Shown here: positions 1 through 32,000 of the stretch, in pieces
Layout of the letters: each line of letters opens with the position of its first letter
Position numbering within the stretch: the stretch's first letter is position 1
From: Nitrosotalea sp.
GTDB taxonomy: Archaea > Thermoproteota > Nitrososphaeria > Nitrososphaerales > Nitrosopumilaceae
DNA length: 32,000 nt
Assembly (NCBI GenBank): GCA_050749405.1
Contig: JBOGRD010000006.1
Span: 60,892-92,891 of the forward strand
Direction: 5' to 3'
Notes under the pieces: generated by a model
Told to the model about the DNA's origin: nothing
What the model saw: only the letters and a program-made list of their open reading frames with translations
Database searches by the model: none
Position numbers and translations under genes: made by a program

Positions 1-1
1 T

Positions 2-1696
2 CTTGTTATTGCAGACGAGGTACATTTGCTAGGGGATGAAGATAGGGGACCAACACTTGACATTGTACTCACAAAACTAATGTTACTTCAGAAAAAACCG
101 CAGATACTTGCACTTAGTGCAACCGTAACTAACGCTGATGAGATAGCAAAGTGGCTTGGCTGCAAACTTGTGGAAAGCAACTGGAGGCCAGTTCCTCTCT
201 GGGAAGGAGTTTGCGAGCAGGATATGGTAACAATGCAGAACAAGAAGAATTTTCAGATTGAAACAAGCATCAGGGGGGCATCAGTTGACCTGGGCCTGGA
301 TTCTCTCAAAAATGGAGGACAAGCAATCCTTTTTGCTGAAACTAGAGCGCGTTCTGTATCTCTTGCAACAAAGGCATCTGATGCAGTCTCAAAACATATT
401 ACAGAAGAAGAGAAGAAAATTCTAGAACAAATCTCGCAAAGACTCCTTGAAGACAATGAACATACAGAACTAATTAGGAACCTGGCAACGCTAGTGAAAA
501 AAGGTGTTGCATTTCACCATGCAGGGTTGAACCAGAATTGCAGAGACATTATAGAGTCAGAATTTAGGAATCGAAGAATAAAGATCCTCGCTTCTACACC
601 GACACTGGCTGCTGGAGTGAATCTTCCAGCACGAAGAGTAGTAATTTCCAGTATCAATAGATATGACGTAAAATATGGAGTCAACAAACCTATCAGCATT
701 CTAGAATACAAACAGCTTTCTGGCAGAGCTGGGCGGCCCCAGTATGATGAATACGGAGAATCTATTATTGTTGGAAGTTCTAACAGTGATGATCTCTTTG
801 ATTATTACATCAATGGCACACCAGAACCGATTTCTTCAAAACTCACAGATGACAATGCACTACGAATTCACATATTGAGTCTGGTTTCAACTACCCCAGG
901 AATAAAAAACGAAGAAATTGTTGATTTTTTTTCAAAAACACTTTCGGGATCCCAGGAAAGAAAACCAACTATAAAATTCAAGATTCAGATAGCATTACGC
1001 TATCTTGAACTAGAAGAACTCTTGAAACAAAAAGGAGGTAGATTCATCGCAACAGAATTTGGCAAAAAGACTTCGACTCTGTACATAGATCCACTAACAG
1101 CTGTTTATTTTAGGAAAACACTGAAACAAATTTCAAAAGGCAGGAAACATACTCTTGGGATATTACATATTATCACAAGTTGTGAAGATTTTTTTCCCAA
1201 GTTTTCATTGAGGAACAAGGATTATGAACTACTCAGCACACTTCTTGAAAACTATTCTGATCAATTGATTGAAAACATCTCAGAATATGATTGTAATCGA
1301 AGCCTACTTGCAACGCATGCTTGGATTACTGAATCAAGCGAGATCTTTCTTTCTGATAACTTGGGTATAGAATCAGGAGACATGCACAGGATGTCTGAAA
1401 CAGCAGACTGGCTTATTCATGCATTTTATGAGATTGCAAAGCTTGAGAAGCTAAATCATGTAATGGACCAATTAGATGCCTTACGAACTAGAATGGTATA
1501 TGGAATAAAAGAAGAACTCGTTGATCTTGTCAGAGTGCGGGGCATTGGAAGAATACGTGCAAGAATTCTGTACAAGAATGGAATTAAGAACCTGGACGAA
1601 TTAGTGTCGATTCCTGTTGAAAAACTTGCCAAAATTGATAAGATTGGGCTTGGAATTGCAGAAAACATAAAGACACAACTCAAAAAGGTAAGATGA
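2..1696 (+). CDS. hel308: Ski2/Hel308-type DNA helicase, 5' end outside the window
   Basis: Frame is open from the window edge. First codons read LVIADEVHLLGD (DEVH box, motif II), then LSATVTN (motif III) and QLSGRAGRPQYD (motif VI-like). C-terminal GIGRIRARILYKNGI is a helix-hairpin-helix-like tail typical of archaeal Hel308. Confidence 0.9.
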   Translation, partial: LVIADEVHLLGDEDRGPTLDIVLTKLMLLQKKPQILALSATVTNADEIAKWLGCKLVESNWRPVPLWEGVCEQDMVTMQNKKNFQIETSIRGASVDLGLDSLKNGGQAILFAETRARSVSLATKASDAVSKHITEEEKKILEQISQRLLEDNEHTELIRNLATLVKKGVAFHHAGLNQNCRDIIESEFRNRRIKILASTPTLAAGVNLPARRVVISSINRYDVKYGVNKPISILEYKQLSGRAGRPQYDEYGESIIVGSSNSDDLFDYYINGTPEPISSKLTDDNALRIHILSLVSTTPGIKNEEIVDFFSKTLSGSQERKPTIKFKIQIALRYLELEELLKQKGGRFIATEFGKKTSTLYIDPLTAVYFRKTLKQISKGRKHTLGILHIITSCEDFFPKFSLRNKDYELLSTLLENYSDQLIENISEYDCNRSLLATHAWITESSEIFLSDNLGIESGDMHRMSETADWLIHAFYEIAKLEKLNHVMDQLDALRTRMVYGIKEELVDLVRVRGIGRIRARILYKNGIKNLDELVSIPVEKLAKIDKIGLGIAENIKTQLKKVR

Positions 1697-2688
1697 TGCT
1701 TGATAAAACAATAGCGGCTATAGTAGTTTCAGCCATAGCATTTGTTACGGTTTACGCCATTACTCCAATTCTTATCAAAATTCTCGAAAAAAGAAAACTT
1801 GTAGTCAAAGATTACAATAGAGTCGGGGGAGCGATGGTGGTAAGGCCTGGCGGTCCATCCATTCTTGCAGGAATCCTGGTCTCAGAACTTGTTCTTTACG
1901 CATTTTTTTCTTCAATAGAAGTACTGGCAATAATTCTTACCACTTTTCTAGCATTTCTTGTAGGTTTGGCCGATGACAGAAAAGTACTGGGCGGGTGGTT
2001 CAAACCTATTGCTCTAGCAGCTACTGCAATTCCAATAATTTTGTTAGGAGCGCATGGTTCACATTTGGACTTTCCACTGTTTGGTTCTGTTAAGATTCCT
2101 GAATTGTATCTTGCCTTGATAGTTATCATGATTCCAATTACTGGAAATACGATAAATTCTATTGACGTACTAAATGGTGTTGCAAGTGGATTTATGACAA
2201 TTGCTAGTTTTGCGCTCACGATATCATTATTCATCGTTCATCATTATGACATAGCTATAGCAAGTTTGCCTCTAGGTTTTGTATCTCTTGCTTTTTACAA
2301 ATATCACAAGTTTCCTAGCAGAATATTTCCTGGTGATTCCGGCGCACTCACCTTAGGTGCTATGTATGGAGCAATTGCTATAGTAGGTCATGTAGAAATA
2401 ATTGCGGCAGTTGCTTTGTTACCGGCAGTAATAAACTCATTTCTATTTCTGTCAAGCGTGAAACGAATAGTTGAACACAGGCAACTAAAATCAAGCCCTG
2501 TAGAGCATACCGAAGATTTCAAACTGAAAGCCACTGAACACAAAGATGCTCCGGTTACATTGGTGCGTTTGATTGTAGCTAATGGGCCTATGACGGAAAA
2601 AGAGGTAGGATTTACAATTTTCAAGCTGGCACTATTTTCAGCTGCACTTGCAATCATTACGGCATTTATGACAGGTATCAAGATATGA
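1693..2688 (+). CDS. Polyprenyl-phosphate N-acetylhexosamine-1-phosphate transferase (glycosyltransferase family 4, MraY/WecA/AglH-like)
   Basis: Polytopic membrane protein with GLADDRK, NTINSIDVLNGVASG and FPGDSGALTLG motifs characteristic of the GPT/MraY superfamily. ATGA start/stop overlap with hel308. Confidence 0.85.
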   Translation: MMLDKTIAAIVVSAIAFVTVYAITPILIKILEKRKLVVKDYNRVGGAMVVRPGGPSILAGILVSELVLYAFFSSIEVLAIILTTFLAFLVGLADDRKVLGGWFKPIALAATAIPIILLGAHGSHLDFPLFGSVKIPELYLALIVIMIPITGNTINSIDVLNGVASGFMTIASFALTISLFIVHHYDIAIASLPLGFVSLAFYKYHKFPSRIFPGDSGALTLGAMYGAIAIVGHVEIIAAVALLPAVINSFLFLSSVKRIVEHRQLKSSPVEHTEDFKLKATEHKDAPVTLVRLIVANGPMTEKEVGFTIFKLALFSAALAIITAFMTGIKI

Positions 2689-2912
2689 GAGGGCAGATCT
2701 TTGTATATGTCTTCATAATGTGGTTGATGATTCTAGCCGGTGGAGGCCTTCTCGTTGTAACAATTGCACCACTTACAATACACGACTTTGGAAATAATGA
2801 ATTTTTAGATTCGGGCATAAAAGCAGTTATTGCTGTATTTCTTGTTGTGCTTTGGATCTTTATCATGTCAAAGATAAAGAACTGGATATTTCACAAACAA
2901 ATCAAAGGTTAG
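2685..2912 (+). CDS. Small membrane protein, unknown function
   Basis: 75-aa ORF with two clear hydrophobic helices. ATGA overlap with the upstream GT4 gene suggests translational coupling. Confidence 0.45.
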   Translation: MRGQIFVYVFIMWLMILAGGGLLVVTIAPLTIHDFGNNEFLDSGIKAVIAVFLVVLWIFIMSKIKNWIFHKQIKG

Positions 2913-3385
2913 CTATCTTCCCAATCTTTCTTCTTTTTGTCGTATTCTTCACGGGAATACTTGATTTTGGCCGGAACTCCAGCAACTACTGTATTTGCAG
3001 GCACGTCTTTGATAACTACCGCACCCATTGCCACCACACTATTTTTTCCAACTGTTACTCCAGCTTTTATGACAGCTCTTGAGCCTATCACTGCACCATC
3101 TTCTATGGTAACTCCAACCATTTTCTTACTTGTTGGATATGGGTCATTTGTCAGGGCAGCGGCAGGTCCTATGAAAACATTTTTTCCTATTCTGGAGAGA
3201 GGAGGAATGTATGCCATGCCTTCTATCATTGTATTGTCTCCAATCTTTACATTGTAATCCACATGGGCCAGAGACCCAATCTTTACGTTGTCTCCAATCT
3301 CTGCATTGTCACCCACATATGCAAAATGCCATATTTTCACATTCTTTCCCATTTTTGCTTTCTCTGATACAAAATTTGTAACCAT
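2909..3385 (-). CDS. Left-handed beta-helix (hexapeptide repeat) sugar N-acetyltransferase
   Basis: Repeated [LIV]-G-x-x-x-x hexapeptides (VKIWHFAYVGDNAEIGDNVKIGSLAHVDYNVKIGDNTMI...VIGSRAVIKAGVTVGKNSVVAMGAVV). Length and pattern resemble WbbJ/WbpD-type acetyltransferases. Confidence 0.85.
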   Translation of the reverse strand: MVTNFVSEKAKMGKNVKIWHFAYVGDNAEIGDNVKIGSLAHVDYNVKIGDNTMIEGMAYIPPLSRIGKNVFIGPAAALTNDPYPTSKKMVGVTIEDGAVIGSRAVIKAGVTVGKNSVVAMGAVVIKDVPANTVVAGVPAKIKYSREEYDKKKKDWEDS

Positions 3386-3391
3386 CTTTCA

Positions 3392-3661
3392 TCACAAATG
3401 CCAAGGAGAGCTCTTGTTGACAATCTTTTCTGGTAGTTTGTCTTTGTACTTTTTCAAGAATTCTATCTCTTGATTTTTGTCTCTTAGTTCATCTGGTAGC
3501 ATGATGGGAATCTCATCTATTATGGGATAAAATCGGGAACACTTGGAACAAAATATCACGCCTTCAGAAATAATGTCTTCTTTTGATAAAACCTCGAAAA
3601 TATCAAGTGGAAAATGTTTGTCTATTGGACATGCAAGAATTTCCATCATTTTCTTGTTCAT
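3392..3661 (-). CDS. Trm112-family small zinc-ribbon-like protein
   Basis: MEILACPIDKHFPL ... CSKCSRFYPIIDEIPIMLPDE is the typical Trm112/YbaR pattern. ATGA overlap with the upstream oxidoreductase. Confidence 0.75.
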   Translation of the reverse strand: MNKKMMEILACPIDKHFPLDIFEVLSKEDIISEGVIFCSKCSRFYPIIDEIPIMLPDELRDKNQEIEFLKKYKDKLPEKIVNKSSPWHL

Positions 3662-4593
3662 TTGAGATCTAGATAAATTGGAGTTCCTTTGTGGCTAGAT
3701 AAAAGTGCTGCCTCAGCTATCTTTGTTGTATTTAATGCGTCTTCTGGCCTTACTCTTATGTTTTCTTTACCCTCTGATGAAGCGATAAAATTTTTAATTT
3801 CCAAAAGAAGCGGCTCTTCTGTACCTTTTCGTGGTATTTCAGCTCCAGTATTGGTTTCTATCTTTATTTCCTGCGTGATAAAATCAGAAGAAATTATCGC
3901 ATCGCCACAAACCGCATTGAATCTTCTAACTTTAATTGGAGTTATCCAGTTTGATGAAATAATGGCTACTTTGTTTTCTCTAAAACCTAGCATTATTGTA
4001 GCAAAATCTTCATGTTCATGTCTTATTCTGCCGGATCTTGCAAAGACCACTTCTGGAACATCATCGAAAAGCCACATGGCTGTATCTATGTCGTGAACTG
4101 AAGTATCGTAAATTATCCCGACATCTTTGATGTGAGGAGGCATTCTGTTTTCTCGATGAAATTCTAGCATTATGAGCTCTCCATATTTTTTTGTCTTGAC
4201 GTATTCCTTTACAAGCGAGACTGCTGGGTTGAATCTCTCAATGTATCCTGATGTTAGGATTACCTTGTTCTTCTTTGCTAATTCTAGTAGTTCATCGCCC
4301 TCACGTGAAAGATATGTCATGGGTTTTTCGACAAATACATTTTTCTTCTTTTGTAGCAAAGTCTTGGCAATTTCAAAATGAGTTGATGTGGGGGTACAAA
4401 CAAAGGCAGCATCAAATTGCTCTGATCCTAAGAGGGAATCAATGCTAGAGTAGTGGTTAACAGAGTATTTTGATCCAAATTCCTTGGCTTTTGATAAATC
4501 TGCGTCACAGATTGCCGAAAGAACTCCAAGTTGGGAAAGAATTCTTGCATGATTCTTGCCAAAACCTCCAACACCAATTTGTACAATTTTCAT
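3658..4593 (-). CDS. Gfo/Idh/MocA-family NAD(P)-dependent oxidoreductase (sugar dehydrogenase-like)
   Basis: N-terminal Rossmann motif MKIVQIGVGGFGKNHA, then VCTPTSTHFEIAKTLLQKKKNVFVEKP (the family EKP motif). Confidence 0.85.
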   Translation of the reverse strand: MKIVQIGVGGFGKNHARILSQLGVLSAICDADLSKAKEFGSKYSVNHYSSIDSLLGSEQFDAAFVCTPTSTHFEIAKTLLQKKKNVFVEKPMTYLSREGDELLELAKKNKVILTSGYIERFNPAVSLVKEYVKTKKYGELIMLEFHRENRMPPHIKDVGIIYDTSVHDIDTAMWLFDDVPEVVFARSGRIRHEHEDFATIMLGFRENKVAIISSNWITPIKVRRFNAVCGDAIISSDFITQEIKIETNTGAEIPRKGTEEPLLLEIKNFIASSEGKENIRVRPEDALNTTKIAEAALLSSHKGTPIYLDLK

Positions 4594-4594
4594 T

Positions 4595-5512
4595 TCAATA
4601 CACTGGTGTTATCCAGCTGGAATGCCTTTTGTTTCTTCCCATTGCAATTTCCGAATATGCTCTCTGTATTTTCTGTGTTATTTTTCCAACTTTGCCATCT
4701 CCGACTCTTTTGCCATCGACTGAAACAATAGGTGTTATCTCTGCCGCGGTACCTGTCAAAAACACCTCATCAGCAAAATAAATTTCTGTTCTTGGAATAT
4801 CCCGTTCTGTCGTTTCGTAGCCAAGATCTTTTGCTATTTTGATTACCGAATCTCTTGTAATTCCTTCTAGCGCAGAAGAACTGGAAGACGGTGTCAGTAA
4901 TTTCTCATCTCTTAGAATGAATATGTTCTCACCAGGAGCTTCGCTGATGTTTCCAAGATGATCTAATAGGATAGCTTCATCGTATCCATTTCTCTTACAC
5001 TCTTGGGTTGCCAATATTGAATTCAGATAATTACCACCCATCTTTGCAAGGGGGGGAGTGGAAATATCTTGGATCCTCCTCCATGACGAAACACCTGCTC
5101 TAATCCCATTTTTGTTGAATAGATCTCCAAAGGGAAACATCGCAATTGCTGCGTGAGTTGGGCTGCTTTCTGTTACATGTAGATTTATTCCATATCGTCC
5201 TACAAAGTAAAACGGTCGTATGTAACATGATTCTCTTACATTGTTTTTCTTGCAGAGTCCTATTATTGCATCAGCTATCTGTTTGTCTGTAAATCTTAGT
5301 GAAATGGAATACACCTTTCCTGAATTTCTAAATCTTTTGATATGGTCCTGTAATCTGAAAATGTAGAGGTTTTTTGAATTCCAATACCCACGTAATCCCT
5401 CAAAAACCGAAGTTCCATAATGAACGGCGTGGGTCATTACAGAAACTTTTGCTTCATCATCCTTTACAAACTTCCCATCAAACCAAACAAACTTTGGAAC
5501 AAAAGTTTTCAT
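4595..5512 (-). CDS. ilvE: Branched-chain amino acid aminotransferase (PLP fold type IV)
   Basis: VHYGTSVFEGLRGY, GGNYLNSILA and EAPGENIFI...LTGTAAEITPV motifs of class IV aminotransferases. ATG at 5512 is preferred over the TTG at 5524 used by the ORF track. Confidence 0.85.
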   Translation of the reverse strand: MKTFVPKFVWFDGKFVKDDEAKVSVMTHAVHYGTSVFEGLRGYWNSKNLYIFRLQDHIKRFRNSGKVYSISLRFTDKQIADAIIGLCKKNNVRESCYIRPFYFVGRYGINLHVTESSPTHAAIAMFPFGDLFNKNGIRAGVSSWRRIQDISTPPLAKMGGNYLNSILATQECKRNGYDEAILLDHLGNISEAPGENIFILRDEKLLTPSSSSSALEGITRDSVIKIAKDLGYETTERDIPRTEIYFADEVFLTGTAAEITPIVSVDGKRVGDGKVGKITQKIQRAYSEIAMGRNKRHSSWITPVY

Positions 5513-5547
5513 ATACAAAACCAATTCTGTCTATAATTAATCTATTT

Positions 5548-6144
5548 CTACCAAAACCCTATACTTGGAAATTTCATGCCAAGTATCCTATATGTTAGGT
5601 CAGGCGCATTTGCAAATTTCTTAACAACATCCCAATTTTCGTGTATGATCTTTACGATTTCAGGTTCTACATACCTTTCCCAATCAGTATCCTTTCCCAT
5701 TGCAGATTCGAACATTTTTTGTTTTACAAATGAGGCCGATGTTTCTTTTCTTTGACCAACCCTTGGGTTCAATCCATAAATCCTTAGTACAAAGGCTTCT
5801 GCCTTGTCTCCAGTATACGTAAAGTAATCTGTTTTAATTCCGTCTAAAATTTGCTTTTTGATGTTCCATGAATAAGGTGAAAGTAATGGAGGCATATATT
5901 TTGAAAATGGTGAATAAAACGTGTAATTGGATGATATGGATATAGTGTCTCCAAACACTGATTCAAGCATTTTTTTCCTCAACTCATAACTGAATGGAAA
6001 ACTCTTACTGTTGATTTCATTGCCATCAATTCTGAATATGACTGGAAAAACCCTCACTTCGCTGTCTTTTTTTAATTCATTGATGATTTCAACGTGGGCT
6101 TTGGTAACAGGATTTAGATGAGCAAGGTAGATCGAGACTGTCAA
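5548..6144 (-). CDS. Nucleotidyltransferase-fold protein (NMNAT/cytidylyltransferase-like, degenerate HxGH motif)
   Basis: N-terminal IYLAHLNPVTKAHVEIINEL parallels the GRFQPFHxGH nucleotide-binding motif, and a late SASFVKQKM resembles the ISxTxIR motif. Apparent TTG start. Confidence 0.45.
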   Translation of the reverse strand: MTVSIYLAHLNPVTKAHVEIINELKKDSEVRVFPVIFRIDGNEINSKSFPFSYELRKKMLESVFGDTISISSNYTFYSPFSKYMPPLLSPYSWNIKKQILDGIKTDYFTYTGDKAEAFVLRIYGLNPRVGQRKETSASFVKQKMFESAMGKDTDWERYVEPEIVKIIHENWDVVKKFANAPDLTYRILGMKFPSIGFW

Positions 6145-6217
6145 TTATCTTCTATATTTGTCTGGTATATTTCAATCCTTGATTGAATTTGATCAAAATA
6201 TTCCAATTTGTGGAAAA

Positions 6218-6291
6218 TGGGGACGATGGGACTTGAACCCACGACATCCAGCGCCCGAGGCTGGCAGTCTGCCAAGCTAACCTACGTCCCC
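6218..6291 (-). tRNA. tRNA-Pro (anticodon CGG)
   Basis: Reverse complement folds as GGGGACG/CGTCCCC acceptor, anticodon arm CCAGC-CTCGGGC-GCTGG (CGG with G37), T arm GTGGG-TTCAAGT-CCCAT and discriminator A. No encoded CCA. Confidence 0.9.
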
Positions 6292-6339
6292 GTAGTCTCG
6301 CCAGAATGATAGAATATTATCTTTTCAAATGAAACTTGA

Positions 6340-7179
6340 CTATCCGTATGACTCGTATTTTATCTCGAAGCTTTTGTCAGGTCTCTTGTTTCTCTCAGTT
6401 ACAAATCCTTTTGGAGTCAACACATCGAGACATCCATCTATGGTTCCTTGCCAACCGCAAATGAAAAACACGGTATTTTCCTCGGTAATTTTTTCTCCTA
6501 CCAGTTTCTCAAGCGTCGACATCTCTCCATTTTTTGATTGCAAGAAAGTCTCAACTCTCCCTTTTTGTCCATTCCAAGTTCTGTTGAACCATTCGTCAGG
6601 TCGACTGATGGTTGATCTATATCTGAAGCTCCACTTGTCTTTGCCACGGTCTAGACTCTCGTCTTCAAGATGAGTCAGTTCCTCTCTGTAACCAAGCTCG
6701 TCAACATAGCTTGCACCGTGCAAAACAACTATCTCTCTTTTGCTTCCAGTATCATGAAGGTGACGTGCATAACTGACAAACGGGGCTAAACCAGTACCTC
6801 CACCTAGACAAACAATTCTTCTGTTGTCTGGTTCACCATTTGGTTTCTTTTCTTCAATGGTAAATGCCCCGGTAGGTTTTATCCAAGTAATTTCATCGCC
6901 TTCTTTTGCGCTAAATAAAACTGTTGTAAGGCGACCAGGAAGCGGTTTTCTGACCCATCTTATGTATAATTCGATGTACTTTCTGTTTTCCGGATTTGAG
7001 GCAATCGAATAAGCTCTTCTTATCACCTTGTTCTCTGATTGTACATGGGTACCTAGAGTTAAAAATTGGCCTGGCTTGTATTGAGGCAGTTCTCCTTCTT
7101 TTGGTTTAAATCTGAAAACTGCTAAATCTTCTTTTTGAATTTGAATGTAGGAGACTATTGCTTTGCTTTCTACTACCAC
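6340..7179 (-). CDS. Ferredoxin-NADP+ reductase-type FAD/NAD(P)-binding oxidoreductase
   Basis: RRAYSIAS (RxYS FAD-binding motif), GGGTGLAPF (NAD(P)-binding glycine motif) and a C-terminal aromatic tail YESYG. Confidence 0.85.
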   Translation of the reverse strand: MVVESKAIVSYIQIQKEDLAVFRFKPKEGELPQYKPGQFLTLGTHVQSENKVIRRAYSIASNPENRKYIELYIRWVRKPLPGRLTTVLFSAKEGDEITWIKPTGAFTIEEKKPNGEPDNRRIVCLGGGTGLAPFVSYARHLHDTGSKREIVVLHGASYVDELGYREELTHLEDESLDRGKDKWSFRYRSTISRPDEWFNRTWNGQKGRVETFLQSKNGEMSTLEKLVGEKITEENTVFFICGWQGTIDGCLDVLTPKGFVTERNKRPDKSFEIKYESYG

Positions 7180-7311
7180 GCGAAGAATTCTATTCTGGAT
7201 AGTTAAATATCTTATGCTATTTTGGTCAAGCTGATTTTCTGGGTCACGCTAAACGTTAATAACCTCACAAAAAAAGTTAATGCAAATCAGATTCATACTC
7301 TGATTAAAATC

Positions 7312-7385
7312 GGGCCGGTCGTCTAGCCTAGTAGGATACGCCCTTGGCATGGGTGAGATCGTGGGTTCAAATCCCACCCGGTCCA
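7312..7385 (+). tRNA. tRNA-Ala (anticodon GGC)
   Basis: Acceptor GGGCCGG/CCGGTCC includes the G3:U70 alanine identity pair. Anticodon arm CGCCC-TTGGCAT-GGGTG, T arm GTGGG-TTCAAAT-CCCAC, discriminator A. Confidence 0.92.
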
Positions 7386-7391
7386 CCTTCT
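7370..7391 (+). repeat. att core copy 1 (3' end of tRNA-Ala plus 6 nt): aatcccacccggtccaccttct
   Basis: Exact 22-bp match to 12371..12392. Imperfect homology continues for about 115 more bp on the right of both copies. Confidence 0.85.
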
Positions 7392-7429
7392 TTGTGATAA
7401 GAGACAGGTCACAGTCCGAGACCATTTTT

Positions 7430-8047
7430 CTACACCACTGCCTTGTCTTTTGGCAAAGTCGCAACAAATCGCCAGCCCTGCGAGATTAGCGTCTCTGCTT
7501 GATCAAGTGCCACAACCATCTGAGTTGGTTGCAAGCTGGATTTGTTTGAGTTTGCTTGTTCTTCTTTTGTTACATTGCTGCTTTGCATCTCAAGATCAAG
7601 CAACTCCTCGCTTCGCCTGAACGCTTGACGCATCTCTTCAATCAATGCATCGGGCAAGAGTCCCTTGTTTGTTGTATACTTGGCTTCCATGCTTCCCTTG
7701 TGACCCATGAAGAAGACGCGAAAGTCATGTGCGATCTTTCCCCTTGATTCCGCCACGAGAAGCTGTGTGTCAAAGTAAGCCCTGAACACATACGGTCTCC
7801 ATGCAAACCTTGGTCGTAGTGCATCACGTATGTCTTGGGTTATCTTGCTTGTTGGAAGAAACTTTTTGCTGCTATTGTTTTCCCGGTATGTCTTGTAGTT
7901 TGTATCAGGCGCTATCAATGGCGAGTCCTGTGTCAAGGTTTCACCTCTTGCGAGTCTGTCGTTGAGGTATGCAAGGATCTTTTGTATCCCATTCCCTGTC
8001 AGGAACGTAAAGTATTGGTGTCTTGCCTTTGAAAGCGTCCTTCTCAC
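7430..8047 (-). pseudogene. Tyrosine recombinase (integrase), catalytic C-terminal part only; N-terminus cut off by the IS insertion
   Basis: RPYVFRAYFDTQL and HDFRVFFMGHKGSMEAKYT fit the R...HxxR...H...Y catalytic pattern. There is no ATG start, and the frame stops being readable exactly at the IS inverted repeat (8048). The stop codon lies 45 bp from the tRNA-Ala 3' end. G+C is visibly higher than in the flanking core. Confidence 0.75.
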
Positions 8048-8935
8048 GGTTGTCTAGAAACCATCCACAATAAACAAGAAATTACACACATTCTATGACA
8101 GTTGTAAGCCAGCACACGATACAGCAACTCCCTTGTCATCATGGTACCATTACGTGCCATGATCTCAGAGCCAAACCTTCGCTTTATCACAGAAAATATC
8201 GTCTCACACTTGTTCCTCTGATGATACAGGGTATCATCAAAGGTACTTCTCATCTGTTTTCTGTACCTGCCTCTTGTGCGGTAAGCCCAGCGGCCTTGAT
8301 ACCTTCTGACAGGAATCATCGATAACATATCGCGGTCCCGGATGGACTGGTGCACCCATTCTGCATCGTATCCTGCATCCAGTACAAACATCCGCGGTCT
8401 TGCAAACGATAACACCCGTTCCAGCATTCTGTGGGAAATATCTTATCTCATGAGATACCGTATTGTGTCGTATCACTACCGCTATGATAAGCTGCGTCTC
8501 CATGTCAGAGCCTGCAGAAAGTTTTGTGTACGAGTGCCTCAGGGAACAGCGGTACGTGTAGTACGAGGCGGCATGGCCGTCCTCAAATCCTGTCGCATCG
8601 ACGCCTGCAAATATTTTTCCAGGAGATACCATTCCGATGAATCTGCCTACTGCCAGATGCAGCATGGTGCTGCTCAGTCTGGATGCCACCTTTTGCAGTG
8701 TGGTATAATGCGGAATCCTTGACAGTCCAAGCATCAATACCAGGTCAGAGGAGACCTCAAGCATCTCAACAAACAACTCGTAGCTTTTTGATTCGTACTG
8801 TCTTAATACCAGCATGATAACATGCTGGTGTAGGGTAAAGATGTGGTTCGACTTTTTGTGAAAATAAAGTGGAACCCGCATCTTTGCTAGAATCTGGCGC
8901 ATTATGGAGATGATGCGCTGGTACTTGTTTTTCAT
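8044..8935 (-). CDS. IS transposase (DDE, YREK signature) split over two overlapping frames (8237..8935 and 8044..8427)
   Basis: The upstream frame carries FAGVDATGFE (first D). The downstream frame carries FVLDAGYDAEW (second D) and YHQRNKCETIFSVIKRRFG, an exact Y-x2-R-x3-E-x6-K signature. The frame switch lies near 8400-8450 and is either a programmed frameshift or an inactivating mutation. Confidence 0.8.
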
Positions 8936-9022
8936 GGGGTGCCAAACGGCACCCTACAAAATGGATCTGACTGTTGATTATGATCTACAATGTTATCAAA
9001 ATTGGATGGTTTCTAGACAGCC
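8048..9022 (-). mobile_element. Insertion sequence (IS4/IS5 superfamily), about 975 bp
   Basis: Terminal inverted repeats ggttgtctagaaaccatcc (8048-8066) and ggatggtttctagacagcc (9004-9022) match 18/19, with 16 perfect. They enclose a DDE transposase. G+C is much higher than the surrounding DNA. Confidence 0.85.
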
Positions 9023-9069
9023 CTAAAGTGATCAATTTTTTATAGAAGATTCGTCTATTATGAAGTCCA

Positions 9070-9363
9070 ATGACAACTGAAATCATGATTAAAAGACATC
9101 TGAAAAAGAAAGAATCTTGCGATGTCTTCGAACCCAGCATGAAAACTTTATCGCGAATCACGAAAGTGTTGTTGGAAAAAAAGTATGTTGGTAAGACAAA
9201 TCTGTCACTTGAAACAAATTTGCATTATGGCAGACTTTCTAGACATCTTGATTGGCTTGAAAAAAAACATCTCATAGAACCTATAATTAGAGACAACAAG
9301 ATCAATCTTGTTTTGACCAGTGATGGGGTCCAGTTTGCCTCAATACTCAGTGATGTAATTTAG
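9070..9363 (+). CDS. Small winged-helix DNA-binding protein (archaeal wHTH regulator-like)
   Basis: 97 aa. TNLSLETNLHYGRLSRHLDWLEKKHLIEP...LVLTSDGVQF has the helix-turn-helix plus beta-wing pattern of small archaeal wHTH proteins. Confidence 0.55.
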   Translation: MTTEIMIKRHLKKKESCDVFEPSMKTLSRITKVLLEKKYVGKTNLSLETNLHYGRLSRHLDWLEKKHLIEPIIRDNKINLVLTSDGVQFASILSDVI

Positions 9364-9372
9364 TAATATGCA

Positions 9373-9408
9373 TTTTACTGACAGGTTTGTCAGTAAAACT
9401 GACAAAAA
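9373..9408. promoter_or_regulatory. Candidate operator: 11-bp perfect inverted repeat ttttactgaca/tgtcagtaaaa (4-nt spacer) followed by a third ACTGACA half-site
   Basis: Seen directly at 9373-9383 and 9388-9398, with a third copy aaactgacaaaa at 9396-9407. It sits between the wHTH gene stop (9363) and the start of the secreted protein gene (9440). Confidence 0.5.
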
Positions 9409-9439
9409 TGTAAGCGCGGTTTATTAGCAATTTCCAAAA

Positions 9440-11209
9440 ATGGAAATAACAATGACAAAAGATAATAACAAAAAACTTTCAAACAAACTTCTTGCAACAG
9501 CAATCGCAGTGGTACTTTGCGGTCTAGCGTATGGCGCATCGCATGCGGCTTATGCTATCACGTGTCCGGCTGGTTCATTTTGCGGAACGCTGTACTACAC
9601 TGACGAATCAAACGTCAAGTCGCTTACATTCCAATATACATCCCCGAATCCTCCTGTTTTTGGACCAGTACAACTCATTTATGGCCCAATCTCACCAGGT
9701 GGTGCTGACGGGTTAACCTTCAATCCTCAGAGCGGAAATCTTCTTGTTGGAGACATTCCTGTTTTGTCTCCAGGTCAAGTAATTTCAGAGGTTGATCCAT
9801 CTGCCATGACGCTGGTCACAACAATTCCAACCGGTGGCGACCCCGCTCACTTGATGGTTGATCCTACAGGCCAAACTCTATTCGGTTCAAACGGTGATCC
9901 AGGAAACCTCATATCGGTGGCATTAAGTCCACTAGGCAGTGGCGTTACGCACCCAATCTCTGGTGACGATGCCAATTTTGGTGTTGACACTGTCCAATGG
10001 TCTGATGCAACACATGCTTTCTACACCTCCGACCACTCAGGTGGGTTTTCGGGTGGAGGTGATGTGGGAACAATTGATATGAACACATTCACTACAACCT
10101 GCTTCAAGACCGCTGGTGTGTGCAACTTTTACCCAGGTGCTCATGGAATGTCCTATGACCCGTTCACTGGTGATCTGATGATCTTCGGCGGAGATCACAT
10201 TACTCAAGTAGACACTTCAGGTAACGTAGTCTCCGACCTTGTAGTCCCAGGTGCACTCTTTGATCAGGGAGCAGTAGACGGACATGGACACTTGCTAGTT
10301 GCAGACCAAGGGCAAGGCGCAATCTTCTTCCTTGATTATTCTGTTGACATGCAGGTCAATGGTCCGCACAAAGTTACAGCCCTAGACTCTGTCGGTGGAA
10401 CTGACGATGTAGCTCCACTCATTGGTCCTGGAACAGACCCGACTACAACTGTAACCACATCCGGCCAAATTGGCAATGATATTCCTGGCACAGCAGTGAC
10501 TGATTCTGCTACGGTGACAGGTTCAGGTACAACACCCCTGCCAGATCTAACAGGTACAGTAAACTTCCAGCTTTGTGGTCCTAATCCAAGTGCGTCAACA
10601 ACTCTAAACTGTGCACCAGCAGGTACAGCCTCAATAACTGTTCCTAATGGAGGTACATTTACAGCTGTTTCACCAGCACAAGCTCCGACAGCAGCTGGTT
10701 CATATTGCTGGACTGCCGCGTTTGTGCCTACTTCAGGCTCTCAATATTCGGGCTCTACCAGTACAACAACTACCAACGAGTGCTTTACCGTATTGTCATC
10801 AACAACGGTAGGTAGCATGACCGGTGGAGGAAGTGTCATCGATCCAACCGTGGGCAAGGTAACGCATGGCTTTGAGCTCCAATGTGATGTCACCAAAAAT
10901 CCTAACAGCCTTGAGGTCAACTGGGGCAAAGGAAACAAATTCCACTTGGATAGCTTGACATCGGCCTTTTGTGTAAATGACACAACGATATCGCCGTATC
11001 CTCCTGCTTCAGGATTTGATACCTATGTAGGTACAGGAACTGGCAGCTACAATGGTGTAGCAGGGGCAACAGCCCAGTGGACATTTACGGATGCTGGCGA
11101 ACCAGGCAAGAACGACCATGCCGCTATAGTCATCAAGGATAGTGGTGGCAGTACTGTATTGTCAGTATCTGGCAATCTCAAGAGCGGAAACCAACAAGCG
11201 CACAATTAA
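9440..11209 (+). CDS. Large secreted/surface protein, unknown function (beta-propeller-like N-terminal part, Thr/Gly-rich linkers, conserved C-terminal beta-rich domain)
   Basis: N-terminal signal-like segment KLLATAIAVVLCGLAYGASHAAYA. Low-complexity T/S/G-rich stretches. C-terminal TFTDAGEPGKNDHAAIVIKD...GNLKSGNQQAHN. G+C is clearly above the local background. Confidence 0.75.
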   Translation: MEITMTKDNNKKLSNKLLATAIAVVLCGLAYGASHAAYAITCPAGSFCGTLYYTDESNVKSLTFQYTSPNPPVFGPVQLIYGPISPGGADGLTFNPQSGNLLVGDIPVLSPGQVISEVDPSAMTLVTTIPTGGDPAHLMVDPTGQTLFGSNGDPGNLISVALSPLGSGVTHPISGDDANFGVDTVQWSDATHAFYTSDHSGGFSGGGDVGTIDMNTFTTTCFKTAGVCNFYPGAHGMSYDPFTGDLMIFGGDHITQVDTSGNVVSDLVVPGALFDQGAVDGHGHLLVADQGQGAIFFLDYSVDMQVNGPHKVTALDSVGGTDDVAPLIGPGTDPTTTVTTSGQIGNDIPGTAVTDSATVTGSGTTPLPDLTGTVNFQLCGPNPSASTTLNCAPAGTASITVPNGGTFTAVSPAQAPTAAGSYCWTAAFVPTSGSQYSGSTSTTTTNECFTVLSSTTVGSMTGGGSVIDPTVGKVTHGFELQCDVTKNPNSLEVNWGKGNKFHLDSLTSAFCVNDTTISPYPPASGFDTYVGTGTGSYNGVAGATAQWTFTDAGEPGKNDHAAIVIKDSGGSTVLSVSGNLKSGNQQAHN

Positions 11210-12015
11210 AAAGTTCTAACTACTCCCTCTCTTTTTTATTTTAGTTCACAATGGATATCCAAGGAGAGTATGATCCATAATCTTAGTGGGTTCTAACTTT
11301 GATAATGCAATCAAAAAAGCGGTTCTGCAGAAAGATGAGCTCTAGTCATTCCAAGTATTGCAAAAAAATATCATGTTATAGTACCAGATTTGATATGATA
11401 TGAAAAATCATATTTTGGAAAAGCATTTTGAAAATATAGTTTTAAGTTAATTTTTTAATTAGAGTTGCATGAATAAAATTGAAAATCTTACTGTGACAAC
11501 ACAGAAGCAAGAAACCACAAGCTCAAAAAGCGGCAAAATGCTATGGTGGATGCAAAAAGGCAAAAATGCCATCTATATCCAATTTGTGAACAAGGCTTGT
11601 ATGATATGACTACGATGAACCTTGTTACCTATAGCAGACATGGTAAAGAACAAGACAAGACAACCATAAAAAACTGCAGCGTCATTATCTTCAGCACTAC
11701 TTTTCACAAATTCTTTTCTTATTGATAACATGGAAACAACAATCCAAAACTGATAATCATTTTGACAACTTACTGTGATAGTCACACGGGTAACAAACAA
11801 ATTGTTTGTCGGTTTTCATTTGTATTAAAATAAAAATATTTTTTCTGCGCATAAAACATGTTGAAAGTTTTTTGTACAAGGCTGTTCTAGTGTACAAGCT
11901 GTATGCAATAGGTACCTTTGTTACCTTGATAGGAATGCAACTAGATCTGTATTACCTGAAAACATATCATCTTGATACCTACTTTACTTGGTAGCATGGT
12001 GTAACATATCTAGGA

Positions 12016-12405
12016 ATGGCAATTTTTGCTTTTACTGCGTTTAGCAGATACTTTGCTAGAAAAAAATTTGGAATGCGGCTTGATAGGGGAACAAGACTTG
12101 CACTAGTGGCAGTCTGTTTTATGCTTGGTAGTGGTTTTGCAGTTATTGCGGGTCACACATTTGTCGAACAAAAATTTGATCAAGTGATCTATTTGTCACG
12201 CTTGTTATTTTTGATTGGAATAGTACTTGCAGCAATAGCAACCATGATAAGCTTGAGTGGTACAAATCTTGCTTTTCTTGGGTATTTGTGCATAATTTTG
12301 GCTGTGATTACGGCATTCTTTATAACGTCAACTGTAATAAAATGGAACGTAGGATTGTACTATATGGTCGAGAATCCCACCCGGTCCACCTTCTCTTTGT
12401 ATTGA
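12016..12405 (+). CDS. Membrane protein (about 4 TM helices), unknown function; 3' end reads through the att repeat
   Basis: 129-aa hydrophobic ORF. The last 12 codons (ENPTRSTFSLY) are encoded by the tRNA-Ala-derived repeat at 12371-12392. Confidence 0.4.
   Translation: MAIFAFTAFSRYFARKKFGMRLDRGTRLALVAVCFMLGSGFAVIAGHTFVEQKFDQVIYLSRLLFLIGIVLAAIATMISLSGTNLAFLGYLCIILAVITAFFITSTVIKWNVGLYYMVENPTRSTFSLY
12371..12392 (+). repeat. att core copy 2 (duplicate of the tRNA-Ala 3' end)
   Basis: Exact 22-bp match to 7370..7391. The preceding ggtcgag resembles a degenerate T arm. Confidence 0.85.
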
Positions 12406-12409
12406 GACA

Positions 12410-12510
12410 GGTCACAGTCCGCTACCATTTTTCTCCACTACTGCCTTGTCTTTTGGCAAAGTCGCAACAAACCTACAACCCTGAGAGATTAACGTCTCCG
12501 CTTCGTCAAA
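12410..12510 (-). pseudogene. Remnant of a second integrase gene (last ~30 codons only)
   Basis: The reverse strand translates to DEAETLISQGCRFVATLPKDKAVV, against LDQAETLISQGWRFVATLPKDKAVV* at the end of the 7430..8047 integrase. The original stop is mutated (TAG to GAG) and an upstream in-frame stop lies at 12524-12526. Confidence 0.7.
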
Positions 12511-12578
12511 TATTCCACAATTCCACTAGACCTCATCTGGCTTTGGATGGTAAGACTCATGCGGAGAAGTATGTGTAA
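12504..12578 (+). pseudogene. Possible C-terminal fragment of an rve/DDE-type transposase
   Basis: The tail of ORF 12288..12578 reads IFHNSTRPHLALDGKTHAEKYV*. This resembles the Y-N-x-x-R-P-H-x-x-L-x-x-x-T-P ending of retroviral-integrase-fold transposases; compare HYNFVKPHMGLQNRTPAQK in the 24572 and 27421 genes. Confidence 0.3.
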
Positions 12579-12636
12579 AAATTATAGGCGATAACAAGTG
12601 GCTCACATTGATACAAAATGTCAGTAGGAGAGAAGC

Positions 12637-12753
12637 TTGATTCATCAATGCCCTTTATGTGGAATCAGAATGAATCTTGATTATGATTACCCGTTCAAGT
12701 ATTTTTGGTGTGATGATTGTAGGATCAAAGTTACTAGATATTTGACTAGATGA
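12637..12753 (+). CDS. Mini zinc-ribbon ORF (38 aa, TTG start), possibly a gene fragment
   Basis: (L)IHQCPLCGIRMNLDYDYPFKYFWCDDCRIKVTRYLTR*. The CPxC...CxxC spacing and the CP[LF]C[GN]IRM string match the N-terminus of ORF 29663..29968. Confidence 0.25.
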   Translation: MIHQCPLCGIRMNLDYDYPFKYFWCDDCRIKVTRYLTR

Positions 12754-12805
12754 AACACTATTGATGATAAATGTAATTCATTAACCTAAGGACTACCATA
12801 TCCTT

Positions 12806-12997
12806 ATGCTTGATTTAAGTCAGAGTCTTATTGTAAGAGTTGTTATTACCACCGCAATCCTCTCAATAATTTCCTACTTTGTGATTCGGAAGAATGTAGT
12901 ATCACCAGACCGATTAAAATGGGCTATTCCAGCCCTCTTTGTTGTCTTTGGAATCTCGATACTAATCCAAATTCTGTATGTCCTCAGCACAAAATAA
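12806..12997 (+). CDS. Small two-helix membrane protein, hypothetical
   Basis: 63-aa ORF with two hydrophobic segments. No other support. Confidence 0.3.
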   Translation: MLDLSQSLIVRVVITTAILSIISYFVIRKNVVSPDRLKWAIPALFVVFGISILIQILYVLSTK

Positions 12998-13138
12998 TTA
13001 TGCTTATTAAAAACCGATACCATACTGACAAGTTCAATTGGGTTCAGACTTGTAAGGATTCGAGTCAATACATAATTCGAGTCTTAAATTATGAATGATT
13101 CTATTTCATTGAATCATTTTGATAGAACAAAATCTAGA

Positions 13139-14473
13139 TTACGGAAGTGAAGGTGGAGTTGTTGCTCCAACCGGAGTTGCAGATGCAGTATTAGACGGTT
13201 CACTAGTTCCAACTGAATTAATTGCCGAGACACGATAAGTGTAGGTTGTCAGTGGAAGTACATTTGTGTCCGAATAAGTGGTTCCAGTTTTGCCAGTGTT
13301 TGCAACAAGAGTTGACCACGCATTTCCATTGTCAGTTGATCTCTCAATCATGTATCCTGTTATTGGAGTACCACCATTATCGCTTGGTGCATTCCAGCTT
13401 AGATTGATTTGTAAAAGATTAGCTGTTGCTGTCAAACCGGTTGGTGCAGAGGGAACAGTACTTCGACCGTCAATTACAGATACGTCTCCGGTATAAGCTT
13501 CCGGGCCTGTAGGATCGATCTCTGATGTATAGATCTTGTTTGTCATTGGATTGGCAGCAATTCTACCTGGATTCTTGGCAACTGATAAACTCTGTAATAC
13601 ACTGTTGGTGTTACCATCAATTACGGTCACTGTGTTACTTGTAAAGTCAGTCACGTAAATCTTGTTAGTATTTGGATTTACAGTAACACCGTTAGCACCG
13701 CTTCCAACTGATATTGTACCTACAATACTGTTGGTTGCGCCATCAACCACCTTCACGTCATTACTTGTGGATACGTAGATCAGGTTAGTATTTGGATTTA
13801 CAGTAACACCGTTAGCACCGCTTCCAACTGATATTGTACCTACAATACTGTTGGTTGCGCCATCAATTACAGTTAACATGCCTCCAGTGTCAGCAACGTA
13901 TATCCTATTTGTATTGGCATCTACTGCAACACCTTGAGGTTCAAAAGCTAATTGGACGGTAGATGCTATAGAATTTGTTGAACCATCTATTATTGAAAGA
14001 GCGCGAGTTCCACCACAACCACTGCCAATATTAGAAACATAGATCTTGTTGGTAACTGGATTTACGGCAATGTCTCCCGGTGCATAACTTGATGAAATTG
14101 AGGATACAACGGTATTTGTAGAACCATTTACTACATATATTTCGCAATTGTAATTCCCACCCACATATATCATATTTGTTGAGGGATTCACCCCTAATCC
14201 ATCGATGGCATTGAACACATCTATGTTCCTTACAACAGAATTTGTTAATCCGTTGATTACAGAAACGGTACCAGAATTGAAATTAGCAACGTAAATCAGA
14301 TTTGTATTAGAGTTTACATCTATACCCTCCGGATTTATTCCTACCACTACTGTAGCAACTACGGTATCTGCATAAGCGTTGTGTGAAATCATACCAATTG
14401 ATATTAGAAACATTGATGCAAAAACTACTGTTAGTATACGATTCTTACCGTTGCTACTTTTCAGTAGATTCAA
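13139..14473 (-). CDS. Secreted YVTN-family beta-propeller repeat protein with C-terminal fibronectin type III domain
   Basis: Signal-like N-terminus ILTVVFASMFLISIGMISHNAYA. About eight ~40-aa repeats of the form NPxTNxIYV.N...TVSVIDG.TNSV. C-terminal PSAPTGLTATA...LSWNAPSDNGGTPITGYMIERS...YTYRVSAINSVGTSEPS is a classic FN3 signature. Confidence 0.85.
   Translation of the reverse strand: MNLLKSSNGKNRILTVVFASMFLISIGMISHNAYADTVVATVVVGINPEGIDVNSNTNLIYVANFNSGTVSVINGLTNSVVRNIDVFNAIDGLGVNPSTNMIYVGGNYNCEIYVVNGSTNTVVSSISSSYAPGDIAVNPVTNKIYVSNIGSGCGGTRALSIIDGSTNSIASTVQLAFEPQGVAVDANTNRIYVADTGGMLTVIDGATNSIVGTISVGSGANGVTVNPNTNLIYVSTSNDVKVVDGATNSIVGTISVGSGANGVTVNPNTNKIYVTDFTSNTVTVIDGNTNSVLQSLSVAKNPGRIAANPMTNKIYTSEIDPTGPEAYTGDVSVIDGRSTVPSAPTGLTATANLLQINLSWNAPSDNGGTPITGYMIERSTDNGNAWSTLVANTGKTGTTYSDTNVLPLTTYTYRVSAINSVGTSEPSNTASATPVGATTPPSLP
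13664..13867. repeat. Intragenic tandem duplication: 84 bp identical at a 120-bp period (13664-13747 = 13784-13867)
   Basis: Direct comparison of the two stretches. It encodes the identical peptide VDGATNSIVGTISVGSGANGVTVNPNTN twice. Confidence 0.95.
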
Positions 14474-14786
14474 TGTGTGTATTCCAAGCTCAATACATAT
14501 CTCACTATGTTAAGAATTTCCTATAAGATCAGTACAGAAGTTTTGTAGAATTCAACTTTGCCAACAAATCATAACGTACGATATTACGTAATCATCGGGA
14601 GTTTTTACGAACAAAAGGGGGGCTTTGCCTTTTTTACTCTTTGTCTATGTACTCGTTTGCTGTTTAAAATAAAAAATTGGAGAGGGATTTGGTTTCACCC
14701 AAATCACCCTATGATTTTACGTAGCGGACAGGACCCTGTCTCAAGGATATGGGGACCGAAACACCACACGGTCCACTTTATAAAAA

Positions 14787-15194
14787 TCAAGTTACAGTTA
14801 TGTTAAATGTCGACACGGGTGCAAGCGGATCTATATCGCGTAAATTGTCCCAGACTAGTACCTGAATTTTGTACGTTCCGCTTGCATGTGGCGTCCAAGA
14901 AAGAGCCGCAGTAAGAGTTTGATTGGCGACAAGGGAACCTGTGGCATAATTTAGATCTGACGTTGCTCCCATAGAATCAATTATCTGAACAATGTATGCC
15001 CAGCCTACCTCCTTTTGGCTCACATTTTTCAGTGACGTTTGTAAGTTAAGTTGTTGGTCTACTACTGGAGAATTGATCACTTCACCAAGGGAATTAACTA
15101 TCTTAAAATCAGATACAGAAACTTCGTCATATCCATATGCTGAATTAATTCCAATCACTGCAAGGGCAAAAAGCAATACAAGAAGAAACTTCAT
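14787..15194 (-). CDS. Secreted protein, unknown function (Ig-like/beta-sandwich guess)
   Basis: The internal ATG at 15194 gives the signal peptide MKFLLVLLFALAVIGINSAYG. The longer track ORF (to 15335) would overlap the alba gene and its promoter. Confidence 0.65.
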   Translation of the reverse strand: MKFLLVLLFALAVIGINSAYGYDEVSVSDFKIVNSLGEVINSPVVDQQLNLQTSLKNVSQKEVGWAYIVQIIDSMGATSDLNYATGSLVANQTLTAALSWTPHASGTYKIQVLVWDNLRDIDPLAPVSTFNITVT

Positions 15195-15248
15195 TGCCAG
15201 CAATTCTTGCATTCTTAGATTTAAATTATCCCAAGAGACAGGGGACGC

Positions 15249-15530
15249 ATGTCCGAATCTAGAGAAACTATCTACATAGGCAAAAAGCCACTGATGGCGT
15301 ACGTTACTTCTTCGCTCATACAGTTGGCAAATCAACCAAAGATATCTATCAAGGCAAGAGGGCTAAGCATTGGTCGTGCAGTTGACGTAGCCCAAATAAT
15401 TGCACGAAAGACAGAAAATGCTGGTTACTCAATCGGAAACATCGCGATTGGATCAGAACAACTTCAATCACAAGATGGACGCTCTAGGAATGTTTCTACC
15501 ATAGACATAGAAGTAAAGAGAAACTCTTAG
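15249..15530 (+). CDS. albA: Alba DNA/RNA-binding chromatin protein
   Basis: IYIGKKPLMAYVTSSLIQL...ISIKARGLSIGRAVDVAQIIARK is the conserved Alba core, and the size (93 aa) is typical. Confidence 0.9.
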   Translation: MSESRETIYIGKKPLMAYVTSSLIQLANQPKISIKARGLSIGRAVDVAQIIARKTENAGYSIGNIAIGSEQLQSQDGRSRNVSTIDIEVKRNS

Positions 15531-15566
15531 GAAACCTTGACAGAAACCTTTCTTTTTTGTTCTTTT

Positions 15567-16430
15567 CTATGATTTTGTTTCGTACTTGTTTTCCATCTTC
15601 TTGAATTTAGACAACTCTACAATTTCATTGAACTGATCAAAATCAACAAGCCTATCTTTTAGCTTTGCAGTAGTTCCGGTTTTCCTTAGCTCTTTTAGAA
15701 TTTGCATCGTTGCAAATGTATTGGCATACAATACCGAGAGTGGGTAAAGAATGAGATTGAACCCCATTCTGTGTATCTCACTTGAAGAAAGTAACGGCGT
15801 AGCTCCTCCTTCTATCATGTTTGCCACCAATGGAGCCTTTATTGATTTTCCTATCTTTCTCATTTCATCGACTGATTTAGGAGCTTCTATGAATATGGCA
15901 TCCGCTCCTATATCCTTGTACAAAAGGCCTCGCTCAATTGCAGCATCCAAGCCCTCAGTTGCGCGAGCATCCGTCCTTGCTACCACTATGAAGTCATTAC
16001 TTTTTCTAGCATCCACTGCCGCTCTGAGTTTTTCGCTGTATTCTTCCTTGGCAATCACTTCCTTTCCTGACATGTGTCCGTATCTCTTTGGCCATTTCTG
16101 ATCTTCTAGGAAAATACCGGCGGCCCCAACTGCTTCTAATTCGTTAACAAGTTTCCATACGCTCAAAGGGTTTCCATAACCTGTATCGGCATCAACTATT
16201 ACTGGAACCAAAACAGATTTGCAAATTCGCCTTGCATTTTCTATAGTTTCCGTAGATCCAATAAATCCATAATCAGGCATTCCAAGCAACGCAGCCGAAG
16301 TTCCATATCCAGTTTGAAACATGGCCTCAAACCCTGCTTTTTGGGCTATTCTGGCTGTAATCGCATCATACACCCCAGGAAAAACAAGGGGTTTTGATTT
16401 GTCATATATCAATTTTCTAATGCTTTTCAA
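15567..16430 (-). CDS. Isocitrate lyase/PEP mutase superfamily enzyme (methylisocitrate lyase / carboxyPEP mutase-like)
   Basis: PGVYDAITARIAQKAGFEA, VIVDADTGYGN, GIFLEDQKWPKRYGH and VVARTDA motifs of the ICL/PEPM family. The signature reads KRYGH rather than K[KR]CGH. Confidence 0.8.
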   Translation of the reverse strand: MKSIRKLIYDKSKPLVFPGVYDAITARIAQKAGFEAMFQTGYGTSAALLGMPDYGFIGSTETIENARRICKSVLVPVIVDADTGYGNPLSVWKLVNELEAVGAAGIFLEDQKWPKRYGHMSGKEVIAKEEYSEKLRAAVDARKSNDFIVVARTDARATEGLDAAIERGLLYKDIGADAIFIEAPKSVDEMRKIGKSIKAPLVANMIEGGATPLLSSSEIHRMGFNLILYPLSVLYANTFATMQILKELRKTGTTAKLKDRLVDFDQFNEIVELSKFKKMENKYETKS

Positions 16431-16463
16431 CTGTCGCTATACGGTTTTACAATTATTTATTGC

Positions 16464-16973
16464 TTAATTGATCCTGATTTCCTTGCCCTGTGACTTTTTT
16501 TCAGCAGAGTCCATCTTTCGCAGCTCCGATTCTAGGAATTTCCTATATCGTTGAGTCTCGTCCTTGGTCATGTGTGAAATGTTTGAACTAAGCGAGTTTC
16601 CAATTGTATTGATTCGTTCTATCAGATCCATGGCTACAAATTTGCCAATATCACCCATCCTAAAAATCACATCAAGTTGGTTCTTGACTATCTTATCGAG
16701 AGTCTCAAGGTCCTCTGAAACTATTCTTCCTTTCTTAGTTATCTGATATTTTCCATCTTTTGTCTCTTCTACGAGTCCTTCATCTAGCAGTCTCCCAAGT
16801 AGAGGATATATCAGTCCAGGAGAGGGTTTCCACTTTCCTCCACTTTTAGCAGTTGCCACATCTATTATCTCCTTTCCAGTACTTGGTTTCTTCTTTAGGG
16901 CCTCTAAAATGAAGTATCTTGAAAATCCTCGAGGAATTGAACTTCCCACTCTTTGAAACCAATCCGAAATCAT
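16464..16973 (-). CDS. PadR-family transcriptional regulator
   Basis: YFILEALKKKPSTGKEIIDVATAKSGGKWKPSPGLIYPLLGRLLDEGLVEE is the PadR winged-helix signature. ATG at 16973 is preferred over the GTG at 16976. Confidence 0.85.
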   Translation of the reverse strand: MISDWFQRVGSSIPRGFSRYFILEALKKKPSTGKEIIDVATAKSGGKWKPSPGLIYPLLGRLLDEGLVEETKDGKYQITKKGRIVSEDLETLDKIVKNQLDVIFRMGDIGKFVAMDLIERINTIGNSLSSNISHMTKDETQRYRKFLESELRKMDSAEKKSQGKEIRIN

Positions 16974-16981
16974 CACTAGTG

Positions 16982-16997
16982 ATATCGCTAGCGATAT
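16982..16997. promoter_or_regulatory. 16-bp perfect palindrome atatcgctagcgatat in the padR/sdhA divergent promoter (candidate PadR operator)
   Basis: Self-complementary by inspection. It starts 9 bp upstream of the padR ATG and abuts an AT-rich TATA-like tract (tatatattaat). Confidence 0.5.
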
Positions 16998-17067
16998 ATA
17001 TTAATGATTCTGACGCCAGTTCTTCACAAGACATATTTATGAAGTGTGAAAAGGAAGATGTCGAATC

Positions 17068-18780
17068 ATGGTTAACAGTATTGACAGTGATCTTCTGATT
17101 GTAGGTTCTGGTCTTGCTGGCCTGAGGGCAGCGATTCAGGCAGCAAAGATTGCACCGCATATCAAAATTGCCGTTATTTCAAAATTACAGGTTATGCGTT
17201 CACATTCTGTCTCTGCTGAAGGCGGTACTGCAGCTGTTCTGTATCCTGAAGATGGTGACACAATAGAGTCTCATGTTTATGATACTGTAAAAGGAAGCGA
17301 TTTTCTTGGCGATCAAGATGTAATTGAGAGGCTCGTCAATGAGATGCCCTCTGAGATCTATCAACTTGAACATTGGGGAATGCCATGGTCAAGGAGAGAT
17401 GATGGAAGAGTTGGCCAGAGAAACTTTGGAGGATATAGCTTTCCAAGGGCAACATATGCTCAAGACAAAGTAGGATTTTACGAGATGCAGACTCTGTATG
17501 ACACATGTCAAAAATTTGACAACATTGAGTTCTATAACGAATGGTTTGTTACATCGATAATTCATGACGGCCAAAGATTTTGTGGCATTACCGCCATCGA
17601 GATGTCAAGCGGAACTTTCTATACGTTCAAGGCAAAGGCATTGATTATTGCGACCGGCGGAGCAGGAAGAGTATACAGTTTTTCAACTTATGCTTTAGCT
17701 TCAACTCCGGATGGCCTGGATATGGCCTACCGAGCTGGAATGGCGTTAAAGGACATGGAGTTTGTTCAATTCCATCCTACTGGAATACTGCCTTCGGGAA
17801 TTTTGATTACTGAGGGTGCCAGGGGAGAAGGCGGATATCTTCTTAACAACAAGGGCGAGCGTTTTATGAAAAAATATGCTCCAAGCAAACTAGAGCTTGC
17901 ATCAAGAGATGTCGTATCACGTGCCATGATTACCGAAATCAATGAAGGACATGGCTTCAAACACGATACTGGAGTGGATTGCCTAAAACTAGATTTGAGA
18001 CATCTGGGGAAGGAATTGATTATAAGAAAACTTCCTGCAATACGCGAGATATCGCTGAAATTCTCAGGAATTGACCCAGCTGATGAACCGATAGATGTCA
18101 GACCAGTATGCCATTACATGATGGGCGGTATTCACAGCAACATAGACGGGGCAACTGAAATCCAAGGTATATGGACAGCGGGCGAAGCTGCATGTAACAG
18201 CGTTCATGGAGCAAACAGGTTGGGTGCAAACTCTACGGCAGAGTGCCTTGTGTGGGGTAAAATTACAGGTGAGCTTGCCGCCAAATACATTTTAGAAGAA
18301 AAATCCTCCCCTCCATTTCCATTACATTTGGTTACGACAGAGGAAAAAAGGATCTATGATGGAATATTTCGAGGTACAGGCAGTGTAAATCCATACGAGG
18401 TTAGGCAAGAACTAACAGAGATAATGAATAACAAGTCTTACGTTTTTAGAAATGAAAATGATCTTGTTAATGGACTCAAGTTGGTAAGAGAATTAAGACA
18501 AAAAACATGGAAACATGTAGACGACAAAGCTAAAGAGTATAATACGAACTTTACAAACGTGATGGAACTTGATTCCATGTTTCGTATATCTGAAGTAATT
18601 TTGATGGGTGCAATTTGGAGAAAAGAGTCTCGGGGAGCTCACGCAAGAACTGACTATCCTGGTAGAGATGACAAGAACTTTTTGGTTCACACTCTAGTTT
18701 ACTATGACACAAAAGAGCCAGTTATCAAGACTCATCCTGTCACTATTACTAAATACAAGCCAGTGGAGAGAAAATACTGA
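17068..18780 (+). CDS. sdhA: Succinate dehydrogenase/fumarate reductase flavoprotein subunit
   Basis: N-terminal FAD dinucleotide fold DLLIVGSGLAGLRAA, RSHSVSAEGG (the FAD-linking His region), HPTG, and the HGANRLGANS and ESRGAHAR motifs. Confidence 0.95.
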   Translation: MVNSIDSDLLIVGSGLAGLRAAIQAAKIAPHIKIAVISKLQVMRSHSVSAEGGTAAVLYPEDGDTIESHVYDTVKGSDFLGDQDVIERLVNEMPSEIYQLEHWGMPWSRRDDGRVGQRNFGGYSFPRATYAQDKVGFYEMQTLYDTCQKFDNIEFYNEWFVTSIIHDGQRFCGITAIEMSSGTFYTFKAKALIIATGGAGRVYSFSTYALASTPDGLDMAYRAGMALKDMEFVQFHPTGILPSGILITEGARGEGGYLLNNKGERFMKKYAPSKLELASRDVVSRAMITEINEGHGFKHDTGVDCLKLDLRHLGKELIIRKLPAIREISLKFSGIDPADEPIDVRPVCHYMMGGIHSNIDGATEIQGIWTAGEAACNSVHGANRLGANSTAECLVWGKITGELAAKYILEEKSSPPFPLHLVTTEEKRIYDGIFRGTGSVNPYEVRQELTEIMNNKSYVFRNENDLVNGLKLVRELRQKTWKHVDDKAKEYNTNFTNVMELDSMFRISEVILMGAIWRKESRGAHARTDYPGRDDKNFLVHTLVYYDTKEPVIKTHPVTITKYKPVERKY

Positions 18781-19214
18781 TGACTGAGCAATTTTCCAAC
18801 CGCGAAGGCATCCGGGGAATGATAAATCCTACTCGCTATGGGTTAGAACGAGTTGCATATTGGATGCAAAGACTGAGTGGACTTGGTCTGCTTGCATATT
18901 TGATTGGTCATATTTACGAAACAAGTGCAATTCTCAACGGAAAGGCCGCATGGGACAACATGCTATCACTAACGCAGACTCCAGGGGGTCATGTGGTACT
19001 TGTACTTGTAATAGGAATGTGTGTTTTTCATACAGGAAATGGGATACGACTCATGATAAGCGAAGGTGGGAAAGGCATAGGAAAGCCTGGTCAACCCGAA
19101 TATCCATATCGCGCTTCTTCGTTGAACTCAAAGCAGAGGCTTTGCATCTGGGTATCGATAGCACTTGCAGCATTAGCAATGATGTATGGAGCAGGCATAT
19201 TGCTTGGTGATTAA
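18780..19214 (+). CDS. sdhC: Succinate dehydrogenase membrane anchor/cytochrome b subunit
   Basis: ATGA overlap with sdhA. Three hydrophobic helices with conserved His residues (LIGHIYE, VFHTGNGIR). Position within the sdh operon. Confidence 0.75.
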   Translation: MTEQFSNREGIRGMINPTRYGLERVAYWMQRLSGLGLLAYLIGHIYETSAILNGKAAWDNMLSLTQTPGGHVVLVLVIGMCVFHTGNGIRLMISEGGKGIGKPGQPEYPYRASSLNSKQRLCIWVSIALAALAMMYGAGILLGD

Positions 19215-19215
19215 G

Positions 19216-19560
19216 ATGCGAGAAAGCATAATCATGAAGATACACTATGGAACTGCGCTTGGAGCAGTGGCACTTGTAGCTGTGCACATTCTCATGAGAC
19301 TGTCACAGAAATATTCTGATTCGTTACAATATCAAAACGTAATTGCAAATTATCACTTTCTACCATATGCGCTTATGCTTGAAGTGATACTTGTCTTGTT
19401 ATCCGTACATGGATTTAATGGACTACGTGTTATTTTGTTGGAGCTAAAACAAGGCATTGCGTATGAAAGAGCAATTAACTATGGTTCTATTGCATCAATG
19501 ATTGTTTTGGTGGCATATGGTTCAAGAACTATATTGATGGCTGGAATGGGGCTCTCATAA
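19216..19560 (+). CDS. sdhD: Succinate dehydrogenase small membrane subunit
   Basis: Three TM helices (VALVAVHILMR..., SVHGFNGLRVILLE). The ATG at 19216 directly follows the sdhC stop; the track start at 19186 would overlap sdhC by 29 nt. Confidence 0.7.
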   Translation: MRESIIMKIHYGTALGAVALVAVHILMRLSQKYSDSLQYQNVIANYHFLPYALMLEVILVLLSVHGFNGLRVILLELKQGIAYERAINYGSIASMIVLVAYGSRTILMAGMGLS

Positions 19561-19562
19561 CG

Positions 19563-20345
19563 ATGGCAACAGTAGAAATTCCAAAGGAACAAAAAGCAGA
19601 ACCAATCGCTCCCGTTCCTGCACAGTCACAGCCAAAGACAATAACTCTTCGAATATCTAGGTCCAACCCATCAGAGAATGCAGAAACAAAGTTTGAAGAG
19701 TTCAAGATCCCTGTCCAAAAATGGACTACTTTACTTGAAGCAATTCTATATGTAAAACAGAGCCTTGATCACTCCGTTGCTCTTAGATATTCTTGTAGAC
19801 AAGCATCGTGTGGCTCATGTGGGATGAAAATTAATGGCAAGCCTCGCCTTGCTTGTTATACCAAGATCTCTGAACTTGAATCAAATGTTGTTACAGTAGA
19901 GCCAATGAACAATTTTCCTATAATCCGAGATTTGGTAGTTGACTTCAAGCAGCTCTTCTCTACCCATAAGAAGATGAAGCCATTCATTGTAAACGAGGAA
20001 TCCGAGGTGCAGCCTGGCAACAAGGAATTCATCCAGACTCCAAAAGATCTTGAAAAGTTTCTGCAATTCTCGTATTGTATCAAATGCGGTTTATGCAATT
20101 CTGCCTGTCCCACGATGGCAACGGACAAGTCATTTGTTGGACCGCAAGGCCTTGCCCAGGCCTACCGGTACACTGCAGATAATAGAGATCAAGGAAAGAA
20201 AGACAGGCTCAAAATAGTTGATCAAGCTCATGGAATATGGAGATGTCATTTTGCGGGTTCGTGTAGTAACGTATGTCCGAAGGGAGTTGATCCAGCAATG
20301 GCAATACAACTACTCAGAGGATATCTGCTAGGGTTTAGAAAATAG
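19563..20345 (+). CDS. sdhB: Succinate dehydrogenase iron-sulfur subunit
   Basis: Cysteine clusters CRQASCGSCGMKINGKPRLAC (2Fe-2S), CIKCGLCNSACP (4Fe-4S) and CHFAGSCSNVCPKG (3Fe-4S). Confidence 0.95.
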   Translation: MATVEIPKEQKAEPIAPVPAQSQPKTITLRISRSNPSENAETKFEEFKIPVQKWTTLLEAILYVKQSLDHSVALRYSCRQASCGSCGMKINGKPRLACYTKISELESNVVTVEPMNNFPIIRDLVVDFKQLFSTHKKMKPFIVNEESEVQPGNKEFIQTPKDLEKFLQFSYCIKCGLCNSACPTMATDKSFVGPQGLAQAYRYTADNRDQGKKDRLKIVDQAHGIWRCHFAGSCSNVCPKGVDPAMAIQLLRGYLLGFRK

Positions 20346-20350
20346 AAATT

Positions 20351-20671
20351 CTAAGACTTTTTAGGGTTTTTACTCGAGTTTACCTGATTGTTGATGGCTT
20401 CGGCCATAAAATGATTTGAGACATTCACTTTCACATCGCTTACCCCATCTATCGTCAACAAGTTGTCGTGGACATCTTGAGCAATCTTAAATCCAAATAT
20501 TGCAGGACAGAAAGGGCTGGTCAGGTGCAAATCTACTTTAACATCTGGGCCGGCAATGTCGATGTTATCTATCAATTCAAGCTCCATTATTGAGACATTG
20601 ATTTCTGGATCAACTATTTTTGTCAACTCATCGAAGATCTGCCTTCTCAAATCGGTAGATGCCTGTGCCAT
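20351..20671 (-). CDS. DUF59/MIP18-family Fe-S cluster assembly protein (SufT/PaaD-like)
   Basis: IVDPEINVSIMELELI...VKVDLHLTSPFCP is the DUF59 signature with the conserved Cys. Confidence 0.8.
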   Translation of the reverse strand: MAQASTDLRRQIFDELTKIVDPEINVSIMELELIDNIDIAGPDVKVDLHLTSPFCPAIFGFKIAQDVHDNLLTIDGVSDVKVNVSNHFMAEAINNQVNSSKNPKKS

Positions 20672-20721
20672 AAATTAAAAAAGCGTCTATGCTATATATA
20701 ACCATTCTATTTCCTAAATTG

Positions 20722-22188
20722 ATGTACAGGTCTAGATTAGACGGAAAGTTAGACGATATCACATTAGAATTTCTTTCATCAATTTCTGATGACTTTGAAA
20801 TTGCCTCGTATGATATTTTGGGAAGTCAGGCTCATACACTGATGCTTTTAGAAAATAAAATTATCAACAAGAAAGATACAATAAAAATTTTAGGCGCACT
20901 TGAGAAGTTAAAAAAAGAAGATATTTCAAAAAAATCTGAAGCCGAAGATATTCATGAACTCATAGAATCTCTGGTTATAAAGAAAGCAGGAAAGGAAGCT
21001 GGAGGAAAGATGCATACGGCAAGATCGAGAAATGACCAAGTGGCACTTGATACTAGAATGAAAATTCGTGATGATATCAATATAGTTTGCTTTTGTCTGA
21101 ATCAAACAATAGAAACTCTCATTGATCTGGCAGAGAAGAACAAACATGTTATAATGCCATTGTACACTCATACACAACAAGCCCAAGTGGGACTGTTTTC
21201 TCACTTTCTTCTTGCATATGTAGATGCGCTCTTCAGGGATCTTGATAGGTTCTATGTGGCATACGGACGAGTTAACGAGTCTCCACTAGGGGCTGGCCCT
21301 GTAGGTGGAACCAGTATCCCTATTGATAGACAATCTACTGCTAAGATGCTTGGCTTTAAAGGCCTGGTGGAAAATTCTATTGATGCAACAACTTCTCGTG
21401 ACTTTGTTGCTGAATATCTTGGAAACGCGGCAATATTGATGACAAACCTGAGCCGAATGGCAGAGGACTTTATTATCTGGTCTACATCCGAGTTTTCTTT
21501 CATTGAGCTCTCTGATAGATTTACTTCGACTTCTAGTGTTATGCCGCAAAAGAAAAATCCAGACGTACTGGAGTTGATTCGCGGAAAGACATCGCAAGTC
21601 ATAGGATACCAGATGGCAGTATTGTCAAATCTCAAGGGATTGCCCTCTGGATACAATAGGGACTTGCAACAAATCAAGGTCTCAATATGGCCAACATCTA
21701 AAATAATAATATCGTCACTCTTGGTTGCAAACTCACTTCTTAAGACAATGAAGGTGAATGAAAAGAAATTGCGTCAAGCAATAGATAGTGGATATTCAAT
21801 ATCTCTTGATATCGCAGAATCTTTGGTAAGAAAAGGGGTTCCTTTCAGGACTGCTCATAAAATTGTCGGCCAACTGGTTCAAATTGCTTCCAATTCAAAA
21901 AAGTCACTTTCTACACTTTCAGCCAATGAGATAAAAAATGCGATCTCAAGTAATGAAATTGATCAAAAGGAATTGTATAAAATAATCCAGTCAACAACAC
22001 CTGAATCTTCACTTGAAACTAGGAAATCACAAGGTTCTGCAGGAAAACACGAACAACAACGCATGATTGCTGACAGGAAACGTAAAGTCCAAGCCTACAT
22101 TACAGGCACCAATAAAAGGACTAATGAGACAAGAGAAGCTATTGAAGTGTTGAATAGCAAAGTATTGTCATTGATAAAAAAAGGTTAA
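20722..22188 (+). CDS. argH: Argininosuccinate lyase
   Basis: HTARSRNDQVALD, GTSIPIDR and the fumarate-lyase signature SSVMPQKKNPDVLE. The ATG at 20722 (MYRSRLDG) is preferred over 20689, which would leave almost no promoter space to the divergent DUF59 gene. Confidence 0.92.
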   Translation: MYRSRLDGKLDDITLEFLSSISDDFEIASYDILGSQAHTLMLLENKIINKKDTIKILGALEKLKKEDISKKSEAEDIHELIESLVIKKAGKEAGGKMHTARSRNDQVALDTRMKIRDDINIVCFCLNQTIETLIDLAEKNKHVIMPLYTHTQQAQVGLFSHFLLAYVDALFRDLDRFYVAYGRVNESPLGAGPVGGTSIPIDRQSTAKMLGFKGLVENSIDATTSRDFVAEYLGNAAILMTNLSRMAEDFIIWSTSEFSFIELSDRFTSTSSVMPQKKNPDVLELIRGKTSQVIGYQMAVLSNLKGLPSGYNRDLQQIKVSIWPTSKIIISSLLVANSLLKTMKVNEKKLRQAIDSGYSISLDIAESLVRKGVPFRTAHKIVGQLVQIASNSKKSLSTLSANEIKNAISSNEIDQKELYKIIQSTTPESSLETRKSQGSAGKHEQQRMIADRKRKVQAYITGTNKRTNETREAIEVLNSKVLSLIKKG

Positions 22189-22267
22189 CATAAGTTACAC
22201 TTTTCTGGATTTAGTTTCCCATATAGTTGGTTATGTACCATGATGAGCGTATTCAATATTCGATTTG

Positions 22268-22618
22268 TTATTTTTTGTCTTTTTGAATGGTTTTTCTATA
22301 TCCTATCTTGGTTCTCTTTTCTTGATTCCCGTGTTCTTTTCTTGTGGTGTCATATCTCTGTTTGTTAGGTAATTTGTCTATGGTCTTACCTAGATTATTA
22401 ATTGCAACAAGCGATAATTCTACCCATGAAGATATCAGTTCAGCATTCACAAACGAAGCTGCAATAGACTTGTAGAATGTTTTCACTAGTGGATCTGACT
22501 CGTGAGTTGATTCCTTTAGAAACGCTTCCTTCATACATTTGCAGTCCCTGCGCAAATCTTTTAGATTTGATAAAGTTTCTTCGTTTATGATTTGATTATG
22601 TGTAGACACCATTCTCAA
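22268..22618 (-). CDS. Small helical protein, unknown function; paralog of 22596..22967
   Basis: Third gene of the RHH-led operon. INNLGKTIDKLPNKQRYD aligns with LNDLSGAIEKLPKGVEFD of the upstream gene. Basic Lys/Arg-rich tail. Confidence 0.55.
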   Translation of the reverse strand: MRMVSTHNQIINEETLSNLKDLRRDCKCMKEAFLKESTHESDPLVKTFYKSIAASFVNAELISSWVELSLVAINNLGKTIDKLPNKQRYDTTRKEHGNQEKRTKIGYRKTIQKDKK

Positions 22619-22967
22619 TCATCCTCTTTTCAAAAGCCCGTGCCTTGTCATAGGCCTCTTTAATGGGTTCCAGTGTTTGCTTTACTCTTTCATTTGTTCT
22701 ATGTAACGCTTCCTTGAGATCATCAAATTCTACACCCTTTGGCAATTTTTCTATGGCACCAGATAAATCATTAAGATCTTGTAAATGACTAACGGTAAGA
22801 TCGTAGTGATAGCCTACAGAATCACAAAGAATGCCTAGTGCATACCATTGTATTTTCATATCGATATCGTTTTCTTCATCACCATACTGACGAAACATAT
22901 CAGAATGCTTACGTACTTTATCTCCTATGAATTTTATATTCTGTCTATATTCTATAGGATAAAACAT
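22596..22967 (-). CDS. Small helical protein, unknown function
   Basis: The start abuts the RHH stop (22968/22967) and the 3' end overlaps the next gene by 23 nt, indicating an operon. No recognisable catalytic motif. Confidence 0.6.
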   Translation of the reverse strand: MFYPIEYRQNIKFIGDKVRKHSDMFRQYGDEENDIDMKIQWYALGILCDSVGYHYDLTVSHLQDLNDLSGAIEKLPKGVEFDDLKEALHRTNERVKQTLEPIKEAYDKARAFEKRMIENGVYT

Positions 22968-23165
22968 CTATTCCTTCTCCCTCAATTCATTTTTGACTCT
23001 TTTTGGGTCTTCATCTTCTAACCATGTCTTTAACGCAATCTCTACTAATTGTGACAAATCAACATCTCTATCTATGGCATCCTTTTTTGCTTCCTTCCAT
23101 ATTGTAGGGTCTATCTTGATTGACGTTGTTTCTCTTTTTACAGTTGGATCCAACCTAATCCTCAT
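22968..23165 (-). CDS. Ribbon-helix-helix (CopG/Arc-like) DNA-binding protein
   Basis: TSIKIDPTIWKEAKKDAIDRDVDLSQLVEIALKTWL has the beta-strand/helix/helix pattern. It is clearly homologous to the 25817..25981 product (TSIKIKPSVWKKAKIEAITENKQLSELVEEALEAWF). Confidence 0.75.
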   Translation of the reverse strand: MRIRLDPTVKRETTSIKIDPTIWKEAKKDAIDRDVDLSQLVEIALKTWLEDEDPKRVKNELREKE

Positions 23166-23272
23166 AGGATCTTTATACTATTAGTATTATTTAAATTTTG
23201 TAGTATAGTTGCATGATGGATGTTTTGCTAAATAAAAGTGCGTAATCTAGTGGAGTCAACAACCAGATCATT

Positions 23273-23536
23273 ATGGGGAATATTAACAGGTGGTTATACT
23301 GTAATTACAAATATTGCAAGATCTTGATTGAACAAAGTTCGTGCATTTCACATCATTACCTACTGAAACAACCAATCGACTGTGTCAAAAATTACGTTTC
23401 AAAGAAAGATGCTCAATGTGGTGGAACTCTGAACTATGTAGTTTACGTTAAGGGAATATGTCGTTCTTATGGAAACAATGTGATGTTGGCTCCAATTGTA
23501 ATCCAATTAGATGAAGATAAGGACCAACCACTGTGA
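23273..23536 (+). CDS. Cys-rich hypothetical protein
   Basis: 87-aa ORF with 7 Cys. No recognisable motif; weak support. Confidence 0.25.
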   Translation: MGNINRWLYCNYKYCKILIEQSSCISHHYLLKQPIDCVKNYVSKKDAQCGGTLNYVVYVKGICRSYGNNVMLAPIVIQLDEDKDQPL

Positions 23537-23549
23537 AACAACCAAAATA

Positions 23550-23632
23550 AACACCCATAGATTAGACAGTACCCAAAAAATGATTTTGTGGGATCTAAGG
23601 GTGTTTTAAATGGGTGTTGAAATCGGGGGTGG
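23550..23632 (-). repeat. AACACCC-iteron element, copy 1 (reverse orientation)
   Basis: The reverse strand reads ccaccc-ccgat-ttcaacaccc-attta-aaacaccc...attttttggg...gggtgtt. GGGTGTT occurs at 23599-23605 and 23612-23618, with AACACCC at 23550-23556 forming a partial inverted partner. Confidence 0.7.
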
Positions 23633-23646
23633 TAACCGTCTGTATT

Positions 23647-24531
23647 CTAATCAGCGGGAATTGCATTTGATGGTAATGGGGTTGTAAGTTCTTTGTATCC
23701 AAGATAGGTCATTTTAAGTTCATCTGATTTAGAAACCAGAAGATAAAATGTTTGATCAGGATTGAATCCCATACAAGGAGTTAATTTAACATCTATTATT
23801 ACAATCCCTTGTTTTTCGAAATACGCTTTTGTTACTCCTCGTTCAGAATAGACCAAAGTAGTGTTAGCATAGGGCTTATCCCAAGGAGCATTACAACCCT
23901 TGGAATCAAATTCAAACCAAACTGGCTGTTCTGGATTGGTTATGTTAAGAGGAACCACTTGTCCTTCTACGTCTTTTTCATCTATTGCTTTGAATCCTAA
24001 TTCCATCATCTTTGATGCATCATTCTGCGGAACAAGAAAATAAAAAGTTAGAAATCCACACATGGAAATAGTGTCCGTCGTTATGCTTCCAGTATTTTTT
24101 ACTTGTAGTAATGTAATGCCATGATTCTTGGAATATTCCGCAATAAGTGTAGTATTATACACACTTTCGAGTAGAGTGCTAGTATCATTCGATCTTACTA
24201 ACTCACCTACCCAAGGTATGATTTTACAATTGTCATGTGACCTGACCGCCTCTGTAAACTCGAACCATGCAGTTTGATTCATCACTATTCCCCACCCACG
24301 TTCAACAAGTTTCTTTGCCGTATCAGGTTTTACACAAGCAGGAGAACCATCTAATGTTTTTATCACAAGCACAAATCCTGCTTTGCATTTTACATCAGAA
24401 GTAGATGTGCCATTTTTTAATTGCTTGAATGGTGAGAGTATTAATGTAGCATTTTGAGCAAATGAGAATGGTATTGTTGAAATTGATGAAAGTAAAATTA
24501 CGATAAAAAGCAAGCCATACCAATAGAACAT
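23647..24531 (-). CDS. Secreted protein, unknown function
   Basis: Signal-like N-terminus LLFIVILLSSISTIPFSFAQ. CKAGFVLVIKTLDGSPACVKPDTAKKLVERGWG is a module I recall seeing in secreted thaumarchaeal proteins (from memory, unverified). Confidence 0.7.
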   Translation of the reverse strand: MFYWYGLLFIVILLSSISTIPFSFAQNATLILSPFKQLKNGTSTSDVKCKAGFVLVIKTLDGSPACVKPDTAKKLVERGWGIVMNQTAWFEFTEAVRSHDNCKIIPWVGELVRSNDTSTLLESVYNTTLIAEYSKNHGITLLQVKNTGSITTDTISMCGFLTFYFLVPQNDASKMMELGFKAIDEKDVEGQVVPLNITNPEQPVWFEFDSKGCNAPWDKPYANTTLVYSERGVTKAYFEKQGIVIIDVKLTPCMGFNPDQTFYLLVSKSDELKMTYLGYKELTTPLPSNAIPAD

Positions 24532-24571
24532 TATTCCTTATAAAACACCAGAACTGAAAAGCTTTTGTATT

Positions 24572-25738
24572 TTATTTTTCTAAAGCAAACTGCAATAAAT
24601 CCATCCACTTTACTTTTTTATCTATTACACCTATTTTCTGTGCAGGCGTCCTATTCTGCAATCCCATGTGCGGTTTCACAAAATTATAATGTATCTTCAT
24701 CCCTTCTGGTATCTGGGTTTCCATTGACTTCCAGCCACGCTGTACCTTAATTCTTTCACGCTGAGTACCATTCATTCTCTCAATTCTGTTGTTGTTTGCA
24801 TGAGTTTTTCGTACTCCTTGTCTTGCCTTGTGCCAAGGCTTGTTATCAAAGACCTTTGGTATTACTGAACCATAGGCTCTCAAAGCATCTGTAGTAATGA
24901 TCTTTGGCTGTAATCCATGTGCATTCTTGATAGCCTCTTGGAATGCTTGAATTGCACCGTTGCCATCCCTCTGCTCTGACAGTTTTGAAGCCAAAAGATA
25001 ACGTGTTTTGAAATCCATGACATTCCAAAGGAAAGCCATGTTTGTCTTTTCCCTAATCTCAATACCATCCTTCATTTTTACAAAGACTTCATCGCAAGCC
25101 CATCTCTTGGACTCGGATTCTGGTATAGCCAAAGAATTTACGTATTGGGATATGATGGGTACATATTTCTTTATCCAGCCATAAACGGTAGTGAAATCAA
25201 GTTCCAGCCCAAAGTGGTCATTTACGCTTCTTGCTACTTTTCGAAGCGAGAGACCAGAGAAATAGAGGTCTAGTGTAAGCGTAATGAGTTTGGGATCGTA
25301 CTTTGACTTCTTTACAAGGCTTGGCTCTCTGAACTTGTGCAGACAGTCCTTGCACTTGAAAATCTGTTTTTCTGCGTTCTTGCCATAACGTATAGTTCTG
25401 ATTGAACCGCATTGATCACATTGAACTGAATCATCTGCAAAGACCTTTGGCTTTTCCTTGTTTTGTAAAAAGGTGTTAGTTGCAATCCAAAACTTCAATG
25501 CATAACCATGCTTGCATGTATCAATTTTCTTTTGGATGGAACACCTGTATGTATAATCAGGACAATCACAAGTAAATTTATTCTCAATTATCTTAACAGT
25601 ATATACGACATCTTTACCCGTCTGAGATGGCACGGTAAAACTGCCGTCCTCGTTCTCACGTATCGCTGAGGTTTCAGTTATTGCCATGCCTCTCATCATT
25701 CGGGTTTCCGATTGGTTGTTTGGTTCTTGTAACACCAT
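24572..25738 (-). CDS. Transposase-like protein: SWIM zinc finger + zinc ribbon + HTH + IS6-type DDE domain (copy 1)
   Basis: SWIM CxCxnCxH motif (FTCDCPDYTYRCSIQKKIDTCKH). Zinc ribbon CDQCGS...CKDCLHKF. DDE triad candidates WACDEVFVKM, IITTDALRAYG and NNNRIERMNGTQRERIK. C-terminal HYNFVKPHMGLQNRTPAQK. Confidence 0.8.
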   Translation of the reverse strand: MVLQEPNNQSETRMMRGMAITETSAIRENEDGSFTVPSQTGKDVVYTVKIIENKFTCDCPDYTYRCSIQKKIDTCKHGYALKFWIATNTFLQNKEKPKVFADDSVQCDQCGSIRTIRYGKNAEKQIFKCKDCLHKFREPSLVKKSKYDPKLITLTLDLYFSGLSLRKVARSVNDHFGLELDFTTVYGWIKKYVPIISQYVNSLAIPESESKRWACDEVFVKMKDGIEIREKTNMAFLWNVMDFKTRYLLASKLSEQRDGNGAIQAFQEAIKNAHGLQPKIITTDALRAYGSVIPKVFDNKPWHKARQGVRKTHANNNRIERMNGTQRERIKVQRGWKSMETQIPEGMKIHYNFVKPHMGLQNRTPAQKIGVIDKKVKWMDLLQFALEK

Positions 25739-25816
25739 ACCACTAGTGTTATACTATGCACTATTTAACTCTATACCAAACAGGTTATATACCACAGGTG
25801 GTATTTTGTAATTGTA

Positions 25817-25981
25817 ATGAAAGCAACAACAGAAGAATTGAGAGAATCTACTTCAATCAAAATTAAACCAAGTGTTTGGAAAAAAGCAAAGATAGAGGCT
25901 ATCACTGAAAATAAACAACTATCAGAACTTGTAGAAGAAGCACTAGAGGCATGGTTTGATTCAAAGAGGAAGAATAAGTGA
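25817..25981 (+). CDS. Ribbon-helix-helix DNA-binding protein (54 aa; below the ORF-track size cutoff)
   Basis: Hand translation: MKATTEELRESTSIKIKPSVWKKAKIEAITENKQLSELVEEALEAWFDSKRKNK*. Homolog of 22968..23165. Its start lies 78 bp from the divergent transposase-like gene. Confidence 0.7.
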   Translation: MKATTEELRESTSIKIKPSVWKKAKIEAITENKQLSELVEEALEAWFDSKRKNK

Positions 25982-26558
25982 CTTGGTTAGACTAAAACCC
26001 CTTATAGAAATAGGTTCTGTAATAAGTTCAATCGCTATTTTGTTCTCCATGATGACCGTCATACAGTTTTTTCCTGCAATTCCTTTGGAAAAAGCACTTA
26101 TTTTCTCTGTTTCAATAATTCCACTCGTACCTTATGTTATCTCTGGTAAAATTGAAACTTCCATCCAAAAACTGCGTTTACGCCTGAAAAAACCGAATGA
26201 GCGTGAAATATTAGAATCACGGTTATCAGAGCAGAAACAGGAATTATTACAGAAATTAGATGTTGTTACAAAAGAACTAGAAATGATCCAGTCAGAAGAC
26301 GCTCAAATGGCAAGACTTGCTTATAAAGTTGTCAATGAAGGAAGTTCAAAATTTGCTACCAAAGAGGAAATCAAGGAACTAGCTACTAAAAAGGACATAA
26401 AGGAATTGGCAGGAATGATTTATGATCTTGATAAAAAGACGAAAAACAAGCAGGAATCCGCCACCCAAAATTCAACACCCGAAGAAAACACCCGTAATAA
26501 TCAACAGAACAATTTTTTGGGTTTTGTTGATTCAAGGGGTGTTCTAAAAGGGTGTTGA
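25956..26558 (+). CDS. Membrane-anchored coiled-coil protein, unknown function
   Basis: TTG start overlapping the RHH gene. Two N-terminal TM helices, then heptad-like charged repeats (ATKEEIKELATKKDIKELAGMI). The 3' end overlaps AACACCC element copy 2. Confidence 0.55.
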   Translation: MIQRGRISDLVRLKPLIEIGSVISSIAILFSMMTVIQFFPAIPLEKALIFSVSIIPLVPYVISGKIETSIQKLRLRLKKPNEREILESRLSEQKQELLQKLDVVTKELEMIQSEDAQMARLAYKVVNEGSSKFATKEEIKELATKKDIKELAGMIYDLDKKTKNKQESATQNSTPEENTRNNQQNNFLGFVDSRGVLKGC

Positions 26559-26570
26559 AAAACGGGTGTT
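26461..26570 (+). repeat. AACACCC-iteron element, copy 2: complete imperfect palindrome
   Basis: AACACCC at 26474-26480 and 26487-26493. GGGTGTT at 26537-26543, 26550-26556 and 26564-26570. Arms ttcaacaccc...aacaccc...aatcaaca mirror each other around aattttttgg (about 26511-26520). Confidence 0.8.
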
Positions 26571-26659
26571 GTGTTGACGGCAGAACTACCAAAAGTTTGG
26601 TAGTTTGTTTAAAAACTCAACAAACCCATTCTTAAGGAAAGAAAAGCAGTTTTATTAAG

Positions 26660-26794
26660 ATGAAGCGTATAAATAGACTAGGGAAAGAGGGTGGAGAGGA
26701 AATGACAAAAGAAAGACAAGAAATCTTAGATAAAGTAGTAGATAAACTGTTAAAGGAAAACAAGGTTATATTCGAAAGACTTGACGAAATTTAG
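26660..26794 (+). CDS. Putative antitoxin (44 aa) for the downstream Doc toxin
   Basis: Hand translation: MKRINRLGKEGGEEMTKERQEILDKVVDKLLKENKVIFERLDEI*. Its stop codon directly abuts the doc ATG (TAGATG). Confidence 0.5.
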   Translation: MKRINRLGKEGGEEMTKERQEILDKVVDKLLKENKVIFERLDEI

Positions 26795-27418
26795 ATGGTA
26801 AAACTATCGTCAGATGAGATTATCAGCATTCATGATAAAATTACTGACAGATTTAAAATCACAAAAGGAGTGATCAATAAGAGTATTTTGGACGCAATAG
26901 TTGAACGACCAGAATTACAATTAGAAGATCATAACTATGTTTATGACAGTGTGTTTTCAAAAGCGGCTGCTATCCTAGAGGGAATAATTCGCTGGCATCC
27001 TTTTGCAGATGGAAATAAACGAACTGCATTAGCTACATCCGTATATTATTTAAAATTAGAAGGATATGCTATCGCATTACCCTTAAGTGCAGTTCGTTTT
27101 ACCGTCAATATTGCAAATAACGATAAAACTGATAGTATAAGCACTCAAAAACTAATCGAAGAAATTACAACTTGGTTTAGAGCACATTCTGACCGCAATA
27201 AACTCTTGTTACTCGGAAAGTTGGGACTCTACATTGGCATTCCATACAGATTTTATCAATTTCTAATCAAACTTGGTTTTCTAAATTATGTCTACAAGAA
27301 AGTTGCTTATTGGATGGCTTTTGATATATACCCAGAATATGCAAAAGAAATGAGTGAAATAGCTAAATTCATTCAAGAAACAGTAGATACTAGTTTGACT
27401 GCGGTTTTTGGGAAATAA
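26795..27418 (+). CDS. doc: Fic/Doc-family protein (death-on-curing toxin-like) with an ~80-aa C-terminal extension
   Basis: HPFADGNKRTA at 26996-27028 matches the Doc variant of the Fic motif (HxFx[DE]GNKRxA). Residues after about 125 (LLLLGKLGLYIGIPYRFYQFLIKLGFLNYVY...) are hydrophobic/aromatic and lie beyond the length I recall for canonical Doc (about 125 aa). Confidence 0.8.
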   Translation: MVKLSSDEIISIHDKITDRFKITKGVINKSILDAIVERPELQLEDHNYVYDSVFSKAAAILEGIIRWHPFADGNKRTALATSVYYLKLEGYAIALPLSAVRFTVNIANNDKTDSISTQKLIEEITTWFRAHSDRNKLLLLGKLGLYIGIPYRFYQFLIKLGFLNYVYKKVAYWMAFDIYPEYAKEMSEIAKFIQETVDTSLTAVFGK

Positions 27419-27420
27419 TT

Positions 27421-28581
27421 TCAAACTTCAATAGAATTTCTCGTAGCAAGTTCTAACAAATCCATCCATTTGACTTTCCTTTTGATAACTCCGATCTTCT
27501 GAGCAGGTGTCCTATTCTGTAACCCCATATGTGGTTTTACAAAGTTATAATGAATCTTCATCCCTTCTGGAATTGGAGTTTCCATTGACTTCCAGCCTCT
27601 TTGTACCTTAATTCTCTCTCGTTGAGTACCATTCATTCTTTCAATCCTATTGTTATTTGCATGAGTCTTTCTTACTCCTTGTCGTGCCTTGTGCCAAGGC
27701 TTGTTATCAAAGACCTTTGGTATTACTGAACCATAGGCTCTCAAAGCATCTGTAGTAATGATTTTTGGCTGTAGACCATGAGCATTCTTAATTGCTTCTT
27801 GAAATGCCTGAATTGCACCGTTGCCATCCCTCTGCTCTGACAGTTTTGAAGCCAAAAGATAGCGTGTCTTGAAATCCATGACATTCCAAAGAAAAGCCAT
27901 GTTTGTCTTATCCCTAATCTCAATTCCATCTTTCATTTTTACAAAGACCTCATCGCAAGCCCATCTCTTGGATTCCGATTCTGGTATAGCCAAAGAGTTT
28001 ACGTATTGGGATATGATAGGCACGTACTTCTTTATCCAGCCATAAACGGTAGTGAAATCAAGTTCTAGCCCAAAGTGGTCATTTACGCTTCTTGCTACCT
28101 TTCGAAGCGAAAGACCAGAGAAATAGAGATCAAGTGTAAGTGTAATAAGTTTAGGATCATACTTTGACTTTTTGACAAGGCTTGGCTCTCTGAATTTGTG
28201 CATACAGTCCTTGCACTTGAAAACCTGCTTTTCTGCGTTCTTGCCATAGCGTATGGTTCTGATTGAACCGCATTGATCACACTGGACTGAATCATCTGCA
28301 AAGACCTTTGGCTTTTCCTTGTTTTGCAAAAATGTATTAGTTGCAATCCAAAATTTCAAGGCGTAACCATGTTTACAAGTTTCAACTTTTCTATATGTAA
28401 AATCGGGACAGTTACAGACAAATTTATTTTCGATTATCTTAACGGTATATGCGACATCTTTACCCGTCTGAGATGGCACAGCAAAACTGCCGTCCTCATT
28501 CTCTCGTATTGTTGAGGTTTCAGTTATTGCCATGCCTTTCATCATTCGGGTTTCCGATTGGTTTGTTTCTTTGTTGAACAT
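27421..28581 (-). CDS. Transposase-like protein: SWIM zinc finger + zinc ribbon + HTH + IS6-type DDE domain (copy 2)
   Basis: Near-identical protein to 24572..25738 (about 4 substitutions over the ~300-aa core). The SWIM loop is shorter (FVCNCPDFTYRKVETCKH). The ATG at 28581 (MFNKETNQSETRMM) aligns with the copy 1 start; the track start at 28635 adds an implausible extension. Confidence 0.8.
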   Translation of the reverse strand: MFNKETNQSETRMMKGMAITETSTIRENEDGSFAVPSQTGKDVAYTVKIIENKFVCNCPDFTYRKVETCKHGYALKFWIATNTFLQNKEKPKVFADDSVQCDQCGSIRTIRYGKNAEKQVFKCKDCMHKFREPSLVKKSKYDPKLITLTLDLYFSGLSLRKVARSVNDHFGLELDFTTVYGWIKKYVPIISQYVNSLAIPESESKRWACDEVFVKMKDGIEIRDKTNMAFLWNVMDFKTRYLLASKLSEQRDGNGAIQAFQEAIKNAHGLQPKIITTDALRAYGSVIPKVFDNKPWHKARQGVRKTHANNNRIERMNGTQRERIKVQRGWKSMETPIPEGMKIHYNFVKPHMGLQNRTPAQKIGVIKRKVKWMDLLELATRNSIEV

Positions 28582-28685
28582 GTTTCCCACATACACACAT
28601 ACACACAATATTATAAAAACATTGTGGATAACCACATATTACATATAACCACAATTCTTATATTAATGGTAAATCTAATGTAATT

Positions 28686-28844
28686 ATGGGTAGAATAGAT
28701 GCAATAATTCCTGACGAATTAGAAAAGAAATTACGGATGAAGGCAGTAGAAAGATTCGGTGGAAAGAAAGGCAGTCTAACAGAAGCGTTAGAAGAAGCGA
28801 TTGAGAGATGGGTAAAAGAACAAAAGGAATTGAGCAAGAAATGA
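28686..28844 (+). CDS. Ribbon-helix-helix (CopG-like) protein (52 aa; below the ORF-track cutoff)
   Basis: Hand translation: MGRIDAIIPDELEKKLRMKAVERFGGKKGSLTEALEEAIERWVKEQKELSKK*. Its start lies 104 bp from the divergent transposase-like gene. Confidence 0.7.
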   Translation: MGRIDAIIPDELEKKLRMKAVERFGGKKGSLTEALEEAIERWVKEQKELSKK

Positions 28845-29254
28845 GAAAATATGACAATGAATTTAAAACAGACAAAAAAGTCATAGATAAAGAGGAAATT
28901 ATTCGAAATTTCATTCATGGATTATTACATGGTGAAATTAAAGTTGACCTAACTTTGAGAGATGGAACACGAAACCGAAATACGTTCTATGATAATCTTG
29001 AGCAATTTATCTTAGATTATTTGGATGAAGATAAACCTGAACAAGAAAAAAAGACCATTGCTAAGAATTTATTCAAATTGATAACAACTATGAGAGTAGT
29101 GGATAGAATAACTACCAAAACTGAGACAAGTTCTCAAGAAATTCAGTCCATTAATGAAAGAATAGGCAATATGGATGCAAGATTGAACTCTACTAATAAA
29201 CTACTTGATGAGATTACAAAAATGTTCCCAAAGGGGAATGATCCTGAACCCTGA
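28841..29254 (+). CDS. Small helical/coiled-coil protein, unknown function
   Basis: ATGA overlap with the RHH stop; ATG at 28841 rather than the track start at 28808. C-terminal IQSINERIGNMDARLNSTNKLLDEITKMFPKG is paralogous to the next gene. Confidence 0.6.
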   Translation: MRKYDNEFKTDKKVIDKEEIIRNFIHGLLHGEIKVDLTLRDGTRNRNTFYDNLEQFILDYLDEDKPEQEKKTIAKNLFKLITTMRVVDRITTKTETSSQEIQSINERIGNMDARLNSTNKLLDEITKMFPKGNDPEP

Positions 29255-29256
29255 AT

Positions 29257-29676
29257 ATGACTGAAATATCTGAAAAACCTTCAGAACTTTTCACTCGTGA
29301 ATTTAGACATGAAGTAGTCAATAAATTCATCAAGGAAGTTGCAGAAGGTGCAATTCGAATTATTACTCCTATGAAGTTTGACGATTATGAATATAGAAAG
29401 ATACTTTCTAATTTCTATAGCAAATTTACTAGTAGTGTAGAAGATTATCTTTCAGAGAAAATAAAGGGGGATACGCTGGTAAATTTAGAAGCAGTCATCT
29501 TTGCTGACATTATAACATTACGCACTGCTGGGTTAATTGAAGAGGATAAGTATTCTATACCAGAAGTAAAACAGAAAGTATCCAGTCTAGAAGCAAAGAT
29601 AGAATCAACTAATAACCTTCTATCTGATGTCTTATCAATTCTAATGGAGTTATTGAGACGACTTGACAAGAAGTAA
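29257..29676 (+). CDS. Small helical/coiled-coil protein, paralog of 28841..29254
   Basis: Starts 2 nt after the previous stop. VKQKVSSLEAKIESTNNLLSDVLSILMELL aligns with the C-terminal heptad region of the preceding gene (shared STN-LL core). Confidence 0.6.
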   Translation: MTEISEKPSELFTREFRHEVVNKFIKEVAEGAIRIITPMKFDDYEYRKILSNFYSKFTSSVEDYLSEKIKGDTLVNLEAVIFADIITLRTAGLIEEDKYSIPEVKQKVSSLEAKIESTNNLLSDVLSILMELLRRLDKK

Positions 29677-29968
29677 AGTATTATGCCCTTTCTGCAATAT
29701 TCGGATGTATGAGGTTATTGATGAGGAATATCCTAGGCTACGAACTTATCTATGCTATGAATGTGGATTTCATGCAGATACAATTTTGATGGAACAAAAG
29801 AGCATGTATCTGCATTATCAGGAGTTATTTGCTCATTTTAAGGATGTATTAAAGCCAAAGAAACTACTACCACCCAAATTTCAACACCCAGATAAAACAC
29901 CCGAAGACTCAACAGAACACAAAAAATTGATAAAGCCAAGTTTAACTGAAATTTTTTGCAAACTATGA
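29663..29968 (+). CDS. Zinc-ribbon protein, unknown function
   Basis: TTG start overlapping the previous gene by 14 nt. CPFCNIRM...CYECGF four-Cys ribbon. The 3' part overlaps AACACCC element copy 3. Confidence 0.5.
   Translation: MTRSKVLCPFCNIRMYEVIDEEYPRLRTYLCYECGFHADTILMEQKSMYLHYQELFAHFKDVLKPKKLLPPKFQHPDKTPEDSTEHKKLIKPSLTEIFCKL
29870..29925 (+). repeat. AACACCC-iteron element, copy 3 (left arm only)
   Basis: ccacccaaatttcaacacccagataaaacacccgaagactcaacagaaca, against copy 2 ccacccaaaattcaacacccgaagaaaacacccgtaataatcaacagaaca. No GGGTGTT arm follows. Confidence 0.75.
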
Positions 29969-30064
29969 CACATAAAGACGTGATTTTAATGTAGCATTCT
30001 TGACTTTTTCATTGATTTTACTTCACATGGCTATAGATAAAAAATTCCTGCAACGAGTACAAGT

Positions 30065-30274
30065 ATGTACCAATTCGTACAGCCGCAATCAGACAAACCT
30101 AACTACACTGCAGGTCAGACGTGGGGGGCTTTGAAGAAGGCATGGCGAGGATACAAGATTGCCAAAGTGCAAACTGATCATGCCAAAATGTCAGAATATG
30201 CCAAGAAGATAAGGACCCTCCAGAATGACTTGGGAATAAAACAGGCAGAATTTCCAGGACTAAACCTGCATTAG
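30065..30274 (+). CDS. Small hypothetical protein
   Basis: 69-aa ORF with balanced, non-repetitive composition and no overlapping alternative. No motif recognised. Confidence 0.4.
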   Translation: MYQFVQPQSDKPNYTAGQTWGALKKAWRGYKIAKVQTDHAKMSEYAKKIRTLQNDLGIKQAEFPGLNLH

Positions 30275-30374
30275 TTAGAATTCCCTTCTTTTTAGAGGGA
30301 GTTTGCAGTGAGAACTATTGGCAAAATTTACAATTTTGGGATTAGTGTTGATTTTCAATCAAATTGTGAAAAGG

Positions 30375-30448
30375 CGGGTTCGCGGGGATTCGGACCCCGG
30401 ACAGCCGGATTAAAAGTCCGGTACTCTACCTGGCTGAGCTACGAACCC
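30375..30448 (-). tRNA. tRNA-Lys (anticodon UUU)
   Basis: Reverse complement: GGGTTCG-TA-GCTC-AGCCAGGTA-GAGT-A-CCGGA-CTTTTAA-TCCGG-CTGTC-CGGGG-TCCGAAT-CCCCG-CGAACCC-G. All stems pair perfectly. The T loop reads TCCGAAT (C at position 55). Confidence 0.85.
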
Positions 30449-30545
30449 ACGCGAAATGTCATAGTTGTGTATAATTTAGTCTTTTACAAAATTTTTAGAT
30501 GAAAAGAAAGCTTTAAACTCAGATTTTTGTTCACAATATTTCAAC

Positions 30546-30654
30546 GCCCTTGTAGTATAGAGAGGATGTGGGGTAAAATCCAATCCTTGTATAGCCCGGT
30601 CTAGAATGGGGCCCTGTCACGGCCTCGACGCGAGTTCAAATCCCGCCAAGGGCG
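30546..30654 (+). tRNA. tRNA-Asp (anticodon GUC) candidate with a ~34-nt non-canonical intron in the D-arm region
   Basis: Acceptor GCCCTTG (30546-52) pairs with CAAGGGC (30647-53). Anticodon arm GGGCC-CTGTCAC-GGCCT. T arm GCGAG-TTCAAAT-CCCGC (one A-C mismatch). A canonical D loop AGCCCGGTCTA appears only if about 34 nt (roughly 30556-30594; the junction is ambiguous because TATAG is repeated) are removed. Confidence 0.55.
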
Positions 30655-30700
30655 CTTACACTTTTTACATTCAGAATCAGATGTCGATGTTTTATTAGAG

Positions 30701-31507
30701 TCAGTTTGGCAAATGCAATTTCTCAAGAGTTTCATTGAGAATTTCCTGACTGGCTGCAGCGATAAAAGAAATTCTTTGGTCGTAGCCAAGATCTGAATCA
30801 AGTGGATTTGCATTTTTATCAACTATGATTCCGCCTGCCTCTAATGCTATAAGATATCCAGCAGCAATATCGGTGACTCGCAGCTTTTCTCTGAGGTCTA
30901 CAAACAGGTCTACCAGACCACGGGCAAATATTGCAAGCTCTAGTGCAACAGCTCCAAAATGTCTGATGTGGTTAGATGCCGAAATGATGGGGGCTAGTTT
31001 CTGCAGGGAGTCTGGCGATATTCCAGACAAATCCACTCCTACCACAAAGTAAAGTGGCTTTTTCTTGTGAACTGTAATTTTTTTTCCATTCATAAAAGCT
31101 CCTTTGTCCCTTGATGCAGAATACATATCCCCAGTATACAAATCAATGATTGCTGCATCAGTAACAGAGCTAAGATTATCCTTTGTGGCAAATGCAAGAG
31201 AACAACACGAAAAGGGAATTCCTCTTACTGCATTTGTAGATCCGTCAACGGCATCCATTATTATAAAACCCTCTGGATCTTTTGAAAGTTCAACTCTACC
31301 GCATTCTTCGCCAAGAACTATGCATGAAAACTTGATCTCCCTTAGGTAGTCCAAAACTGTTTTCTCTGCCACTATGTCTATTCGTCGTGATATGTCTCCG
31401 CCTGCTCCTCTGCCAAAATCTCCCGCCGATTCTTCTGTTCCTGGAAGATGCTTGACATTCTCATAAACTCTCTTTGCAGCTTGCTTTAAAATCTCAATTT
31501 TTTCCAC
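30701..31507 (-). CDS. Inositol monophosphatase / fructose-1,6-bisphosphatase family protein
   Basis: VLGEECG, IMDAVDGSTNA (the DPxDGT-type metal site) and a C-terminal VTDIAAGYLIALEAGG motif typical of the archaeal IMPase/FBPase family. Confidence 0.85.
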   Translation of the reverse strand: MEKIEILKQAAKRVYENVKHLPGTEESAGDFGRGAGGDISRRIDIVAEKTVLDYLREIKFSCIVLGEECGRVELSKDPEGFIIMDAVDGSTNAVRGIPFSCCSLAFATKDNLSSVTDAAIIDLYTGDMYSASRDKGAFMNGKKITVHKKKPLYFVVGVDLSGISPDSLQKLAPIISASNHIRHFGAVALELAIFARGLVDLFVDLREKLRVTDIAAGYLIALEAGGIIVDKNANPLDSDLGYDQRISFIAAASQEILNETLEKLHLPN

Positions 31508-31635
31508 GGATTTTTTACCCTCGATCCTAATTTATTTCAAGTAACAAGAAAAATATCTCAATGCATAAATAGCAAAAGAAGTTGTGCCAATGTGTGAGCA
31601 GCAAAGACGAATCAATTTTTAGCAAGGAATCTTTG

Positions 31636-32000
31636 ATGTCCACAAAACCGGGAAAGGACATAGTAAAACAAGCTTTATTCAAAAGTAAGGGTTACAGACA
31701 ATTTGATAAGTACAAAAAGGAAGCAGAGGACGAACTTCCAAAATTTACAAAGAGGTTTGCTGAAGACCTATTGAGGCAAATAAAGTTTGACAATACTCCT
31801 AACGAAACTCAAGAAAAATTTGCCGCTGAAGTAGGTTCAAGCGAGATAACTCTAGAGAAATCACAAATAGATTCGGTCAAAAAGAGGCTTGAAGACTATG
31901 ATACCTTGCTTGATAGGGTGACCCGAATTCTCAATTCCAATTTTGTTAAAATGACGTTTCCAGTTTTCAGTGCTCTGTACGATGCCTCATCACAATACTT
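31636..32000 (+). CDS. Hypothetical protein, 3' end outside the window
   Basis: The ATG at 31636 opens a frame with no stop to the window edge (MSTKPGKDIVKQALFKSKGYRQFDKYKKEAEDELPKF...). It is absent from the ORF track, presumably because it has no stop in the window. Confidence 0.45.
   Translation, partial: MSTKPGKDIVKQALFKSKGYRQFDKYKKEAEDELPKFTKRFAEDLLRQIKFDNTPNETQEKFAAEVGSSEITLEKSQIDSVKKRLEDYDTLLDRVTRILNSNFVKMTFPVFSALYDASSQY

Follow-up and report, generated by a model that had tools for sequence, protein, structure and literature searches.

The tRNA-Ala(GGC) locus and its attachment sites

In a Nitrosotalea sp. contig, a tRNA-Ala(GGC) gene is followed by a repeat of its own 3' end and by remnants of integrase genes, which raises the question of how many mobile elements have entered the chromosome at this gene and what has become of them. 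We analysed a stretch of 32,000 nucleotides around it (hereafter, the window). Very probably, at least two small integrative elements of one family, Y and X, inserted site-specifically at the 3' end of tRNA-Ala(GGC), and the interval is the fossil array that they left there in tandem.

The tRNA (7312-7387, plus strand; ARAGORN) is intact, represents the chromosomal attachment target (attB side of attL) and, up to the motif GGTCCAC, has the same letters as the tRNA of relatives with an empty site. There are exactly two copies of the 22-mer AATCCCACCCGGTCCACCTTCT in the window, at 7370-7391 and 12373-12394, against a chance expectation of zero matches (100 shuffles, up to three mismatches tolerated); the original prediction had placed the first correctly and the second, given as 12371-12392, two nucleotides too low. 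The first copy is attL (plus strand), composed of a 17-nt tRNA-derived core AATCCCACCCGGTCCAC (7370-7386) and of CTTCT, 5 nt of conserved element end. Because empty sites carry TTTTT at that spot, directly after GGTCCAC, the earlier view of the whole repeat as the tRNA 3' end applies to 17 of the 22 bases, but CTTCT is derived from the element. The second, exact copy (plus strand, core 12373-12389) is a middle att, at once attR of Y and attL of X, and the DNA to its left has no relation to the tRNA. An outermost att core, CCACACGGTCCAC (14764-14776, plus strand), matches the tRNA core at 12 of 13 positions. All three copies are in register, and the third lies exactly where homology to the flank of empty sites restarts, directly after 14776. 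Outside the tRNA, the core is confined to element ends, and is thus no dispersed repeat. Imperfect homology had been noticed beyond the 22-mer, and pairwise alignment extends it to a gapless repeat of 137 nt (7370-7506 versus 12373-12509) with 86% identity, both copies of which include the 3' end of a minus-strand ORF that resembles an integrase.

Empty and occupied sites in related genomes

A search for empty sites, proposed with the original prediction, found them in 54 related Nitrosotalea-type genomes, where a homologue of ORF 14787-15335 lies within 7-330 nt of the tRNA. From this adjacency it follows that the 7.4 kb between them in the window (7388-14763) were inserted; repeats of the tRNA 3' end thus bracket DNA that is missing from the same site in relatives. 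The ORF itself (minus strand) is the first chromosomal gene past the array, and in the closest empty-site relatives its stop codon is 7-16 nt from the tRNA. The bracketed island had been put at about 5 kb: it is indeed inserted DNA, but the array is longer, and while both att junctions are preserved as claimed, there are three att copies, the outermost of which falls outside the interval first considered. The organism is Nitrosotalea-like, hence of the order Nitrosotaleales in the NCBI taxonomy rather than the Nitrosopumilales named at the outset, and related records are variously labelled Nitrosopumilaceae.

Six other genomes have independent occupants at the same site, which supports it as a recurrently used integration site: four carry elements of the family (L012, L020, L032 and L040), one a distant integrase of the family (L059) and one unrelated DNA (L003). 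One more genome (L016) has a 330-bp scar that retains both arms, and another locus (L161) has an independent tandem array of the same family at tRNA-Ala(TGC). Left arms of Y and X are 84% identical, compared with 89% between Y and L032 and 87% between X and L020; because the Y-X identity is not above that to elements of other genomes, the two appear to be independent insertions. The proposed layout of tRNA, intY with its cargo, att and intX remnant is therefore upheld by the empty sites, the reoccupied site, the two copies being no closer to each other than to elements elsewhere, and the L161 array. No relative carries the same 5 kb; the only other assembly with the island (L001) shows 100% identity across 12,997 nt, for which reason it may not be independent.

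Element Y

Element Y (7392-12372) begins with a conserved left arm (7388-7505, plus strand; nhmmer E 4.5e-34) that includes the integrase 3' end and an inverted-repeat half-site, AAGAGACAGGTCACAGTCCGAGAC (7399-7422). Its truncated integrase, a 205-codon ORF (7430-8047, minus strand), aligns with residues 230-452 of a relative of 452 aa; the catalytic K, YxxR, H and Y are present in it, and it is devoid of the box I Arg and the N-terminal domains. The protein ends in LDQAETLISQGWRFVATLPKDKAVV at a premature TAG, 9 codons short of the stop of the family. A tblastn search with the full-length relative found the N-terminal half, including the box I Arg, nowhere in the window. A single decayed integrase, the second copy, had been proposed; that one is decayed, but so is the integrase of Y, whose N-terminal half is missing and whose ORF stops at an insertion sequence.

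This element of 975 bp (8048-9022, minus strand), probably of the IS5 family, adjoins the Y integrase mid-gene and has 20-nt terminal inverted repeats with one mismatch (95%). No target-site duplication flanks it (CTCAC / CTAAA). Its transposase is broken by one frameshift into 8237-8935 and 8044-8427 and matches PF01609 (E 2e-9) and NF033579 (E 9e-21 and 7e-15), both NF033579 scores being under the curated cut-off because the ORF is split. Beyond it lies a gene for a 97-aa winged-helix protein, cargo or regulator (9070-9363, plus strand; PF14947 HTH_45, E 2.9e-6), with homologues of 51% identity at two loci that both have the family integrase (L095 and L097); against PHROG it gave only weak matches, the best (E 0.008) among PHROGs of unknown function. 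A cargo gene encodes a predicted secreted protein of 589 aa (9440-11209, plus strand) with a hydrophobic N-terminal segment and a weak match, under the curated cut-off, to the post-COAP-1 C-terminal domain NF041523. A membrane-like ORFan of 129 aa (12016-12405, plus strand) enters the middle att core; its sole match among 5.8 billion proteins is itself, and it may not be a real gene.

The right end of Y is unusual. With nhmmer, the family's conserved right arm was not found there, nor was an inverted-repeat partner for the Y half-site detected beside the middle att. Since a locus with a close relative of the Y integrase (L163, 86% aa identity) does have a right arm, Y is not a clean canonical element, and the DNA at 9023-12372 may originally not have been contiguous with intY. 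The G+C content of 7392-12372 is 0.43 versus 0.38 in the flanking chromosome. That the intervening DNA is richer in G+C holds for the integrase fragment (0.47), the IS (0.46) and the gene of the 589-aa protein (0.48), but not for 11210-12372 (0.34); the second element (12395-14763, 0.385) is likewise not GC-rich.

Element X and the conserved arms

Element X (12395-14763) starts with a left arm (12392-12509, plus strand; nhmmer E 7e-32) in which the last 31 codons and the stop of an integrase survive (12412-12507, minus strand; tblastn to residues 416-452 of the full-length relative). This remnant ends in DEAETLISQGCRFVATLPKDKAVVEKNGSGL followed by a stop; relatives normally end in AVVEKNGLGL or AVVEKNGGGQ. 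The stop of this copy had been thought mutated; in fact it keeps both such a tail and the family stop, and it is the first copy that has the premature TAG. Integrase remains in the window amount only to residues 230-452 (Y) and 416-452 (X) of the 452-aa relative: X keeps none of the catalytic residues and Y lacks the box I Arg, leaving the full catalytic set in neither copy. The cargo of X is a secreted NHL-repeat / fibronectin-III protein of 444 aa (13139-14473, minus strand; PF01436, PF00041), whose gene is missing from empty sites and has homologues at three loci with the family integrase (L122, L100 and L089). The element ends in a conserved right arm (14659-14763, plus strand; nhmmer E 4.6e-29), the sole one in the window.

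With a profile built from 11 relatives, the window left out, the left arm was matched at 7388-7505 and 12392-12508; the right-arm profile matched only at 14659-14776. Both conserved ends of X survive and share a cognate inverted repeat of 24 nt, the left half-site TTGAGACAGGTCACAGTCCGCTAC (12402-12425) matching the inverted partner GTAGCGGACAGGACCCTGTCTCAA in the right arm (14721-14744) at 20 of 24 positions, including the X-specific flanks TTGAG...CGCTAC. The score of this repeat, 14.0, exceeds that of all 300 shuffles (maximum 10.5), while the same right-arm half-site scores 8.0 against the outer left arm, that of Y. The repeat covaries from one lineage to another: in reconstructed attP sites, 5 of 18 pairs show compensatory changes. 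Complete relatives measure 4.9-8 kb and have one integrase and one left arm.

The integrase family

Clustering at 90% yielded 274 relatives in the family, and clustering at 50% yielded 1803 clusters. Among 64 diverse representatives, each retrieved with the family profile at E<=1e-61 and with a mean column identity of 24%, R152, K197, Y278 and Y316 never vary, and conservation is at least 90% for R281 and H308 (R-K-Y-R-H-Y). Assignment to the tyrosine recombinases holds at the level of the family, but not by PF00589 for the window protein itself: the HMM search of the 7430-8047 product proposed earlier gave no match (205-aa fragment, E<=0.01), and no Pfam, PHROG or NCBIfam integrase model matched the fragment. 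PF00589 also failed to match eight gene-called relatives (E<=1) and the 452-aa full-length relative, and a narrow family profile matched nothing among PDB sequences. PF00589 was matched by 17 of the 64 representatives (best E 7.5e-10), and the profile of all 64 matches XerA (4a8e, E 6.7e-10; 5hxy, E 1.6e-5). In a Foldseek comparison of an AlphaFold2 model of one relative (P0050) with the PDB, 29 of the best 30 matches were tyrosine recombinases, among them XerA, Cre, Tre, IntI, Flp and the integrase of phage Brujita, with human topoisomerase I at rank 26; the best E was 6.5e-4 with a probability of 1.00, and TM-scores were low (about 0.3). The model, of moderate quality (pLDDT 72) and of low confidence across the most conserved segment, predicts a two-domain recombinase fold for the family.

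Among the 66 metagenome loci that extend far enough to tell, 56 show a tRNA gene convergent with the integrase gene and 19-151 nt beyond its end. No relatives of the integrase were found in IMG/VR, GenBank phages or PLSDB plasmids, and PHROG at E<=0.1 gave nothing for the integrase fragment, the 589-aa protein or the 129-aa ORF. With neither capsid or packaging matches in PHROG nor relatives of the integrase in virus collections, the array does not qualify as a provirus.

Origin of the array and alternative explanations

The geometry of the family's elements is established. Each element encodes a tyrosine-recombinase integrase of about 450 aa, its gene directed at the attachment site and its stop 5-45 nt short of att (the distance to the core being 22 nt for X, 43 nt for Y and 2-5 nt for the L143 lineage). 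The attP core of 12-17 nt, with the same letters as the 3' strand of the tRNA T-arm and acceptor, is flanked by left and right arms whose 24-nt inverted repeat is a putative protein-binding site. Recombination with the tRNA would rebuild an intact tRNA and leave one core copy per element end. Along the window the order is tRNA/attL (7370-7386), Y (7392-12372), middle att (12373-12389), X (12395-14763), outer att (14764-14776) and chromosome. X has lost nearly its whole integrase by internal deletion and kept both cognate ends, while the N-terminal half of the Y integrase was presumably lost through an IS-associated deletion beside the IS5 element. As both integrases are truncated and predicted to be inactive, the array should be unable to move by itself, and would now only supply its host with cargo: two large secreted proteins, the winged-helix protein and an IS.

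The non-canonical structure of Y leaves room for a third insertion, in which Y would cover only 7392-8047 and 9023-12372 would stem from the right-hand portion of another element, Z. A deletion associated with the IS5 element would have taken out what lay between: from Y the integrase N-terminus, the cargo and the right arm, from Z the left end, and in addition one copy of att. Such a history fits an IS that adjoins the integrase mid-gene with no target-site duplication, integrase N-terminal sequence found neither past the IS nor elsewhere in the window, a canonical right arm missing beside the middle att and present in close relatives of intY, and the AT-rich 11210-12372 (0.34), unlike intY. 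However, the raised G+C (0.46-0.48) common to intY, the IS and the 589-aa gene suggests one source, homologues of the winged-helix protein sit in loci with an integrase of this same family, the right end of Z would still be non-canonical, so that the extra element explains little, and no remnant of a fourth att was seen. We regard three elements as unlikely.

Fewer insertions fit the evidence less well. A single 7.4-kb element with a chance internal att-like sequence agrees with the one canonical right arm and with outer ends (7370-7386 and 14764-14776) that enclose all inserted DNA; it is nevertheless very improbable, given that the internal copy joins 17 tRNA-identical nucleotides to another integrase 3' end, complete with stop codon, that the right-arm half-site pairs with the internal left arm and not the outer one (14.0 versus 8.0), and that complete relatives, 4.9-8 kb long, have one integrase and one left arm. 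The same layout and the same 22 exact bases in both copies might also speak for a local duplication of the tRNA/integrase junction (12373-12509) by unequal crossing-over or slippage, which we disfavour as highly improbable: 14-16% of positions differ between the copies, elements of other genomes resemble each of them as much or more, the half-site of copy 2, but not that of copy 1, is cognate with the right arm at 14721-14744, and 12510-14763 is absent from empty sites and has segments in common with other loci of the family integrase. That a metagenome contig fused strains with different site occupancy has to be weighed since the contig probably comes from a metagenome-assembled genome, several contigs of relatives end at this tRNA (L007, L008, L011, L014, L043 and L056) and the second assembly with the island stops at window position 12997; yet copies that differ by 14% share only 22 exact bases, too few to mislead an assembler, all three junctions read as site-specific recombination predicts, and L001 has the same arrangement through the middle att, which makes an artefact extremely improbable. 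At least two successive insertions remain our preferred reading.

A more far-reaching reading of the family, improbable as a whole, would see in it an undescribed attP architecture: a tRNA-derived core of 12-17 nt between two conserved arms of about 100 nt, with an inverted repeat of 24 nt, part of which coincides with the final codons of the integrase and whose halves meet only in the excised circle. The repeat would be a candidate lineage-specific site for the recombinase or a directionality factor, or else a candidate switch that senses the excised versus the integrated state, and Y would be a 'half-site' element captured in trans by the integrase of a resident relative.

Comparison with known integrative elements

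The case for tandem integration is clear and well supported, and this kind of insertion is not new to these archaea: for thaumarchaeal integrated elements the literature reports short att sites, the targeting of tRNAs, tandem arrangement and the loss of integrases (PMC6563490; PMC8371274). In Nitrosotalea devanaterra, NitDev-E2 and NitDev-E3 stand in tandem at tRNA-Arg(GCG) and NitDev-E1 at tRNA-Arg(TCT) (Krupovic et al. 2019, PMC6563490). The cryptic integrated elements of that survey (CIE or 'IE') resemble the present ones in being small, without viral or conjugation genes, with a XerC/XerD-like integrase, in targeting the 3' part of tRNA genes through short att sites (median 17 bp) with re-use of one tRNA in tandem, and in having IS insertions, integrase loss and cargo mostly of unknown function. 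The array belongs with these tRNA-targeting cryptic elements, tandem arrays of which were known, and leaves current concepts unchanged. It differs in that both integrases of the window are dead, in a tRNA-Ala target, absent from the supplementary tables of PMC6563490, and in its conserved arms with a covarying 24-nt inverted repeat, of which the consulted passages of that survey hold no description.

The pNOB8-type (non-suicidal, 'type II') integrases are alike in layout, their gene staying intact after integration at tRNA targets and stopping ahead of the att core; their att sites in Sulfolobales are 40-50 bp long (PMC8371274), compared with 12-17 bp in the window family. The 'suicidal' integrases of SSV type are also archaeal tyrosine recombinases that target tRNA genes, and have attP within the integrase ORF, so that integration splits the gene (PMC7253208). 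Here the stop precedes the core, an Int(N) part is nowhere in the window, and it was an IS and a deletion, rather than integration, that caused the truncations; the array is thus not of SSV type. XerA, XerC and XerD (PDB 4a8e, 5hxy) share fold and catalytic residues with the family, whose proteins of about 450 aa have an extra N-terminal region and carry Tyr in place of the first His of box II. Family genes sit at tRNA genes and mobile-element ends and do not encode dif-acting chromosome-dimer resolvases. In an alignment with what we take to be the XerD sequence, box I GLRPEV of the family corresponds to GLRVSEL and box II PYVLRAYFDTQLL to PHVLRHAFATHLL.

The locus is cleanly resolved, down to exact junctions, the empty site and a series of scars, and shows small integrative elements accumulating and decaying at one tRNA gene of acidophilic ammonia-oxidising archaea. 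Because most of this very large family (about 1800 clusters, 50% identity) escapes Pfam, automated annotation will overlook many such islands. Since the elements carry large secreted or surface proteins and defence-like genes, they would contribute to strain-level variation of the cell envelope. To the recorded targets of thaumarchaeal elements, tRNA-Ala with the anticodons GGC, CGC and TGC can be added.

Occupied and empty tRNA-Ala(GGC) sites

The tRNA-Ala(GGC) gene was placed by ARAGORN at 7312-7387 on the plus strand and was the sole Rfam match over 7000-15500. The original prediction of a direct repeat at its 3′ end proved real: the 22-mer AATCCCACCCGGTCCACCTTCT is present twice in the window, at 7370-7391 and, 2 nt above the predicted start of 12371, at 12373-12394. 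Homology extends without gaps over 137 nt (86% identity, ending at 7506 and 12509). No further copies of the 22-mer were found in the window with up to three mismatches allowed, and window shuffles gave 0 matches. Left of the second copy, repeat comparison detected no relation to the tRNA.

The FNR-like gene at 6340-7179, left of the tRNA, served as bait for 80 loci from species-representative genomes, comprising Nitrosotalea and related records with 69-96% protein identity to this gene. In 54 loci whose sequence could be read here, tRNA-Ala(GGC) is followed by homologues of the ORFs 14787-15335, 15567-16430 and 17068-18780. In the closest relatives 7-16 nt lie between the tRNA and the first of these ORFs, and no more than 330 nt do so in any of the 54 loci; in the window this distance is 7.4 kb. 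The search for empty sites in relatives, proposed earlier, thus succeeded at 54 loci; it bears out the presence of an insert and corrects its extent, as the insert is 7.4 kb long and its outer junction lies beyond the reported interval (7312-12530). At the outer end of the insert, GAAACACCACACGGTCCAC is joined to TTTATAAAAATCAAGTTACAG in the window and ...AATCCCACCCGGTCCAC to TTTTTTAAAAATCAAGTTACAG in empty sites; this alignment marks a third copy of the tRNA-derived att core, CCACACGGTCCAC (14764-14776, 12/13 match to the tRNA), as the outer junction. After GGTCCAC, empty sites continue with TTTTT and both window copies with CTTCT, so that the tRNA accounts for just 17 of the 22 identical bases, the last five being part of the conserved element end. 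The resulting layout is tRNA with attL, element Y (7392-12372), middle att, element X (12395-14763), outer att and chromosome. The island occurs in one other assembly, locus L001 (GCA_973421715.1), 100% identical over 12,997 nt, which may not be independent.

Conserved element ends

The ends of the elements are conserved at DNA level. Profiles built without window sequences recovered the left arm of Y at 7388-7505 (E 4.5e-34), the left arm of X at 12392-12508 (E 7e-32) and the only right arm of the window at 14659-14776 (E 4.6e-29). The arms hold an inverted repeat, which in the left arm spans 13-36 nt past the core and in the right arm 20-43 nt ahead of it. In X, the half-site TTGAGACAGGTCACAGTCCGCTAC (12402-12425) and the reverse complement of 14721-14744, TTGAGACAGGGTCCTGTCCGCTAC, match at 20 of 24 positions and score 14.0 as a pair (maximum of 300 shuffles, 10.5); the left arm of Y and the right arm of X share just the stretch GAGACAGG, with a score of 8.0. 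The repeat varies by lineage and is matched within each element, being CCGAGACAGGTTCCATTCTG in the related elements of loci L143, L147 and L153 and TCGCTTTCCGC in that of L161. Across the reconstructed attP sites, changes on both sides were seen at 5 of 18 pairs, which, given the few lineages, represent a small number of independent events. We infer that the half-sites are putative protein-binding sites of the recombination machinery.

The right arm itself is non-coding and conserved over about 110 nt in the window (14602-14776) and in L040, L143, L147, L153, L161 and L163. It starts with AAAATAAAAAATTGGG, resembling an archaeal TATA/BRE-like tract, continues with CACCCAAATCACCTTATGATTTTACG and has no Rfam match; a promoter, a small RNA or arm-type binding sites are candidate roles. 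A hairpin considered here (GGGATTTGG...CCAAATCACCC) was dropped after inspection of the alignment, as its pairing is lost in other lineages, and a sigma-70 promoter/terminator scan was set aside, the model not being meaningful for an archaeal host.

Independent integrations and reuse of the site

The left arms of Y and X are 84% identical, no closer than either is to elements of other genomes (Y to L020 and L032, 88-89%; X to L020, 87%), which argues against local duplication. The tRNA-Ala(GGC) site is occupied in six of 60 other informative genomes, and a seventh, L016, carries a scar. Elements of the same integrase family reside there in L012, L020, L032 and L040, of which the last, 4.2 kb long, retains both att copies and lacks an integrase; L059 has a distant family integrase and different arms. 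In L003, the nearest locus by its flanking FNR-like gene (95-96% amino acid identity), we found an unrelated 3.9-kb insert (~5852-9705, reverse strand of the locus), without a family integrase and with no clear second att copy. An independent two-element array is present at tRNA-Ala(TGC) in L161. Together, the empty sites, the left-arm identities, the six occupied sites and the L161 array support tandem integration at an integration hotspot, as originally proposed; the course of events was probably site-specific integration of the ordinary kind, followed by decay.

Some details of individual records may be added. By eye, one of the two large ORFs of the L003 insert resembles a gene for a spermidine-synthase-like membrane protein (524 aa) and the other a gene for an Hcp-like protein (500 aa), and this record has two tRNA copies, one on either side of an N run (scaffolding gap). 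Six contigs (L007, L008, L011, L014, L043 and L056) break within about 165 nt past tRNA-Ala(GGC), which would fit strain-variable or repeated DNA in those samples.

The integrase family

Copy 1 of the repeat is the 3′ end of a 205-codon ORF on the minus strand (7430-8047), and copy 2, on the same strand, codes for ...DEAETLISQGCRFVATLPKDKAVVEKNGSGL followed by a stop, with an in-frame stop preceding it. The C-termini of integrase relatives read ...AVVEKNGLGL or ...AVVEKNGGGQ; copy 2 therefore has the ancestral tail and copy 1 a premature TAG, the reverse of the earlier view that the stop was mutated in copy 2. The ORF begins ...VRRTLSKARH, and in the alignment all upstream sequence is missing, including the conserved segment KSGLRPEVLGN. 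Intact relatives have about 450 aa if translated from the first start codon. Residues 230-452 of a 452-aa relative matched the window at 7391-8050 and residues 416-452 at 12394-12504, with nothing more.

At 90% clustering, 274 relatives of the 205-aa product were found, most of them of Nitrosotalea or Nitrosopumilaceae origin; the source of one gives the name ‘site-specific integrase’, and precomputed Pfam domains are lacking in all of them. The suggested PF00589 search of the 7430-8047 product gave no direct match, nor did PHROGs or NCBIfam provide an integrase model for the fragment or, by direct scan, for the gene-called or full-length relatives tested, and the link to tyrosine recombinases is made at the level of the family. 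At that level the assignment is clear. A search of 1.84 billion representatives with the family profile recovered 1803 clusters (50% identity); among 64 diverse members four residues (R152, K197, Y278, Y316) are invariant and two more (R281, H308) nearly so, PF00589 matches 17 of the 64 (best E 7.5e-10), and the profile of these members hits the XerA structures 4a8e (E 6.7e-10) and 5hxy (E 1.6e-5). Against PDB sequences the narrow family profile A2 gave no match, while the broader A6 succeeded. With the AlphaFold2 model of the relative P0050 (pLDDT 72), 29 of the top 30 PDB matches were tyrosine recombinases, and human topoisomerase I ranked 26. An hhalign comparison of profile A3 with an E. 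coli XerD sequence was weak (E 0.055), with boxes I and II aligned as expected.

Public gene calls of the relatives P0001-P0120 are mostly 200-350 aa long; their first-start ORFs reach about 450 aa and have a conserved N-terminal ...LLANPDLKRWYDNxARGSPLTA..., so that many database entries are N-terminally truncated. In some lineages, e.g., P0005, the ORF runs through into the tRNA 3′ end.

Decay of elements Y and X

Element Y retains its left arm and half an integrase, which stops exactly at a probable IS5-family element of 975 bp (8048-9022) with 20-nt terminal inverted repeats GGTTGTCTAGAAACCATCCA. The transposase is split by a single frameshift, mutation and programmed frameshifting both being possible, and the flanks show no target-site duplication. 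No trace of the N-terminal half of the integrase was found beyond the IS or anywhere in the window at E<=10. Past the IS follow a wHTH gene with homologues in L095 and L097 (both family-integrase loci), a GC-rich gene for a secreted protein of 589 aa, then AT-rich DNA and an ORF entering the middle att, whose 129-aa product was an ORFan in the homologue search. In blastn, neither the IS nor 9023-12372 matched any of 162 fetched loci.

The coincidence of the IS with the point at which integrase homology stops suggests an IS-associated adjacent deletion. Profile and repeat searches of the window found neither a right arm nor an inverted-repeat partner for Y. A fusion, through such a deletion, of left-hand Y sequence with the right-hand portion of a third element is possible and rather unlikely; alternatively, the right end of Y may be non-canonical. 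L163, with an integrase 86% identical to that of Y, does have a right arm.

Of element X, which has a host-like G+C content of 0.385, both cognate arms remain, together with 31 integrase codons, an ORF with two TM segments and a gene for a secreted NHL/fn3 protein (13139-14473), homologues of which occur in other family-integrase loci. The 330-bp scar of L016, between tRNA-Ala and the next gene, consists of a degenerate left arm, integrase tail and right arm; it is the end point of X-type decay, the rest of the element having been deleted.

Relatives and known thaumarchaeal elements

Among 80 metagenome loci encoding integrase relatives, 66 were informative (at least 130 nt after the gene), and in 56 of these the integrase is followed, after 19-151 nt, by a convergent tRNA gene. 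The targets are Arg(GCG) (31), Arg(TCT) (7), Ala(TGC) (7), Val(TAC) (3), Ala(CGC) (2), Lys(CTT) (2) and others. No integrase relatives were found in IMG/VR, GenBank phages or PLSDB plasmids. A provirus reading of the window array was rejected, and so was an SSV-type split integrase, the latter because the integrase ORF stops before the core.

The survey of integrated elements by Krupovic et al. (2019; PMC6563490) covers 21 thaumarchaeal genomes, with tRNA genes accounting for 57% of integrations, nearly all in their 3′ part, and a median att length of 17 bp. Their ‘cryptic integrated elements’ (2.6-98 kb) are defined by XerC/XerD-like integrases, and tandem arrays are on record, e.g., NitDev-E2/E3 at tRNA-Arg(GCG). 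A 2021 review describes tandem integration and integrase loss after integration (PMC8371274). With these precedents, the window array is a further case of a known kind; it differs in its target, as the supplementary tables of PMC6563490 list no tRNA-Ala.

Five complete relatives, all with an integrase and at tRNA-Ala genes, were recovered: L143 (4.9 kb), L163 (6.3 kb), L153 (7.5 kb), L161-E1 (7.8 kb) and L147 (8.0 kb). Their scanned ORFs included no recognisable replication, capsid or conjugation genes. In L143, L153 and L163 the integrase has a divergent wHTH-like gene (about 200 aa) as its neighbour. Typical cargo of the complete relatives is one or two very large proteins, secreted or at the surface, as with the SpaA-like prealbumin repeats of L153, or else defence-like genes, among them that for an Mrr-type (Mrr_cat) nuclease in L147 and, in L161, that for a predicted 1019-aa protein with pentapeptide-like repeats at its C-terminus.

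What the first reader, a model, noticed from the sequence alone, without database searches (positions are those of the whole stretch)
22189..30374. 8-kb accessory island between argH and tRNA-Lys built from three RHH-led small-gene operons: candidate undescribed mobile or defence-like system
- No housekeeping function is recognisable between argH (ends 22188) and about 30064.
- Module A, on the minus strand, is RHH 22968..23165, then a 123-aa gene, then a 116-aa gene.
- Module B is a SWIM-DDE gene (minus) divergent from RHH 25817..25981, followed by a TM coiled-coil protein.
- Module C is a second SWIM-DDE gene (minus) divergent from RHH 28686..28844, followed by 137-aa, 139-aa and zinc-ribbon genes.
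- A Doc toxin pair and a secreted protein are interspersed.
- The RHH proteins of A and B are clear homologs.
- The genes within each module are translationally coupled through overlapping or abutting stops and starts.
- The gene repertoire (RHH, tiny coiled-coil proteins, zinc ribbons) is typical of archaeal viruses and plasmids. However, no capsid, replicase or tyrosine integrase is visible.
- The recurrent pairing of an RHH regulator with a zinc-finger DDE protein and coiled-coil effectors is not a system I can name.
Basis: inference. Interest (0 to 1): 0.75.

Follow-up and report, generated by a model that had tools for sequence, protein, structure and literature searches.

The report
Pile-up of three archaeal IS6-like transposons
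The 8-kb "island" after argH in this Nitrosotalea genome is three transposons of one IS6-like family inserted end to end, each carrying a transposase, a small back-to-back repressor-type gene and a few unknown small proteins, so it is mobile DNA of a known general kind but of a variant I could not find described.

Summary
Comparison with 80 related genomes shows that argH is normally followed within about 150 nt by a conserved 69-aa gene (window 30065-30274). The window therefore carries about 7.7 kb of inserted DNA, roughly 22200-29927. The insert ends before that core gene, not at tRNA-Lys.

The three "RHH-led modules" are three copies of one transposon family:
- E0 (about 22203-23573) is old and has lost its transposase.
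- E1 is 23582-26511.
- E2 is 26520-29919.

Each unit has about 50-bp terminal inverted repeats with an IS6-type tip (GGTTCTGTTGA) and three heptamer repeats. Thirteen further complete elements elsewhere each carry a perfect 8-bp target duplication. E1+E2 are flanked by CAAAAAAT on both sides.

The "SWIM-DDE" gene is the transposase. About 20 related loci also have a small RHH- or AbrB-type gene transcribed divergently from it, with element-specific operator-like repeats in between. This gene is most likely a repressor.

The downstream small proteins belong to new families with no known homologue or fold match. Module A stays under purifying selection without a transposase.

New copies insert exactly 8 bp from the tip of a resident copy. 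There is no evidence for defence, a virus or a plasmid.

Verdict: a new variant of a known kind, of moderate interest.

The parts
22203..23573 (.). E0: an old transposon copy shared by a Nitrosotalea clade. It retains the RHH-led operon, its transposase is lost, and its ends are degenerate. The left tip position is approximate; the right tip ends ...GACAGTACC at 23573.
   Evidence: Module A lies at the same place in L001, L002, L003, L006, L007, L008, L010, L015, L023, L046 and L059. L001 keeps a + strand transposase 3' fragment between the RHH gene and the degenerate end. L004 keeps only the two ends. L073/L081 hold a complete element of the same layout at this site.
22268..22618 (-). A3: 116-aa helical protein, a paralogue of A2, third gene of the E0 operon.
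   Evidence: ORF. An iterated local profile joins the A2 and A3 families. dN/dS is 0.16-0.23 and the ORF is intact in all 10 genomes compared. No Pfam, NCBIfam, PHROG or PADLOC hit.
22596..22967 (-). A2: 123-aa helical protein with an ..I(E/D)KLP.. motif, second gene of the E0 operon.
   Evidence: 23 homologues, all Nitrosotalea hypothetical proteins. 28% identical to the 127-aa protein of the complete L073 element. dN/dS 0.10-0.37, with one pair at 0.57.
22968..23165 (-). RHH-A: 65-aa ribbon-helix-helix-type protein, first gene of the E0 operon.
   Evidence: Sub-threshold matches to several RHH/CopG families. 54% identical to RHH-B. dN/dS 0.04-0.11, as low as argH.
23166..23573 (.). Decayed remainder of E0. 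It holds the former divergent promoter, the remains of the transposase region with the non-conserved ORF 23273-23536, and the degenerate right terminal repeat at 23524-23573.
   Evidence: Collinearity with L002, L003 and L015 breaks at about 23373-23381. The alignment with L001 shows a transposase fragment there that this window lacks. The motif is matched with 3 mismatches at 23534.
23574..23581 (.). Left copy of the 8-bp target duplication CAAAAAAT. It is also the 8-bp spacer between the E0 tip and the E1 tip.
   Evidence: The uninterrupted sequence in L002/L003/L004 reads ...ACAGAACC AAAAAAATTGATAAAG.
23582..26511 (-). E1: a complete 2930-bp transposon. Order: TIR, secreted passenger gene, transposase (-), RHH-B (+), TM coiled-coil gene, TIR.
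   Evidence: The ends are aligned and the motif hits are. The region is absent from L002, L003, L015 and L046. The same arrangement is found in a second assembly, L128.
23582..23631 (+). E1 terminal inverted repeat on the transposase-3' side: GATTTTGTGGGATC followed by GGGTGTT-type heptamers.
   Evidence: (D4, I2).
23647..24531 (-). Passenger gene of E1: 294-aa protein with an N-terminal signal or anchor segment and a WING-49 domain.
   Evidence: NCBIfam NF058652, E 2.1e-22. No Pfam hit. L001 has different sequence in this slot.
24572..25738 (-). Transposase 1, 388 aa. Domains: a SWIM-like CxC..CxH motif, an IS1/IS1595-type Zn ribbon, an HTH and a DDE domain of IS6/IS240 type.
   Evidence: Pfam DDE_Tnp_IS240, 3.6e-14 and above the gathering score. 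NCBIfam IS6, 2.6e-30 at 105.6 bits, below the cut-off of 125. NF050000 Zn domain, 4e-8. SWIM, E 0.23 and 0.016. More than 731 homologues of 370-400 aa in Nitrososphaeria.
25739..25816 (.). Divergent promoter and operator region of E1, with three (G/T)TGGTAT repeats.
   Evidence: Other elements carry their own repeats or palindromes at the same place.
25817..25981 (+). RHH-B: 54-aa ribbon-helix-helix-type protein, the putative repressor.
   Evidence: (Arc-like repressor, E 0.0047).
25956..26558 (+). B2: 200-aa protein with two hydrophobic segments and a coiled coil. Its ORF reads through the E1 terminal repeat and the junction, and stops inside E2.
   Evidence: No family hit. No local homologue.
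26461..26511 (+). E1 terminal inverted repeat on the RHH side: CCACCC..TTCAACACCC..AAAACACCC..TCAACAGAACA.
   Evidence: (D3, I4).
26512..26519 (.). 8-bp spacer ATTTTTTG between the E1 and E2 tips. It is the exact reverse complement of the flanking duplication.
26520..29919 (-). E2: a complete 3400-bp transposon. Order: TIR, antitoxin-like ORF plus Doc as passengers, transposase (-), RHH-C (+), C2, C3, Zn-ribbon gene, TIR.
   Evidence: 59-nt inverted repeat I1. The ends are aligned. Homology with relatives resumes at 29911-29921.
26520..26569 (+). E2 terminal inverted repeat on the transposase-3' side: GGTTTTGTTGATTC followed by 3 x GGGTGTT.
   Evidence: It is 94% identical to the repeat at L001 12321-12371.
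26660..27418 (+). Passenger pair of E2: a 44-aa ORF abutting a 207-aa Doc/Fic-family toxin gene.
   Evidence: Fic/DOC 9.6e-13. TIGR01550 2.7e-16. The small ORF has no family hit.
27421..28635 (-). Transposase 2. The likely start is the ATG at 28581, which gives 386 aa. It is 93% identical in protein to transposase 1.
28582..28685 (.). Divergent promoter and operator region of E2: TGTGGTTAT twice, inside the palindrome ATTGTGG..CCACAAT.
28686..28844 (+). RHH-C: 52-aa ribbon-helix-helix-type protein of a second subtype (MGRIDAxIPDELEKKLR).
   Evidence: RHH_6, E 0.0032. Near-identical N-termini stand divergent from transposases in L082 and L090.
28808..29676 (+). C2 (28808 or 28841 to 29254) and C3 (29257-29676): paralogous helical proteins of about 135 aa that belong to a new family.
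   Evidence: They are paralogues (E 1.7e-8). A profile search finds 55 clusters, all of about 130-140 aa. In 4 of 5 contexts they follow a gene of about 53 aa that is divergent from a SWIM-DDE transposase. The AlphaFold2 model has pLDDT 88. No PDB, BFVD, Pfam or PDB-sequence match.
29663..29968 (+). C4: 101-aa Zn-ribbon protein. Its ORF reads through the terminal repeat and stops 49 nt outside the element.
   Evidence: Zn-ribbon genes in the same position read through the repeat in L085 and L086. There are weak hits to remnants in L038 and L046.
29870..29919 (+). E2 terminal inverted repeat on the RHH side.
29920..29927 (.). Right copy of the 8-bp target duplication CAAAAAAT. Core DNA follows (TGATAAAGCC...).

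Best explanation
The island is a pile-up of three unit transposons of one IS6-like family that is widespread in Nitrososphaeria (thaumarchaea).

Shown from sequence:
- Each unit is 2.3-4.4 kb long.
- Each is bounded by 45-53-bp terminal inverted repeats. The tip (GGTTCTGTTGA) fits the IS6-family consensus, and three direct heptamers lie inside each repeat.
- Each makes an 8-bp target duplication.
- Each encodes a 370-400-aa transposase (SWIM-like finger, Zn ribbon, HTH, DDE).
- A 47-80-aa RHH- or AbrB-type gene is transcribed divergently from the transposase, 43-183 nt away, and leads an operon of one to three small coiled-coil or Zn-ribbon genes.
- A variable passenger slot follows the transposase. 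Here it holds a secreted WING-49 protein in E1 and a Doc toxin pair in E2.
- E0 landed first and lost its transposase, but kept its RHH operon under purifying selection.
- E1 and E2 are specific to this strain.
- New copies insert into the 8 bp that abut the tip of a resident copy. This produces head-to-head repeat junctions with an exact 8-bp spacer.

Inferred:
- The heptamers are binding sites for the N-terminal fingers of the transposase.
- The RHH/AbrB protein binds the element-specific repeats between the two promoters. It represses both its own operon and the transposase, as the Arc protein does in IS605 elements.
- The downstream small proteins are selfish or host-useful cargo, such as an addiction-like or membrane-acting function, and are not needed for the chemistry of transposition.
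For: Synteny:
- In most Nitrosotalea genomes argH is followed within about 150 nt by the 69-aa gene, the tRNAs and the inositol-monophosphatase gene (IMPase).
- Close relatives are collinear with the window up to about 23373-23381 and again from 29911-29921.

Transposase:
- Pfam IS240 DDE domain, 3.6e-14. NCBIfam IS6, 2.6e-30. IS1/IS1595 Zn domain.
- More than 731 homologues, some annotated as IS6 family transposase.

Ends:
- The motif occurs 5 times in the window against 0.03 expected.
- Terminal repeats with perfect 8-bp duplications are found in L073, L082, L083 (53-bp perfect repeats), L085, L086, L090, L091, L093, L100, L116-118, L119, L120 and L130, with a weaker case in L129.
- The unoccupied target TAAAATAT is seen in N. 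devanaterra.
- The window's E1+E2 are flanked by CAAAAAAT on both sides.

Regulator:
- A divergent RHH, AbrB or Zn-ribbon gene is present in about 18 of 20 metagenome loci, and in independently called genes.
- The intergenic repeats differ between elements.
- Arc represses divergent promoters in IS605 (bioRxiv 10.64898/2026.09.24.754181).

Cargo:
- The C2/C3 family is linked to RHH plus transposase in 4 of 5 contexts.
- Module A has dN/dS of 0.04-0.37 without a transposase.

End-targeting:
- All 5 tip-spacer-tip hits have a spacer of exactly 8 nt, against about 0.1 expected. Four of them are full repeat junctions.
Against: - No experiment supports any of this. Mobility is inferred from repeats, duplications and presence/absence.
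- The transposase scores below NCBI's curated IS6 cut-off (105.6 against 125 bits).
- The element differs from IS6 in size, repeat length and gene content (PMC7986276, PMC6807381).
- The RHH, AbrB and SWIM calls are all sub-threshold.
- E1 and E2 taken singly lack direct target duplications. The inner 8-mer is the reverse complement of the outer pair, which needs an extra step to explain.
- The left end of E0 is only approximate.
- The coiled-coil and Zn-ribbon genes of different elements share an architecture but no detectable sequence similarity. A common function is therefore not shown.
- Retention of module A without a transposase shows that at least this cargo is not merely a transposition factor. 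It does not say what the cargo does.
Confidence: 0.85

Rival explanations
1. The RHH-led operons are toxin-antitoxin-like addiction modules, or another defence or abortive-infection cargo, carried by the transposons. The RHH/AbrB protein would be the antitoxin and autorepressor, and the downstream helical, membrane or Zn-ribbon proteins would be the toxic or effector partners. This concerns what the cargo does. It is compatible with the transposon anatomy.
For: - The gene order is small DNA-binding gene first, with overlapping stop and start codons.
- The DNA-binding fold is interchangeable between RHH and AbrB/MazE in front of varied partners.
- Module A is kept intact under purifying selection after loss of the transposase in 9 of 10 genomes. 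Addiction or host benefit would predict this.
- Tn3-family transposons carry toxin-antitoxin pairs next to their transposase promoters (PMC7157771).
- E2 also carries a bona fide Doc toxin.
Against: - No partner protein matches any toxin or defence family in Pfam, NCBIfam or PADLOC.
- C3 has no fold match.
- The RHH proteins are 50-65 aa long, which is little more than the DNA-binding domain. They resemble Arc or CopG repressors more than antitoxins with a toxin-binding tail.
- Several operons have three or four genes.
Confidence: 0.3
2. The coiled-coil and Zn-ribbon proteins are accessory transposition factors. They could act in target choice next to resident ends, in transpososome assembly or in cointegrate resolution, in the way IstB, TnsC or MuB assist their transposases.
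For: - The trio of regulator, coiled-coil protein of 150-190 aa and Zn-ribbon protein of about 90 aa recurs in elements whose transposases are only about 50% identical: E2, L085, L086, L094 and L102.
- The family shows end-targeted insertion.
- The last gene reads through the terminal repeat in six elements.
Against: - Many elements with perfect repeats and duplications lack such genes or carry unrelated ones, for example L083, L090, L100 and L116.
- There is no sequence similarity between the trios.
- No ATPase or nuclease domain is present.
- Module A persists under selection without any transposase.
Confidence: 0.15
3. E1 plus E2 is an IS26-style pseudo-compound transposon. Two directly oriented IS copies would bracket the cargo, and the whole would have arrived as one 6.3-kb unit from another replicon.
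For: - The two transposase genes are in direct orientation.
- A single perfect 8-bp duplication flanks the pair, and neither unit alone has direct duplications.
- IS6-family compound transposons always have direct IS copies (PMC7986276).
Against: - There is no minimal IS. Similarity between the copies is confined to the coding sequence at 88.7%.
- The terminal repeats enclose the cargo of each unit separately.
- L001, at 96% identity, has at the same junction an element with an E2-like repeat directly next to E0. This suggests stepwise insertions.
- The inner spacer, being the exact reverse complement of the outer duplication, would then be a coincidence.
Confidence: 0.25
4. The region is the remnant of an integrated virus or plasmid that entered at tRNA-Lys. 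That was the first reader's flavour of 'archaeal virus/plasmid repertoire'.
For: - Small RHH, coiled-coil and Zn-ribbon genes are common in archaeal viruses and plasmids (own knowledge).
- Relatives do carry integrase-type elements at this tRNA-Lys, as in L002.
Against: - tRNA-Lys is intact, and the conserved 69-aa gene separates it from the insert.
- There is no integrase, replication or capsid gene.
- The borders are transposon ends with an 8-bp duplication.
- There are no relatives in 2.9 million viral contigs.
- There is no BFVD fold match.
Confidence: 0.03

Closest known systems
IS6 (IS6/IS26) family insertion sequences, especially the long-transposase and archaeal groups
   Same: - The DDE transposase matches the IS240/IS6 profiles.
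- The terminal repeat tip has GG and a cTGTt core (GGTTCTGTT).
- The target duplication is 8 bp.
- Copies tend to be found next to one another in direct orientation. Insertion next to a resident copy recalls IS26 targeted integration (PMC7986276).
   Different: - IS6 elements are 0.8 kb (1.2-1.5 kb for the Clostridial long forms) with one ORF and 15-20-bp repeats. Only one listed member carries a passenger gene (PMC7986276).
- The elements here are 2.3-4.4 kb with 45-53-bp repeats that hold three heptamers.
- The transposase has a SWIM-like extension as well as the Zn ribbon.
- A conserved divergent regulator gene and 2-7 further genes lie inside the repeats.
- The transposase score is below NCBI's IS6 cut-off.
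- Harmer and Hall argue that archaeal 'IS6' elements should not be in the family at all (PMC6807381).
Arc (RHH) repressor of IS605-family transposons
   Same: - A very small RHH gene lies inside a transposon, next to the mobility genes.
- Repeated or inverted motifs lie between divergent promoters.
- The proposed role is to keep the element's own genes repressed (bioRxiv 10.64898/2026.09.24.754181).
   Different: - The transposon class differs: HUH TnpA plus TnpB there, a DDE transposase here.
- The hosts there are bacterial.
- Here the regulator can be RHH, AbrB-like or a Zn ribbon, and it leads an operon of further small genes.
- Binding is not tested here.
Tn3-family transposons carrying toxin-antitoxin pairs beside the transposase and resolvase promoters
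   Same: - These are unit transposons with long terminal repeats and passenger genes.
- A small-gene pair, led by a DNA-binding protein, sits immediately next to the transposase promoter (PMC7157771).
   Different: - The transposase family differs, and so does the 5-bp duplication.
- No resolvase or res site is present here.
- The partners here match no known toxin.
IS30, IS911 and IS26 style targeting of resident element ends
   Same: New copies land at a fixed distance from the end of a resident copy, which gives abutted inverted ends (own knowledge for IS30; PMC7986276 for IS911 and IS26).
   Different: - Here the spacer is exactly the 8-bp target duplication.
- The elements involved can differ in cargo.
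- No circle or dimer intermediate is implied.

Membership tests
IS6 / IS26 family | DDE transposase that matches the family profile | tested here: inconclusive
   Pfam DDE_Tnp_IS240 scores 53.5 bits, above the gathering score of 27. NCBIfam transpos_IS6 gives E 2.6e-30, but 105.6 bits is below the curated cut-off of 125.
IS6 / IS26 family | 8-bp target site duplication | tested here: met
   Perfect 8-bp duplications flank 13 complete elements, with a weaker case in L129. CAAAAAAT flanks E1+E2 in the window.
IS6 / IS26 family | Terminal inverted repeats with a GG tip and a cTGTt core | tested here: met
   The tips read G(G/A)TT(C/T)TGT(T/C) in all elements. The consensus is taken from PMC7986276.
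IS6 / IS26 family | Compact IS of about 0.8-1.5 kb with a single ORF and 15-20-bp repeats | tested here: not met
   The elements are 2.3-4.4 kb, hold 3-8 genes and have 45-53-bp repeats with internal heptamers.
IS6 / IS26 family | Replicative cointegrate formation and targeted conservative integration | not testable with these tools
   The only indirect hint is the set of tip-8 bp-tip junctions.
Type II toxin-antitoxin module (for the RHH-led operons) | A small DNA-binding antitoxin gene overlapping a downstream partner gene | tested here: met
   The coordinates overlap or abut in modules A, B and C.
Type II toxin-antitoxin module (for the RHH-led operons) | Partner belongs to a recognised toxin family | tested here: not met
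   A2, A3, B2, C2, C3 and C4 have no hit in Pfam, NCBIfam or PADLOC. The fold search for C3 was negative.
Type II toxin-antitoxin module (for the RHH-led operons) | Toxicity that the cognate antitoxin neutralises | not testable with these tools
   This requires expression experiments.
Known anti-virus defence systems (PADLOC-DB) | At least one signature protein of a catalogued system | tested here: not met
   Only the Doc protein gives weak matches, to candidate systems PDC-S23 and similar. Nine other proteins give nothing.
tRNA-integrating element with tyrosine integrase | An integrase gene and direct repeats of the tRNA end at both borders | tested here: not met
   There is no integrase. tRNA-Lys is intact, and the nearest element end (29919) lies about 450 nt from the tRNA, beyond a core gene. 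Relatives such as L002 do have an element of this type at the tRNA.
IS26-type pseudo-compound transposon | Two directly oriented, near-identical IS copies bracketing cargo, with one duplication flanking the whole | tested here: inconclusive
   Direct orientation and a single flanking duplication are met. Near-identity of the copies is not met: 88.7% identity, over the coding sequence only. Each unit also has its own repeat pair.
Transposon-encoded RHH repressor (Arc of IS605 type) | RHH fold | tested here: inconclusive
   Only sub-threshold hits to RHH_1, RHH_4, RHH_6, CopG and the Arc-like PHROG, at E 0.003-0.07. The structure-prediction quota went to C3.
Transposon-encoded RHH repressor (Arc of IS605 type) | Binding sites overlapping the divergent promoters, and repression of them | not testable with these tools
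   Element-specific repeats and palindromes are present in the intergenic regions. Binding and repression need ChIP, EMSA and reporter assays.

The most novel reading that the evidence does not exclude
This is an undescribed family of archaeal unit transposons. Its members home to the 8 bp next to the end of a resident copy and so build tandem arrays. Its conserved regulator-led operon of small coiled-coil, membrane or Zn-ribbon proteins, all in new families, would be a new kind of self-preserving module (addiction-like or defence-like) that outlives the transposase. Module A would be the example: it has stayed under purifying selection across Nitrosotalea species.
Probability: 0.25. Interest if true: 0.6.

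Novelty: new variant of a known kind. Interest (0 to 1): 0.42.

Why it matters
For annotation, what looks like an unexplained island is explained. About 730 or more "DDE-type integrase / transposase-like" genes of ammonia-oxidising archaea can now be read as parts of bounded 2-4-kb transposons with definable ends.

For mobile-element biology, the finding:
- extends the IS6-like group to gene-carrying units with a built-in regulator;
- adds a sequence-based case of end-targeted insertion at an exact 8-bp spacing;
- gives a DDE-transposon counterpart to the recently reported Arc repressor of IS605 elements.

For gene discovery, it flags several small protein families (A2/A3, C2/C3, and the read-through Zn ribbons). 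They travel with these transposons, and at least one of them is kept by selection after the transposase is gone. Their function is unknown and can be tested.

It does not open a long-standing question, and nothing here contradicts current understanding.

Tried and rejected
- **Defence system.** PADLOC scans of ten proteins matched only Doc. Rejected as an explanation of the architecture.
- **Virus or plasmid origin.** PHROGs gave only transposase families and one weak Arc-like hit. The viral contig scan found no relatives of the transposase. The BFVD fold search for C3 found nothing below E 0.2.
- **Integration at tRNA-Lys.** Rejected by synteny and by the borders.
- **Core region.** Rejected for E1 and E2. 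Partly true for module A, which a clade shares.
- **A single superfamily for all the coiled-coil cargo proteins.** The iterated A2/A3 profile does not reach C2/C3 or the proteins of other loci. The weak A2 to L086_191 similarity (E 0.056 in a tiny database) was not confirmed.
- **Known structures or families for C2/C3.** No PDB sequence match, no Pfam match and no Foldseek PDB match (best E 1.2, TM 0.2-0.3).
- **A-tract target specificity as the explanation of the repeated CAAAAAAT.** Rejected, because the duplications of the other elements are unrelated sequences.
- **Non-coding RNA in the island.** Rfam finds none.

Full report
**What is there.** The window comes from a Nitrosotalea genome. 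Its argH product is 98% identical to that of a Nitrosotalea MAG and 85% identical to N. devanaterra.
- The two large minus-strand genes hit the IS240/IS6 DDE domain (Pfam 3.6e-14; NCBIfam IS6 2.6e-30, below the curated cut-off). They also carry an IS1/IS1595-type zinc ribbon and a CxC...CxH motif with a weak SWIM match.
- Doc is confirmed.
- The 294-aa secreted protein carries a WING-49 domain.
- The three small leader proteins give only sub-threshold, though mutually consistent, ribbon-helix-helix matches. RHH-A and RHH-B are 54% identical.
- None of the other small proteins matches Pfam, NCBIfam, PHROGs or PADLOC.

**Borders from synteny.** I fetched 80 argH loci from species-representative genomes and located the window's proteins in them.
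- The common order is a 106-aa gene, argH, a conserved 69-aa gene (window 30065-30274), tRNAs and the inositol-monophosphatase gene (IMPase). The argH-to-69-aa gap is only about 150 nt. The insert therefore ends before the 69-aa gene, not at tRNA-Lys.
- Module A is present at the same place in at least 11 Nitrosotalea genomes.
- Modules B and C, Doc and the secreted protein are in none of the 80 loci.
- The nearest relatives (89-96% nucleotide identity) are collinear up to 23373-23381 and resume at 29911-29921.

**The repeated unit is a transposon.**
- A motif, TTCAACACCC-N5-AAACACCC, occurs five times in the window against 0.03 expected. It forms two palindromic sites and one half site.
- In N. 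bavarica (L073/L081) a complete element lies between argH and the 69-aa gene. Its order is inverted repeat, 133-aa gene, 127-aa gene (28% identical to A2), RHH, then divergently a 384-aa transposase, a 313-aa membrane passenger and the second inverted repeat. It is flanked by TAAAATAT on both sides. N. devanaterra shows the unoccupied TAAAATAT.
- Loci recovered with the transposase from metagenomes and assemblies gave twelve more complete elements of 2.3-4.4 kb, plus a weaker case in L129. Their tips read G(G/A)TT(C/T)TGT, their repeats are 45-53 bp with three internal heptamers, and each has a perfect 8-bp duplication. L083 has 53-bp perfect repeats.
- The tip and the 8-bp duplication fit the IS6-family description. 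The size, the repeat length and the gene content do not (PMC7986276, PMC6807381).

**Layout in the window.**

| Feature | Coordinates |
|---|---|
| E0 (left tip approximate) | about 22203-23573 |
| CAAAAAAT (left duplication, E0-E1 spacer) | 23574-23581 |
| E1 | 23582-26511 |
| ATTTTTTG (E1-E2 spacer) | 26512-26519 |
| E2 | 26520-29919 |
| CAAAAAAT (right duplication) | 29920-29927 |

- E0 is module A plus decayed DNA. The closely related L001 still has a transposase 3' fragment there, and L004 keeps only the two ends.
- The two transposase genes are 88.7% identical, but only within the coding sequence. There is therefore no minimal IS inside the units.

In about 20 loci with transposases 40-78% identical to those of the window, the gene nearest the transposase start is almost always a small DNA-binding-type gene on the other strand, 43-183 nt away and 47-80 aa long.
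- About nine are RHH, seven are AbrB/MazE-like and two are small Zn ribbons. Independent gene calls show the same pattern.
- A trio of regulator, coiled-coil protein of 150-190 aa and Zn-ribbon protein of about 90 aa recurs in E2, L085, L086, L094 and L102.
- The intergenic regions carry repeats or palindromes that differ from element to element. This is what one expects of cognate operators.
- An RHH protein (Arc) of IS605 transposons was recently shown to bind and repress divergent transposon promoters (bioRxiv 10.64898/2026.09.24.754181). I take that as the best functional model for the leader gene.

**The cargo.**
- A2 and A3 are paralogues found only in Nitrosotalea.
- C2 and C3 are paralogues. 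An exhaustive profile search finds 55 clusters of proteins of about 135 aa. In four of the five contexts I looked up, they follow a gene of about 53 aa that is divergent from a SWIM-DDE transposase.
- A confident model of C3 (pLDDT 88) is a small helical domain plus a 38-residue C-terminal helix. It has no match in the PDB or in viral structure sets.
- Across ten genomes that have lost the transposase, module A is intact in nine. Its dN/dS values are 0.04-0.11 for RHH, 0.10-0.37 for A2 (one pair at 0.57) and 0.16-0.23 for A3, against 0.04-0.15 for argH. At least this cargo therefore has a function that does not depend on transposition. An addiction-like or host-useful role is plausible but untested.

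**End-targeting.** I scanned all fetched DNA (1.43 Mb) for a right tip, 4-14 nt, then a left tip.
- This gave five hits, all with a spacer of exactly 8 nt, against about 0.1 expected at that offset.
- Four of them are full repeat-to-repeat junctions: two in the window, one in L120 and one in L095.
- In L120 the spacer equals the other copy of the element's duplication. New copies thus insert into the 8 bp abutting a resident tip. This explains the pile-up at this locus.
- It may also explain why the argH downstream site holds different versions of the element in different lineages (L073, L129, L130).

**Open points.**
- The inner 8-mer of the window is the exact reverse complement of the outer duplication. 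A flip of the 8-bp loop between the abutted inverted repeats after stepwise insertions would explain it. L001 shows an E2-like end directly next to E0. Arrival of E1+E2 as one composite is the alternative. I could not decide between the two.
- The last gene of the regulator-led operon reads through the terminal repeat and stops outside the element in six elements. I have no explanation for this.

**Verdict.** It is not a defence system, a virus or a tRNA-linked island. It is a variant of a known kind, namely IS6-like transposons that carry a regulator and passengers. I found no description of this variant in the literature I could search, and I could not query ISfinder.

Noticed in passing
L002 13192-17995; also L015, L035, L038, L051, L057 and L058 between the 69-aa gene and the IMPase gene: Relatives carry a separate insertion of 2-6 kb at tRNA-Lys. 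In L002 it is flanked by a 20-nt repeat equal to window 30367-30386 (the 3' end of tRNA-Lys). It holds split ORFs with a tyrosine-recombinase-like C-terminal motif. The window's tRNA-Lys is unoccupied.
   Followed up: partly
window 26512-26519 versus 23574-23581 and 29920-29927: The 8-bp spacer between E1 and E2 (ATTTTTTG) is the exact reverse complement of the duplication that flanks the pair (CAAAAAAT). This may be a loop flip in the quasi-palindrome formed by the abutted repeats.
   Followed up: partly
window 25956-26558 and 29663-29968; L073 11421-11822; L085 88-348; L086 4735-5028; L120 2939-3175: The last gene of the regulator-led operon reads through the terminal inverted repeat and finds its stop codon outside the element. 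Its C-terminus therefore depends on the insertion site.
   Followed up: partly
L073 ~11506-14799, L129 ~2130-5667, L130 3943-8354: The first few nucleotides after the argH stop codon hold elements with different regulators and cargo in different Nitrosotalea lineages: RHH+127+133, MazE-like+146, and 48+133. L073 and L129 use the same target, (C)TAAAATA(T). This points either to module swapping within a resident element or to repeated hits at one site.
   Followed up: partly
L004 ~11500-11950: E0 is reduced to its two ends only, about 440 nt between argH and the 69-aa gene. This is a MITE-like internal deletion derivative.
   Followed up: no
window 12288-12578 (+): A weak fragment resembles the C-terminus of a DDE transposase (tblastn E 0.004 at 12459-12569). 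It is probably another decayed insertion sequence.
   Followed up: no
window 9440-11209 (+) and 13139-14473 (-): A 589-aa ORF that looks secreted sits in a patch of GC 0.49 against a background of about 0.38. A 444-aa repeat protein lies nearby. These may be horizontally acquired surface proteins.
   Followed up: no
window 30584-30653 (+): ARAGORN calls a 70-nt tRNA-Asp here, but the Rfam tRNA model does not reach its gathering score at this position. The call is doubtful.
   Followed up: no
L053 6719-7102 (-): A more distant Nitrosopumilaceae genome (argH 76% identical) has a Zn-ribbon gene directly after argH. It is homologous to the Zn-ribbon cargo of element L094 (E 9.5e-17). This suggests that the site is used beyond Nitrosotalea.
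   Followed up: no
L082 1-165 and 2918-3122; L086 4142-4345; L092 5834-6057; L009, L038, L040, L046 and L048 after argH: Short fragments of the transposase 3' end (about 100-200 nt) recur next to full copies and next to argH. This is consistent with repeated insertions beside resident ends followed by deletions.
   Followed up: partly

Follow-up and report, generated by a model that had tools for sequence, protein, structure and literature searches.

The repeated AACACCC block in the window (the whole 32,000-nucleotide stretch of Nitrosotalea sp. DNA that was analysed) is very probably the ~50-bp terminal inverted repeat of a cargo-carrying, IS6-like transposon with a distant transposase, and the region that carries them reads, at the level of sequence, as a stack of such units. 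Five arms lie tip to tip, bounding two complete units, U1 (23582–26511) and U2 (26520–29919), and ending one decayed unit, U0. The ~90–110-bp palindromes of the region (23523–23633 and 26461–26570) are each two transposon ends abutting across an 8-bp target. An iteron palindrome that had no explanation can thus be read as a mobile element whose limits are precisely placed.

Terminal arms and the order of the stack

The first-pass annotation had described a block in three copies, and CCACCC-n4-TTCAACACCC-n5-AAACACCC-...-TCAACAGAAC is indeed present at 26461–26511 (+), 29870–29919 (+) and 23633–23582 (−). The total number of arms is, however, five. The mirror arm that it assigned to the second copy is real, as is the partial mirror arm of the first, in degenerate form, and the third copy has none, as described. 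The (A)TTTTTTGG that it counted as part of the block is actually the 8-bp target-site spacer followed by the initial G's of the adjoining element, and the copies that it took for direct repeats on either side of a module, at a distance of 3.4 kb, belong to units bounded instead by inverted arms (Table 1).

The expected number of AACACCC heptamers in the window is 2.6; 12 are present, a count reached by none of 100 shuffles. For a 23-nt core pattern with at most 3 mismatches, the expectation is 0.03 and the count 5. From its tip inwards, an end has the form GGTTCTGTTGAATCnTC-GGGTGTTTTAAAT-GGGTGTTGAAAAnT-GGGTG, with GGTTCTGTTGA as the tip (17 distinct arms). Three subterminal repeats GGGTG(T/A)T per arm start at positions 18, 31 and 44, and this 13-bp phase is retained in other loci even with drift of the sequence to ATCACCC or ACAACC; the repeats resemble the tip (TGTTGA). 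Conservation is at the nucleotide level, as had been proposed: blocks of 7–11 consecutive nucleotides are separated by variable linkers of 4–6 nucleotides, no 3-nt periodicity was found in arm conservation, and the ORFs over the second and third copies read the arm in different frames, with the tails ATQNSTPEENTRNNQQNN and PPKFQHPDKTPEDSTEHK.

Table 1. Coordinates of the arms, spacers and genes of the stacked units in the window.
Feature	Position	Strand	Remarks
U0, decayed resident element	22198–23573		RHH gene, p123 and p116, no transposase; left boundary tentative
RHH gene of U0	22968–23165	−	Homolog found by tblastn
U0 right terminal inverted repeat, degenerate	23523–23573	+	Repeat search (68–71% identity); nhmmer E=0.036; 83% identity to L026 right arm
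8-bp spacer CAAAAAAT, left target-duplication copy flanking the U1–U2 block	23574–23581		Read from sequence; identical to 29920–29927
U1 left terminal inverted repeat, transposase side	23582–23633	−	Tip GATTTTGTGGG, then GGGTGTT, GGGTGTTGAA, GGGGGTGG; nhmmer E=9e-14; inverted pair with 26461–26511 (+)
p294, passenger of U1, predicted secreted protein	23647–24531	−	No family match; homologous passengers in L028 and L015
U1 transposase, 388 aa	24572–25738	−	SWIM-like CxC..CxH pattern, IS1/IS1595-type Zn ribbon, HTH, DDE
Small RHH-like gene, divergent from U1 transposase gene	25817–25981	+	Weak RHH matches; 54–67% identity to RHH of U0 and L027
ORF p200	25956–26558	+	Last codons cross the U1 right end and the spacer into the U2 left end
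U1 right terminal inverted repeat (second copy of the first-pass annotation)	26461–26511	+	nhmmer E=1e-12
8-bp spacer ATTTTTTG between U1 and U2	26512–26519		Exact reverse complement of the outer CAAAAAAT copies
U2 left terminal inverted repeat (mirror of the second copy)	26520–26570	−	Repeat search; nhmmer E=2.5e-11; GGGTGTT at 26537, 26550, 26564; inverted pair with 29870–29919 (+)
Doc/Fic passenger gene of U2	26795–27418	+	PF02661 at 49 bits; 30-aa ORF upstream at 26702–26794
U2 transposase, ~90–93% identical to that of U1	27421–28635	−	Probable start is the ATG at 28581
Operon of RHH2, p148, p139 and p101	28686–29968	+	Reads into the U2 right end; ORF and domain search
U2 right terminal inverted repeat (third copy)	29870–29919	+	nhmmer E=3e-14
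8-bp CAAAAAAT, right target-duplication copy	29920–29927		Conserved chromosomal flank from 29928

The order in the window is relic U0, CAAAAAAT, U1, ATTTTTTG, U2, CAAAAAAT, chromosome. The U1–U2 block lies between direct CAAAAAAT copies at a distance of exactly 8 bp from the U0 tip; a direct duplication around U1 alone or U2 alone is absent, the middle spacer being inverted. The chromosomal flank from 29928 is common to the Nitrosotalea loci L011 and L015 (93–95% identity) and to L026. At L026 the same chromosomal site holds a U0-type element only, and we therefore take it as the unoccupied state for the U1–U2 block. The U0 right tip TAGACAGTACC has its ortholog in TAGACAATACC, the right tip of this single L026 element at the same argH/tRNA-Lys site. 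After the argH stop, a remnant of the U0 left arm aligns weakly to the L026 left arm, and the left end of U0 is weakly recognisable.

Transposase and related units in other genomes

Each complete unit carries one Zn-ribbon and DDE transposase. That of U1 matches Pfam PF13610, the IS240/IS6 catalytic domain, at 53.5 bits (cutoff 27), and the best NCBIfam family of the two transposases is IS6, NF033587, at 105.6 and 104.8 bits, below the trusted cutoff of 125; the NF050000 Zn domain is found in the U1 enzyme at 33.7 bits. The homologs fall into 731 clusters, some of them with the NCBI label "IS6 family transposase". Judged by these matches, the enzyme is a distant, N-terminally extended relative of the IS6-family transposases. 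The SWIM label that had been given to it goes back to a weak pattern match, the Pfam SWIM domain scoring a non-significant E=0.5.

The association of the block with a gene of the Zn-finger–DDE type, put forward earlier, was seen both in the window and in other genomes. The arm-pattern search of genomes gave 9 thaumarchaeal loci among 23 matches, with a transposase or a fragment of one within reach in 5 of the 9; the metagenome matches were true arms in 15 of 15 cases, and such ends were found for all 8 of the transposase homologs looked up. For several arms in other loci a partner arm was undetectable. In genomes and metagenomes of other Nitrososphaeria, nine related units have inverted ends of 31–57 nt, all with 8-bp flanking direct repeats: CATTTTTG (L010), CAAATTAC (L027), TAATTTTT (L028), CGTTTCAG (L029) and CTAAAATA (L026), the tip end of both being ambiguous by one base, AAGACAGC (L048), TTGGCGTT (L049), CCCCCCTC (L053) and GACATGAG (L050). 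These 8-mers vary from locus to locus, as expected of target duplications. An 8-bp staggered cut at insertion, leaving 8-bp duplications, is shown by this comparison of flanking sequences.

Junctions, alternative readings and a proposed history

The palindrome at 26461–26570 consists of the U1 right end, the 8-bp spacer and the U2 left end. Tip–8 bp–tip junctions are also present in L028, with four direct TAATTTTT copies, and in L048, that is, in three independent genomes including that of the window. Mirrored tip-to-tip arms were found at these two loci only among ~30 further arms in other loci, and there were none among the 15 metagenome arms. The recurrence of such junctions suggests, on the evidence of the sequences, that insertion is aimed next to a resident end.

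Several other roles had been offered for the block in the first-pass annotation, and among them binding sites of a DDE protein at a transposon end are supported by the sequence data; an origin, an attachment site, an RNA element and RHH binding are not. The hairpin potential ascribed to the second copy is real: as DNA, the 26461–26570 site folds at −26.9 kcal/mol (z = −4.5). Together with the position of the arms at gene 3' ends and a T run at the centre, this could speak for a function of the palindrome as such, whether as bidirectional terminator, as structured 3' RNA or as cruciform. We regard this as extremely unlikely. The arm is usually solitary with unrelated flanks, as in the third copy, every one of the 15 metagenome arms and the majority of the genome arms. 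The T run is that of the target 8-mer and lies outside the element, and the two arms are parts of separate units whose cargo differs; Rfam gives no match, tRNAs alone reaching gathering scores in the window.

That the AACACCC repeats are RHH operators or iterons (autoregulation, partition) or a plasmid-type origin, and not transposase sites, is very unlikely, even though every window unit has an RHH gene and RHH operators and iterons typically consist of phased direct repeats. The small gene beside the transposase varies in type, being RHH, MazE/AbrB-type (L026, 36 bits) or PrlF-like (L010), with the repeats unchanged; the repeats lie at the element tips, 0.4–1.3 kb from the RHH promoter region, and are always accompanied by the IS6-type tip and the 8-bp duplications. 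A replication initiator gene, Rep or Orc, is absent. The RHH protein may nevertheless have an accessory role at the ends.

Recombinase-integrated elements in tandem by tRNA-Lys would likewise have a site at each junction, with the arms as arm-type or core attachment sites and the palindromes as attL/attR hybrids. The stack does lie ~450 bp from the tRNA-Lys 3' end, at a chromosomal site occupied in four related genomes, but the tRNA gene itself is not the insertion point, and copies elsewhere lie next to genes for aconitase, Spt5/NusG and V-ATPase, at sites unrelated to this one. In the ORFs of 22200–29970 no domain of a tyrosine or serine recombinase was found, the flanking 8-mers are direct duplications of the local target that differ at every locus and share no common core, and the tip equals the IS6 terminal repeat. 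Attachment sites are thus extremely unlikely.

For ends of an IS6-like transposon, the tip and the three repeats are predicted to be bound by the transposase and not by the RHH or AbrB protein, which varies: the repeats are similar to the tip, and the additional Zn modules of the transposase could account for the extra repeat sites. A multi-subunit complex would be assembled on each end. New copies would be captured beside a resident end by cutting the 8 bp abutting it, so that the same 8-mer would be duplicated again each time. The reversed middle spacer would be best explained by an extra step, a later inversion of the U1–U2 composite, either through recombination between its outermost inverted arms or through re-insertion in the opposite orientation. 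Either route would flip the internal spacer only, leaving the outer CAAAAAAT copies direct and ATTTTTTG reversed.

More tentatively, and with somewhat less than even confidence, we consider that these elements may form a distinct archaeal group derived from IS6, with multi-site ends read by zinc-finger modules, a dedicated end-homing mode and fixed spots that accumulate stacks. In such a mode new copies would be directed into the abutting 8 bp by a resident end, which might be no more than a dead relic or a tip remnant of 14 bp. If so, fixed chromosomal spots would collect stacks of cargo units, which would amount to a transposon-built gene-capture site in ammonia-oxidising archaea. Should the stacking be the outcome of end-directed target choice, it would be a natural system in which to examine a transposase's own end as a target signal, a question that is open for IS26, an element relevant to the spread of antibiotic resistance. 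The assignment should also improve the annotation of Nitrososphaeria genomes, where such proteins usually carry only the label "transposase-like".

Comparison with known systems

The nearest known system is IS6/IS26, especially those of its long members that have a zinc finger at the N-terminus, and ISDsp3, the single member with a passenger. The likeness comprises the IS240/IS6 DDE domain as best match, the tip GGTTCTGTTG, the 8-bp duplication and the tendency to act beside a resident copy. Members of the family transpose through cointegrates (copy-in) and by a targeted conservative reaction; for the present units, stacking beside resident ends is a hint that an end in the target may be recognised. 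The IS6/IS26 terminal repeat consensus GGTTCTGTTGCAAA starts with GG and has G at position 7 and a cTGTt motif (PMC6807381, PMC7986276); the tip GGTTCTGTTGA matches its GGTTCTGTTG (PMC6807381), and our 17-arm consensus GGTTCTGTTGAATC is identical to it at the first 10 of 14 positions, with AATC in place of caaa. IS6 elements make 8-bp target duplications (PMC7986276), which here flank the nine units elsewhere and the U1–U2 block. It should be noted that Harmer and Hall question whether IS6-like elements of archaea are part of the IS6 family (PMC6807381), and that Nitrososphaeria are not among the hosts given in two IS6 reviews (PMC7986276, PMC6807381).

The differences are considerable. The units described here have 2.1–3.5 kb and 3–7 ORFs, whereas the IS6 members in ISfinder have 0.7–0.9 kb and one gene (~1.3 kb at most in the zinc-finger clades), and the ends are ~50–57 bp long with three 13-bp-phased repeats, against 14–20 bp in IS6 members. 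Further features that set them apart are a small DNA-binding gene in divergent orientation, one to three helical proteins and passengers that vary; a Doc toxin, a response regulator and secreted proteins are among the latter. Their stacks run tip to tip and retain the 8-bp target, whereas IS26 arrays are direct copies without new duplications.

With Mutator-like elements and IS256 the units share a weak SWIM-like CxC..CxH pattern, long inverted ends and 8–9-bp duplications, but the SWIM match is not significant and the IS256 model, at 35.6 bits, stays far below the 105.6 bits of IS6. In Mu and Tn7, each end contains, besides the cleaved tip, several phased repeats to which the transposase binds, and such ends are a model for how the present ones would work; the units described here are not members, having a single transposase gene with no MuB, TnsC or other ATPase partner, much shorter ends and a different clade of the DDE superfamily. 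In IS30 and IS911, abutting ends are separated by a short fixed spacer. Those elements have other transposase families, copy-out-paste-in transposition and spacers of 2–3 bp, whereas here the spacer is the 8-bp duplication and both unit orientations occur. The likeness lies in the resident end as target, as in the (IS30)2 tandems. Targeting beside a resident copy or end has been described for IS26, IS911 and IS30 (PMC7986276).

Taken together, the units belong to an established type of element, the IS6-like transposons, and represent a hitherto undescribed form of it with long multi-repeat ends, passengers and end-adjacent stacking; they indicate that IS6-like elements can have both such ends and passenger genes.

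Arms in the window and the units they bound

The repeated block reported in the first-pass annotation, CCACCC-n4-TTCAACACCC-n5-AAACACCC followed by TCAACAGAAC, is present wherever it had been noted. AACACCC occurs 12 times in the 32 kb against 2.6 expected, and a 23-nt core with up to three mismatches occurs five times in the window against 0.03 expected. A profile built from the arms (terminal inverted repeats of about 50 bp) and searched against the window gave four strong copies and one weak copy (see the table), so that the block itself stands but its reported number of three does not: the five arms form two mirror pairs, at the U0/U1 junction (site A) and the U1/U2 junction (site B), and a single arm at the right end of U2 (site C). 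The arms at sites A and B are oriented tip to tip, and each palindrome is made of the ends of two different units with an 8-bp target between them.

Three further claims of that annotation were borne out. The folding check gave a DNA hairpin of −26.9 kcal/mol at site B (z = −4.5); two ORFs that overlap arms translate them in different frames; and the arms are conserved in blocks of 7–11 consecutive bases with variable linkers and no three-periodicity, and therefore at the DNA level. The 11-nt tip alone (up to three mismatches) is not enriched in the window, with 99 matches against 98 expected, and for this reason the left end of U0, the decayed resident unit, could not be placed by a tip search. 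It should be added that on the RHH side the final ORF often enters the arm in one common frame (tail, for example, QHPDKTPEDSTE), and that p200, the last ORF of U1, enters it in another.

When the arms are re-paired, they bound two units, U1 and U2, by inverted ends. Each unit has one ORF of 388–404 aa with a zinc ribbon of the IS1/IS1595 type and a DDE domain, extended at the N-terminus by about 140 residues in which two zinc modules lie. This transposase scores 53.5 bits against Pfam PF13610 (DDE_Tnp_IS240; cutoff 27), and among NCBIfam models it matches NF033587 (IS6 family transposase) best, with 105.6 bits, under the cutoff of 125; the SWIM label given to it earlier corresponds to no more than a weak pattern match (E = 0.5). 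A small RHH-like gene lies divergent from the transposase gene in each unit. The passengers differ, being a secreted 294-aa protein (p294) in U1 and Doc/Fic plus three small proteins in U2. Pfam searches of the accessory proteins gave nothing significant beyond weak RHH matches and one MazE match, and PADLOC run on the passenger genes gave Doc-like matches only. An origin of U1–U2 as a tandem dimer by duplication was rejected on three grounds: the two units carry different cargo, their transposase genes share only about 90% identity, and the units joined at junction A stand in opposite orientation.

Several details of the cargo were recorded in passing. The Fic domain of the Doc/Fic protein (26702–27418 with the small ORF before it) takes up residues 4–86 of 207 aa, and the C-terminal extension after it, about 110 aa long, is hydrophobic; a 30-aa ORF precedes the gene and ends one base before its start, and the two may be an unusual toxin–antitoxin passenger. 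Secreted proteins of the p294 type recur as transposase-side passengers in different genomes and match no family. Within the U1 transposase gene, 23 nt (24774–24796) that encode a conserved NNNRIE motif and include the tip-like CAACAGAA are 91% complementary to the start of RHH1, the small RHH-like gene of U1 (25825–25847); the corresponding transposase segment in U2 (27635–27661) shows 78% complementarity with a part of Doc (27112–27138). This could be antisense pairing or chance.

Coordinates and sequences of the features in the window and in related loci (L numbers)
Feature	Locus	Position	Strand	Remark
Unit U1	window	23582-26511
Unit U2	window	26520-29919
Strong arm match	window	23635-23571	-	arm profile
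Strong arm match	window	26457-26523	+	arm profile
Strong arm match	window	26569-26509	-	arm profile
Strong arm match	window	29867-29930	+	arm profile
Weak arm match	window	23542-23577	+	arm profile
Stack, left part	window		+	U0 ...TAGACAGTACC / CAAAAAAT / GATTTTGTGGG... U1 ...TCAACAGAACA
Stack, continued	window		+	ATTTTTTG / GGTTTTGTTGA... U2 ...TCAACAGAACA / CAAAAAAT / TGATAAAGCC... chromosome
argH	window	20689-22188		chromosome, left of stack
tRNA-Lys	window	30373-30448		chromosome, right of stack
p294-type passenger	window	23647-24531		common motif DGSPAC.K....A.KL..RGWG
p294-type passenger	L028	7157-7831		same motif
p294-type passenger	L015	328-576		same motif
ORF entering arm, common frame	window	29663-29968
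ORF entering arm, common frame	L028	4939-5175
ORF entering arm, common frame	L027	5047-5337
ORF entering arm, common frame	L010	3774-3965
TAATTTTT copies	L028	4083-4112		TAATTTTT-GGTTCAACAGTACC-TAATTTTT
TAATTTTT copy	L028	4968-4975
TAATTTTT copy	L028	7972-7979
8-bp duplication	L010			CATTTTTG
8-bp duplication	L027			CAAATTAC
8-bp duplication	L028			TAATTTTT
8-bp duplication	L029			CGTTTCAG; one-base tip ambiguity
8-bp duplication	L026			CTAAAATA; one-base tip ambiguity
8-bp duplication	L048			AAGACAGC
8-bp duplication	L049			TTGGCGTT
8-bp duplication	L053			CCCCCCTC
8-bp duplication	L050			GACATGAG

Arms and target duplications in related loci

The arm consensus, read from the tip inward and derived from 17 distinct arms of the window, genomes, and metagenomes, is GGTTCTGTTGAATCnTCGGGTGTTTTAAATGGGTGTTGAAAAnTGGGTG. 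Its first ten bases are identical to the IS6/IS26 terminal repeat consensus GGTTCTGTTGCAAA (PMC6807381), and the tip agrees with the description of IS6 ends as GG / cTGTt (PMC7986276). Behind the tip stand three GGGTG(T/A)T repeats, whose first bases are at positions 18, 31, and 44.

When one genome per species was scanned with an 18-base core, 23 matches were obtained, and the nine that are in Nitrososphaeria (Nitrosotalea, Nitrososphaeraceae, and Nitrosopolaris) all carry the extended arm; the 14 non-thaumarchaeal matches lack the tip and the third repeat and were set aside as chance, as were two viral-contig matches without a tip and in a bacterial-looking context. Searching metagenomes for the arm together with the tip yielded 15 loci, every one a true arm; none of these 15 forms a tip-to-tip junction, partner arms being few and the contigs mostly short. 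The association of the arm with the DDE gene, seen in the window, holds in other loci in both directions: a transposase homolog or fragment lies within the fetched flank at five of the nine Nitrososphaeria arm loci, and all eight homologs examined on contigs, from 731 clusters of which some are named IS6 family transposase by NCBI, are bounded by inverted ends that have phased repeats and a tip like GGTTCTGT. These ends are mostly 50–57 nt long (the repeat detected is 40 nt for L049 and 31 nt for L050), and the phase is kept even in ends whose repeat has diverged to ATCACCC or ACAACC.

Nine units carry flanking 8-bp direct repeats of local sequence, and an 8-bp target duplication is a hallmark of IS6 (PMC7986276). 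Judged from the sequences of these loci, the elements are mobile units with 8-bp duplications. A further unit (L018:2060-4441) has both arms and no transposase and is therefore a non-autonomous derivative with cargo only, namely a gene for a response-regulator receiver and a small ORF rich in Cys. Arms without the innermost repeat were also seen in several Nitrososphaeraceae and Nitrosopolaris assemblies (L004, L019, L033, L035, L037, and L038); the sequence just inside the arm is identical in all six, one flank beyond the tip is common to L033, L035, and L038 and a different one to L019 and L037, and they look like fixed solitary ends that are vertically inherited.

Stacking next to resident ends and a proposed history of the stack in the window

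The window and L028 each have two junctions of the form tip–8 bp–tip and L048 has one, so that such junctions are present at three of the roughly 11 loci in which units are complete. The units occur in both relative orientations, which argues against a simple tandem duplication. In L028, TAATTTTT stands four times in direct order, and the copies separate a relic, GGTTCAACAGTACC, which is a 14-bp remnant of element tips only, from a truncated unit and that from an intact one, as if a single 8-bp target had been hit three times in succession. In L048 (9604–9640), the unit at 6851–9611 adjoins, across the 8 bp of its duplication AAGACAGC, a solitary tip GGTTCTGTTCCG that has no element behind it and lies just before a V-ATPase gene. 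We infer from these arrangements that the transposase may recognise a tip already resident in the target and cut the abutting 8 bp. IS26 is documented to prefer a resident copy, and IS911 and IS30 to insert at inverted repeats (PMC7986276); the products differ, however, in that here the target duplication persists and the ends meet head to head.

In the window, two identical copies of CAAAAAAT flank the U1–U2 block as an 8-bp duplication, exactly adjoining the tip of U0, which has lost its transposase and whose left end is barely recognisable and was placed only by a weak alignment to L026. At this argH/tRNA-Lys site L026, a relative whose flanks are about 75% identical in nucleotide sequence, carries one element only; the right tip of that element, TAGACAATACC, is orthologous to that of U0 and runs straight into 8 bp and then the shared flank, so that L026 shows the state that preceded the U1–U2 insertion. 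In L015 (186–1008), a Nitrosotalea genome with 93–95% identity in the flanks, about 760 bp between argH and the flank replace the 7.7-kb stack and hold a C-terminal transposase remnant, a p294-like fragment, and one transposase-side arm, which adjoins CAAAAAAT in an orientation opposite to that of the window's flank-adjacent unit. L011 has the orientation of the window and other cargo. The site is therefore polymorphic among close relatives, and it is rearranging on a short evolutionary scale. The tRNA-Lys gene is nearby, yet the insertion is not there, and it was rejected as the insertion point. Rfam and tRNA scans found no RNA family in the stack region; ARAGORN gives a 70-nt tRNA-Asp at 30584–30653, under the gathering score of the Rfam tRNA model.

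The middle spacer ATTTTTTG is the exact reverse complement (8/8) of the outer two. Simple successive insertions predict three direct copies, and direct copies are what L028 shows. The simplest history for the window would be two insertions into the same 8 bp, after which the composite would have been inverted, through recombination between its two outermost arms, which are inverted, or through re-insertion the other way round; both routes would flip only the internal spacer and reverse both unit bodies. The opposite orientation in L015 fits the pre-inversion state. A chance origin of the reversed spacer is unlikely because the match is exact at all eight positions, and it keeps some room because flanks often resemble CAAAAWT, a preferred kind of target.

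Binding of the repeats, alternatives, and likeness to known elements

The small DNA-binding gene is of the RHH type in the window, L027, and L028, MazE/AbrB in L026, and PrlF-like in L010, and the repeats are unchanged across these loci; they also resemble the tip (TGTTGA). Because the repeats are tip-like, the small gene varies, and the transposase has two extra zinc modules, it is the transposase that probably binds the three repeats, through a putative multi-site reading of each end. That the repeats are instead operators or iterons of the RHH protein, or a replication origin, is very unlikely: the DNA-binding protein varies, no initiator gene is present, and the repeats are placed at the tips. 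The arms are extremely unlikely to be attachment sites of a site-specific recombinase, for there is no recombinase gene, the 8-mers at the flanks vary, and the tip resembles that of IS6. As for the palindrome being the functional unit, as a bidirectional terminator, structured 3' RNA, or cruciform, the chance is close to negligible, the arm being usually solitary and without an Rfam match.

The arms are very probably transposon ends, of elements that are IS6-like by tip, duplication length, and catalytic domain and that lie outside the family norms in four respects. The units measure 2.1–3.5 kb against 0.7–0.9 kb, their ends 50–57 bp against 14–20 bp; they hold several genes and passengers, whereas in IS6 a passenger is noted for ISDsp3 only (PMC7986276); and their transposase misses the curated cutoff of the family. 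Harmer and Hall question the family membership of archaeal IS6-like elements (PMC6807381). The main text of a Thaumarchaeota mobilome paper gives IS families and does not mention this architecture, nor was any account of it found in the papers searched. The points of interest are the multi-repeat ends and the end-adjacent stacking. Mu and Tn7 have multi-site transposon ends, and the proposed binding of the repeats by the transposase would be similar to theirs.

Follow-up and report, generated by a model that had tools for sequence, protein, structure and literature searches.

Insertion sequences of the IS6/IS26 family (IS26, IS257/IS431, IS6100, IS240) are elements of 0.8 kb with ends of 14-20 bp, and 8 bp is the standard length of their target duplication. 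Several repeated transposase-binding boxes per end are found in Mu and Tn7. The only IS6 element listed in ISfinder with a passenger gene is ISDsp3 (PMC7986276). The clostridial IS6 clades h / VII (ISCpe7, ISClte3 and others) and i / VIII (ISTet2, ISHahy6, ISHco2) have an N-terminal CxxC zinc-finger extension ahead of the HTH and DDE domains, to which clade i adds one more N-terminal domain (PMC7986276, PMC6807381). ISfinder contains archaeal IS6 clades from Halobacteria, Thermococcales, Methanococcales and Sulfolobales; their inverted-repeat consensus of at least 18 bp is longer than the bacterial one and often has a GG start and G at position 7 (PMC6807381), and for archaeal IS6 these two reviews mention neither an N-terminal extension nor members from Thaumarchaeota/Nitrososphaerota (PMC7986276, PMC6807381).

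Here, we analysed a window of 32,000 nucleotides (the whole stretch, to which all positions refer) from the genome of the ammonia-oxidising archaeon Nitrosotalea, in which the site between argH and a 69-aa ORF/tRNA-Lys is an insertion hotspot where two elements, called E1 and E2, landed side by side. These are very likely two different cargo-carrying, IS6-related DDE transposons which arrived independently and lie head-to-tail beside a decayed third element (E0), and the family to which they belong is widespread in archaea. With the IS6/IS26 family they have in common the IS240-type DDE core and an 8-bp target duplication, and the tips of their relatives begin with GG and contain CTGTT, as in the consensus 'GG ... 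cTGTt' (PMC7986276). They differ from that family in size (2.2-6.6 kb), in cargo that flanks the transposase gene on either side, in ends of ~52-58 bp with three internal boxes and in a transposase with ~140 more N-terminal residues (SWIM-like module and zinc ribbon); the NCBIfam IS6 model is matched end to end (E 3e-30), but the equivalog score of 105 is below the cut-off of 125. Mu and Tn7 are alike in working (multi-site ends) but not in membership, the transposase families and accessory proteins being different. Tandem casposon insertions in Thaumarchaeota share only the insertion near a resident end; the transposase families differ, and the elements described here lack a sequence-specific attachment site, as the duplications vary by locus. 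Compared by published descriptions, the clostridial clades h and i also have a zinc-finger extension before HTH and DDE, but they are bacterial, 1.2-1.7 kb long and without cargo, whereas the present elements are archaeal with cargo, and where the extra clostridial N-terminal domain has a signal peptide the transposase here has a CxCx(n)CxH motif instead. The archaeal IS6 clades share the archaeal host and the GG start with G7 (GGTTCTG here), but have short single-ORF transposases in contrast to the extended one found here (PMC7986276, PMC6807381).

Element ends, spacers and cargo

A ~55-bp end sequence is present in five copies in the window and nowhere else in it (0 expected by chance in a pattern search), although the first-pass annotation had reported finding none of IS6 type. 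Since each element has cargo between the transposase gene and its ends, the ends bracket the gene at a distance of 0.9-1.4 kb, outside the ~300 bp considered in that annotation. Each end consists of an IS6-like tip, TGTTCTGTTGA (G/T-G-T-T-C/T-T-G-T-T-G-A), and, after it, GGGTGTT boxes 13 bp apart. E1 (23582..26511, 2930 bp) and E2 (26520..29919, 3400 bp) are each bounded by such imperfect inverted ends: E1 by end A on the transposase 3' side (23582..23636, forward strand, GATTTTGTGGGATCTAAGGGTGTTTTAAATGGGTGTTGAAATCGGGGGTGG) and end D on the cargo side (26457..26511, reverse strand, TGTTCTGTTGATTATTACGGGTGTTTTCTTCGGGTGTTGAATTTTGGGTGG), E2 correspondingly by end B (26520..26574, forward strand, GGTTTTGTTGATTCAAGGGGTGTTCTAAAAGGGTGTTGAAAAACGGGTGTTG) and end C (29865..29919, reverse strand, TGTTCTGTTGAGTCTTCGGGTGTTTTATCTGGGTGTTGAAATTTGGGTGG). 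These four align with one another and with end E, the right end of E0 (about 23519..23573, tip ...GACAGTACC at 23573). Identity is 63% between A and D, with the boxes conserved, 67% between B and C, and 81% between the cargo-side ends C and D. The tips in the window read GA, TG and GG instead of GG/GG, and with ends as imperfect as these E1 and E2 may have lost their mobility.

Where tips abut, the distance between them is exactly 8 bp, and one 8-mer (CAAAAAAT or its complement) occupies all three junctions. Spacer 1 (23574..23581, CAAAAAAT) separates the tips of E0 and E1, spacer 2 (26512..26519, ATTTTTTG) lies between E1 and E2 and is reverse-complementary to spacers 1 and 3, and spacer 3 (29920..29927, CAAAAAAT) repeats spacer 1 directly and is followed by the host flank with the 69-aa ORF (30065..30274) and tRNA-Lys (30373..30448). 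The 8-mer is inverted around E1 alone and around E2 alone and forms a direct repeat only around the E1+E2 pair, so that simple sequential insertion needs an extra step, i.e. inversion of the middle 8 bp. Tip-to-tip spacings peak at 8 bp (8 against a mean of 1.5, Poisson p 2e-4; under a stringent motif, 8 bp has 4 cases, 9 bp has 1 and the other 39 spacings together have 3), and this excess of exact 8-bp abutment over chance suggests that new elements insert next to the end of a resident element.

The element order is end, cargo gene(s), transposase gene, divergent small ribbon-helix-helix (RHH)-type gene plus cargo operon, and other end. In E1, a 294-aa ORF (23647..24531, reverse strand) combines an N-terminal hydrophobic segment with a WING-49 domain (NCBIfam NF058652, 79 bits against a cut-off of 22) and precedes the transposase gene (copy 1, 24572..25738, reverse strand). 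The divergent promoter region (25739..25816) contains a palindrome, ACCACAGGTGGT at 25791..25802, as a putative operator, and leads to a small RHH-like gene (25817..25981, forward strand, 54 aa; divergent from the transposase) with weak Pfam RHH-type matches and a close likeness to a 56-aa gene at the equivalent position in L017. A 200-aa cargo ORF (25956..26558, forward strand; hydrophobic N-terminus, then coiled-coil-like) runs as listed through end D and spacer 2, and its listed stop is putative. In E2, a 44-aa ORF (26660..26794, forward strand), which is also called in L081 and was without match in a family search, is a putative antitoxin gene upstream of a Doc/Fic toxin gene (26795..27418, forward strand; Pfam Fic E 1e-12, NCBIfam TIGR01550 death-on-curing 59.8 against a cut-off of 38.65). 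The transposase gene (copy 2, 27421..28581, reverse strand) is followed by a divergent promoter region (28582..28685) with the palindrome TGTGGATAACCACA, again a candidate operator, by a small RHH-like gene (28686..28844, forward strand, 52 aa; Pfam RHH_6 E 0.003, sub-threshold) and by a cargo operon (28808..29968, forward strand) of three ORFs, all without match in family searches: 148 aa (28808..29254), 139 aa (29257..29676) and a Cys-rich one of 101 aa which extends into end C (29663..29968). E0 (22189..23573), to the left of E1 and inverted relative to E1 and E2, is a transposase-less relic with an RHH gene (22968..23165; 54% identity to the RHH of E1) and ORFs of 123 aa (22596..22967) and 116 aa (22268..22618), all on the reverse strand; its right end alone is recognisable, and no left boundary could be located. 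Cargo genes are unrelated between the elements at this site, and cargo homology between E1 and E2 is limited to a weak RHH similarity.

Transposase architecture and selection

The copy 1 protein (388 aa) comprises a SWIM-like CxCx(n)CxH motif, a C4 zinc ribbon (C107/C110/C129/C132), predicted helices which may form an HTH, and an IS240/IS6-type DDE core (Pfam DDE_Tnp_IS240, 53 bits against a cut-off of 27) whose residues D216, D284 and E320 are invariant in the homologue alignment. The zinc ribbon matches the zinc domain of IS1/IS1595-type transposases, and an AlphaFold2 model matches the fold of DDE transposases (ISCth4, TnsB, MuA) and integrases. Of the SWIM finger named in the first-pass annotation, the CxCx(n)CxH signature stands, being invariant in 26 homologues, but the Pfam SWIM match (E 0.016-0.23) is below cut-off. 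Its fusion to an IS6-type core is less unusual than had been thought, given more than 700 homologues with this architecture at 90% clustering and the zinc-finger-extended IS6 transposases described earlier in Clostridia (PMC7986276, PMC6807381).

Copy 2 (386 aa from ATG; 404 aa from an alternative GTG start at 28635) is 88.7% identical to copy 1 in DNA over 1142 nt. The scattered differences are mostly synonymous, as had been claimed (88 of the 113 differing codons, against 25 non-synonymous, in the whole gene; 75 against 5 in the core of ~300 codons), and from the CxC...CxH motif to codon 372 the same four amino-acid changes were recovered and no others: I126V, L133M, E230D and Q342P. Nei-Gojobori estimates for the two copies gave a dN/dS of 0.061 (dS 0.60) for the whole gene, 0.012 for the core and 0.27 for the N-terminal 75 codons (synonymous/non-synonymous Fisher p: core 3e-51, whole gene 7e-47), and this codon-aware comparison bears out the strong purifying selection postulated earlier. 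Also seen, as described, were five additional residues (CSIQK) in the Cys/His loop of copy 1, unlike C-terminal tails and gene borders that mark the limit of DNA homology between the copies.

Site occupancy, relatives and origin of the array

The site is empty in L085 and L086, where the homologue of the 69-aa ORF directly follows argH. E0 alone is present in L083 and L084, with a single CAAAAAAT beyond its tip (the pre-insertion state), and in L095 and L001 E0 is followed by a single different element, E3, and then by the flank found in the window. The sequence of L081 is that of the window itself, so the E0|E1|E2 array is known from one assembly. Host DNA of the window and L095 is 96.6% identical over 8.4 kb; their E0 copies are orthologous (dS 0.17), that of L095 retaining a ~205-bp remnant of the transposase 3' end beside the tip. 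End C is conserved in L001 and L095, and homology with the window breaks there at its inner edge. Host-gene dS between genomes with different occupancy is 0.07-0.11, whereas the transposases of E1, E2 and E3 have pairwise dS of 0.58-0.60. This five- to eightfold excess, together with the unrelated cargo, argues for independent acquisition, one of the readings offered in the first-pass annotation, and against a domesticated gene or a local duplication. Near-identical proteins on diverged DNA then reflect long purifying selection in separately arriving lineages, since the spread of such an element requires that it stay functional.

Relatives are found in Nitrososphaerota and other archaea, with restriction-modification or toxin cargo. 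Inverted ends of 51-58 bp are perfect in L017, L035, L040, L041 and L063, and 12 relatives (2.4-6.6 kb) have perfect, script-verified 8-bp target duplications, the duplicated 8-mers differing between loci. A different subfamily is represented in L082 by a member with an inverted end of 52 bp and the duplication CTGACCTC; the site of this member is empty in L083. Decayed copies comprise C-terminal transposase fragments, a frameshifted copy and the E0 remnant in L095. No near-identical pair was found within any one genome, in metagenome-assembled genomes that collapse repeats; the closest intragenomic pair (L015/L032) has 87% identity. A scheme of activity can be inferred from sequence, and this applies to whether the elements are active at present, to DNA binding and regulation, to the chemistry (replicative or cut-and-paste) and to the targeting rule: the transposase would bind the end boxes via its putative zinc and HTH modules, cut at the element tips and join these to target DNA, in which cuts staggered by 8 bp would account for the 8-bp duplication; new copies would prefer the 8 bp abutting a resident end, giving tandem arrays, and the RHH protein is a probable repressor of the shared promoter region.

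Domesticated (exapted) transposase paralogues, i.e. host genes retained for a cellular function off any mobile element, had also been proposed. The very strong constraint (core dN/dS 0.012 against 0.10 for argH between comparable genomes) and the imperfect ends in the window would suit such genes, but the premise that purifying selection argues against an insertion sequence was wrong, as the mobile copies L015 and L021 show a similar dN/dS of 0.04. Domestication is largely refuted and exceedingly improbable: both genes have intact DDE residues and lie within elements that have terminal inverted repeats at their borders and 8-bp repeats flanking them, the locus is empty or otherwise occupied at host dS 0.07-0.11, relatives show clean inverted ends as well as target duplications, and a frameshifted copy and fragments are known. 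A tandem duplication of one element at the site, after which the copies would have diverged there for long under purifying selection and later had their cargo replaced, is somewhat less far-fetched but still very unlikely: it would explain the head-to-tail order, the single end family, the identical 8-mer at the junctions and the 81% identity of C and D, but a copy dS of 0.60, five to eight times that of the host between strains with zero, one (of a third lineage at equal distance) or two copies, places the split of E1 and E2 before their arrival at the site, and their cargo lacks homology except for the weak RHH similarity.

Independent acquisition is compatible with a variant that differs in history alone, in which E1 and E2 arrived jointly as a composite unit mobilised via the outer ends A and C. 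We consider this rather doubtful, though clearly less so than the two previous alternatives. The outer 8-mers (23574..23581 and 29920..29927) are the only direct repeat and fit one A...C insertion into the single CAAAAAAT of L083, and both ends of the single E3 in L095 occupy the junctions corresponding to A and C; however, a joint arrival does not account for the internal spacer, which matches the outer duplication exactly in reverse complement. The ends of E3 are closest to B and C (92-94%; 94% for B and its counterpart) and not to A (~78%), which fits E2 as the first resident and E1 as the later arrival.

Two transposase copies in diverged DNA

Two transposase ORFs lie on the reverse strand where the first-pass annotation had placed them, copy 1 at 24572..25738 (388 aa) and copy 2 at 27421..28581 (386 aa; a GTG at 28635 may serve as an alternative start). 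The annotation had described the pair as clearly diverged in DNA and held together in protein by strong purifying selection, and the alignments bear this out. The copies share 88.7% identity across 1142 nt, and of 113 codons that differ in the codon alignment, 88 are synonymous and 25 non-synonymous. The four replacements listed for the core (I126V, L133M, E230D and Q342P) are the sole ones in codons 76-372. The dN/dS ratio is 0.061 for the whole gene and 0.012 for the core (Fisher p = 3e-51 for the core), and Nei-Gojobori estimates gave a whole-gene dS of 0.60 and a dN/dS of 0.27 in the N-terminal 75 codons. Also as annotated, the likeness in DNA ends at the gene borders, the C-terminal tails are unlike, and copy 1 is five residues longer in the loop that joins the Cys pair to the Cys-His pair. 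The pattern of diverged DNA and conserved protein is real and far beyond chance.

Both copies match Pfam DDE_Tnp_IS240 (PF13610; 53.5 bits against a cut-off of 27), with weaker rve matches. Residues D216, D284, E320 and R327 do not vary among 26 homologues, and the window transposases carry the IS240-type catalytic set (DDE plus K/R) of the IS6/IS26 family. Against the NCBIfam IS6 equivalog NF033587 they scored 105.6 and 104.9 bits, below the cut-off of 125, the match covering model positions 2-201/202 (E 3e-30). Residues 107-138 form a zinc ribbon that scores above cut-off as the IS1/IS1595 N-terminal Zn domain; its four cysteines and the CxCx(n)CxH signature (C57-x-C59...C75-x-H77) are likewise invariant in the 26 homologues. 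Pfam SWIM (PF04434) matched the transposases below threshold (11.5-15.2 bits against a cut-off of 19.6, E 0.016-0.23), and a relative from another Nitrosotalea MAG (L082; L-numbers denote compared loci from other genomes) carries a precomputed 'SWIM (weak)' match. In an AlphaFold2 model the CxCx(n)CxH region is predicted as three strands and a helix (pLDDT 74-82). The model as a whole (pLDDT 65, C-terminal third poor) was related by Foldseek to ISCth4, TnsB, MuA and retroviral integrases, which indicates a generic DDE fold only, and a PDB sequence search with the transposase returned no relative. The family comprises 731 clusters (E<=1e-5), most of them in Nitrososphaerota, and its members often lie on short contigs. 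Among GTDB species representatives, 228 loci encode relatives, and many of these are C-terminal fragments. A scan of viral contigs gave just distant short IS6-like matches (24-41% identity) and provides no evidence for a viral vehicle.

Element ends and cargo

The first-pass annotation had found no inverted repeats of the IS6 kind beside either gene. Ends and 8-bp flanking repeats that bracket both genes were nevertheless found, and they were recognised only via inverted repeats lying farther out in relatives and via a flank alignment with another Nitrosotalea MAG (L001). In three relatives (L015, L021 and L032) homology stops sharply 26 bp past the stop codon at ...GGAACAGAACC, the complement of which, GGTTCTGTTCC, is similar to the consensus for IS6 tips, 'GG..cTGTt' (PMC7986276). 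The left end that matches it does not adjoin the gene and lies 1.1-1.5 kb upstream. A general search showed that long inverted ends surround most full-length relatives and are perfect across 51-58 bp in five of them (L017, L035, L040, L041 and L063). The relatives are 2.2-6.6 kb long with 2-6 extra ORFs and ~52-58-bp ends. Their tips read GGTTCTGTT... at both ends, with the GG start and internal CTGTT of IS6, and are followed by three 7-8-bp boxes ~13 bp apart that vary by subfamily (GGGTGTT, GGTTGTTC, GGGGTGAT or TTCGGCTGAT). Perfect 8-bp direct duplications flank 12 elements (2.4-6.6 kb, script-verified), and L082 also has an 8-bp target duplication, the length typical of the IS6 family. L040 and L029 have no target duplication, and extra partial end copies occur inside or just outside the element in L012 (5177-5200 and 6412-6463) and L040 (5950-5979), which hints at nested or rearranged elements.

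The L001 sequence is 95% identical to the window from the tRNA-Lys side through TGTTCTGTTGA...GGGTGTT...GGGTGTTGAA, and homology breaks there. A motif search detected five ends in the window and zero elsewhere (0 expected by chance in a pattern search): end A from 23582 (+), end D to 26511 (-), end B from 26520 (+), end C to 29919 (-) and end E to 23573 (-). These ends therefore delimit two elements with one transposase each, E1 at 23582..26511 (2930 bp, copy 1) and E2 at 26520..29919 (3400 bp, copy 2), and a relic, E0, at the left. The window tips are degenerate (TGTTCTGTTGA, GGTTTTGTTGA, GATTTTGTGGG) and partner ends are just 63-67% identical with tip and boxes retained, while C and D, the ends on the cargo side, share 81% identity. 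Because partner ends are so little alike, a repeat search of 23900-29300 left them unpaired; it flagged an inverted pair at 26462/26537. Two other searches were uninformative, one for GGTTCTG / CAGAAC-type ends up to 400 bp upstream and 150 bp downstream of each gene, the other for GGTTCTGTTCC with 3 mismatches across the whole window (85 matches against 70 expected).

E1 carries a WING-49-domain ORF (23647-24531, 294 aa, NCBIfam NF058652) with an N-terminal hydrophobic segment, an RHH-like gene of 54 aa in divergent orientation and, at 25956-26558, an ORF of 200 aa. In E2 the cargo at 26660-27418, a possible type II toxin-antitoxin pair of the Phd/Doc kind, consists of a 44-aa ORF, for which a family search gave no match, followed by a toxin gene of the Doc (death-on-curing/Fic) family that scores above cut-off for TIGR01550; E2 also holds an RHH-like gene of 52 aa in divergent orientation and three unknown ORFs. 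The Doc module sits between end B and the stop of transposase copy 2, and the convergent stop codons of the two genes are just 2 bp apart. Relatives show the same layout: a small gene of RHH, AbrB, HTH or Zn-ribbon type is transcribed away from the transposase, and the cargo varies, with examples being type I/IIG restriction-modification genes (L041, L063), an HNH nuclease and proteasome-like proteins. Short palindromes are present in the RHH/transposase promoter regions of E1 and E2, where they have a putative regulatory role. The last cargo ORFs read through the terminal repeat, at 25956-26558 in E1 (across the spacer into E2) and at 29663-29968 in E2. The C-terminal tails of the two ORFs come from the end sequences, read in different frames, and are therefore probably ORF run-on and not a conserved peptide.

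Occupancy of the argH site

Other states of the site, which lies between argH and a 69-aa ORF/tRNA-Lys, were recovered by context searches anchored on argH. In L085 and L086 argH is followed directly by the 69-aa ORF homologue and the site is wholly empty. L083 and L084 hold E0 alone, where G-CAAAAAAT follows the tip once and leads into the same flank. L095 (a longer contig, L001 strain) reads E0-CAAAAAAT-E3-CAAAAT-flank, E3 being one element whose transposase is frameshifted and whose cargo differs. The array in the window reads, on the + strand, E0 tip ...GTACC, CAAAAAAT, E1, ATTTTTTG, E2, CAAAAAAT, TGATAAAGCC..., with the three 8-bp spacers at 23574-23581, 26512-26519 and 29920-29927. As CAAAAAAT is single in L083 and repeated in the window, the 8-mer is the duplicated target. 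The sequence of L081 is that of the window itself and does not count as an independent copy of the array. The E3 transposase frameshift (144 aa plus a second frame) is the same in L001 (1568-2715) and L095 (4149-5296), suggesting a real pseudogene and not a sequencing error, although both contigs may be one strain. The relic E0 (22189-23573) lacks a transposase and has a single end that can still be recognised; its copies in different strains are orthologues (dS 0.17). In the L095 copy (about 6630-7100), next to the tip, ~205 bp survive from the 3' end of a transposase gene, a stretch that the window copy has lost; a left boundary of E0 near the argH stop was not found. At another locus, the L082 element (3390-6292, between PadR and sdhA) belongs to a different subfamily (33% aa identity) and has 52-bp ends, TTCGGCTGAT boxes and the duplication CTGACCTC; the corresponding L083 site is empty.

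The window and L095 are 96.6% identical across 8.4 kb with a host dS of 0.07-0.11, whereas the transposases of E1, E2 and E3 differ mutually by a dS of 0.58-0.60 (dN/dS 0.06-0.08). The three lineages therefore split long before the strains did, which excludes a recent local duplication. Judged from these divergences, E1, E2 and E3 are lineages that reached the site independently, as the first-pass annotation had proposed in its reading of independently acquired related elements, and independent old lineages explain why diverged DNA goes with a conserved protein. The annotation's other reading, a domesticated transposase, drew on the purifying selection and the apparently missing repeats. Other mobile copies show comparable selection when set against each other (dN/dS 0.04 for L015 against L021). 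Domestication should entail loss of terminal repeats and target duplications, and here the ends and 8-bp flanking repeats are present; it should also leave a stable single-copy syntenic orthologue, whereas the site varies among relatives from empty (L085/L086) through E0 only (L083/L084) to a different element (L095). Domestication is rejected on these grounds.

The middle spacer ATTTTTTG matches the outer two exactly, but as their reverse complement, so that E1 and E2 are each flanked by an inverted 8-mer and a direct repeat exists only around E1 and E2 together. Arrival of E1 and E2 as a composite accounts for the outer direct repeat but leaves the inner spacer unaccounted for, and neither an inversion of E1 with its flanks, nor a nested insertion, nor a circle/dimer junction reproduces the direct/inverted/direct order. 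Of the models considered, only one would yield it, a flip of the 8 bp that separate ends D and B, which face each other. The inverted middle 8-mer would then be the trace of a secondary event in which the loop between two facing ends was turned over.

Possible insertion beside resident ends and relation to IS6

In relatives, the tip of a neighbouring element is often exactly 8 bp away, the spacer being the duplication itself. Such 8-bp tip-to-tip arrangements were found in L017, L035 (both sides), L051, L003, L016, L054, L059 and L068, with 9 bp in L042, and facing tips span several archaeal phyla (Nitrososphaerota, Aenigmatarchaeota, Woesearchaeota). Among tip-to-tip spacings of 0-30 bp the commonest is 8 bp, with 8 cases where the mean is 1.5 (Poisson p 2e-4); under a stricter motif, 4 cases fell at 8 bp and 1 at 9 bp, and the other 39 spacings together had 3. 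This peak, together with the three different occupancies beside E0, suggests that insertion is steered to the 8 bp beside a resident end. A new copy would enter the exact 8 bp flanking the resident copy's tip, and the old relic E0 would act as a landing pad gathering successive unrelated elements with their defence or addiction cargo. The reading in full, that of an undescribed, phylum-spanning group of archaeal IS6-derived cargo transposons with ~55-bp ends of a tip plus three boxes, end-seeking insertion, E0 as landing pad and a middle 8-mer inverted by a loop flip, is one that we hold tentatively, at slightly under an even chance.

Reviews describe IS6 elements of 0.8 kb with 14-20-bp inverted repeats, long clostridial forms (clades h and i) that bear an N-terminal zinc finger, and one passenger-carrying member, ISDsp3, in a family otherwise essentially cargo-free (PMC7986276, PMC6807381). 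The archaeal elements have the catalytic core, tip motif and 8-bp duplication in common with IS6. They differ in exceeding its size (~0.8 kb, long forms up to 1.7 kb), in carrying more than a single ORF and in lacking its short repeats, and the window transposases miss the cut-off of the NCBI equivalog. A survey of thaumarchaeal mobile elements does not name IS6 in its text (PMC6563490), and our literature search found no description of this archaeal cargo-carrying IS6-related family.

What gives the locus its value is the element family, with its possible end-seeking insertion, rather than the paralogue pair. Multi-gene archaeal transposons can be driven by IS6-type transposases. Little is known of the mobile elements of ammonia-oxidising archaea, and in these hosts the transposons bring along genes for restriction-modification and toxins as well as unknown genes. 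A false lead is also removed, since purifying selection and 'missing' repeats do not amount to domestication where cargo puts the ends at least 1 kb from the gene. The 8-bp abutting arrays provide a testable rule for the formation of insertion hotspots and small genomic islands beside a relic end, and the multi-box ends are clear substrates for biochemistry.

Elsewhere in the window, an Rfam scan returned tRNAs only. G+C rises to 0.49 at about 9500-11000 against a background of ~0.38, with no Rfam family match there, and ARAGORN places a 70-nt tRNA-Asp at 30584-30653, where the Rfam tRNA model scores below its gathering score.
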